DNA of 58,142 nucleotides, counting the filler, from Sphacelaria rigidula (lineage: Eukaryota), in the NCBI GenBank assembly GCA_964200075.2. It is 8 parts of 8 records of this genome, joined end to end, with 100 filler letters (N's around TTAATTAATTAA, not from the genome) between each part and the next. Parts side by side here need not be neighbours in the genome. Positions count along the whole stretch, not along the records: positions 29,123 to 36,302 come from CAXNAA020016107.1; positions 36,403 to 43,582 come from CAXNAA020016108.1; 6 more parts are not named here. One strand, 5' to 3'. Below are positions 1 to 58,142 of the stretch, one piece after another. The notes beneath the pieces were generated by a model. It searched no databases, was not told the origin of the DNA, and saw only the letters and a list, made by a program, of their open reading frames with translations. A program made the translations under genes and the position numbers. Position 1 is the stretch's first letter. Each line of letters begins with the position of its first letter.

Positions 1-570
1 CACCAAGCGCGAAGCGCCATGGTGTCTTCGGTGAGTCGCATGAAGGGTGAGCTGCACCCTGCTAAGATTGTTCGGCCCGAAGCCTACTGGTTATCTTGGG
101 TTTGGATGGCAGCCTACAATGAGTTGCTCAACTATCTGGTATCGCCACTTTCAGAGACAGCGACGGCTTACACACTGCCTCATGGGTGTCTCACCAGAAG
201 GGGGAGGGGGGGTGTACTCATGATCTTGCATGCCATCGTCATACGACCATAAACTTCGCATCCCCACGAACCCGGGACCGAGCACGCCGGGTTCTCGTCG
301 GACGCTCGCGATTAATCAACCAAGCACGAAGCACCGTGGTTTGCTCGGCGGGTTGCATGAAGGGTGAGCTGCATCCTACTAAGGTGGTTCGGCCCGAAGC
401 CTACTGATCTTCTGTTTGGATGGCAGCCTCCAATAGGTCGCTTCAGTTCCTGGTATCGCCACTTTCAGAGACAGCCACGGGTTCCATATCGCCTCATGGG
501 TGTCTCACCAATCAAACACGACGTAGTTCTATCCTTCCTTTTCCGCGGGATTGGGGTCTCCCACTCTGTA
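1..570. repeat. Two copies (about 1-197 and 315-570) of a dispersed non-coding repeat
   Basis: Shared core TGGTATCGCCACTTTCAGAGACAGC...CCTCATGGGTGTCTCACC. It also occurs at 36403-36540 and, inverted, at about 28885-29022. Confidence 0.8.
200..303 (-). mobile_element. Short retroposon ending TGAGTACACCCCC (C-tailed family 2)
   Basis: Matches 7108-7181 (-) and 53416-53467 (+). Its 5' part matches 28695-28740 and 50820-50862. Confidence 0.65.
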
Positions 571-1165
571 CAGTATGATCTAGCTCGAGTGCCATCATGG
601 TAACCGTAAAAAAAAAACGCAACCACAAGAAAAGAATCGGCAGTCTAGTTGCCTAGCTCACTCACTGGGTGGCGTATTTTACACCCCCATTGCCAACCGA
701 CGCAAACAGGGTAGGAATCACAGATACGGAACCACGAACTAGGACTTGCGCAATGTATTGGTTTAAAAAAACAGTAACCCCACAGTCACAAAAAAGTCAA
801 GACCTTAGGTGAGCAGCACAGCCGAAAGAGTCATGCTACGGAAGGGGTTTCAAATTCAATCGGGATATGCCGAGCGCTTCGAAATGCTAATCATGGCGTG
901 CCCATATATTTCGCAAGTCATTTCTTTGAATGATATGGAGGGCTCCTCTAGGCAACAATTCCAACTCGAGGAAATAGTTGTGTACCCTTACTGTATCACA
1001 ACCAACTAGGGACTCAATCAAGGTTCTTAGCGAACAAATATCCGTGTTACAACACACACGGGCAAATCATGTGTTCCCCCCCGCACGTGCACGCGCCACA
1101 AACAGAAAAGCAAGCAAAACCCATATATCCTGGACGCGGGGTTATATCCTCCAATGCACACTTAC

Positions 1166-6269
<5,104 letters not shown>

Positions 6270-7181
6270 CTGTTCCATCAACAACAGACAGCCAGACGTC
6301 GTGACTTAGGTGACCCCATGTTGAACGTCGCAAGAGCATACCGATGAGCAGTAATATCACACGAGACCAAGACTACATGACTGCACGAGGGCCGACGGTC
6401 ATCAGACTAGTGCAGTGCACGCGCTGCGCCGAGTTAACGAGGGATTTTAACGGAAGGGGACCTGTAGCTTCGGGCGTAGATCTATGGTTAATTTCTTCGA
6501 ACAAATCAATAACACAAACCCCAACCCCGACGCAGGGTGTACGAGACCCTCGGGCAACGGGGGGTGCATAAGTTTCCTAGGCAAAGAGCGACCACGGTTT
6601 GGTGAGATTGAGAGTAGAGGGGGGAAAACTTCGCCAATTTTTCATCCCATGCGCGCTTTCCCCCCCTCCATTGCTGGCGTGTGCGTATAGCTACACGTCG
6701 ATATGCTACTCAGGGATATCAAGGGCGTCAGTGGTAAGCTACTACAGAAATCTTATCGGGCCTCGTGGAGGGGCATTTCAGAACTGAAACGTTTCATTCA
6801 CTACTTGACCGCTCGTCACTCGCAATGTCACTGTTGAGTGCGTTGGCAGCCCTGCAATCGACACCGCAGGCCGATTGCAACAAAAGCACGTTTTGAACCA
6901 GCTGCGTCCACTGCTCACCTGCCCCGAACCATAAATTCTCTCAATATTCAATTTACTCCAAAATCAAGTAGTCATGTTGTCAACCACAGATTTACGCTCA
7001 AGGCTACGGCGATCATTCCTGGCATATTTCGTGGGATCACCTGGATACACCCTCTCTAATGGGAGCCACGACCCGAGAACCTACTCCGGTGCCAAGGTTT
7101 TTTTGGAGGGGGTGTACTCATGATCATGCATGCCATAGTCATAAGACCATTGACCGCGCATCCCTATAAAGCCGGGACGGG

Positions 7182-7281
7182 NNNNNNNNNNNNNNNNNNN
7201 NNNNNNNNNNNNNNNNNNNNNNNNNTTAATTAATTAANNNNNNNNNNNNNNNNNNNNNNNNNNNNNNNNNNNNNNNNNNNN
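7182..7281. other. Artificial contig-joining linker (also 14463-14562, 21743-21842, 29023-29122, 36303-36402, 43583-43682, 50863-50962)
   Basis: Identical N44-TTAATTAATTAA-N44 spacer, with stops in all six frames, every 7280-7281 bp. Confidence 0.98.
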
Positions 7282-8048
7282 CTGATCCTTTTTGTCTGTG
7301 TCCTCGCTTCCTTTCCGAGACTCTGCTCTTTTCGCACTGTTTTTTTGGGGGGGGGGGGGAATTCAGGTGATCCGATCGGATCGCCGAAATTTCCCGAAAT
7401 TGTTTTTCACCTAGGACCTCAACATTTCGGTTGTCGAAATCCAAATTCGTAGGGCGTGCAGTAGTTATCAATAGCTACCAGTAGGTGAAGGAATGGAACC
7501 ATATTTCGGAGATTTGGTGTGGATATGAAGATTTTGATCCTCCGGGTTTTCATCCTCAATTTCGATCATCGGGTGTTAGTTGACGTGTGGGGGAGTGCTG
7601 ATCCAATCCGCGACGACAAAGTTTACGGTGAGTACGGGGGGGAATATGCGTTCGTCCCTTGAGAGCACGGGAACGTACGTCCCGAGGAAGGGAAGAGGTT
7701 TCAAGTGAGATAAAACAAGGAATAAGAAAAGCAGAAGAACTTAACCTGCTCGACCGTGGGGTGGCAACGTGACAACTCCATCGATCTTCCACATGGATAT
7801 CGCAACACGAGATTATAGTGCCCAGTTCTTGTGTGTAAGACTAATACTGTACTACTGCCGTGTACGCGACGCTTTCTGCTGAATTCACGTTGCGGTGGAA
7901 GTTCTTTTTTCGTCCACGTAGTCTGTCTCACGAGCAGCGAATACCGCACACTGGACACTGTACCGTGCGGTACTGCCACGGTAGTTGAGAGCTACGGCAC
8001 ATCAGTTGTGCTACAGCAGGTGTATTTCTTCTCCACTCCAAAATATTA

Positions 8049-8824
8049 GGGCAATGGCCTAGAAAAGTTATACCTTATCGTTTTTTCGCCCAAGAAAGGT
8101 ACGAAAACGGATCAGAAACGCGAAAACAGCAAAACGCACAATCTGAACCGACTTCGCTCAGAATTTTTCACACACAGCAATCGGGGGTCTCCTCGGCACC
8201 GGGGCCTCGAAAACCCCCCAGAAAAGAAACGTGTCATCCGCGAGATATGGCCATGCGCAGAAGGACGTCTCGCCTCCAGAAACCACTTCCTCTTTCTGGG
8301 CCAAAATTCGGCTAGGTACACCTGATCTAGGAATTCCTTTTCAACCATACCTTATCTGGGCCACCAGTCCGCCCAGAAAGGACCTGTCCTGGGTCATCGC
8401 TTCCCACACCGTACCTGACGCGGCACACTGCGTGCGAGGGGATTAATGTGCCAACTCCAACCATGGCGCCCACACATTCGGCTCTTTTCCCGCCCATTTT
8501 CCATCTACGAGCGCCACAACGATCACATCCCCTTCTCCCCGAAAATGGATCCCGAGTCTCTTCGCATCGGATTAAAAAATAATTCCTACATAAGGTCTAC
8601 CTGGCCGAAATTTGGCCCAGGAAGGGGAAGTGGTTTCTGGAGGCGAGACGCCCTTCTGCGTGTGGCCATATCTCGCGAGTAAGACGTTTTTTTCTGTTTT
8701 CTTTCGGGGCCTGCGTGCCGAGGAGACCCCCGATTGCTATGCGTGAAGCATTCGGAGGGAAATCGGTCGAGAGTGTGTGTTTTGCTGTTTTCGCGTTTCT
8801 GGTCATTTTTCGTGGCTTTCTTGG
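8049..8824. mobile_element. Foldback/MITE with long inverted arms, right end truncated
   Basis: Arm about 8089-8345 (CCAAGAAAGGTACGAAAACGGATCAGAAACGCGAAAACAGCAAAAC...) is the reverse complement of about 8570-8824. The left end is TTA|GGGCAATGGCC. Confidence 0.75.
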
Positions 8825-11800
8825 TAGGGTTGTGTACTGAACCAGTACGTACTGCGAGTTCTTAGGAAGTGGCCAGTTCCTCAAAACTGGCAAACGAACA
8901 GCCAGTACCGCCAGTATTTACACAACTTACGTTCTCGTACGTCCCACCGTACGCCTAAAAAAACAGCGGGAACCCGTTCAAATTACGCCGCCACGCTGCC
9001 TCAAAGGAGAGAACACACACCACACACAACACACGCAGCACACGCAGCACATAGCAGGAGACCATTCGAACGATGCAAAGGTTTTATACGTCGGGCAGTC
9101 CGCCAACAGCAGACCCCGGCGGTGGTGGTACCGTGGGGCCTGCTGATTCAGCAGCTGCACCTGCTGCGTCAGCAGCGCCAGCAGCGCAAGTCATCACCCC
9201 TGATGCAGACGACGAAGTGGAAGTGGTGCCTCGCACTGAGCTTCAGGCGAGGCTGAAGTAGGCTCTGCGCGTGGAGAAGTCGTTGAGGCTGAAGAACCAG
9301 GCGCGGAAGTCGAAACCGCTTGGAGCCTCTCCATACCACTGGGCTTACTTCGAGTGCTACGGTCAAGCACATCTCAACATGTAAGCCGTGTGAAAGCTGT
9401 GCTGGGAACAGCAGGAACTTGATCGCGCAGAGATCAAGTACAGCCAGTCACCGACAAACCTGCTGAGGTACCTCAAGACCGAGAAGCTCACAACGCCTGT
9501 CTGGCCAACAAGAGCGGGAAATCGTCGCTTCGTGCGGCGGCGGCGCACGGCTCAAACGCCTCGCCGACAGGGATCAACAGCTACTTCGGCAAAGACGCCG
9601 CGGGCTGGCACCAACATCTGGTACGATGGATGGTGATGAACGCCATCCCCTGTTTGCCTTGGTCCTGTCCAGTAGGATACTGTGTTTTTAACATCTCTCT
9701 CTCTCTCTCTCTCTCTCTCAACTATAGACGTACTCAGATGTACTTTTTAATCTATATTTTCCACCGAGACCGAGTACAACGTTTGCAAAATACTTAACAA
9801 ACGTACTTAGTACCAGGTACGAACACTGCACACGTTTGTGTTGTTGTTTCATTTGCAGCTCTAAAGTGTGTGTGTGTGAGTTGTGCACTCGGTTGCTCCA
9901 CCTTTTCTTCTACACTTTTGTGAATATGAGTCTCTGTTGTGGTGATGGCTTCCGTTTTGTTTCGCGCGTGTGCGTTTTGTTCAGCATGGCAACAATTCAT
10001 CGTTGTCCACACTGTCATTTGCCGCTGCCCGAGTATCACCCGATAGTGTTGCACCAACCGGTCTCCTCCACGTTGAGAGGTTCCTTCTCCCTGTGACGGG
10101 GGTGTTTTGAAGTTGTCCCCGCTCCCCGCACACCTCGTTCACTTACGGCCGGCCATCATAGCAGGGATCAGATGGGCCTTTTGCTTTTTCACCGACGCTA
10201 TTTATTTCAGTGTATGCGCTACAGCACTCAACGGTATACATTGCTGCTGTTTATGCGACAACTTGTGGCCTCCCAAAATTCGCCTGCCTGGGTTTGCCAA
10301 ACTATGCATGGTATTGAGATGCTCGAGGACGCAAGCTTTGAGGGTATGGTCCATTCCATCCGCCCAAGTGCCCGCATTCCAGAGAAGAAAGACTGTGTGA
10401 CCACGATGCGTACCGTGAAGACGGCTATGATGGAGAAGGTCTGAAGAATGTTGAAGGGCGAGCACATGTGCATCACCTCTGACAGCTGGACCTCTCGCGC
10501 CAATTACACGTACTTGTCGCTGACAGTCACCTTGAATACCAGCACCTGGAAGCTCGTACTCTCTCGTTGGACTGCAGCAAGTCCGAGGGATCGACGACAG
10601 GCGATGATCTTGCTGCTGGTATCAAAGCCACGGTGGGGAAGCATGGCATGACGGGCAAGGTTACCGCGATTGCTACTGACTGCGAGCCTTCAATGGTGAA
10701 GATGGGGCGCCTTCTCGAAGAAGACCACGTTTGCATCCACACCGGCTGCTGCAACCACCGGCTTGTAAGCACCACCTCCATCGTATTCAAGGGGTCGGGG
10801 GTCAAAAAGGCTATGGCCTTGGCCCGCGGCTTGGTGACGCGATACTCGACATCAAGCCAGGCGGCCGCCAGGCTCGCGCAGTTCGTCAAAACCTACATCG
10901 GTTCAGACAACAAACGGGTGATCCAGGACGTGGTAACTAGGTGGTGGTCTACTTGCAGCATGATGGAACGGCTGCTGGAGCTTGAGGTAACAGTCGCCGA
11001 ACAGGAGGAGGCGGACAACCTCGAAGCGCTGCTTACGGTGACAGACTGGGCGGTTCTTGAGCTGATACTGAGCATCCTGGCACCGTTCAGGCATGCGCAG
11101 ACTTGACTCGAGGGATGCGAGTACGTGACGGGCAGCTTGGTCGTACCCTTCATCTACGACCTGCGCAACAGCCTCGACGACGCGGTCTACGACGTCAACG
11201 AGCTGGAGTCCAGTTCAAACGCCGACGTGAACACGGCAAGGGCGGCGGTGAAACCGTGCGTCCTCGCGCTCCAAAACGATTTCATTGATCGGTGGGGAGA
11301 TGCACGCGACATCCTGACCTACGCGGAGGGCAACAGGAGGCAACCACGTGGTTTCAATTTCAAGCCTGTTCAGGTGCTCGCAACTGCGCTCGACCCGCGC
11401 ACGAAGATACTGTGGGAAATCGAGGAAGACGAGAGGGCCGATGTTTGGAAGCTCGTGCAGGAAGAGGCGGTCAAGATCGCGCTGAAAAACCGCGAAGAGG
11501 AGAAATCTCAGGGTGTCCCGTTGCAGCAACGATCCGAAGCAGCGGCAGCCCACCGGTGGAGGTGAAGGGGGCTCCTCGAGAAAGCGCTCACGTCGTGGTG
11601 GTGGGTTCATTGCGACGGTGCAATCGGTTGGAGACTTACAAGTGCAGCAGGTGGGCGAAGGCGCCGATAGCTCCAACACCAGCTTCATCACTAACTCGGT
11701 GCGGGTGGAGCTTGAGACCTTCCAGACGGCCACAGGTACCAAGATGTACGAGGGGGACAAGGAAGGCACCGGGGTGTACCTTGACCCCTCGGACTGGTGG

Positions 11801-11986
11801 CGTGCAAGACGCACAGACGTCCCGCACTTGGCCAATCTCGCCCGCCGTGTGATGGCGATCCCCGCCACGCAGGCAGAGCCCGAGCGCCTGTTCTCCCGCG
11901 CTGGAAACATCGTCACGAAGAACCGCAACACGTTGGCCCCCGCAACCGTCGAGCTACTTGTCCTCTTGCGCCACTGGTGGAAGTAG
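8825..11986 (+). mobile_element. hAT DNA transposon with disrupted transposase
   Basis: Decayed BED finger at about 9330-9480 (WAYFE...KLC...PTNLLRYL), then ITSDSWTS, IATDCEPSM...CCNHRL, VTRWWST, and the C-terminal WWRARRTDVPHLANLARRVMAIPATQAEPERLFSRAG. Stops at 10444 and 11106 and frameshifts near 10565 and 11560. Putative left end TAGGGTTG at 8825; right end not found. Confidence 0.93.
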
Positions 11987-13300
11987 AGGAATGGGAAAAA
12001 TCGAACGCAGCCGCGGCGAGAGCGGCGAAGAGGGGCTGATCTTAGCCCGCAGTGGCGAGCTTTTTTTTGTTTTCTCCTCAAGGGTGTTGGTAGCGAAAGG
12101 AGTCGTCACCAAAATTACTCTGCTTGCTGTGCTGATATGTGCCGCTGTAGCTGTGCACGTTGCTGGTCTTTCGGGTGGGTAGCTTCAGCACTCTCACATT
12201 GTTAGCGTTTTGCTTTTGGTTGTGTTGCGTGTCATTTGTCGAGCTGTGTTTTGTTTTGCGCTTCTTTTTTTTTTTCTCGTCGAACGTTTGGATTTGTTTT
12301 GCACCTGACTCTGTGCATGGCGGCACACTGATGCGGTGTCTTGATGCGGTGTTGATACGCGTTCAAGGCTGCTGAATTCGTTTGGTTTTTTGTGTCCGAG
12401 GCTATCCTATGATCAACAATGAAGGGTGCTCACGCCTTGTGTCATCAAGGGCTACTGTAGACCTCCTCTCTTCATTTTTTATTCGCAGGTCCCAAGTACT
12501 TTGTACTTGTTTAGACTAAAGACACACCATACGCTACAATTGCAACGAATCATGTGTATGCCTCACCACGATGCTGGAGTTGATGAGCATCGCAACATTT
12601 GTGGCACATTTATTATTTTCTATTTTCACATTTTTCTTGAGGTGAAAACAATTAACCCTTTTGGGACTGGGCCTCCAGAACGACCAATGAGGCTGGTTAC
12701 GAATGACGTGTCCTGCATACGCATGACACAGTGGATTCATGTAGCTAAAACCCACGTATGTATGTAACCGCAGGGCTAGAGAGGAAGACCGAAAGTTTCA
12801 TCCAGTCTATTTTCAGGTGCAGGTACAAACTGTCAGTACTACGAAATTAGGGTGTTGTGCGCATCGGGTAATGTAGATATGTATCAAGCAGTATGAGTCG
12901 CCGTGGAGAGCTTTCAACAGAACGTGGCAACCGCCGCCCGCCACTTGTGGCCTTGGATATTGTCCCCATCACCTTGCCACACAGCCCTTTGTGGTCGGCG
13001 AGGTGGGCCGCGATTTCCCCCTTTGTTGCAAGCGACAAATTATCTTCGAACGTCATGGTCGTTGCGCCGCAGATACAGTACAGTACACCTCTTCCATGCA
13101 GCAGCAGCTGCCGCTGCCCACTATCATATGTTCTGGGCAGTTTTTCCGCCACGGAGATCAGCTGCCTATACACAGCTTCTTTGTTCCCGTCGATTACATA
13201 CGACCTCACTGCCGCTGGTACCGCTTTGACGGAGGGATACGCAGAACTCATGCCTCTAGCTCCGTCTGTCGTCCCACAGTGTTGCTAGATTCAGTTGCCT

Positions 13301-14462
13301 TGTGAACGTGACGACATATATAGTAGGGTACATTTATGCCCGAATTTCCCCCGAGAATTATGTGTTGGTGTAATCAACTAGGTTTTACTATAGGACAATG
13401 ATCCCAAAAAATCGAGGGAGTGGAGGTCGGACCTATATAACATGCAAGTAAATGATAAAAAAATCGGAAATCCGAGCCCCGACCACTTGGGCTTTCCTTT
13501 GATTCAAAGGCTTCTGTGTGGGCCAGGGACAGGGTACACACACCAACTTAGCAGTGACATCACTCCCGGCGACAGCCCCCCCCCCCGCTGGTCGTTCGGA
13601 TGTGGTTGATAAATTTCGCCTCACCCTGATTGGGCATGTCGCTCCCAGACTTGTTTAACCCTTCGACAGCGACCCCCCCCGCTGGTAGACTGAGGTAGAC
13701 ACTACACTATTTGGGTTCAGAATCATTCCTTTGTCACAACTCAAAACGCCTACTCTACGGCGGAAGGGACCGGGAGTGTATAAGAGGGACATAGTTGCGT
13801 CACAACACAGACGGTGGTATGGTTGTCGACCACCTGATTTCACGCCTCATATTTATGCTGTGCAGTGTGACGCTAGCAGGTTTGCTAGTTCTGCAGCGTC
13901 TAAATGCTGTTGAGGGACTCCCCAGCTCTTCTGGCCTCAAGGTCTCAGATGTCAGCCTTTACAGCACCTTATCATTATCTCGGAGTGAAAAACCCTGCAG
14001 CCCTGCACCATTTGGCCTGGGCTACACAGCAAGAGTCATCATCTACAGGATGCCCTTGCCCCCTGGTCATCATCCAGGATCCACTACATACTCAACCGTG
14101 ACGGCGTGATTTCGCCACAGCACCCCCAAAGCGCGTTGGACGAGAAATCGATCAACAAGCTTGACTCTCAGAAAACTAACGCCAAAACGATTGAGCCAGT
14201 CACAACTGAATCCCAAACTCACGCGTAATGCGAGCAGCAATAAAACGAGTCACTCGCACCTGACGCAACTCCTTCTTGAGAAATTCCGGAGCTGCCTCAA
14301 AAATATTTTTAAAAGGCTCCCACGTACGCTCCTCGACTTGAAACCTACCCAGTCGATCAATATGATCAACGAACGATCCTCTGCCTCTGCCACGCGAATA
14401 ACCCCAGCCATCTGAAACTACCCCTGGTTGAAAGCGTGCTGAAACACATACTTAACGTCTGC
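13301..14462 (-). mobile_element. 3' end of a chromodomain-bearing Ty3/gypsy LTR retrotransposon (decayed)
   Basis: 14462 to about 14200 reads DVKYVFQHAFNQG*FQMAGVIRVAEAEDRSLIILIDWVGF/EERTWEPFKNIFEAAPEFLKKELRQ, chromodomain-like with one stop and one frameshift. It is followed by a G-rich tract (14120-14130) and a putative LTR TGTGGCG...CGTTCACA (14119-13301). Confidence 0.72.
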
Positions 14463-15952
14463 NNNNNNNNNNNNNNNNNNNNNNNNNNNNNNNNNNNNNN
14501 NNNNNNTTAATTAATTAANNNNNNNNNNNNNNNNNNNNNNNNNNNNNNNNNNNNNNNNNNNNATGGTTGCTCCTAAAATCGATTCGAAGTTGAATTTAGT
14601 GCGAGCAACGGCCCAAAATACCTCCCGTCCTATCCTAGCACCACTTTACGTGTCTGTGATCTCCCCGTCTCGTTGAATACGCTACAGCAGTATATTCGAC
14701 TTAACTGTCGGCGAGGGAAAGGGGCTGCTGAACCCCTCTCGCGATGAAATATAAAGGCAAGCGCCGCAGAAGAAAGATGGAGTACTAAAAACAAACACAT
14801 GAGGAAAAAACCTCCTGTGTTGATCTTCATCCTGTGTAACCCCGACTGGTGCGCTCACACATACCGAGAGGTGTATAGACCGGCGTCCAGGATAGATGGG
14901 GCGACAACTCAAACACAGTATCGTAAACACAACCTCCGGATACCAACCCGGCACAGTAGACAGCGTTGGGCACACAGGCAGTGCACCTCGGCGCCCGCTA
15001 GTCATTCACAAGTGCTGAACATGTCGGTGTCTGGTACAGCACTATTGAGTTGAGACAGTTGTTGAGGGTTGTACTACTACTGTACTGTTGCACTGTCTGT
15101 AGGCAGTTTTGTATACTTTCGGTAGGAAGTATTCTGTACTGTACCACTCAGACTGTCTGTAGTACTGTACTACTGTTGTCTGTAGTACAAGTGTGCACAT
15201 GCCTATGTGTGTCCGTTTGCGTACTTTGAGGAATCACAGTAGTTCTCGATAAAGGTTCACCACACGCAGTAATCCTAGCTTCGTGAAGGCGAGAGGGGGA
15301 GCAGAGACACCTATCGACCGGGCTAAATATGACGTGGAAGGGCTGAAGTGGGTCACCTATGCAGCCGCTACGGGGATCTCGACAAAATGGCCACCCAACG
15401 GTGGGGTTACTGCGCGAGGTAACGCAAGCTTCACGTTGGGTTGCCATTTCGTCAAGTCCTCACAGCAGCTGCTTGAGCGGCCGACTCCCGCCCTTTCGCA
15501 TCATCATAAGCCAGGTCGACTGGTGTCTCGGCTCCCCCGTTCGCTTCCAAGTGTTCCTCGTAGTTTTGGGTCACCCTTGTGAACGAGTTGCCATCACCAG
15601 TGCTGTCGCGGGCGTTCACGACATCGGCCACCGCCTCACTTATGGCATTTGTCCTACGGCTGTGTTCTGTAACCTTGGTCGTTATGGGGCAGGGTGTCTA
15701 GTTCCGTTTCATAGCCCTGAGTTTGGCACCAATGCTTTGGGGTGTCTAGCAACTCAGGGTTTTTTTGAAAAATTGAAAATTAATCCTGAGCTGCTGCGCA
15801 TGTCTCTTTTCAGGGTTCAGTTTTCAGGGTTTACATAGAGGAATTCGTCATATCCTGGCCTTAAATCCCAACTTTCTTAATAATCCCTGAGTTATTCCTT
15901 ATCCCTGAGTTCTGATTTGTGTTTTCGAGACTCTCTAATGAGAAACGCTGAA

Positions 15953-18900
15953 TTGATTGATTGATTGATTGATTGATTGTTGCACTTCAACTGACCCCCA
16001 GGGGTCCAGCCAGGGTCTCATGATAGACGTACCCAAGAAAAACAAAACTGAAACACTCGCTGAAGAAAAGAAGGAACAGGAAGAGAAAAAAAATCGAACA
16101 GAGCGACATCGTAGACTACGACGTGACAAAATGATAATAAAAAGTCAACAAAAGCAAAGCACAGAAAGAAATGACCAACCTAAAACCATAAAAAAGGAAA
16201 ATACGAGGAAAGTAGAGAGCACGTAAACTAGAATAAAATAATTTGATACAAATAAGGAAGAAACCCAAGGGATTCAGGGCAGCAAAGTAGATACAGATAC
16301 ACACCAGTGGGCACCGCAGAGCCACCGACTAAGCACATAATTAACAACCGATACAAGCAGACAAGATTCATCGATTGGCAGCCCTCGACGCAGCAGCCTC
16401 TCGCTTGTAAGGGCGGTCTGATTCTCGCTTGTCCGCGCGTCGCCACATGTTCTCAAACTCTCCCGCTCCCTTTTCGACTCCAATATGCCATTTGCCCATG
16501 TTCTTCGCCTCAGCGACCCAATCGTATGCATCATTAACCTCTACAGCGTAGACGAACGACTGTCGTCGGGCTTCTTTGTGCGAGACAGCCCCTGGCGCAT
16601 GTGGGTTCTCCTTTAGGGTATCCTCCCATTGCTTGGGGGGGCGGCCGATCTTCCTGGGTCCTCGTGTGCAAAGCCGACCATTCATGACACGCTTGGGAAG
16701 GCGGGTGTTCTTTTGCCGGACAATGGCTCCCGCAAACCAGAGTTGACATTTGCGGATAGTCGTCTCGATACGTTCGCAGTTGGTCATCTCGAGCACCGCT
16801 CTATACGAAAGAGCCTTGTAGCCATTTCGATCGTTCCTGCTGAATCCAACCACTTGCAGCAGGAGATTGTGATGGGCAGTGCGCAGACTGTCGAAGTCCT
16901 CAGAACGTAGCGTCCATGTGGCACACCCATACAACAGAGCTTCTACCATCTACGCTTTAAGCAATCGAACTTCCAAGAATAGCTAGGCGTTGGGTCGGTC
17001 GTAGAGTTGGGAGCTATGTTTTCGGATACGCACTCACGCCGCGCTGATAAGGCGGTTGATTTCAATGGACGTTTTCGCATTCGAGCCGATAGCTCCGCCA
17101 AGGTAGACGAACTTCCCCATCTGCTTATACCGTTGACCGGCAGCTTTGATATCAGGGTGGCCTCCGTAGGGCTGGGTACTGACCAAAGGCGCATGGACAC
17201 CGTCTTGTTCTCGGAGAACATCAGGCCGAATTCCTGGCAGGTTACCACTATCACAGCCATCATTCGAGCAAGGTCTTTTAAAGTCTTCGAGGCTATGCCG
17301 GCGACGTCCGGATAAAGCTTTGCCCACACCGCGCGTCGCACCTTCTCCTGTGGTGCCTCTTCCACGGGTTCACCACCGAAACCTTGTGGCGCATCATCTA
17401 GAAGGACCAAGTCTGAGACGATGACTAGGTCGATCGCAAACCGCTGGACGATCACTTTCACCAAGTTTGCTCCGAAGATGTTGAACAGCAGCGGACACGA
17501 AACGCAACCTTGTCTGAGTCCCTGGCAGACGTCGAACCACGCCGATAGCTCGCCACTATCTAGATGTACTCGAGCTCGCATGCCGTCGTGAAACGTACGG
17601 ATGATCGTGATCATTCGCGACGGGACTCCGAACCGAGCAAGCACTTCCCACAGGAGCGTGCGGTCTACAGAACCGTTGGTTTTCTGCAGATCGATTAAAC
17701 ACATGTTTTATTGGGATATTGCTCGCCCGTCCCAACTCCTGGAGTGGGTGTACTACGAACATCATATCTGTGGTCAATCTTTGGCCCCTAAATCCACACT
17801 GCGGGAAGGCATCTGTTTCCTCATAAAGATCACCGAGCCTGTTGGCTACGATTTTACGATTTCGAGGAGAACTTTAGCAGTACGTACCACAAGTCAAATG
17901 CCTCTGTAGTTACTACACTGGGTCTTTCCTACCTTGTTTTTTGTGCAGTACTTTGATGATGATGTCTTTCCATTCTTGCGGCACCTCGCCAGATGCCCAA
18001 ACCGCAGAGACGATGTCGTGGAAGTGATACAGAATATCCGACGCCTCCCCGTTATGCCCGAGCTTCAGGATTTCAGCAGGAATACCATCCGGACCGGTTG
18101 CTTTGCCATTCGACATAGCTCTCAGAGCCTCCTCAGTTTCACTTGGGCTTGGTGGGTCTCCTAGTGACAAGGCTATATTGGTCGTTGAGCAATCTTCTCG
18201 GTGATGGTACGGTCGATAGTTGTCGATATGGCGTTCAATAATGTATAAAAATACCGTTCCCATTTCCTACTGATCAATCCTCTGTCCCGCAGTAAATTGC
18301 CGTCCTCATCTCGAATGTGCTGTCCACTCTCGATTAGTCGTCCAGACGGTCTCCACCCTCCGTTGAGATGTCTGTGCCATCCTGTCATGTCCCCCACTCG
18401 AGTATACTCCTCTAGTTCTCCATTATACACATCCATACATTTGTCCACTCCAACTTGGATCGCCTCTTTGATCTTTTTGCATTCTGCTCGCAATGTGCGC
18501 CATGCGAGTTTATCTCGAGATGATCCCAGTCTCACCGTTGATCTCGCTCTTTCCCTCTCCATCCAAGAAGTTCGAATTCCGTTCTGATGTCAGCATCCTC
18601 GAACCACCCCGGAATACGTGACTTCGTGTCACACGGGGTACCACCTTTTCAGCGGCACTCAAAAGTACGTCGGCAAAGTTCGTAGCCAGTGAACTAATTG
18701 TATCACTGGGTATACTCTATTTGAGTTCGCTGATGATGAGCAGGGTGAGCTGCTCACGTCTGTCGGGGTCAGATACTATTGCCCATCTGTCGATCAATGT
18801 ACGCCCAATTGAGATTCGTCTTGGTCTGTTGTGTGCAAAGCGACCAAGGAGCCGCACTGAGGCGAACACAATGTTGTGGTCAGAATCCGGCGAGTTGGGG

Positions 18901-20407
18901 GATTGAAGGTGGACGGTGATATTGCGAACCAGCCTGCGGTGATCTTGCCGTGTGATGATGTAGTCAATGCTCTTTCTGTCCGCGAGGCGATTCGTAACAC
19001 CGTTAAACGTACACGAGGTGTTTCCCTTGGGGGTGGAAAAGAACGTGTTGATCAGGGAAAGCCTGTTTTCGCCTGTAAATTGTATTAGAGATGTGCCGTT
19101 ACTGTCGTTGGATCAGGCGTCTCAGCCGTATGCTCCTGCAACTTTACTTTCCTCTTCGCCTGTTCGTAGTCCATTCCTCGCGTTAGCGTCCATAAAAATA
19201 TGCAGGTGATGCTTGTAGGGGATATAGTTCACGATGTCGTCTAACTCAGTTCAGAACACATATTTATCCTTTCTTCACTGTGGAGTGTCTGTCGGGGCGT
19301 ACGCAACTACAAACGTAGCAGCATTTGATTTACCCGCTAGGTTGAAGGTCATGAACATGAGGCGTTCGCTGATGAGTGCCTGAGTCCACATCGCCTTGCT
19401 GATGATCGACTCCTTGACCGCCAACTCAACCCCATGTTGATCAGCCTTTCCCTTGCCCCCCTCTGCCCCGCAACAACCGACGCGGTATCCCGACGCACAC
19501 GATTCGGATCAACCTGGTCTTCTCGTTTCCTGTAGCCCAATGACGTCACATCCGACTGCCTGGCATTTTTGCAGGACCACCTCACCATGGCCAGTTCCGT
19601 ATTTACCCGAGAGGGACAGTGTACGGACGTGAAAAGTAGCCACTTTGAGCTCCCCACTAAGTGTCCTAGCTTTAACGTTCTCTTTATTCACGAGTCTTTC
19701 TCTCTGTTCTGCTCTCCTTTTAGGTCCGTTGCAAGTTCTTCTTTTACGGGCAAACTTTTGTTTCTGTGTCGAGTTTTCATCGGTACGTCTATCACGGTAC
19801 TTGCCTTGCTTATTCGTTTCGCGGGGAGAGTGCAGCCTTCCCATCCCGCGTCGGCCGCTATCTCCAGTCCGCCGAATATGATACTCACACGTGCCTCATC
19901 TCCATCAACGTGCTTTCCGTGACAGTGTCTCAACGCCGGGTAGAACGCTGCAGCGGCGGGGTTCAGTTTGGTTTCCATTTTAGGGTAGAACTCCGAAGCT
20001 GCAGGATTCAGCCTGGACGTTGGCACCGTCGACATGACCCAATACTAGAACTAAAGCTAGGAAATACAGGGAAATATGTTGACCCTGCATTACGTTCCAG
20101 ATATATTTCTGAGGCGGGTGGGGTACCAAAAGAGCGGGGGGTACCAAAAGTGAAAGTACGGTCAGCGGATTTTAATGGGGTGTGCACGCCAAGGCGCGGT
20201 GCAAATACCTAAAGACTTGTCCATGCCAAGCTTCCTGTGTTGGGGTAAGAAGGCGGGGAACGTAGACCTTCCCCGATCGCTACTGGCCCAGATTGTACTG
20301 TGTGCAAGCTGACATCTTTATTCTGTGCTGCCGTATCTCGTATGCGGCAGTGCATACAGTAGCCCTGACGCTTACCCAGATCGTCCGTCGCAGAAGTCAT
20401 AGAGATC
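15953..20407 (-). mobile_element. Full-length, decayed RTE-type non-LTR retrotransposon (APE endonuclease + RT)
   Basis: Endonuclease motifs LKVATFHVRTL...DVIGLQETRR (about 19650-19510). RT motifs NGKATGPDGIPAEILK, GEVPQEWKD, IDLQK...VDR, GLRQGCV..PLLFNI, LYPDV (decayed YADD) and LLYGCATW. (TCAA)n 3' tail at 15953-15978. Flanking duplication AA(T/C)GAGAAACGCTGAA at 15937-15952 and 20408-20423. Confidence 0.93.
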
Positions 20408-21844
20408 AACGAGAAACGCTGAAGGATCCGGATTTTGAAGGAAAACATTTAGCTGACTCGACTGTAGTTCCATGCTTGCTGGGAGTCGTGATGTGAAACT
20501 CAAGGGTTACATGCGCACTTGAAGTACAAACTTGATATCTGCCCACACATATTTTCTGCACCCAAGGTCAAGATTTTCGCAAGATCAGTTGTGTCAGGGC
20601 CAGCTGTAGTTCTCGGGCTCACTTCATATTTTCGACTCTCATCATGTCAAATTCATTCGGCACCCGGGTGAGAAATGAAGACGCTGAGGAATTCGGCTTT
20701 GGTCAGAGCGAATGTATGTTCTCTGCGTATTATACTATCTCGTGTTGAGAGTCCAGCATACTTGAACAGCAGGGATGAAACTTGTTGTGAAAAGCCTCTC
20801 TCTTTCATATTTCATTGCCGAGGGAAAATAGTAAAGGTATGCCGTAATGTTGTACAGCGTTCGACATTTCAAATGCGCACGTAAATACGATAATTCACTT
20901 CATGCTTCGCAAGTCTCATGGACAAAGTTTCGCACGTTGATCGATTCCCGAAGGACCCAGCCGCGGTCACAGGATGGATGTATCAAAAGTAAACAGAACG
21001 AAAACGCCCGCTGGCATAAAAAAAACGAAAAACAATTCGGAAAGATAAACAAACGGAGTGAGCAGAAGAACAAAAACGAATAAAATCAGAAAAAGGAGGG
21101 CAACGGATCGGCGGGGACCTAGAAATGGGAACAAGAACAAAACAAGACCAGTTGATTTTCGCATTCGAATGAGAAACAAACTGGTCCGGAAACCACGCTT
21201 TCCGAATATCTCGATCTCGACAGCGAAACCAACGAATGAGCAAACGACATTATGTTTGTGAATTAAGAACGCACATGAACGAAGTTCTACACTTCACGAC
21301 CCTTAGCAAGTATGGGTAAACAGTCAAATCAGCAAAAACGCTCTCGTCCAAATTCCGGGTATTATTGTGCTTCTCACGTTTCCCTTACGGTTTTGACAGG
21401 TAATAATCTTAAACCTCGCACACGTATATCCAGCCATGATACATTGATCGTGGCTGCTTTTGAGTACCCGTTTTCGATCACGGCCTCGACATGTCTATTG
21501 TCAAAAAGAAATACACGTGCTCGAAATTGGCCAGAATCATCGTACCCTTGTTTTGCAGAGGACTTATGGGTCGAAACATTGGCGCGTGGGATTGTACGCC
21601 ATGACCTCATTCATGAGGACTGCGCTCATCGCCGCAAGGATTGCTTGACAGCGGGTGCCGATAACACCAAGTAACAACAAATTGTGCGGATTGAGGTTTA
21701 ACTTCGAGATGAGGTTCAAGCCTAAAACAGTGCTTTCCCCACNNNNNNNNNNNNNNNNNNNNNNNNNNNNNNNNNNNNNNNNNNNNTTAATTAATTAANN
21801 NNNNNNNNNNNNNNNNNNNNNNNNNNNNNNNNNNNNNNNNNNCG

Positions 21845-21879
<35 letters not shown>

Positions 21880-22127
21880 CCGGTCAAACGACTAAGGCAA
21901 GCAACACATGAGAACGCCCCCCCCCCTCCCCAATCGGCCCCAAATGGAAAAAAGTGAGTGTGGGTTCAGGGATATTTTTTTCAACCGCCCTTGGGAAATT
22001 TGCAAGTATCATAATTACATAATTACGTTGTCTGTCGGTCACTTGCTATTTCAGGTGATTCCCAACATATCCCTTGGCACTCCGCGGTGAGGAGAGAAGC
22101 GGGTTACCCGCCACTCTCGATCCTGGC

Positions 22128-25100
22128 ATGACTCGCGTCTGGCCGCCCACCTTGTTGTGGACTCTCTTGTGCTGGTCTTACTGCACTCGATTAGCACCAC
22201 GGGTAGCTGGACAGGAGCAACAGCCCAAGCCCAAGCCCAGGGTGGCTGTGGTGGGGGCCGGTATTGGAGGGTCGTCGGCGGCGTTCTTCCTGCGAGAATC
22301 GGTCGGAGAAGACGTCGATATCGTTGTGTTCGACAAAGCCGAGAAGCCGGGGGGCAGGACCGATGTGAGAAATATATTTTATTTTTCTTGCTTATATGCC
22401 TGGCGTGCACCCTTCGTGTGGTCAGCTTTTCGGAGTATGTGTAGCACTCCGGGACGGAGTTGACAAGCCTTTGCACTGCTCTTGAAAACAACTCCTTGCG
22501 TCAAGTATCCACTCGGCATGTGCGCGGGGAGAGAGTACACAGCAGGTGCTGCGACTACAGAAGGTCGTGCGGAAGACGGGCGTGACTATCGGCGTGTTTG
22601 TGTGTGTGAGATTCGGATTTTTTATTTTATTTGTTTGAGGTCGTTATTAACTAGACTTGTTTTTCAGACTTTTTTGTACTTTTTTGGGAAATGTTCCGAC
22701 TTGAAAAAAAAAAAGGAAGAATCCAACGGGAGATTTTCGGAGTAATGTGTAGTCAGTGATCTATTGCTGGACCTGGTTGAGAGATGTACTGTCATATTCT
22801 TTGGGGAGGAAGCGTTTTTCTTCCGAAACAGTCTCAAAAATCTGAAAAAAAACAGCCCCATTCACCACGATTCTTATGAGATGCATACTTTTTTTCTCTA
22901 CTGCAAATTTTTCTGTAATGTCTTGGTGATGGCCGACCGGGACTTGCTTCTAAGATTTGTTGTTGGCGTGCTCCCCTCACGACATGGACGGGGCTCCCTC
23001 TCTAAGGTTAGCTCGCATTCAAATGGATTTATATAAAATCGATGGAACTATGGATCCATGATCGCCTTGTGTTGCAATACGTGCGGAAATCAGACTTCTG
23101 GTGTGCTCACATATCACGTTGCGGAATAAATTATATCATTGCGTCCCCCCACCCTAGTCCATATCGATTCCTCGCCGAAAAATTAACGCTGTTCGCGTGC
23201 GCTCACTGCGACTTGAACAGCAGCTCGTACCCTATAATGATTCGTCTGAATATTACTTGATTTTTGTGAGTGATTTCGCACCGGACAAAGAAAATCCTTG
23301 GGCTTTGTGTTCCGTGTTGAACCTCAGGTACGCGCACCCCAGGCACGTGGAACTCCGCGAAAGTTTTCTCAGAGACGCTTTTCACCGGCGGTCAACTTTT
23401 TTTTCCCTGTCTCGAGCAAGCAGGCCTCAGAAAATCGTTGATTTGGTGATTTGAACCAGCGATTACTCGTTCGACCGTTGCATCCTTCCGAGAGACTCTC
23501 GCTTCGGACGCAGCGCCTAACTCGCTCCACCTTTTGGGCTTCAGACTGTGATCTTTCACTACGGAGAAAGTGCGACGTATAATAGACACAGTTCAGTTGC
23601 AACGCTCATCTAACCACAGATCATACTGCAGTAGTAGTACCAAAAACGTCTGCTAGAAACAACATCGCCGACGAGTACATGTTGCTCGTCTTCTCTCTTC
23701 AGGATTTTGTTTTTGATGGCCAGACACTGGAAGTCGGCGCCTCCATTATTTACACCGGCAACGCCCATCTGTTCAACCTCACCGAGCGCGTCGGGCTGAA
23801 GCGGGTGGAGCCTAAGAAAGCAGAAGGGCTCAATACGGGACTATGGGACGGCAAGCAGTTCGTGCTGACCACGACGGACTCAGGTTTCTTCAACTTGCTC
23901 AAGATGGCGTGGCGATACGGCAGGTTGGGCGCCTAATGGCGGCGATGCCGCAGTGGAGTACACTGGAACTGTACCCACAGGAGTTTGTTGCATCGCAGTA
24001 TTATTCAATGAAGGTTTCGCCGTCGCGCACGATCCACGCAGCACAGCCGTGGCATTGTGTAGTGTCTAGTGAAGGAACTTCCCTTGCGAAACGTGCGTAC
24101 AACGGTGATACTGCTCTCCGTTCGAGGCGACGAGCAATCGTTGGCCTGGATACGACATTTGGGCATGTGACCCTTTATTACACCTCAAACATCTGCGAGG
24201 CACCTCTCGAAGCTATGGCGCGCGTTCAGTGTGGGCTCGCAACTCAGACCTTAAAGCTCATCCACCCCAAGACCGTGGAAATTTGGCGAAAACGAACCAA
24301 AGCACCCAATTATGTGCTCCTTTGTAGTTTTATCGGTGCCCGTTCTTCGTTGTGCCCGTGGGTCATCTTGATCAACGCAACCCAGGTCACTACTCAAGAT
24401 TAACTCCTTGGTCCGAGAGGCACTGGTCAATTTTGATCGCATCTATGAGCTCCAGGCCAAGGGGAGTTTTTTTTCGACACCAGAAGAGCTATGGGGTAAG
24501 AGCACGAACGTGCATTACTGTATTGTAACCTGCCCGCCTTTTACTCCGCCCGCGTGGACTTGTTGTGCGTGTGCTGCTCCTCGCCTGTTGTAGGATAATT
24601 ATAAGGAGGGAAGGGCCCTTCCTTGTGGCAATGTGTACAGTAGGGCTGATTGCTTGATGATAACACCTGTCGTCATCGGGTCCTTAGAGTAAGTATATCT
24701 CCGCCCGTGTCAACACGAGAATTGTGATGACTCTTGTGTTTTATCATCTGTTATTTTGTTATTTTTTTGTCATTGATATTATCATCATAATCCTTCTTGT
24801 TATGATTCTTCTTGTTATGATTTTCGCACGTCTTCTACTGTGAAGTTTTATTTACGGTAGCGAGTGTTGTCTTGTACTTATGTCGGGTACGTCTTTTGTG
24901 ATTACGATTGGATCCGTAGCAGATTAATTAACGTGAAACAGTCGATCAATCACGCCGGACGGAGTCAAGCACAGCCGGTCCCCAACACAAGCGTCAGTGA
25001 CTTTCTGTCTGACGGCTAACTTCCGCTTTTTCGACGATTGTGAAGGCGAAGTTGGCCTCCTGGCCCTGACCAAGATGACGATTTCAGAGTACCTGCACAA

Positions 25101-27921
25101 ACGACTGGGTAGGAAGGGATCGCCGGTCGAGGTGGAGCTGGCACACGCGGCGAACACAGTCAACTACAACCAGGTGCAGATATTTTTTTCTCGCCGAATG
25201 GTGCACCAATTTGAATTGGGTAGTATATAGTAGAACTTCAGCACTTTGCTTCGCGTTCACCCTCGCTCGTGGAGGCCTCGCTGAGGTTCCACCGTCGTCG
25301 TCATCCGTCTTTGTTCATCACCACCTTGAATTCGAAGCTGTGTCGCCTGACCTTTGACTAAACGGCGTCTCTCCGATGCAAGCCCTTCGGCGCCACAATT
25401 TTTTTTCTTCGTGTTTTTGGCGTACCATGTCGTTGTATCTGTCGGTGAGAGGACTGTCGCGCCCACGGTTCATGAATGGCAGTACAACTACGGTTTGCAA
25501 GGTGTTGGTGCTTGTTTTTTCGTCCTCAACGCACAGGACAACAGCCTTAACGCTCTAGCCGGCGTCGTCAGCCTTTGCCCTGCGGTCACCGGCGATCTCT
25601 TCAAGGTGGAAGGGGGAAACTCTCGGCTATCACAGGTGCAAGTAAAATCCAGCTCGCCATCGCTGTTGTTTTTGTTCAACAAAACGATGAGAGAAAAAAA
25701 AATGAAAAAAACGAGAAAAAACGTCATCCGGCGATTGCAAGATATCAAATCAGAACGTTCGACCCCGTTGCCTGAGAGTACTCTCCGATTATTCACGATC
25801 TTCCATTTATTCCGGTAGCGACATCATGCTGTACTGTCCGTTTCGCCTGGTCGTTATCCAGGAGCTGTTGAAGGCGGCAACCTCCCAGTTGAGACTCAGC
25901 ACGAGCGTAACAGGGGTGGTGGGGAGCGCTAAGGAAGGTTATTCAGTTTATGGGGACCGCCAGGAGAAACTGGGAACGTTCGACGCGGTGATAATCGCAG
26001 TGCCCATGAGCCTTGCAGGGATTTCACTGGACGTACGCAAGGAGGTACTTGCTTACGTATAACATGTATGACGAGTGACAGGGTCGTCCGGCGTGTCTTT
26101 GTGGTGCACTGTGCAGCCCCATGGGTACTTCTTGATACGAGTGGAGCAACAAGAACCAACTCTACTGCGATTGGTCCGAAAATCGTTTGTCGGCTTTGAA
26201 AGAGTCGAGCCGACGTTTAATCGACTAGCCTGTCCTCTTGTCTTGGTGTGTACATATATCTCCGTGACTTGTACGTATATGCCTGATTGCCACTACGGCT
26301 TGGGCGTTCTCACATCATCGGCAAGGCCAAGCTTAGTCGAAGTCGAACGCTTCCAGCCATACATCCGCGCGGTTGCGGTGGACAAGATTCTTGATTAACC
26401 TACAACCCGCTCTCAACAGCGGCAGTACGCCTGCAGTCGCTTGAACCACGAAAAGCTGAAAGATGCAGCAAACCCCGAAGCCTCTCCAATAGCACCACAG
26501 ATCTCGAACCCTCGCCCCCCACGTTTAATTCACGGCGCTTGGATTGCATCGTGCTGCTGTCTTTTGCTGGACACGCAGGATGGCGAAGCGGAGACGCTGC
26601 GTCAGCCTTTACCCCCGGTTAGATATCAAGAGGTGCACACCACTTTCGTAAGAGGGATCGTTGACAAGTCCTACTTCGGTCTGCGTCCCGGCGACGACAT
26701 GCCGGCGAGCGTGTTGCTCACGGAGAAGGGCGCCGTGGATTCGCCATTTTCCTCGCTGGCGCTCCACACACATACAGGCGTTCCGTCGCAAGGAGTCTAC
26801 AAGCTCTTCTCGAGGTACCTACGCTGCCGAGCTCGACCACGTAGTCTTGGCTTCTCCTCTTCAATACACGTGTACCGCACTGTGCTATCAGCCGGGCAGG
26901 CAGTGAATACCTCCGGGCAACCGGTGGTGAAAAAATGTTCATCTGCGAGAGCCTACTTGAAGGCCTGCAGATGGTCTCCGTGCCGAGACACGAGCGCGGC
27001 GTGTGCGTGGGACTCTCAGTCCAAGCGCCCAAACAGTATCCTTGTTGTTTCCCTATCGACAACTGTAGCAAAGAGAATAGGACAAGTGGCAACGCTATTC
27101 TCCCGTGGATAAAAAAATCAACCGCCGAAAATCCCGTCTAATGAGCCATGCCTTCTGCTCTCGCTGGCTTGGTCTGATATCAGGCGAGAGCTATGGACCG
27201 GTGCCTTGGACCGCGTCTTCATCAAGGGTGCTTGGGACATCCTCCATCATAGAGAATGGCGCGCATACCCAGTGCACACCCCCGCAGAGGTGAAGAGGGC
27301 GTCCGACGTTTGTCCTTCGCCATTCGTGTTTTTATGTCATTTTTTGCTCTCATTGCGTCCCGAAGTTGTTACACATTCGGGTCTTGCGTAACGCCTGTGC
27401 CCCTAGCGCATGCACTACTGTATGTACGCAACGCTTGATGTCTTTCGAAACGCGTTTGAGAACGGGTAACTCATGTAAAGCGGAGTTAATGATACGGCCT
27501 GCTGGCATCAGAGCCGGTGTGGAACGCAATGGTGCTGATTATGTTGGGCTCTTTCTCCCTGTGCTGTTGAGCCTGCCCAGCTTTTGTGTACAATCCTGGC
27601 TGTGGGAGTATTTTTCGATGCAGAGAAGCTAATTCTGTGCAGCCAGGCCCAGAGCACAAGTCCCGGAGGCCGACGTGCTCAATGTCAACGTATTTTTTCT
27701 TTTCATCGAGATAATCTTGAGGGACCTGCTTTAGCTGACCCGTTCTCCCGCACCTACTTAGGGGTGTTGGGTCTCAGCGCACCGCAGTTTCTAACGCGGT
27801 CAACACCAACCTCCTTATTCCATACGTGTTCCGCGATTCTCAGGCATTTGCGCCGTCAAATCTGTTTCCGGGACACCCCGTATGGTACACGTCAGCCCTG
27901 GAGGAAGGCGTCAGCGCGATG
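22128..27921 (+). CDS. PCYOX1: Prenylcysteine oxidase / farnesylcysteine lyase, partial (last exon not found)
   Basis: Phase-compatible exons 22128-22364 (signal-peptide-like start, VAVVGAGIGGSSAA, GGR), 23703-23923 (LEVGASIIYTGN, GLWDG), 24386-24495, 25046-25173 (VNYNQ), 25537-25635 (VEGGN), 25862-26044 (FDAVIIAVP), 26579-26814 (YQEVHTTFV, VYKLFS), 27184-27289 (WRAYP) and 27844-27921 (YTSALEEGVSAM). Confidence 0.9.
23250..23560. repeat. Dispersed repeat, with an inverted copy at about 32930-33180
   Basis: GATTTGGTGATTTGAACCAGCGATTACTCGTTCGACCGTTGC is the reverse complement of GCACGGTTCGGACGAATCATCGCCGGTTCGAATCACCACATC. Similarity extends over about 250 bp. Confidence 0.6.
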
Positions 27922-29979
27922 GTGAGTAGCGCATGGGGTTGATTCTTCAAGCGTTTGACAGGCGATGTTTTTTTTTTATTCAATAGTCATCATTGTTTTG
28001 TGCAAGTGCTGAAGCGATTGTTGGGCATACTTCGTTGCACAATTATTGTAAGTGGACTGTGCGTTTCAGTCGCCGTCCCAGTATTGTCGAGTAGCTTTCA
28101 GTAGCCAACGAAGGAACGCCCGAAAATTGGGAGTGTGACTCTCGGTTAGGCCTTTACGGGGTATGAAAATGTTGAAATATATGAACATTTTGGGCGGAGA
28201 TGAGTCTGATTTTTTGTCGATCTTCAGTTTGCTTTTACATAAAACAGTTACTGTCGCCGCTTTTTCTAGTTGAGAGCTCAGGATATCCGTACCGGAGCAT
28301 TTCTCCGAAACGTGCATTCCCCTGAATGGTCAACGCGATTGTGACGGTCTCCGTAGGCCCTACTGAGTAATGGCCATTTCCCGACCCAAGTAGAGGACTG
28401 AAAGCCGTCTCGAATCATGGAACCTTTTGGCGCCGAACGATACGCGAGCGGCACAGCAGTGCTCGATCTTGTTTTGGTATATAAAACATGATTTATATCC
28501 TTATGCAGTTTGCTGACTGGGGACCGCGGGCCATGTCAGCCGTTTGCTTCCCACGTCTCATCTAGCTTCCTGACCAATTACTTCTCCCTGTGTAGTACCG
28601 CTCTGTCTCGAAAGGGATGCGTGATCAATGGTCAAATTTATGAGGCAGGCAACAAATGACTACCCCCCCCCCCCCCCCCCTCCTCCTCCCCAGCGGTCTG
28701 GCGAGAACCCCGCGTGCTACGCCCCGGCTTTGTAGGGGCGGACCCCCGATGGGGTTGGCGTCGGTTGACGATGACGCTATAAAACACGCCTCACTGCGCA
28801 AGCTAGGCAAACCACGTTACCGCTTTTGTTTTGCGCGCTTGCGTTTTTTTTGCGGTAACCATGATGATAGTCGAGCTAGATGATGTTGTGCGGCGTGGGA
28901 GAACCCCGACTCCGCACGATGGGGGCAATCGTACTACGTAGTGTTTGGGTGGTGAGACACCCATGAGGCAGTGTATATGCCGTGGCTGTCTCTGGAAGTG
29001 GCGATACCAGAAAATCAAGCAANNNNNNNNNNNNNNNNNNNNNNNNNNNNNNNNNNNNNNNNNNNNTTAATTAATTAANNNNNNNNNNNNNNNNNNNNNN
29101 NNNNNNNNNNNNNNNNNNNNNNCGAACCCCACGACTCAACCATCAGAAGGTCACGAGGTTACCAACTGAGCCACCGGGGCGATCGGTCGACTTGATATAC
29201 GATATATTTATATATAGGCTCGTAGATCATCGTCTAGGGTTTCGTGTACCAGCTACAAACTCGACGGTTGCATCTTTTTCCGACCATTTTAACCTACCTC
29301 GCTCCCTCTCCCTCTCTCTAATTATTTTTTTTTACCGTCTTGACGTCTTTCTCCTCCATGTGCCACTCTTCACCGAAACCCGTGGTCGGGTGATGAAATA
29401 CGTTGTCCGGAGGCGTTTTGGGATATCGATTTTTCTCCTTCACCTGGGAAGAAGTTGGCACGATACTAGTGCAATTGTTGTTTCTGGCACGGCTCTTTTA
29501 TTTTGTTTATGAAGATCTGCCGTTGTCAATCCACAACTCACTCCCCTTCGTCGCCACCGCCACACTAAAATCAAGAGAACAAAGGATTAACCGAAACATG
29601 CATGTGTTGCGGGCAGTAGCATTAGTGCTAATGTTGGTATCAGTATTAGTACTAAAATAGTGCCATGGTTGGTATCAGCAAGAGTAGTGGTGGTGCCGTT
29701 GCTGGTATTGGTAATAGTGTTGATGTATTGATATGATATCAGTGTTGGCATCGGCACTATTACATACTACGTACTGATTTCCTCCGTCTTTTGCTGGTCT
29801 CTCTCCTGGTGATCATATGACTACAGCATGCAAAATCATAACCCCCCCCCCCTCCGCTGTCTTTTGTGTCTACTTTTTCGTTGGTTCTTGTGTCATCGAC
29901 CTCTACTCCCAATATTGTGAATGGGCTGACATGGACACGGACTCGCGCATGACGCTGCCTTACACACCCCGGAGTGTAG

Positions 29980-32900
29980 ACGACGAAGCGAAAGCGGCGG
30001 GAGCAACCTGGGCTTGAGTTCCGCAGGGTTGTCACCGGGCTTGATACCGGGGAATGTGCCACCACCTCCTCAGGAGCTGGAGGCAGAGGTAATAAAACAT
30101 GATTTGTGTTGCCCTGGTTTAAGTCATCACTGACTTTTATTGTTGTTGCTGCTGTTATCGTTATCATATTCATATATTTGTCGTGATCCTCTTGTTTCTA
30201 CATGCGTATGCACGGGTGATATGTACACTTGCACCAACGTATAATATCTTCGTCGCTGTAAAAGCATATTCCTGACTACTCTTAATAGGCAAAAATTGTC
30301 GCGAGTTCGAATCCTAACGCATAGCTTTTTTTTCCTCTCGCAGAATTTGCTTACGCCTTTGAAACCGATTCTCTCGATCGGTATTATTGGGGAGACTTAT
30401 TTTCTACTTTCGAGACAATTGGTACGGTTTTTAACCCTCAAACAGGGATACATCATCATCGCACGTCTCGATCACTATGCATCAATCCACCGAGTGGGCT
30501 ACAAAAAACCTCCAGGACACCACATTTTTTCGTCTAGCTGTACTTTTGTTCAGGGAAGGTATTCTTCAAACCTTGGAGTCAAGCGAACCGGGAGGATGAG
30601 CTAGACTACTCTCGGTGAAGTGACGCAAAGTGTTCAAGGCGTGTGATAATGATATCCCTAGTTTGTGGGTCGAGAATCGTATCGAAGGTTCCAAAAGTGG
30701 AAATTCCCCCCCCCCCGCCCCCCCAAATACCAACCGTAAGAAACGATTTGTCATGAATATATATGTATATTAGGCAGTACATTTATTACATAAATAAATA
30801 TATATTGCAGCGGCAAGTTCATCAGGCATCAGCAAGTTGGTCTGCAATAGTGTTGGATATCGTATCGAAAACATTTCGATGAAACGATAACGTATGGTCG
30901 AAGCTGGACACGTTTTCTCCAAGGCAGAGAGACCTTGATGAGGCCGATTCCGATGGGAAACAAAGCCATGTATCCCGATGTTTTTGCCTCCGACGGCGCC
31001 TTCCGCGGGGCCCCCTCACGAGCCGAGGGGGGGGGGGGGCATTTGGGGCCCGCAAAGCGAGGGGACTCGCGGCGCNNNNNNNNNNCCCCGTTGTTTTTGC
31101 CCCCGCCGGCGCCTCCCGCGGGCCCCCCCCCCGGGCGGGGGGGGGGGGGGGGGGCATTTGGGGCTCGCAAAGCGAGCGGACTCGCTGCGCTCGCCGTGGT
31201 TCGGCTTCGCTGGAATTCATCGGAATTTATCGTCATCGAACGCTGAAAAAGCCGATATCGTATCGAAGAAATTGTTCGATATTCAACACTAGTCTTCAGA
31301 CCACAGCGATGTACTTTCATCGGGCCGATTCGGGCAGCTTGGGACGTAAAACTTTGTTGTGTGAGGAAGGAATGCTATTACAGTATTTGTGGCTCGCCCA
31401 GCGTGTACGAGTACATGACCGCGAGTAGTGAAAGCGCTGATCGAAGATGTTATGCTTTGTGATGGCATTTTGGAGATCGATACATTCCTCTGCTTCTTTT
31501 TTTTTAGTACCTGTCGTGTTTGTTTGCTTGATATGTGGGTAATTCTCTACAAAATCGTTCAACCTTTTTTTTCATATTATTTGTGTTTTTCTTTTGTGAT
31601 GTGCCATTGCTGTGGTATGTCATGTGTTTTCTTTGATACGGAATGACCAAAACATGACGTGTTTTTTTTTTTTTTCGTTTTTCTGAAGGTGGCCTTCCTC
31701 AACCGTCAGTTATCGGTGCGAATGACTCTGGAGGAGAAGCTCAACGCGTCGGAAGGGGAAAAATCAAGGCTCATAACGAAGGTATCGTCTTGTCGACCCC
31801 CACCTTGTACCACTATCATGACATACATGTAGAGAAAAAAGTAGTCGGAAGTGTGGACTTGAGTGTACTTGTAGTGCGTAAAATATGTGACCGTTCTGAC
31901 CCGTTAACAGACCAGGATCTTGACAGCAAGAGTAGCGGTTGAGAAGATCTGAAAGGATTGTACAAGATAAATTACAAAAGGCCACTTTCCACAGCCACCG
32001 TTTTTGGAGAAGTTTATACGTATGGGCGAGGCGTTAGGAGAGGACGGGGGGGGGGGGTCATGGCCTGTTGTTGGTGGAGCCTCTTGATCAGCATGCATGC
32101 GTGTATGGAGTCGGATATACTGCTTGTGCGATCGGGCTGTCGATAGTCGTCGTATCCCCCTCTTTTTCTTTTGTTCCCCTCTGCCATCAGACTTCCTGTT
32201 ATTGTTGCTGTTTCTGTTGCTGTCAGTATTGTGGGTTTGTTGCTGCTGCCGTCGTGAGTCAACCGTGATCTGTGCCTTCTCTTATTTTATTTTTCTCATC
32301 GTCTGTTGTGTTGTATCACGTTTTTGCAATTGCCCGTCATCTTGTGGCGCTGTTGTCGCTGTTCCTGTTTCATTCATATTCCCCTTGATTTTCGTCGTCG
32401 TTGTTGCTGTTGTCGCCACAGTTGGCCAAAACAAAAGCCGACGCTGGACGTCATAGAGAGGCCCTCGAGCGGACGGTGCAAGACATCGCCGACAAGCTCA
32501 CTTTGCAAAAAGAACAGGTGTGTAACAAGTGTCGGGTCAGCGATAGCCATCTGACGCTTGGGCAAGTTGATATATATGCATGCGCGATGTCATGACGCAT
32601 ACACATAGTCACACAACAGTCAATCAGGTTTGTGGTGTAGTATCCTCGTCCGAACAAACCCGACCCATCCCCCGGCCGCGAACTAACTGGGCGCAGCTTT
32701 TCCCGCTTTTCAATTCGAGCACTTAAACCAACCCTCTGATTGCGAATGTAGTCATTCTCCATGAACTCCCGTATTCCAGGTATAGATGTCAACCATTGGC
32801 ATCGTCACATGGACCAGGGGAGTCCGTCGACTTGAAATCCCCCTCCTCCCCCCCTGTTGGGGAAAAGGTCGATTTTGCGCATCTTGCGCATCTGGACGTT

Positions 32901-33993
32901 GGAGAAAAAAAGTACAGTACTTGGAGTGTTCCAATTATGCACGGTTCGGACGAATCATCGCCGGTTCGAATCACCACATCCACGATTTCTTGGACCTGAC
33001 TGCTCGAAAGAGAGACAAAGAGTCGACCACTAGTCGAACAGGTCTCCACGCAACTTTTGTGCTTTTCCACGTCGCTGGGCTGCGCGTACTTGGGTTACAA
33101 CGCTGAAAACAAAGCCTGAGGATTGATTCGTACAGTACGAATCAATTACACTCAAATCAAGTCATTTCCGGACGAATGATTAATTCGTCCGGCCCTTGCA
33201 TTTATGTGAATTCTACGTCTCTTCGCTGTGTGCTGTGTATCTCTGTGACCCTTGCGGAGGTTGGGGGTGGTGAGATTTGAGATTTGGGTGTACCAGGGGG
33301 TGATTTCGACCGAATTTAGGCCACGAGATACTTGGAAATAACTTTGATGCATATCTGGGTCGCACCAAATAACCAAGTGTTTCAGACACAAGTGCATTTT
33401 CCCGAAGCCGTGTATCCCCTCCTTCAACACAAACAATAAGTGCAAAAAGTAATGAAAAAAAAGAAGAAAAATCCTGTAACCCCACAAGCAATCGATCAAT
33501 CACTTCAACGACGAACAATAAATAATAACAGGCAGAAATGTTCCGGCGACAAGTGGCGAAGGCCGAGGAGCGCGCGATGATCGCCGAGCGCGATCTCCGT
33601 CTCGCCCACGAAGCCCTTCGCGTGCAGGCCGACCTCGCCCGCGCGTCGGCGGACTCCCTCGCCGCCGCCGCCAACCGAACCCTGTCCCCCGGGGCAAGCG
33701 CGCGATTCCCGGTCTCCAATCATGCCCTTCCGCTCGCAGCCTCGCCCGTGTTGCGAGCGCCGCCACCCGCCCACTGGGGGTCGGGACCCTCGCCGTCTGG
33801 CGGGGAGGGAGGGGCAGTCGGAGAGGCTGGGGGAAAGCGGGGTTCAGGGGACGGAGTAGGGAGTGGGGTAGGCGGGCTAACGGGGGCCGCCTTTTCTGGA
33901 CGTATACAAGAGATGGGCGTGAAGTTTGCCTTGGATACGCTGAAGTATTCGGAGGATGAGGAGGTGGTGGTGTTTATGTTGCATCTTGTTCAG
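29980..33993 (+). CDS. Hypothetical coiled-coil protein, internal exons only
   Basis: Exons 29980-30088, 31689-31781, 32422-32517 and 33532-33993 join in frame via GT-AG (...[92 protein letters not shown]...). No family recognised. Confidence 0.7.
30848..31291. mobile_element. hAT-like MITE in an intron
   Basis: TIRs TAGTGTTGGATATCG / CGATATTCAACACTA. Degenerate 8-bp TSD GTCTGCAA / GTCTTCAG. Internal 11-N gap. Confidence 0.7.
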
Positions 33994-34963
33994 GTGAGCT
34001 AGAATTTCTTGGGGTGCGAGGGGATGAGGGAGGGGAGGGAGAGGGGCACTCGACTGGGACTAGACCGACCTTTTTCAACTCGACTTGAGGTTATGTTGTG
34101 AGCTTTGGATCCGCCCATGATTTTTTGGCCGTAGAAGGATCTGTCCCATGTCCTATAAGCGGGGTTGTGTTGGTGTCCATCGTTGCTGATTGTGATGGTT
34201 TGGTTGATCAAGTTTTGCGAAGTTCTACCAGTCGTACTGTAGGCGGAAAGTCATATGCACGCACTGGTCTGGACTGATCGGGAGGCACTAGTAACCCCTT
34301 CCTGTGCATCCAAGGTATATTGTTTTTGTACAGTTTACTCCCAATGATTCGTCTTCCTTTCCTTGTTTTCAACTTCGTCGAGTTTCCTCTCGCCGGTGTG
34401 TCCGTTGTGTCTCGTACCTTGGACACGTCCATCCTGTGACTACGTCTGGATCGCTGGGGCATGAGTTGAAACGGTTTTGAACCCTGTCCTTCCCAGGGTA
34501 CTGTAGGAGATGTGGGGAATCAGAAGTGTTCATGATGACGATGCACAGATCGTCTAGCCTAGCAATCACAGAGTTGAGGCGACGACCAATCAATCAATCA
34601 ATTGATCAGGTTTTCTCCGTGCAGCAGGTGAGAGTCCAACCCCGAGTCGCAGCAAGTGGGATCCGAGTCGTGCAGGCGCAGATTGCAAGTGAACGTCACA
34701 TCATCATCACTGTTGTTGAAGCTCCGAAGAACATGCACAGACAGTAGCAAATCAATCTACTTCCTTCGCTGTACTGTGCTCTGTTCTGTTGTTATACCGT
34801 GCCGTAAAATTATGCAATTTCATTGCTATGTCGTACTCCACTGTCTCCTATGAGCACTTCCCTTCCTTACAGGGGTGAGGGTTAAAATTACAAAGTGGTG
34901 TGGGAGAGGTTTGGTAGATTCATGGTGAGTCAGTTTATCCCCTTCCAACCACCCGGGGGTTGA

Positions 34964-35485
34964 GAGAGGGAATCGGGATGAAAACATATCTGCATGGCCC
35001 TATGGACGCGGCGAAAAAATGAAACTGCGATGTCGGGTGGGGGACCTGGACCTGCCAAAAACAAGAAAGAGATACCAGTAGTCGTGCGGAAGAGGAAGCA
35101 GATGCACACAACTGCCTCTGTGGCGAAGCAATAGAAAGCAGAAGTCATATAGTTGCAGAATGTGAACTATACAAGGAGGAACGGGACGTGCTAAAGGGGG
35201 AAATGCGGGGCGTGAACGAAGGTGGTACGAAATCATTTGATGCATTATGAGAATAGGGAGAAAACGGTGGCTATACTAGGAAATAGATGGTGGCCAGAAA
35301 CGGCCAAACAGGACAGGGAGAAGATATGCACAAGTTTTTGTGCAATGTATGAAAGAAACGTAATGAGCTCCGGAATGTTGGAGGTGTCTTTATTAGAAGT
35401 AGAAACGGTGCTTGGTCTCGAAAGGGGTGCGTAGTCAATGGTCAACCGACTATTACAAGGCAGGTAACAAATGAGTACGCCCCCC
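34964..35485 (+). mobile_element. 5'-truncated LINE 3' end with CCHC knuckle and oligo(C) terminus (C-tailed family 1)
   Basis: Encodes ...DAHNCLCGEAIESRSHIVAECELYKEER and AILGNRWWPETAKQ, and ends ATGAGTACGCCCCCC. Flanked by imperfect direct repeats CCCCTTCCAACC..GG.GGTTGA (34939-34963 and 35486-35509). Confidence 0.75.
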
Positions 35486-36569
35486 CCCCTTCCAACCGAC
35501 GGAGGTTGAATGCAGGAGTAGCGGAGTGCTTTCGTTTGGGCGCCCAATGGCGACACGACAATTAATTTTAGATATACTGGCACCGGTGTAAAACGTGTCG
35601 AGTCTTGGCGATATACAGTACAGGGTTCATATTTACTTCGTGATGAGCTTCAAGTCCTGGGCACTGCTGTACCGCCGTTCACGTTTTGTACGGATTTTGT
35701 TTTTTGTTTTCGGAAGTCACGACATCCCGACAGTTGCGGATTCTCAGTGGGGAAGAGAACGGAAGGGAGATATTGTGGATGAGATAAGACACGTCGAGCT
35801 GTTGATTATTCGCTGTACGTGCAAGAAATAGAGGATGAAAAAAAATACACACAGATATGTAAATGTGTGTACGGGATGTTATCGTTAACGACGAAAACTG
35901 TTGAGGAGTATTCGCCGTTGATTCTCTTTTGTGTTCTTTGATTCATGTGTGATATTGTCGGAGAGAGGCTTAAAAGAAATGGCCTTCGTGGTCAACAGAC
36001 ACCCTGGCAGTGCCATGAGTGGTTGCTCTTGTCGCTGGGGGAGACAAACTAGGTTGACACGAAACAAGCGTTCTTTAAGCTTGTTGGCAAACGTTGCGGC
36101 CGGTACCACTTGTTTCTTGTTGTCGTCGCCGCCATCGCCATCGCCATCGTCATCGTCGTGTTTGATCTTCATGTTCCTTGTGTTAATTTTTTTAACAAAC
36201 TAAAACTCCACCCCCGCCCCCCCCCCGTCTCGGAAGGGACGCGTGGTCTATGGTCGACCGATTAAGCCGAGCGAAAAATGAGTACGCCCCCCGGCCCACG
36301 GGNNNNNNNNNNNNNNNNNNNNNNNNNNNNNNNNNNNNNNNNNNNNTTAATTAATTAANNNNNNNNNNNNNNNNNNNNNNNNNNNNNNNNNNNNNNNNNN
36401 NNGAGATTATTCGGCCCGAAGCCTACTGCTTATCTTGCATTTGGATGACAGCTAACAATGAGTTGCTTTATTCTGTGGTATCGCCACTTCCTGAGACAGC
36501 CACGGCTTTTTACACTGCCTCATGGGTGTCTAACCAGCTTGTTTGGGGGGCGGGGCTATCGTAGAAAGT

Positions 36570-37600
36570 GTCACAGCCAAAAGAAGAAACAAGACCCTCG
36601 AGGCGTTTTTTCCGTAACGGAAAATCAACAATACTTCCTAGCTTGGAGACAGCAGTTCGATGCTGCTTATTCCCCTGGAACTCGTCGCAAAAGTGCTACG
36701 TCCTGCGATTCCGACCTCACCCGACAGCTGGCGGCAGGCTATCGGTGGTAACTCCACCTCTACGATCGGGAGCAGATCCTGCCCGCTCCCCGCTCCCAGC
36801 ATCATCAAGATGCGATGTCTGATCTTCACCGACGAACCCCACTATTCGTCCGCCTGTGCTTTCCTGAGCAGCCTCGATGCGTGACAGCCTTTCTACCAAG
36901 GCCCTTGTCTGTGCCTCGAGCAGCGCCTTAAGTTTTTGGACTGCATTGTCTTAACTGCCATTTCTAACAACGATCCAACTTCGAACTCTCACGCTGACGT
37001 ATTCGAATGATCGAGTTGATCAGATGACCGTATAACAGCACCAGCCCCGAGCTGTGTGCTCTGACAGATCACTGCCCTCTTGCAAGAAGCTATCGCGTAC
37101 TATGACCTCAGCGAACAGTATGTTTGTGTTCAGCTCCAAATTCATCTTTGCAACCGAGGCTATCGATAGATGCTACCCCAAACTCTATACCGTTGTACGA
37201 TGTCCAGCCAGGGTCAAATACTCCAACACGCTGAAAATACAGAAGACGGAGAGTGGACGCTTACAAATCCTGTTTATCTTTTGTATCCCGCAACATATAT
37301 CAGTATATACCCCGTCATCTACGAAGCAATATACTCTGGTCGTGTCCCTTGTCCGACGTGTGAAGTGGTCACCGTTTTGCCCGCGACCTTCGGTTGGCTG
37401 TCCCCGTCGCTCGGCTTCCATTACACACGGACCCTTCGACTTCGGTGTGGAAAGCCTTGAATAAGGAGCAATATCTATATATTCCAGATGCGTCAAGACA
37501 ATACTGTTCTCGGCCTTCATCCGCAAAGTAAAAGGTACAGCGATCAATGCACGAACCACTCTAATACACATGTGCTCAAAGGATTGATGTCTGGTGCCCG
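36570..37600 (-). mobile_element. Decayed Copia-like LTR retrotransposon fragment
   Basis: About 37560-37450 resembles a degenerate RNase H end (…IDRCTFYF/LRMKAENSIVLTHLEYIDIA…), followed by a non-coding LTR-like stretch and a gag-like start (SKLGSIVDFPLRKKRLEG). Motif quality is poor. Confidence 0.4.
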
Positions 37601-37639
37601 TGTACTTATTTGCCCTGCATACTTGTTGGCGTTGTTGAG

Positions 37640-40600
37640 GTGGTGGGATGGGATACGGTGAACAATACCTACGACTCGGACTCGAGCGACGGACGAAGCC
37701 ATATCACCGCGATCACGCAAGTCACCAACGAACTCTCATGCGACCAGGACGGAGCACGTATGGTGAGTTGAATACCACTGTCACGACATGGATGAAGCAC
37801 GCACCAGGGCGAGTTAGGTACTACTTTTGCCGTCAAGCCGCCGCGTCGTATGATCTACTATTTTCGTTCACGATAGTATATAAATGAACGCCTTCATGTT
37901 CTCATTTTGTGCCGAATCAGGATGCATGTTTCCTGTAGGCCAGAATGGATGTGGACCGGGCGTCCGTGCCAAACGAAGCCCCATACGGTACACTTTCAAC
38001 CGCTGACGCGATATATCGAAATTTCTCCCTATTCTTCTTTTGTCCTTCTTTCCGAAGGATGTCGTCAATTCTGAGATGGCTTATCTGGGCTTCTGCGGCA
38101 ACGATACGCAAGGCCTCTCCTGGAAGGTGATTTAGATATACACATTAATCAACCGAGCATCTAGCTATCGCTCGTGGTAAGTTCCGCCTAAGGAGTTTCG
38201 GCATCCCACCTGACTTCGCACGTCAGATCACGAAAATTAGTTGTCGTTCTACTCGGCCTGCCTGTCTGTCTCGTTCTGTGGTCGAACGTTACTCTTGCTT
38301 CGTTCTGGTGGTTTCGGCGTAGTGGCGCACAAGCATGGACGTGACAGGTGCTTTTCTCAGGTGATCATGTCCCAATCTCAACTCCTATGTTGATCGCCGT
38401 GTCTTCGGTACGACAAAGAGTTTCATGATTTGATTCATGTGGTCCATGGGGATTAACTGAGGTCAATCACCCCTCTGCAGGTCGACGGTTTATGCGCAAG
38501 AGTTTACGGCAATATTTACGATTCGGAGCTACATCATACGTATATCGCCGTCTACATGAACGGCCAACAGCAGGGTGACATCCGCCGCAACGAGCTATAC
38601 TCCAACGAGTGGGCAGGCAAGGCGGTATTGGCTTTTTATCCGTTCATCGTCGTCTACATTTTATGTTTTGAGGTTTGAGGTTTGCGTTGTTGGTGTAATG
38701 TTCGTCTTGTTTCTTTCTTCACCTCCAGATTTGTTTGGATACGTGTGTCCACCACGTAACGGGCCACATACTGTATGGCAGAGATGGATGACACGTTCAC
38801 TTTTGGTAATGGTGCGTTTCTTTCCGAAGGATCGTCCTAAACACCTACAAATATCAACAACCGTGAGTGATTGATTGGCCACGGCACAAGTAGAGTTTAC
38901 GATAGCGGCTGACCTATGTTACCGCCTAGTCAAGGCGACCAAACACCATACAGCAGTACATAAAACATGCCATGGCTAGTCTCCAAATCGTGACGTCTTC
39001 TTTTTTATCGGCTCGACCAGAACTGATCTAACTATCTGCCGTCCGTCTTGGCCTTATATATTGATGGCTGTTGTTTGCTGTATGTTCAGTTGACTTGGCT
39101 TTACTTTTCCCCTGTTTTGGCTGAACGGATGTCGATTGAATTACCTTCGTTGTCTTGAGCAGGGATCTGGGCGATAGACAACTCAAATTCTTTGACAATT
39201 CACAACAACAGTTTCACCACTCCCGGCGGCGGATTGCAACTTTCCGGCATTTACAGCGAGGGGTCTAGCAACATTTCTATACAGGTGAATTTACTTGCTC
39301 TTCTTGACCAAGGTGTGTCTTCCGCTGCCTGGCAAGCACTGGTACTTTCGAGTATGTACGTTACTGCTACATTGCCATTTTTGAGTCGGACAGCGTGACT
39401 CTCTTGCCTCAGTTACCTAGCTCGATTTTGGGTTTTGCTTCTATGTTGGTGTGGGAGGCATTGGATAGCTTCTTGAATGAAATGCAAAAGGTATCAGAGG
39501 GATAGTTTCCATCATCCTCACATATTGTGCTCGATAATACGGCACGACCGCTGCTGCGATTCGTGAGACGACACGACGTGGCATATGACATACTGCCCGC
39601 CCACATGAATGTGTGGGAAGCTCGATACTGTGATGATAGCGTTTGTTCCGGCGGATCCATACCTTGATGCGCTGCGCGTTACTGTGTCGTGAATATTTAC
39701 CAGAACAACGATATCTTCGGCGGGGGAATACTCTACTACGCCATCCACTTGACCGACGGCAGCGACTACGCCGTCGTCAAAGGTAAGTGCGCCCTGATTT
39801 CTCTATGAATAATGACTTGCAGTGACGCTTTTCATCGCGAAACCAACACGAAGTGATGCGCAAAAGTATCTTTTATTGCGGTGGCATTATGTGTTCTTAG
39901 CGGCGGTAGTTTTAGTTCCTGCACGCTGGTCTAGATCCACCTGTACCTTTTGTCCTGAATGGCAACCTGGCTGACGAGTCGACTCTGTCTCCACACCCAT
40001 ATATTTTGAGTTGGAAATCATGCTCAGCGGGAGAGCAAGTGCGAGCGTCCTCTGTATTCTCTCGTGAGTTGACCGGACGCGAATGCGAGATTTCTTCCCA
40101 TTCGTTGCACGTTGTGGAGCCGATGATTTGACGTTTTACCTTTGACTGACAAAACGTGATTACTGCGGGCGGTGCACGTCATTTTCGGTCGCAGGCAACT
40201 ACGTTTACAACGCTCGCTCTACAGGAATTCGCATGGAGGGAAATTCAAACGCCACGATCTCCAACAACGTGGTGGGACTCACTCCTTCGGGCATCTCCTT
40301 GTTTGGCTGCGACGACAATATTGTGTATAACAACACCATTTCACGCACAACCAAGTGAGTGAAGTGTAGTCGTGCTGGGTGTGCATGACACTTGAAGTGA
40401 GTTATTTTCAGCTGGCAAGAATGGTGTTTCTCCGAAAAGGAATCTGAGCTAGGCGGGAATTGCAAGAGTCGACGCGGTTGAAACAAAACGGCAGGTGGGG
40501 ATGATGACAATGGAAGGAAATGGAGGTAAGGCAGGAACGATGGTTTATGATTGACCAACAAACAGGCAACCGTTTCGACGAAATACAAATGACACGTCAT

Positions 40601-40962
40601 GTCTGATGTATCGTTTTTGCATCACCAAACGATACCAAATACAACACCTGCGTTCGTCACCGCCGTTGCGCCTTTCCACCCGTCCTCCGTCGACTAGCCC
40701 GGCCATCCAAGTATACATGTTGGATGCTGCCCGCCCACAGCGCAATGTGTTCGACTCCAACACCATCAGCGGGACAGAGAAAGCCTTCAGAATATACGAT
40801 GCGGACGGCTTCAACATCACCAACAACAAGTTCACCGACTCTAAGACGGGGCAGGTTGACCGTAGCACCGGCGTCGTGATGACGGACAACGTTGGACTCC
40901 ACGACATCACCATCACGTTGGACGAGGGTGCAGAACTTTTCATGAATAACCCTGAATTCTGA
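37640..40962 (+). CDS. Divergent mannuronan C5-epimerase-like right-handed beta-helix protein, partial (5' exons missing)
   Basis: Exons 37640-37762 (VVGWD...DGRSHITAI...ARM), 38058-38126 (DVVNSEMAYLGF...GLSWK), 38481-38616 (VYGNIYDSELHH...GQQQGDIRRN), 39163-39284 (GIWAIDNSNSLTIHNN...NISIQ), 39704-39782 (NNDIFGGG...AVVKG), 40195-40354 and 40698-40962 (stop). All join in frame. Motif order follows brown algal MC5E as I recall it. Confidence 0.85.
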
Positions 40963-42011
40963 GTAGCCAAAACGCACGACACACCCTCGAAGATAATTGG
41001 AGTGGGGTTGTGCTATAGTGCGTGCGGACGCACAAGTAAATAAACACAACAGCGTGAGGACTGTTGAGGCTGCAACCTGTTGGGGGTATCTTGAGTAATG
41101 CTAGATGGACTGTGGGAAGGTTGTTCCGCGACGCGGGGCCTTGTCTCAGTTCGGCAAAACAAAGGAATAGTTCGGGTCTTTGTTATGAAGGGCGGATACT
41201 TTATCCGGATGTGAAATAAATTCAGGGTGAAAAGGCTTATCGGCCGAAACGGACTCAAAGGAACGGAATAGGATTCCCTTGTTACGGTGTCGATCTGCTG
41301 GAGTATTTCAAGCGCTTGTGTACTCGTGCTCTGTTTTTCGAGGAGGTTCACAGGCCACAACCATCGTACACCGGGAGGCATAATTCTTGTTACGTGTAAA
41401 GCAGACAATAATATCGTCCGGCAAGCTACAGAAGTGAGTCTTTCTACGATATCCCCTTCCACCAAAATGGGGATGAGGAAGTATGACAGGTTATAATAGT
41501 GAGAAGAGACGCCCACGCGAGATCGATATCGAGTAAAAGTACGGCATGATGGGAGGAGTACACGAAAGCTCGGAGGGAAGTAAGACATATATGGTGCAGC
41601 AGAAAAAGAAGAGAGTAGGGGGAGATTTCGTGAAAAAAGACTAAATATTTCGATGGCGGGATAAAACAAATGTGGATCGGGATGGAGGGATAACGGGAAA
41701 CCAGGCAGGAAAGGTGGACAAGGGAAAAGCTACACTCCGGGCACAGAACGATAAAATGGTCAGCAGTTTGAAGGGGAAGAGAGAAGTGCTGGTTGAACAC
41801 GACCGTTTCAATTTTCAAATTGGTTGTTGTCTCAGGCCATTCCAGATTCGGCATTGGTTTTCTGTGACAGAAAAACAAGCAGAACGTTTCAAGAACCGCT
41901 CGAAATGTGCCCCATTATCTGGAGTACAGGGCAGTACACTGCACACAACACAGCCCTGCAGTGTTTGCAGTGTCACTTTTGTGAACCTGAACGCCTACAG
42001 TATTTTGCTTT

Positions 42012-42116
42012 TCAGAACCTACTGTACACACAGATACCGCACAGCACAGCAAACAGCAGACAACTCGTAGAACCTACTGTACATACAGGTACCGCACAGC
42101 AGACAGCAGACAAATT
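42012..42116. repeat. Two-copy tandem repeat of about 57 bp
   Basis: AGAACCTACTGTACA.ACAG.TACCGCACAGCA..CAGCAGACAA occurs twice. Confidence 0.7.
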
Positions 42117-45100
42117 GTAGTACAACGATGATGTATCATCCAATCCCACAAGGGAGCTACCGTACCGCTGATTATTCGATCTCGCAACAGGCAAGGCAGA
42201 GCAGCAAGCATGGAGATAACTCTAGGTGAAATAAATTGGCCCCGCATTTCAAAACCGATTTCTGCCAAAATCGAGCCCATCCGGATTGAGGGGAAGAACT
42301 ATCGCATGGGACATGTCCTGTATCACTGTGCCGAAGCACAAACACACTCATGCGCTGTCTCTTGCACTGTAGCTGTCGCTGCGCTGTGGTGTCTCCATGT
42401 CGTGTCGAAGACGGCTTGCTCTCCGCCGGGACTGACTGCATGACTTGCTTTACTCCTGTCACGGCGTTCGCTTCGAAAAATAATGATGTCGGCACGCAGC
42501 GGTCTCTAGTCACTCCAGTCAAACCAACAAGGCGCTTCCCACACCCATCATTTCTTCGTTGTAATTGTCGCTGTGATGTTGTGCATCTACACACTCTACG
42601 ACGATCGCAGTGTGATGTTTGCTGAAGCGTGCGTGAACAGTTGTAGGGCTGCATGCTGTGTTTCGGCCTGCACAGAAGTGGGGTGACATCAAAGTGCTGT
42701 ACACAGAGTTGAAACGAGCACATGACGACTGTGCAGCTGTCAATAAAAAATGCGAAGATATCTCATTTCACTTTGAGTGACCCCTATCTGTAGGAGGTTA
42801 GCCAGAAATACACGCGTCACCTAAAAATAATGACCTGGCTCATATGAAATGTACTAAATAAACATGGTACATATCTTCAAGCCTGTGAATGCTCGGTGTT
42901 GAGATGATATTGTTCCTTCGGATTACTCGCTCCAGATCAGTGGGTGGAAATTCTTCGTGCACTAGTGTTCAGCTGCTGTACTACTCGGGAAGCGAACCCC
43001 CCCGGACAGCCACCCCACATTTACCACCATTGCGAAGATAAAAATACAAGAACACGAACAGCAGCAGTTGTGGCCGCCACATACCAAGGCATCTGCAGTG
43101 AAAGGCGTACTTGACATCGTGCTAGAACGAGAGTACGAAAATTTGGATACCAGGACCAGCAGCGTCGAGAATGCCTTGGGTTCTGTCTCGAAAACGTCTG
43201 TCACAAGACGGCCGTGTTTCATCGGTGAACTCGTCCTATACAAGCCAAGGGGTGCACTGAAGGGGCATTCGCTCATGATACGTGAGAATGCCCTTTGTAC
43301 ACATCCCTACAGAACAGAGCAGCACATGGCGGATTCCACAAAAGCAGAGGACGTGTCATTGGTTCCAAAATATAGCATTTGGTCGAAGATGCGAGTTTGT
43401 GTACATCGCATGATCTAGTATCCTTTCGAGTATGTACAGCGGCAGTCAGCTGAAACATCGTGGCTCTACTGACATGGTGCACAAAACCACACACAACCGT
43501 AGTTTCGTGAGATTGAGAGTCTACGACACGATTGAGAGTAGACTTTTCATTCGATTCAGCGGCCGGTTATGCCTGCATCACTNNNNNNNNNNNNNNNNNN
43601 NNNNNNNNNNNNNNNNNNNNNNNNNNTTAATTAATTAANNNNNNNNNNNNNNNNNNNNNNNNNNNNNNNNNNNNNNNNNNNNATGATACACATGTATCAT
43701 ACCGTCCTCCGCTGCCTTGAACACCCACGTATCCATCTTCAACCAATTCGTATTCTCGCCCGTGTTCAGAGTCCAAGGCCAATCATATGTCATCATACTC
43801 ATCGACACAGACGATCGTCCGCCACAGCCGCTCCTCCTCCTGGAGTTGAGTACGTGCCCACTCGACGATGTGATATACGAAGGCAGCCCTCTGTGCTGCA
43901 GCCTGGAGGATATCTTGAGGTACGGTATGCGCTGCAACACGCTTTGACTACACTCCACCGTGAATCCACATGTTATCGCTAATATTTACGGAACTACCGT
44001 GTCTCAGCATACATTTGTCCTTGCAAACCAAGCCCGGTTGGGTAAGGCTATGCGGTACGTGCGAGAGGCCTAATTCCCAACAATCAGATTGAACAGCACG
44101 ACACGTACGCACCCCCTCTTCAAGACACACGGCAAGTGCTGTGCGTTGTAATACTGGATACTAGTCGTTTGTTTTAGTCACACACGATTTTACGACGCGC
44201 CCCAGTGTTGCAGCTGGTATCGCTACGGCCAGTTTGGACGGATTTCGTAGCTTCCAATCCCGGCAGATATGGCCGTTGCACGCACAATCTGGAGTCCGTC
44301 GTTGAACGCACGAGGAGGACGTGTGTGGCAAAACGGAGTCTGAGAAGGAGGAGTAAGGGCTGCAGGGGATCTCATGCGATTTACGATAATCGATTGTCAC
44401 GCATGTGAGGGGAAAGATAGGTCACCCTTTTGAGCCTACGGATTGGTCACGGGTTAAGGGTGAAGGAGGGGGGGCGTGGAAAGCATGTATGTGAACGGCG
44501 TACATATTGTTGGAAATATATATGGCTATCGTGGCTTGTGTACAAAATTCACAGTGTTCAACTGTCAACGTGACAGGAACACTTGGTTCAACTGGTGAAC
44601 CCAGCCCTGACAAGAGAGCTCGCAGAGGCTGCACAGTGTTGGTTAAACACTTACTTGTGCTATAGAAGAAACATGTTTCAAACTTGGGTCTTGACTTGGC
44701 CGAACTCAAATCAAACAAAATCAGTCTCTACTCTACAGAAAACTGATGACAAGCTGGAAGGCTTACTTGAGGTGGGTCGCTTTGAAGAATGAAAGCGTAG
44801 GGCTACGTTAATTTCTCGACAATATTCTTGGGTACAAAAAACTATTTATCCAAAGTGTTGACACTTTAGACACTTCGTACTTGATTATTTACTGTTCTCA
44901 CAACGTGCTGACTTTCTGCATACGAGCTATACAGTACAAGCGCTATTCATTGTTCTAGGATGATTCCTTCACCTCTTCGGTTGCTACTACGTGCTTTGTT
45001 CTAACGATGAACCGTAAGTGGTTGTACCGCTAATCTAGAGTACGTATACTCGTACCTGCTATTTCTTAAATTCCAACGAGCCCTTTGGAATGACGTTTCG

Positions 45101-46777
45101 AATGTATATCAAAATACGAAAATCACTCTCATTTTTATCCAACATGTATACTGTACTCCACTTGTACGTTACTGTGCTTCCCTGTACCTTGCTGTTCGCT
45201 ACTGTACTTCACTGTACTTTAACCAAGTATCCCTTCGTGATGGAAAAAACGAATACTCGTATCTACTAGGGTCACTGAGTCCTATTCCGTTGATGTTGTC
45301 GAAGCTACTCTTCTCTGCTGTTGCTTTTCCTTCGATCGTTGTTACACTACGCCGTGTTTGGTGATACTTCTCCTCTACATTTCACTACTCTCTACGTTAC
45401 ACCTAAAATCCTAAAATATTAGTCCGTAGTTTGTATATCTGCTGCTGCTTGGTGTGGGCGTCGTCACTGTTGTCCATGACGCTCAAGTGCTTCCCAGATG
45501 TGTCCTTGGTCCGTAATTCCTTGACGCTGGAAATTGACAAGCATGCTGCTTGCATTGCTCGGGGTGGTTTTGGAATGCAAACATTTTGTGGTCGTACCCT
45601 CCTCTTGTATTTCTCGCATATGTGTATCCTCATTGTCTTTGATGTACGCGGGCGGTTTTATCAATTTGCTGTTCAGGTACACTGGTGACTGACCTGATCT
45701 CCTGTCATTACTCGCCAAACGTGTCTTATTTCGAACCTGTCGCCTAGTACTGAATCTACTATTGTATTAATTCTTGATTCCCAGTGTCGTAAAAGATGAC
45801 TGCTGCTGTTGCCGCTTCTTATTGTGCCGGTGAAAATTACTATTTTGCTTGTAGATGTGTATCTCCTCTCATTTTGATTTGCTGTCTTTGACTTGATCGA
45901 TGACAACGTATTTGCACTGCTCTTCTTCTGCTTTCTACGCGAATCTTGGTCTACTTTTGCTCTCTCACTGACGAGTAAAGCTGTGCCTACGCCCATTGAT
46001 TTTCCTGATATCACGGTAGCTGTTAGCGCTGAGCTACTCGAATTACCCTCAGAGATGATTTTCATAATTATCCCCCGTACTATCCCGTTGTTTTCAACAT
46101 TCATTGGAATTTCAAAGTCTCCCAAATCCAGATGTGGATCTGCTGAAGAAAATAGTCCTCACGCACTTCTTGAGTGCTTCGCAAGGCGAGAATAAATGTT
46201 TCCCTAACTTGGGTACTCGAATGGCAGCTGAACACACAGACCTCTCATAACCATGGGTATCTATCACTATCGTGTGTATAACTCCTCTACTTGTTCTTTC
46301 TAGCAGGTGTCGTATTGCTGTTGGTATGCTCATTGGGGGACTGAACTCAACATAGTCTGACATCGCCCGCTCAATACCAGGTAGTAAATTACTGCCCGCG
46401 CGGTGGGTGCCTGCCCCTGAGTCGTTTATTACTGAAAACGAGGTTGACATGGCTACGTTTCTACTGTGATTATCTACAAGTCCTGTTTGTAGTCAAATTA
46501 TCTACCACTGGTGCCGACGATGCACCTGTATGTAGAACTTGTGCGTTTGTACATGCTGGGCCGCCTAAGAAGCGGACTTTCCTTCAGCCGGTTCTAACTG
46601 ACGATCTATCGCGACTTGTGCCTGCTATGACACATCGTGGTCATCTGCAAATCAACACACGTCTTTGACTTCACGTAGCACTGCGATCTGACAAGTTCCC
46701 ATCAAACGAAATACGAAACTGTAGTCAGCTGCGAAGTGTAGAGAGTTGAGGTTGGCATGTGCGGCGGAATTAGGGGG

Positions 46778-46897
46778 CGTACTCATTTGTTGCTTGCCTT
46801 AGTCATTTGACCATTGACCACGCATCCCTTTCGAGACGGAGCACCGTTCCTACTCCTAATAGAGACACCTCCAACATTCTGGCGCTCATTACTTTCT
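46778..46897 (-). mobile_element. 120-bp 5'-truncated C-tailed retroposon (family 1) nested in a repeat
   Basis: Matches the 3' end of 34964-35485. Perfect 14-bp TSD GCGGAATTAGGGGG at 46764-46777 and 46898-46911. Confidence 0.85.
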
Positions 46898-48206
46898 GCG
46901 GAATTAGGGGGGGGAAACGGCTGAAATCGTATTTACGATTACAGTCGGTTGTGCCGCGGCCGCAAATTGATGGTGCTGCAGAAGTTGTGCTTGTACAACA
47001 GTGCATGTCGTACTCTAGGCGCGCGGTGTCTGAGATGGCACGCAGACGAGACCTCCAGCGCAGCGCGCCAAGGCATCGCGCTTGTAGAAAACGTCAAAGT
47101 TCCGGCTGAGGTTGTTGTACTCTAAAAGCAAGTGAACCGGTTCTTGACAGAAAAACGCGATTTCACTGCTCGACTTTCGAGTCGTTTTCGATGAAATTTT
47201 GACACGATATACATGGGATATATGTGAAGCGCCTGCCGTTTCGTCCTCTTTTTTTTCTTCTCGTGTGTTATTGGTGATCTGAATTTCGGAACAGTTTCTA
47301 CTGGTGCAAAAGCATCGACAACTCATCGGAAAAAAATGTCGAGGAGGAACAATAGGGGGACTCCACAACATACCTCATGCGCTTCGTTTCAAAATTTTGT
47401 GGAAAAATACTCGAAACTGAGCAGCATAACCGCGTCTCATATTCTCGTGTCCACATAGGAACCAGTCTTCGACAAGAACACGCGATGTAGCAGCTCAATT
47501 TTTGGTCGTTTCCTATGAAATTTCGACACAACGTACAAGATATACGTGCAAAGACTCCATATTATGCCCCATACATTCATTCATTTTTCTCCGTGAGTTT
47601 TGGCGACCAAACATTTCAGAACAGTTTATTTTGGAACAATATCGTGAATAACTCCCCCAAAAAAAAAGAATGTAGGGGGCAGAAGATGCAGTTCTTGTAC
47701 ATACATTTTGTACATTGTGTACATTTTTTAAGGAAAAGGATCCAAAATCGAGCTGCTAATTCGCGTGTTCACATCCCTGTCCGCGTCTTGGGCGGCCCAG
47801 CCTGTAGGCTCTGAATACGGACTTGTGTTCAGGGTAACCATGTTCACTTGCTGATGTGGATGTTCCACGTTACTAATATTCTCGACACCACTATTGTGCT
47901 CAACGTTGCCATTATTACTCCCTGTGCCTTCACCATTCCTATTTTGACTTCTACACTCCGTGTTATCATGGCAGGCTGTCTTGTGTAAAGTACGCCTTTT
48001 TGTAGGTCTACCGATATCATTAGACTGCTGTCTAAACGTGCATTCACGTATATGATAACCCATCTTTCTACAGGAGAAATACCTCACTTGGTGTCTTGTT
48101 TTCTCCCCAGAATATTCTACAGGTGATGCTGCCATCATAGCACTATCTCTACCATGTGACTTTTCATTCGAAACACCACGCGCTATTCGGTTGACGGGCA
48201 ATGCTA

Positions 48207-48460
48207 CGGTAGGGGTCGCACTTTTTGTTTCTGGGTCTCTATTTTGTAGGAGCCCAAATATATGGGGCTTACTGTGCAACCCAAATCTTCGGGTACCAGA
48301 CTCTCAAAAATATGGTGTTTGCGCCTAGGGGTCTTTTCGAGAATCGGCATAATTTTTAGTCTTTTTCAAGCGAAAATGATGCCGATTCTCGAAATGATCC
48401 GTCCAACACCCCGAGCTACCCCGAGAAACGTTTTCGCTTAAAAAAGTGCAACCCAAGCCG
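48207..48460. mobile_element. Tc1/mariner-type MITE inside the Copia gag
   Basis: Imperfect TIR CGGTAGGGGTCGCACTTTTT / AAAAAGTGCAACCCAAGCCG with TA on both sides. Removing it restores the gag frame (RAMLALPVNRIARG). Confidence 0.75.
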
Positions 48461-51400
48461 TAGCATTGCTCTGACGTCTATATTACGCATTGTTGACTTA
48501 ATGTCCTTCAAGCTAAAATCAGGATCACGTCCAGCGTTACCCTTGATTTGTATGTAATTACCGGTTATCCCTTCTATTACCATTTCTGTGAAAAGCTCTT
48601 CCGCTACTCTTTCCCCCCATGTAAGCGAGTTCGCCTCTGACCTGATTAGCTTGTGTGAGGACGATGTCTGGGTCTTCACCTGTGACATGGTCAATTTGTC
48701 GAAGTGTCTCATTAGAAATTGTCGTTTTTGTTCAGACGGGATCTGGTATTTTGCTATCAATCCGTCCCATGTTTTTTCACCATCGTGTGTAGCAGAACCC
48801 TGTGGTTCGAACCTTAGCAGATAACTGTTATATGAAACAGCACTTCATTATTGCGATCGAAATCAGCTACTTCTTGTGCGTTACTGACTACTCTTACATG
48901 GATGTCAGGACTGTCTACTCCAACTTTGGAGTCCAGACTTGATGACATAGCAACTTCCTCTGTCGACGTCTCCTCTGAAGATGTTTCTATTTCTGCTCCC
49001 GTTGGAAGGCTTCTAGAACGTGTAGCTGTAGGGCTTACCCTCGACGTACTTCTAGCGTTGAGCTGCAGAATTTCTGCATCCTGCCGCTGCCTAACTTCAT
49101 AAATTTCTTCGGGACGATCTCTGCCGTTAATCATTTCTGAAATGCCCGGATGTATTAATGAAACTACTGCCCGAACGGACCGTTTCCACTCGAGGAAACA
49201 TGTCCCGTTAAACTTACTGAGACTCCTCATGACTTCAGTAACGGAGGGTTAAGTTAACCTTCTCTGGGAATTCCGTTGCTGCATCCTTTTTCAAACCGCA
49301 AGTGAATGGCGATACTTCTTTCTTGTAAATAGTCTAACACGACCACATGGAGCAGTTGACATGTACTCCCCCCGCAAAAAAAACGTGCCTGAGCCCCAGG
49401 ATGGGGTCTCATCGACGTGGCCAGTCTTAGACTTCAATGACACGTTCACATCAAAATGTGTGCTGTATGCTCCCGTCCCCCGCCCAAGCACATCAGCTAC
49501 CGCCGCTGCCCTCCACCGACTATTACCCGCGCTCAAGGGACGCTTGGGAGGCCACCCACTGGAGGGTCGGTGACCCTTTGTACGGTCAGTGAAATCCTTG
49601 CATACCACCCTTGAAGACATTATGTGTGGAAGAACAAACCAGTTCACGAAAGAGCTGCGTGACTCATATTAAAGACCATGCAGCAGTTGCACATCACGAG
49701 TGCTTAGGACGCCTGAACCCCTTAGACGCGAAGGCGGCCATGCTTCATCGGTTGACTTGGCATCTGTTTTTACGCTGTTGGAAGAGGGATTGTTTCAGCT
49801 ACCCGAACTGATCAATTTGCCCGCTGCCAACGAGTTGATTGAACGAGCTCGCTCGAACTATTGTATACCGCCGACCACAGCCCCATATATGGCGTTGATG
49901 GTATACTGGTGCTGCCCGATGTCGACGTGGTTCTCCCATCGGTATGGGGTGGCAGCTGTCCTGGGGAAGGCTTTGCTGTTGCGTGTTATTGTTCTACGTG
50001 ACCATGCGTTTCTCGTCGTCGTTGCTGCTGTTGCTGATGTTACTGCTGCTGATGATGATGATGACTCTAACTCATAAAGGTACATCGGCGAAGCGGCCGA
50101 AGGTTTGGACCATATGCCTCAGCACAACATAGTGCATGTGGACGTGGAGGCAGCTAACGTGTTCATAGCGGTGCTTCCTGATGGATTGAAGTGCGCCCAA
50201 GGTTGCCGACTTGGGGCTGGCGCTGCGTGAGTTCAAGCCAGCGTAGTGTACTACATACTGCGTAGAAACAGTATGTGTAGGAACGTATTGACACTAACGA
50301 GGCGTGCGGGTCGAGTGGGAAAAAACAGGCCAACGTCTCTGCAAACTACGCGCAAGAAATACTGAATGGAACGAGTGTATAAAAAAGAGGCCGTCTTGCG
50401 TGAAACCAGAGTCATTCAAGGCATCTGATAAACTAGAAGCGATGGAATTTTAGTCAACCTACAGCTAGTATAAACACCGAATAGCGGGGTTTTTCACAAT
50501 GCTTGTAGCAGTAAGAAAAGCAGAGCACATTTTTCGGTGAAAAAACGATTTTCACCGCGATTTTCTCAGTGAACAGGATCCTGAAGCTTGAGCAAAGCCT
50601 ACCCCTCAAAATATCTCTACGAAACGTGCACCACACCAGAAACCAATGGCGGAATAGATTGAGTGTCCCCGCATGTAGCAATCAACGGGAGTACAGAACA
50701 TCGAGGATGAACACGCCACCGCTGAACCAACCGCATGTTAGGAGCTGTTGGCGTCTCGCTTCTGTCGTTGATGCGACCTGCAAGCCAGCCTCCCTCCCCC
50801 CCCCCCCTCCCGCTTTGCTGGTTCGGCGAGAACCCGGCGTGCTCCGTCCCGGCTTTGTAGGGNNNNNNNNNNNNNNNNNNNNNNNNNNNNNNNNNNNNNN
50901 NNNNNNTTAATTAATTAANNNNNNNNNNNNNNNNNNNNNNNNNNNNNNNNNNNNNNNNNNNNGGTATGTCTGATCAATGCTACCACGACTAAGACAACCA
51001 ACAACTGAGTACGCCCCCCCCGTCTCCCCCGTCTCCCCCTCGACCCCCCGTTCTTCAGATACTATTCTCAAGCGCCGTTTTTTTGTCCCAGCCTACACAC
51101 AATACATACATTCGGCAAGATGCACCCTCTCCATAACAAACGGCACGCTTTTTCGATCGTGTGACATTGACCTATAGCAGAGCAAGTCAAAACAGCCAGA
51201 CCACGGTGAATATTTATCCTCCGTCTCACTTTATGCCCCTTTCCCCCTTCCTCCTCCTTTGGGACGAGTCTTCGGTCTCGAGGGCGTATCGACCCGTCTC
51301 TTCGGCCGTACTATACGCACACGCTTTGCATTTTGGTATCTATTTGCGGATTATATGAGCACGCCGGCTCCGCGTCCGTTGACTCTCGTCAAATGGCGTC

Positions 51401-51518
51401 CGGTGATGGCCCAATTGGTATCCGTCAGGAATCGAACCGGGGCCCGCGTCATTATTCACACTTGCTTTCTCCTGCTCCGTCATATTCCATTGTCTTGCTG
51501 GCTTGATCACTTTCCCAG

Positions 51519-51677
51519 GCGTGCGGGCTCTTTACAAAGGATTGACGATGCCGTTAAGCGGCCAGCTGGTATTCAAATCTGTAATTTTTTCCACCAATGG
51601 CTACGCCAATAGATATCTGGCGAAACGAGGGATGGACGGGACGGCTGCCGGCACGCTAGCCTGCGGCGCTTTGAGCG
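51519..51677 (+). CDS. Single internal exon of a mitochondrial carrier (SLC25) family gene
   Basis: The AG/GT-bounded exon encodes GVRALYKGLTMPLSGQLVFKSVIFSTNG...LACGALS. This is the GxxxLYKG end of a carrier repeat, resembling carnitine/ornithine carriers. No other exons were found. Confidence 0.72.
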
Positions 51678-51835
51678 GTAAGGATGGGGAGATATATTCG
51701 TGTTTTGTTTTTTTCACCGCTTTTTCCTTTTACTTTTCTTGTTTTACTAGTTGGGCAGCCGCCGACGTTTTTTCTTTTCTGGCATTCACCCACTACGGCA
51801 GTATGATACCGTCGGTTTCCCCGTAATATGTGCGT

Positions 51836-51965
51836 TTAATTTGATTTGATGTGAGTCGATTTGATGTGAGTCGATTTGATGTGATGTGAACTGATTTTGT
51901 TTTATTTTGTTTTATTTTATTCTACGTGGTTTAATTTGATGTGATTAATTTGATGTGATTGATTT
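51836..51965. repeat. Degenerate tandem repeat (ATTTGATGTG)n and (TTTTG/TTTTA)n
   Basis: Directly visible short-period repeats. Confidence 0.8.
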
Positions 51966-51971
51966 GGGTTA

Positions 51972-52449
51972 GACCGCTCCTTTCAGTCTGAAAACGGACT
52001 ATCTGAGAACTGCCCTTTTTTGGCCTTTTATCTTGTTTTTTTGGTGGAATACAGGCCTTGGCGGATTTGCTCCCCTCGGGAAGCTTTGCTATATTTTTTC
52101 ACGAGGATTCTAGCACACTTTTCCGATTTTTCGTACGCCCAGTTTTACTCTTAACCAGATTCTGGATTTTTCAAGTCGACGCGAAAATCGTCCAGTTGTC
52201 GGAAAAAATACGTATTTTTCCCGACAACTCGAAGGTTTTTGGGGCGACTGAAAAAATCGAGAATCCGACCGAGAGCAAAATTCGGCATATGACAAATCGA
52301 AAAATTGTGCTAGAATCCTCGTGAAAAACATAGCAAAGCTTCCCGAGGAGGCCAAATCCGCCAAGGCCTGTATTCCGCCAAAAATCGCGATAAAAGGCTC
52401 AAAAATGGCATTTCTCAGAGAGTCCGTTTCCAGACTAGAAGAAGCGGCC
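51972..52449. mobile_element. Fully palindromic PIF/Harbinger-like MITE (478 bp)
   Basis: The arms pair up to the central AAAAATACGTATTTTT. Ends are GACCGCTCC / GAAGCGGCC, with a TTA duplication at 51969-51971 and 52450-52452. Confidence 0.85.
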
Positions 52450-52819
52450 TTAGTTGGTTCGTTGCCACCCCTTAACCGATCCTCGAGGGATGCAGCCGTT
52501 ATGGCAACATTAGACGGAGTCACTTTTCGAATCTTCATTCGCATTTGTGGTCACGACTGGATTCCTAGGGGAGCGCGGTCAGTGCGCGACGAGAAATTAA
52601 TCATCCAAGTGAAGAAACACACCACCCATCAGCCAGTCTATCAAATCACAACCGTAGCCTGTACAGTGTGTCTTGTCTTGCCTACCACCACTTTTTGCGC
52701 TCCCCAATGGAAACCGCTTGAGCCTTCGTGTTATACTCCAATACATTTTGGTAGTTTGTCAAAGTCGCTATAAGTACAGCTTGCTGAAATTATTCCGAGA
52801 AATCGCCATCGCATAGCAG

Positions 52820-53154
52820 CTTTTTTTTTTTTGCTTCCAACCCCTCCCCTTCCTGGGAACGAGCCCGTGGTTTTAAGGAACCAACGCGCTCATCTCCCAC
52901 GGGTACACGCCTTGCATTTTGGTCTCGCGGTTTGGTTGAATCAGCAGTACCGCCCCGCGTCAACTGTCGTCAAATATCAAATATACTCCGTTGGACTCTT
53001 TTTGTCTACCCACGTACGTCTACCCGCGTTCTCTGACTTTCAATGGCGGAAATCAGATGCTCGTACTTCGGACGACAAAAACCCAAACCCGCATTCTCGC
53101 CCATACTACGAGGTAATGGTGTCAGGTAGGCCATGACACCACCCACCGGGGCGC
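52820..53154 (-). mobile_element. SINE family B copy
   Basis: Reverse-strand similarity to 4447-4752, with a T-run tail at 52820-52832 and the head GCGCCCCGGTGG at 53154. Confidence 0.65.
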
Positions 53155-53165
53155 AAAAACGTAGT

Positions 53166-53237
53166 AGCGCCCAGACGGATTTGAACCATCGACCTGCTGA
53201 GCTGCAATCAGCCGCTCTACCCCTGAGCTATAAGCGC
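53166..53237 (-). tRNA. tRNA-Cys (GCA), gene or recent pseudogene
   Basis: 72-nt cloverleaf GCGCTTA TA GCTC AGGGGTA GAGC G GCTGA TTGCAGC TCAGC AGGTC GATGG TTCAAAT CCGTC TGGGCGC T. It has the U73 discriminator and a TTTTT terminator 6 nt downstream. Confidence 0.75.
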
Positions 53238-53733
53238 CGCTGGTGGTGCGCCAGGCCATTCAGTTTTTGAAATCGTGAAGTGGTCAAACTTTTCATGATG
53301 GGGGTTGCATGCGCGCGGCGCACTCTTGGCGGTGAGGGATAGATGCCAATGCGTGTAGAATAGTGGATCCGCCATGCGAGAGCGTCGTGACGAAAGACGC
53401 CCCCCCCTCCCCCCCCATGGTCTTATAGACTATGGCATGCATGATCATGAGTACACCCCTCCCCCCCGGAACCTAGCTATTTATTATATCTGGACGTGAT
53501 CGCGGATGTTAAATGTCGCCGATTGTAATTCCTCATGTACTTGTTGTCACTTTTATGGCAAAGGTCCAAAGTACCGGCCTTTACTTATTATTTTCTCGAA
53601 CGATACTCCCGTCTTATCGGATGCTGCTTTTTGGCGGATCCTCATTCTTCGTTACATGTGTCATCTTCCACTTTTTGAGACCGCGAGGAGTCAGTCCATC
53701 GTGATGTTGCTCGGCGAAGTAGTCAAATATATA

Positions 53734-56351
53734 CTCCCTCCGTTCCGTAATATAAGCTGGATAAGAATTTCCCGAATAGAAGCGTGGTCTGTCGTTCAAG
53801 GTGCTACACAAGGTGTTTTAGCACCAGTTTTTCTCATCATGCTCCCATCTGTAGTACGATTGAAGAAATCGCTTAAAACAGGGGATGGTAAGTTTTCATC
53901 TCCTCCCCTGGAAAAATGTTTCTTTGGGCGGGTTTTCCAAGATGTGACCAACAAGCCCGCTCCTTATGACGGACAAGAATAAAATTCTGGAAAAGTGCCT
54001 TTTTGGAGCTTTTACGTCCTTATACGCCCCGAGAGCTAGGCGAAGTTCGACACCTTGGAATGACTTGCTCTACTAGTTGAGGCGGTTCCAGGACACCTTC
54101 CCGTTTTCCGGTGGCCGCAGTTTTTATTTTGGCCGAAACAAGAGTTTTTGCCCCAAAACGGTCAAGTCCAGAGAAAAGTGGCGATTTGTTCTGGATTCGA
54201 CTGTTTTTTACTGTTGTTGGACAAAAGTTCTTGTTTGACCAAAATGAAAACTGCGGCCACCGGAAAACGGGAAGATGTCCTGGGACCGCCTCGATAAGCA
54301 GAGCAAGTAATTCCCAGGTGAGATACTCAACCAAGCTCTCTTATGTGGCGTAAAACGATGTAAAAGCACCAAAAAGTCACTTTTTCAGATCTTTTTTTGT
54401 CCTCATGAGGAGCGGCCTAAGGAAAACCGGGGTGTCGTTTTTTCTCTCGTGCGTAATGAGCAAAAGCTTTTCTTTCCAATTTTTTTTTGGTGGGATTTTG
54501 GGTATATAGGGCGTATTGCAGACCGACACTTTGAGAAAAAAAACATATCTCCTTTTGACTGGAGGGAAAAATACAGGGTGCCAAAAATGAAAACTTCAAA
54601 CAGAAAAATCAGCACGAGGGAAGAAAAAGTTAAACAAAAAAAATGCATAATTCGAAGAAAATGATATGTCTACAGACTGGTTCACGCTTATTATTATTAG
54701 TATTATTATTATTATTTCCGCACATTAGTCCGATCTNNNNNNNNNNCGTCCTTGCTATTCCTTACCAGACACATTACCAAAATAAAGAAAAAAAAATAAG
54801 AAGAGCGACGCCACGAAAACCGCTCATCACCCAAAATTAGGTCATCAGCAAATGCGTCTCGCAATACCTACCCAACAGTCGCATACATGATATCATACTG
54901 ACCGCCATGGACAGCTGAAGAGCGAGACATAGCCAGATTTGTGTTTAAGGCCATAGTGGTAGCGCTAAGGGCGAAAAGGTATATCGACCAATCAGCGCCC
55001 GTCAAATTGTTCCGAGATCGAAATCACGAATTCCAAGCCCAATTTTTACCCAATCTCCACATGCTTCAAATCGTTGTAACCGTCATCGGCTCGGGAATCT
55101 AATTAAAAAAGCACAATTTGAAAAAGGTTACTACTTGAATCGAATTATACCCCAAACCGTGATGTTTCGGTGATGTCGGGTATTGGCGTCGTCTAATTTC
55201 CACCCATGATACGCACGAAAGACCCAGGGAGCCTCGTGACGGTGTCCCCTATATCTGTTGTAGAAAAACTCAGATTGCCCTCAAATTTGGCAGTTCCGTA
55301 GGAATCGATGCTCCAAATGGAAAAACTTTATTCTTGACAACATTTCAAAGTTTCTCCGTTCTCTACCGGCTTCCGGGGGTCCCAGTATGAAGATCCCCGG
55401 AAGGCGGTACAGAATGCCCTAAAAGAAAATTAATAAAATGGTGCGTCCCGGGATAGTTCAAGGAACACATGTACAAAGTTTGGTGGAGAAAATCGAAAAG
55501 TTCATACCGTTTTTCATGCCATGACGTAGAATTCACCCCAAAAGACGTTTTCATACTAAAGCCAAGTAGTTAGGAGTTGCACGTTTCAAGCCCACGTCCT
55601 CCACAAACGCGCAAAGCTTCACGCCGTTATTAGGAGTTAGATCCTGAAACATTGCATAAATATGCTGTGTTTCACTACGCAACTCTCACTGGACGATGTT
55701 TTTTTTCCTTCTTGATTTTATCACCGTTTTCCGGTGGTCCAACGGGATCGAAGTCGTTTTTCGAAGTAGTCTGCATTCTGGGACCCCGCAAAACCGGCAC
55801 TACGATTTTGTTCTCCATTTTTTCGTGGACGAACCGTCGCCGCATAAGCCAAGAAAGGGCCCCACAAAATTTCGTCGCAAAAATCGATCAACTGATGCTT
55901 CAATTTTTATGTTCACGTCAAAGAAGACCCAAAAACGCCGTTTTCGTACTAAAATCAAGTAGTTTGCGGTTTCACCGCGGCACGTCAAAGGTTCAGTACG
56001 TAACTTTGCATGAACGAGGTTTTTTTGTTTCTTTCCCTTCACCGTTTTACGGGGGTGCGATTGGATCGATGTTTTCCCGAAAAATTGGGACCCCCGAAAA
56101 ACTGTGAAACAAATCAAAAGTCGAAAAACCTCGACCTTCGAAAGTTGCGTAATGCCCCATAGAACATATATGCGCAATTTCAGGGTCTAACTCCTTGAAG
56201 CGGCATGAGGTTTTGCCGATGAGTGTTTTTTGGGTGATATGCCTGAACCAGCCTGTAAAGTGGGAATCGAACTCTTCACCTTTAATGAACGTCGTTAAGC
56301 TCACTTTTTTTTTTCAAGTCTGACCACGCTTATATTACGGAACGGAGGGAG
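53734..56351. mobile_element. Non-autonomous Tc1/mariner (Stowaway-like) element, 2.6 kb
   Basis: Perfect 24-bp TIR CTCCCTCCGTTCCGTAATATAAGC (53734-53757 and 56328-56351) with TA on both sides. No transposase ORF. One 11-N gap lies inside. Confidence 0.85.
53955..54417. mobile_element. Second palindromic Harbinger-like MITE (463 bp), nested
   Basis: Inverted arms such as CCCGTTTTCCGGTGGCCGCAGTTTT / AAAACTGCGGCCACCGGAAAACGGG. Ends are GCCCGCTCC / GGAGCGGCC, with flanks CAA / TAA. Confidence 0.8.
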
Positions 56352-56364
56352 TATACATATATGT

Positions 56365-56730
56365 TTAGCAGAAGAAAACACGCCTTCCTAAACGCATCAT
56401 GAACGGATGGTTAACCGCACGAGGGCCCAAGGAGGCTGGCCGCCCCCCCAAGAGATGGGAGGAAAACCTCCAGGAACGCCTACGTGCACCAGAGGCTGTT
56501 CCGCACAAGGGAGCACGACGGAAATGGTTTGTTCACGGTGTAGAGGTTAACGGTGAAAACGATTGAGTCACTGCGGCGAAGAACATGGGCAAATAGCATA
56601 TTGGAGTCGAAAAAGGAGCAGAAGAGTTTGAGGAGATCTGGCGACGCGAGGACAAATGAGAGTCGCACCGGCGTCACAAACGAGCCGCTGCTGCATCGAG
56701 TGTGGATACTTTTGACGTCGCTACTCATAT
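56365..56730 (+). mobile_element. Truncated RTE-type LINE 3' coding fragment
   Basis: Similar to about 16370-16720 (-): RLPKRIMNG...GRPP...AKNMGK.HIGVEKGA. Confidence 0.75.
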
Positions 56731-56889
56731 CGATTGGGACCGATACGAGCAGATGGGATCCTCGGCCTTTCATTTTTCACGACTGGGTATGAGTGTGGTT
56801 CTGCGCAAGAACGTTTCCGCCGAAGCAATGTGGCGGAGGCTGGCTACTTTTTATTCATGTCCTTTCTTTTTATGTCGGAGTCTACTTCT

Positions 56890-57212
56890 TTTTTTTCCCT
56901 CACGCTTTGGACCCCTCCCCTCCCTCGGGATGAGTCCGTGGTCTCAAGGGACCAACCCATCTCTCCCCCGGTACGTGCCTTTCATTTTGGTCTCGCGGAT
57001 TGGGTCAGCATTCCCGCACCGCGTCAACTCCCGTCACACAAACCCAGTCGACTACTTTTTTTACCCAGTCGACTACTTTTGTTTTCTCAAGTTCTCACGC
57101 TTTCCACGATGGAAATAATATATTACGAAGAAAAAAACAAACGCATCGGGAATCGAACCTCCGTTATCTTCACCCTAATGGCGACAGTCGGCCGATTACA
57201 CCACCGGGGCGC
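56890..57212 (-). mobile_element. SINE family B copy
   Basis: Reverse-strand similarity to 4447-4752, with B-box GGTTCGATTCCC and a T-run tail at about 56890. Confidence 0.7.
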
Positions 57213-58142
57213 TACTATAATAGTACAAAACATAACACGCGCAAGGTCCCTTTTCACACAAACAGCATCGCCTACTGCCCACCTATAGCGATCGAGTCTT
57301 CTTCTTTTCTTGTCCGTCGTGGCCGCGAGGTTCGGCGCACGCGAAAAAGATTTTTTCAAACCGTGTCCTTCCAATTCGAGGTATTGTATATTCAGAAGTG
57401 ACTGAGGCCTCTCTTGAAAGGAGATACAAAACACCCGTGACGCAGGAAGTACGTAGATTGTGGCGAGAAATATCCGTGACGCTCCTTGGGTGTCTTGATT
57501 ACGATCCCTTGGACAATATCCACGAGGGTCATTTCCACGACCATTATCTTGGTAGCTGTCCTGTCTCCAAGGGAGACTCTCTCGCTGAGGTTGTCAAGCT
57601 GTGTGTGCCTCCACACCACGTCCACGAAGGCAGACTCTGTTACTAGAGCATCGACACAGCGCTCGCACTACTGTAGCCAGTCCTTTCGTGATGGTATACT
57701 GTTTTCCAAACAATGAAATATAGTGGAAAGAAGGGAGAGAGAGCTGAAGATGCATGTCTCCGACCCAAGGCAACAACCGGACAGAAAAGGCAGTGATAAT
57801 TCCAGTGCACACACACCACTATCCCTAGTCAACGAAAAATCGACTCACTCGTCTTGTTTCCATGTTGGATTGATTCCTCGTGGGCTGTCGTCGACGTGTT
57901 GTTGTTGCGCAAACGGTTGGCAAGCAGCTCTCCGTTTGGCTGCTCTAATCGCACCAAATTTTTTGTGCATAAGGCGTTTGCAAGTAATTGCTGATTTGCC
58001 TGTATCAACCATTGCTTGTATACTGACCGTATTTGTTCTTACTCCTATGCGCGTTTTTTTTTTTTTTTTTTTGTTCTTGTTAGTGGAGTTAAATCTTTTT
58101 TTCTTTTCCTTTTGTGTTTGTTTTGCACGTCTTTGATGCTGC

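Follow-up and report, generated by a model that had tools for sequence, protein, structure and literature searches.

On the plus strand at 34964-35479, sequence reading and tblastn place the decayed, 5'-truncated 3' end of a LINE, 516 nt long, which is the main copy of the elements that we call type A. The window around it comprises 58,142 nt from Sphacelaria rigidula and consists of 8 pieces of 7180-7181 nt each with N44-TTAATTAATTAA-N44 spacers between them; it is not one continuous stretch. The main copy holds an ORF remnant with a CCHC motif, and its stop codon TGA lies 5 nt short of the end (..AAATGAGTACG). By tblastn, the coding remnant matches the full-length LINE protein P0010 over residues 1190-1355 with 50% identity. 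The motif is retained as C-x-C-x8-H-x4-C, and all eight aligned relatives agree in its C, C, H and C. The terminus ..AACAAATGAGTACG (35465-35479) is followed directly by C10 (35480-35489). The last 4 of these C's belong to a target-site duplication (TSD), and the other 6 are a surplus over the upstream copy of that duplication. The upstream TSD (34939-34963, +; CCCC TTCCAACC..GGTTGA) reads CCCCTTCCAACCACCCGGGGGTTGA and the downstream TSD (35486-35509, +) reads CCCCTTCCAACCGACGGAGGTTGA. The duplication is 24-25 nt long with CCCC first, and its two copies differ by 3 mismatches and 1 gap. The final ~9 nt of the upstream TSD are similar to the element where it is truncated, a possible case of microhomology. 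The initial annotation had described just this, a LINE 3' end with a CCHC knuckle, an oligo(C) terminus without poly(A) or microsatellite, and a flanking duplication of ~25 bp starting with CCCC, and the sequence at 34964-35489 and in its flanks reads so.

The window contains further copies of the same end. When at most one mismatch is allowed, the end pattern TGAGTACRCCCC matches 9 times in the window, compared to 0.45 times expected, and 0 of 100 shuffles reach 9. Eight of the nine matches are element ends. The ninth (19294-19305) was rejected as fortuitous; it falls within the part of an unrelated RTE-like LINE that encodes the endonuclease. One end, at 28605-28662 (..ATGACTA and C18), escapes the pattern and was recovered by BLAST. 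The other places that had been proposed for this 3' end were also verified by BLAST (21882-21930, 28605-28674, 36227-36292 and 46773-46897). Ends beyond that list are found at 50971-51021 and, for a second subfamily (type B), at 209, 7109 and 53448.

Type A copies differ in length. A copy of 120 nt, near the consensus and located by BLAST, lies on the minus strand at 46778-46897, flanked by a TSD of C5-8 and TAATTCCGC (upstream 46898-46914, downstream 46764-46777). Two plus-strand copies consist of the terminal unit alone. The first, 60 nt long (36227-36286, start GTCTCGG..), sits between C10 (36217-36226) and C6 (36287-36292). The other, 58 nt long (28605-28662, GTCTCGA.. to ..ATGACTA), is followed by C18 (28663-28680) and then by a truncated type B element (28696-28737); upstream of it there is no C run, and its flanks contain no recognisable duplication. 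Both units share the start base, GTCTCG. A type A end of 38 nt (21879-21916, +) lies between C34 (21845-21878, with CG before it at the piece start) and C10 (21917-21926). Finally, piece 8 starts with a type A end (50971-51013, +) and then C8 (51014-51021).

Type B is a short nonautonomous partner of this LINE. One copy (213-513, -) measures ~300 nt. Over its last ~80 nt it is similar to the LINE 3' end, and its terminus is ..ATGAGTACA with C7TC5. A second copy (2-196, -) is directly tandem to it. The type B 3' end at 7113-7181 (-), truncated where piece 1 stops, has C5TCC after it. Piece 6 starts with a type B 5' part (36410-36536, -); read in element orientation, CCCCGCCCCCC (36545-36550) comes before it. 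Another type B 5' part closes piece 4 (28844-29020, +), together with ~100 nt of conserved upstream sequence; hence B may exceed 300 nt. A truncated copy (50821-50862, +), cut by the end of piece 7, starts after a C-rich tract (C12 at 50796-50807). A further copy is a type B end of only 39 nt (53417-53455, +) between C8TC8 (53400-53416) and C4TC7 (53456-53467). It duplicates CCCCTCCCCCCC, T interruption included, and the duplication is therefore target-derived.

Types A and B have their last ~57-80 nt in common, with 77% identity over 57 nt (E 1e-5). A Pol III-type head (tRNA, 5S or 7SL) was found in none of the B copies by Rfam at gathering thresholds or by ARAGORN, which leaves B outside the SINEs in the strict sense. 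The sole Rfam/ARAGORN find is a tRNA-Cys at 53164-53238.

Full-length relatives of the LINE have one ORF of ~1360 aa that encodes an AP-endonuclease and a reverse transcriptase. In P0010 and in the ORF of contig locus L001 (907-4989), a single ORF of 1360 aa, the Exo_endo_phos domain spans 170-392 and the RVT_1 domain 740-989. In the full-length element the endonuclease is N-terminal, a CCHC region forms the C-terminal part of the protein, and the ORF ends within 8 nt of the 3' end. Named protein matches come from Sphacelaria rigidula and Ectocarpus sp., so that the nearest named relatives are in brown algae. Three proteins of Ectocarpus sp. (P0013, P0015 and P0025) are homologous. P0015 is 66% identical over the reverse transcriptase, and over the C-terminal 340 aa of the query P0004, P0013 and P0015 reach 64% and 48% identity, values that probably point to a brown-algal species or lineage other than that of the Ectocarpus elements. 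The C-terminal peptide up to ..ASNK recurs in Ectocarpus proteins; the C-terminus of P0013 resembles those of P0010 and P0012, with 13 of the 14 last residues matching (..GQMTTASNK vs ..GQMTKASNK). None of the names returned by the protein search assigns the reverse transcriptase to a clade, and a protein-atlas search gave nothing but unnamed RT-fragment clusters, all from animals. At the RNA level, the predicted fold of the last 83 nt is not significant (MFE -22 kcal/mol, z -0.64, 51 of 200 shuffles fold equally well), and 0 of the 16 predicted pairs in the consensus fold of the 3' end show compensatory changes.

Elements of this kind have been catalogued before. A curated TE library of the brown alga Ectocarpus from 2025 (PMC12477816) lists RTEX-1/RTEX-2_Ec32 in its Supplementary Material 3 as 'single EN-RT ORF; (C)n 3'' with a 'C-rich' TSD. 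Its rows for RTEX-1a/1b, RTEX-2, RTEX-N1a/b and RTEX-N2 contain '(C)n 3'', '(C)n termini/TSD' and TSD 'C-rich', and the partners are characterised by '60 bp 3' end 83% RTEX-1/RTEX-2' and 'can be present in tandem'. The suggestion that the family is undescribed thus falls, since these entries already record (C)n ends and C-rich TSDs for RTEX-1/RTEX-2 and their partners. As far as the entries go, RTEX-1/2_Ec32 are like the present LINE in the single EN-RT ORF, the (C)n 3' end, the C-rich TSD and the very high copy number. RTEX-N1/N2_Ec32 are partners that have the last 60-100 bp in common with the LINE and are sometimes tandem, as is B (~57-80 nt; tandem at 2-196/213-513). The partners differ in size, ~300-420 nt here compared to 607 and 188 nt in Ectocarpus (PMC12477816). 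In the available parts of that source we found no mechanism, empty site or target analysis. Among the papers listed for C-rich tails, non-LTR elements and target-primed reverse transcription (TPRT), no title or abstract points to a C-tailed LINE. We consider it likely that the copies represent a brown-algal LINE of the type listed for Ectocarpus under RTE-X, together with its short partner, and that both insert by TPRT at C/G runs; the RTE-X membership is based on the library's annotation, on matching features, with RTEX compared by description, and on the Ectocarpus homologues. The RTEX clade is said to have been defined by Kapitonov et al. in 2009.

The 3' end of the family is consistent across copies. 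All nine recognisable ends of the window have a C run immediately after them, 6 of LINE-type A (10, 5, 18, 6, 10 and 8 C's) and 3 of type B (7, 5 and 4). A metagenome scan yielded 4 loci (L001-L004) on independent contigs, all with C's after the end (C10, C8, CCTC7 and C11). All 13 ends examined (9 from the window, 4 external) have C's right after the last base, and 12 have at least 4; the exception is L003 with CC, then T, then C7. None of the 13 ends is followed by an A run.

The same holds genome-wide. We aligned Logan contigs of four runs (X1, X3, X4 and X5, from 2 studies) at at least 90% likeness to one window piece; at this likeness the joints derive from repeats across the genome. Run X1 is possibly the sample behind the window assembly. 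The contigs that continue past the element end into the homopolymer number 467, 441, 345 and 116 (X1/X3/X4/X5), and the consensus past the end consists of 24, 21, 22 and 18 adjacent G's on the plus strand, which are C's in the element sense. Beyond the homopolymer the letters vary between runs; hence there is no conserved A or microsatellite tail. Such an ordinary tail past the C run was the outcome that the initial annotation had named as speaking against its reading, and in these 4 runs a C homopolymer stands in its place. An L1-type, poly(A)-dependent LINE was also rejected on these observations. Short copies have a C run on either side and are arranged in tandem arrays. A C run before a unit truncated ~60-66 nt from the end occurs in 201, 186 and 172 contigs (X1/X3/X4). 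Unit-to-unit joints, at which the alignment goes back 71 nt, occur in 53, 40, 24 and 7 contigs (X1/X3/X4/X5), where spacers of a few letters (GGG and GGGCGG, for example) separate the units.

The C run was there before the element. In a paralogous empty site, a copy of the host repeat that lacks the insertion, a single C9 stands at the insertion point (3589-3597, -). The filled site of the 46778 copy reads C8..TAATTCCGC upstream and C5 TAATTCCGC downstream. Moreover, 14, 10, 5 and 2 contigs (X1/X3/X4/X5) skip the insertion. The C9 of the empty site and these skip joints thus place the C run in the target before insertion. TSDs can be resolved in 3 copies, and all 3 start inside a C run. For the full-length copy L001, the 3' flank is not repeated within the 906 nt upstream of the ORF, and the 5' end of the element probably lies beyond the contig.

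The C's need not belong to the RNA as well. In two of the three copies with a resolvable TSD, the C tract on the downstream side does not exceed its upstream counterpart: the 46778 copy has 5 C's downstream and 8 upstream, and C4TC7 downstream of the 53417 copy is a subset of the upstream C8TC8. Because of this, and because one TSD carries a T interruption, tail C's are indistinguishable from target C's. Only the main copy shows a surplus downstream (10 vs 4), which could be explained by homopolymer drift in an old copy. The initial annotation had proposed a C-tailed RNA primed at G-tracts. Its G/C-run target stands, given the C9 of the empty site, the skip joints and the TSDs that start in C runs; its C tail on the RNA, paired with a G-tract primer, is compatible with the data but does not follow from them, since the C's can be wholly target-derived.

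To explain these observations, we propose the following scenario. The element has no poly(A), ends in ..TGAGTAC(G/A) and a C homopolymer, and would insert by TPRT at C/G homopolymers. Judging from the TSDs and the empty site, the first nick would fall within the bottom-strand G run and the second 9-21 nt downstream on the top strand, an arrangement that makes the TSD begin with C's. The 3'-OH of the G run would most likely pair with C's that terminate the template RNA. These C's would not be added post-transcriptionally but would derive from transcription of the genomic (C)n of the source copy. Each insertion leaves a new C run; the tails of older copies would thereby become targets, which leads to C-flanked copies and tandem arrays. 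More tentatively, and with some reserve, we suggest that the C/G homopolymers of this genome could be self-propagating landing pads, where the G-tract 3'-OH primes on encoded oligo(C), each insertion makes the next target, and the ~60-nt module (GTCTCG..GAGTACG) is the minimal mobilised unit. If so, the abundance of this module and its tandem arrays would be accounted for. It would also be the first worked-out case of a non-A mononucleotide tail pairing in TPRT, and would indicate where many of the long C/G stretches of brown-algal genomes come from.

We infer that the element is closer to LINEs with simple-repeat tails than to a mirror image of L1 polyadenylation. L1 has a poly(A) tail, nicks at TTTT/AA and primes from a T-tract that pairs with the A tail. 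Like L1, the present LINE has an AP-type endonuclease, probably uses TPRT, is truncated at the 5' end and mobilises short partners, and its 3' homopolymer merges with the start of the TSD. Unlike in L1, the homopolymer is C instead of A, the clade is another, and the partners, unlike Alu, have their 3' sequence in common with the LINE (the 'stringent' type). Polyadenylation cannot produce a C homopolymer, so it must be encoded or copied. LINEs with simple-repeat tails include CR1/L2/UnaL2 and the I-factor. They resemble our element in a DNA-encoded tail that is renewed each round, in a 3' end common to LINE and partners, and in a very short 3' UTR, as in RTE. Here, in contrast, the repeat unit is one nucleotide and the target is the same homopolymer. 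The R1-clade LINEs Waldo, Mino, Kibi and Koshi, reportedly microsatellite-specific (Kojima and Fujiwara, 2004), likewise insert into arrays of the simple repeat with which they terminate, but their targets are di- to tetranucleotide repeats and their clade is different; in our case the target is a mononucleotide run of which few bases suffice. Simple-repeat ends also exist elsewhere in Ectocarpus, where RTE-1/2 are listed with '(CAA)n 3'' and CRE-1 with '(CA)n 3'' (entries of PMC12477816).

All C's could instead stem from the target. The RNA would then lack a C tail, the endonuclease would nick in G runs, reverse transcription would start at ..UAC(G/A), and all C's that follow the element would be duplicated target. 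The tract lengths (5 vs 8; C4TC7 vs C8TC8), the target's T interruption in the 53417 TSD and the C9 already present in the empty paralog fit this reading. We nevertheless find it rather doubtful: the main copy has 6 extra C's downstream, 0 of 13 ends lack C's directly after the last base and 12 have at least 4, a consensus run of 18-24 past the end is longer than would be expected of the 3' remainder of a run nicked at random, and the Ectocarpus curators place '(C)n 3'' in the consensus (entries of PMC12477816). The 6-C surplus and the long runs past ends genome-wide would also be expected if the reverse transcriptase added G's to the nicked bottom strand before reaching the template, in which case the runs would be by-products of integration instead of targets. 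R2 is a known example of a LINE whose reverse transcriptase adds untemplated nucleotides. For the present family such an origin of the runs is very unlikely, because the empty paralog and the skip joints put the run before the insertion, the TSDs start in the run and include its interruption, and upstream runs equal downstream runs in length on contigs.

Alternatively, the 58-66-nt units and their arrays could be a satellite that arose from the LINE 3' end and was amplified by unequal exchange or replication slippage instead of serial retrotransposition. The unit-to-unit joints with their short spacers and the common start base of the two window units would suit a satellite. However, lone units occur at unrelated places (28605, 36227), B behaves alike with a different body (53417; 50818 in the contig alignment), and a satellite covers only the arrays, leaving long copies with TSDs unexplained. 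We thus regard it as improbable. Since 8 of the 16 piece ends lie inside these repeats or their C runs, the assembly breaks there, and an assembly or sequencing artefact at homopolymers might be suspected. An artefact is hardly conceivable, because the junction recurs in other assemblies (4 independent contig records), in the 4 runs of the 2 studies and, as far as its entries show, in the curated Ectocarpus library (PMC12477816).

LINE tails are thought to determine where and how reverse transcription is primed. An element whose tail and target are the same C/G homopolymer is a natural test of the rule that the primer pairs with the tail, beyond poly(A). The (C)n end and the C-rich duplication are already published for Ectocarpus in the entries cited (PMC12477816), and we do not report a new kind of element. 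What we add is the empty-site comparison, the TSDs bearing the target's interruption, the junction counts across the family and the discrete unit of 60 nt. In the window the family touches 11 of the 20 C/G runs of at least 8 bases and occupies half of the contig ends, and so has an effect on homopolymer content and on the quality of the assembly. A/T homopolymers are enriched there too, with 35 runs of at least 8 bases compared to 1.8 in shuffles.

The stretch at 34964-35479 (+ strand) is a decayed coding remnant, 50% identical to residues 1190-1355 of the full-length LINE protein P0010. It retains a C-x-C-x8-H-x4-C motif whose four residues are invariant in all eight aligned relatives, in line with the initial annotation of a LINE 3′ end with a CCHC knuckle. 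The reading frame stops at the TGA of ..AAATGAGTACG, and only 5 nt separate this stop from a run of ten Cs. The proposed flanking duplication of about 25 bp is also present: 34939-34963 and 35486-35509 share 24-25 nt beginning with CCCC. The two copies differ by three mismatches and one gap, which fits an old insertion.

Further ends occur throughout the window. The pattern TGAGTACRCCCC, with at most one mismatch, occurs nine times compared to 0.45 expected, and none of 100 shuffles reaches nine. Eight of the nine matches are element ends; the match at 19294-19305 lies inside an unrelated RTE-like LINE and is due to chance. A tenth site, the end at 28605-28662, was missed by the pattern and found by BLAST. 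The LINE's own 3′ ends (type A) lie at 21879-21916, 28605-28662, 34964-35479, 36227-36286, 46778-46897 (minus strand) and 50971-51013; BLAST recovered all four places that had been named besides the main copy.

A second element (type B), non-coding and at least about 300 nt long, ends in ..ATGAGTACA. The resemblance to type A spans its last ~57-80 nt, with 77% identity along 57 nt (E 1e-5). Type B forms a tandem pair on the minus strand (213-513 and 2-196), has 3′ ends at 7113-7181 and 53417-53455, and is found in part at 28696-28737, 28844-29020, 36410-36536 and 50821-50862. Rfam and ARAGORN found no known RNA in it.

C runs follow directly after all nine recognisable ends in the window. Their lengths are 10, 5, 18, 6, 10 and 8 after type A ends, and 7, 5 and 4 after type B ends. 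A protein-guided scan of metagenome contigs yielded four loci in four different records, and all four copies end in (A/C)TACG followed by C10, C8, CCTC7 or C11. For family-wide junctions, we aligned Logan contigs of four sequencing runs from two studies (X1, X3, X4 and X5) to piece 7 of the window. X1, X4 and X5 are labelled 'organism A' and X3 'algae metagenome'; X1 is possibly the same sample as the window. In these runs 467, 441, 345 and 116 contigs, respectively, extend beyond the end of the element and enter a homopolymer (consensus 24, 21, 22 and 18 bases); at the likeness threshold of 90% they stem from copies across the genome and are not individually inspected independent loci. In X1, depths across the LINE fragment add up to 2.2-6.1 million, which is not a copy number; single-copy contigs of piece 7 have a depth of about 62-84. 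No poly(A) or microsatellite lies hidden behind the C run in the contigs of the four runs, where the letters past the homopolymer vary from run to run. The oligo(C) end is confirmed, and it holds family-wide.

With the C-terminal remnant as query, the matches were unnamed ENA proteins and a Sphacelaria rigidula 'unnamed protein product'. A longer fragment matched P0010 and P0012, full-length ORFs of 1360 and 1328 aa, as well as several proteins of Ectocarpus sp. One of the latter, P0013, has the C-terminus ..NGQMTTASNK, similar to that of P0010 and P0012. Both P0010 and the intact ORF of metagenome locus L001 (907-4989) contain the Pfam domains Exo_endo_phos (170-392) and RVT_1 (740-989). The element is a LINE of brown algae, and its EN and RT are encoded in a single ORF. 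Five more distant relatives (P0020, P0021, P0026, P0027 and P0043), 44-51% identical to P0010 in the RT region, retain the peptide G-C/R-V-V-N/Y-G close to the C-terminus, with a few residues following it. The matching LINE DNA, GGGATGCGTGGTCAATGGTC, is the best-conserved block in non-coding B, and this stretch may double as protein and 3′ recognition sequence.

The initial annotation tentatively took the family to be undescribed. This does not hold: the RTEX table rows of PMC12477816 (Genome Biol 2025) already report such behaviour in Ectocarpus relatives. There RTEX-1a_Ec32 (5867 bp) is listed with 'single EN-RT ORF; (C)n 3′' and a 'C-rich' TSD, and RTEX-2_Ec32 (5582 bp) with '(C)n termini/TSD'. 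The non-autonomous RTEX-N1a/b_Ec32 (607/604 bp) have a '60 bp 3′ end 83% RTEX-1/RTEX-2' and 'can be present in tandem'; RTEX-N2_Ec32 has 188 bp. The LINE family here shows every feature tabulated in these rows, and from this match and the Ectocarpus homologues we infer that it belongs to RTE-X. Other tails in the same table are (CAA)n, given for RTE, and (CA)n, given for CRE. The term 'C-rich' is absent from the main text of PMC12477816, and the passages retrieved there on RTE-X/RTEX and 'tail' are silent about the C tail and the target. At the level of literature listings on C-rich or poly-C tails and on non-LTR/TPRT, C-tailed LINEs are otherwise not described.

The empty site and the duplications support C runs as the target of the family. 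The copy at 46778-46897 interrupts a different repeat, of which piece 1 contains a paralog. In element orientation the empty paralog reads ..GCCGTTT-C9-TATTTTCGCC.., and the filled copy reads ..GCCGTTT-C8-TAATTCCGC-[120-nt element]-C5-TAATTCCGC-CGC... The duplication is C5-8 plus TAATTCCGC, and the C9 of the empty paralog shows that a C run was present before insertion. Contigs that skip the insertion (14, 10, 5 and 2 in X1, X3, X4 and X5; joints 46774-46776 to 46915) most likely represent additional paralogs of this host repeat. At 53417, the B copy of 39 nt is flanked by C8TC8 and C4TC7; its duplicated stretch CCCCTCCCCCCC contains the T interruption and must therefore be target-derived. C runs also flank two short type A copies, at 21879 and 36227, on both sides. 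Duplications start within the pre-existing C run and reach 9-21 nt past it.

Elements end in ..TAC(G/A) followed by Cs, copies are 5′-truncated, and the partner shares the 3′ end. Together with the duplications and established knowledge of AP-endonuclease LINEs, these features suggest a mechanism. The first nick would fall in a bottom-strand G run and the second further downstream, in the top strand, and the 3′-OH of the G run would prime reverse transcription on Cs at the 3′ end of the RNA. We know of no polyadenylation-like step that adds Cs to nuclear transcripts; hence the (C)n of the source copy itself would need to be their template, in the manner of simple-repeat-tailed LINEs. Of the proposed G/C mirror image of the L1 rule, C/G-run targeting stands, but a tail templated in this way would have more in common with RTE and its (CAA)n than with a strict mirror image. 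Every insertion would leave a C run open to renewed insertion, which would explain the tandem arrangements.

Pairing of the RNA tail with the G-run primer is plausible but unproven, and tail Cs and target Cs are indistinguishable. Downstream Cs outnumber upstream ones in the main copy alone (ten and four); in two other copies they are fewer. A target-only model, in which the nick is specific for G runs and the RNA lacks a tail, is less likely but tenable. The last 83 nt contain no significant RNA fold and no covarying pair, and we do not claim a recognition structure.

Tandem arrangements are frequent in the contigs. An A end and its C run are joined to the terminal ~110 nt of B in 37+14, 42+19, 26+8 and 7 Logan contigs, an order also present in the window at 28605-28737. 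In addition, there is a discrete terminal unit of 58-66 nt (GTCTCG..GAGTACG), often between C runs. Its start, ~60 nt from the end, is shared within a few bases by the copies at 28605-28662 and 36227-36286. A C run precedes a unit cut 60-66 nt from the end in 201, 186 and 172 contigs (X1, X3 and X4), and units are joined head to tail in 53, 40, 24 and 7 contigs (X1, X3, X4 and X5); the corresponding places in the window are 46843 and 46773. Contigs that run on into the LINE body are about as numerous as those that start at the unit. The unit may represent the smallest module, or retroposon, that can be mobilised; its start may be a preferred stop or joining point, or a truncation hot spot; or it may be a satellite derived from the LINE 3′ end.

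The 58,142 bases are not one continuous stretch: eight pieces of 7180-7181 nt are separated by N44-TTAATTAATTAA-N44 (7182-7281, 14463-14562, 21743-21842, 29023-29122, 36303-36402, 43583-43682 and 50863-50962). Eight of the 16 piece ends fall within A/B repeats or their C runs, which suggests that the pieces are short contigs of similar length from a fragmented assembly that breaks at the C-tailed LINE family. C/G runs of at least 8 bases number 20 in the window and 1.1 in shuffles; by manual reading of the run list, 11 adjoin copies of type A or B. Runs of A/T are likewise enriched (35 compared to 1.8), so homopolymer richness is not peculiar to C/G.

The window contains other features. A different LINE with AP-endonuclease and RT lies at ~15900-19400 (-), with RVT_1 in ORF 16943-17707 (E 5e-10). 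It carries frameshifts, its RT is only 31% identical to P0010, and we take its C-terminal ..GRPPKQWEDTLKEN.. region to be RTE-like. Sequence downstream of it (14694-14915) recurs in part at 2573-2784. The ORF at 11486-11986 (+) belongs to a remnant or copy of a hAT transposon and encodes the C-terminal dimerisation domain of that family (PF05699, E 4e-18). At 30974-31190 two direct repeats of ~115 nt surround an N10 gap, with long C/G runs in both orientations (C10, G13, G18) and no recognisable kinship to A or B. A tRNA-Cys (GCA) at 53164-53238 (-) lies about 180 nt upstream of the B copy at 53417-53455. Intron-interrupted host gene fragments, at 4173-4820 (-), 22059-22463 (+), 25351-27112 (+) and 51407-51826 (+), represent GDP-mannose 4,6-dehydratase, an NAD/FAD-binding oxidoreductase with prenylcysteine-lyase-like exons, and a mitochondrial carrier.
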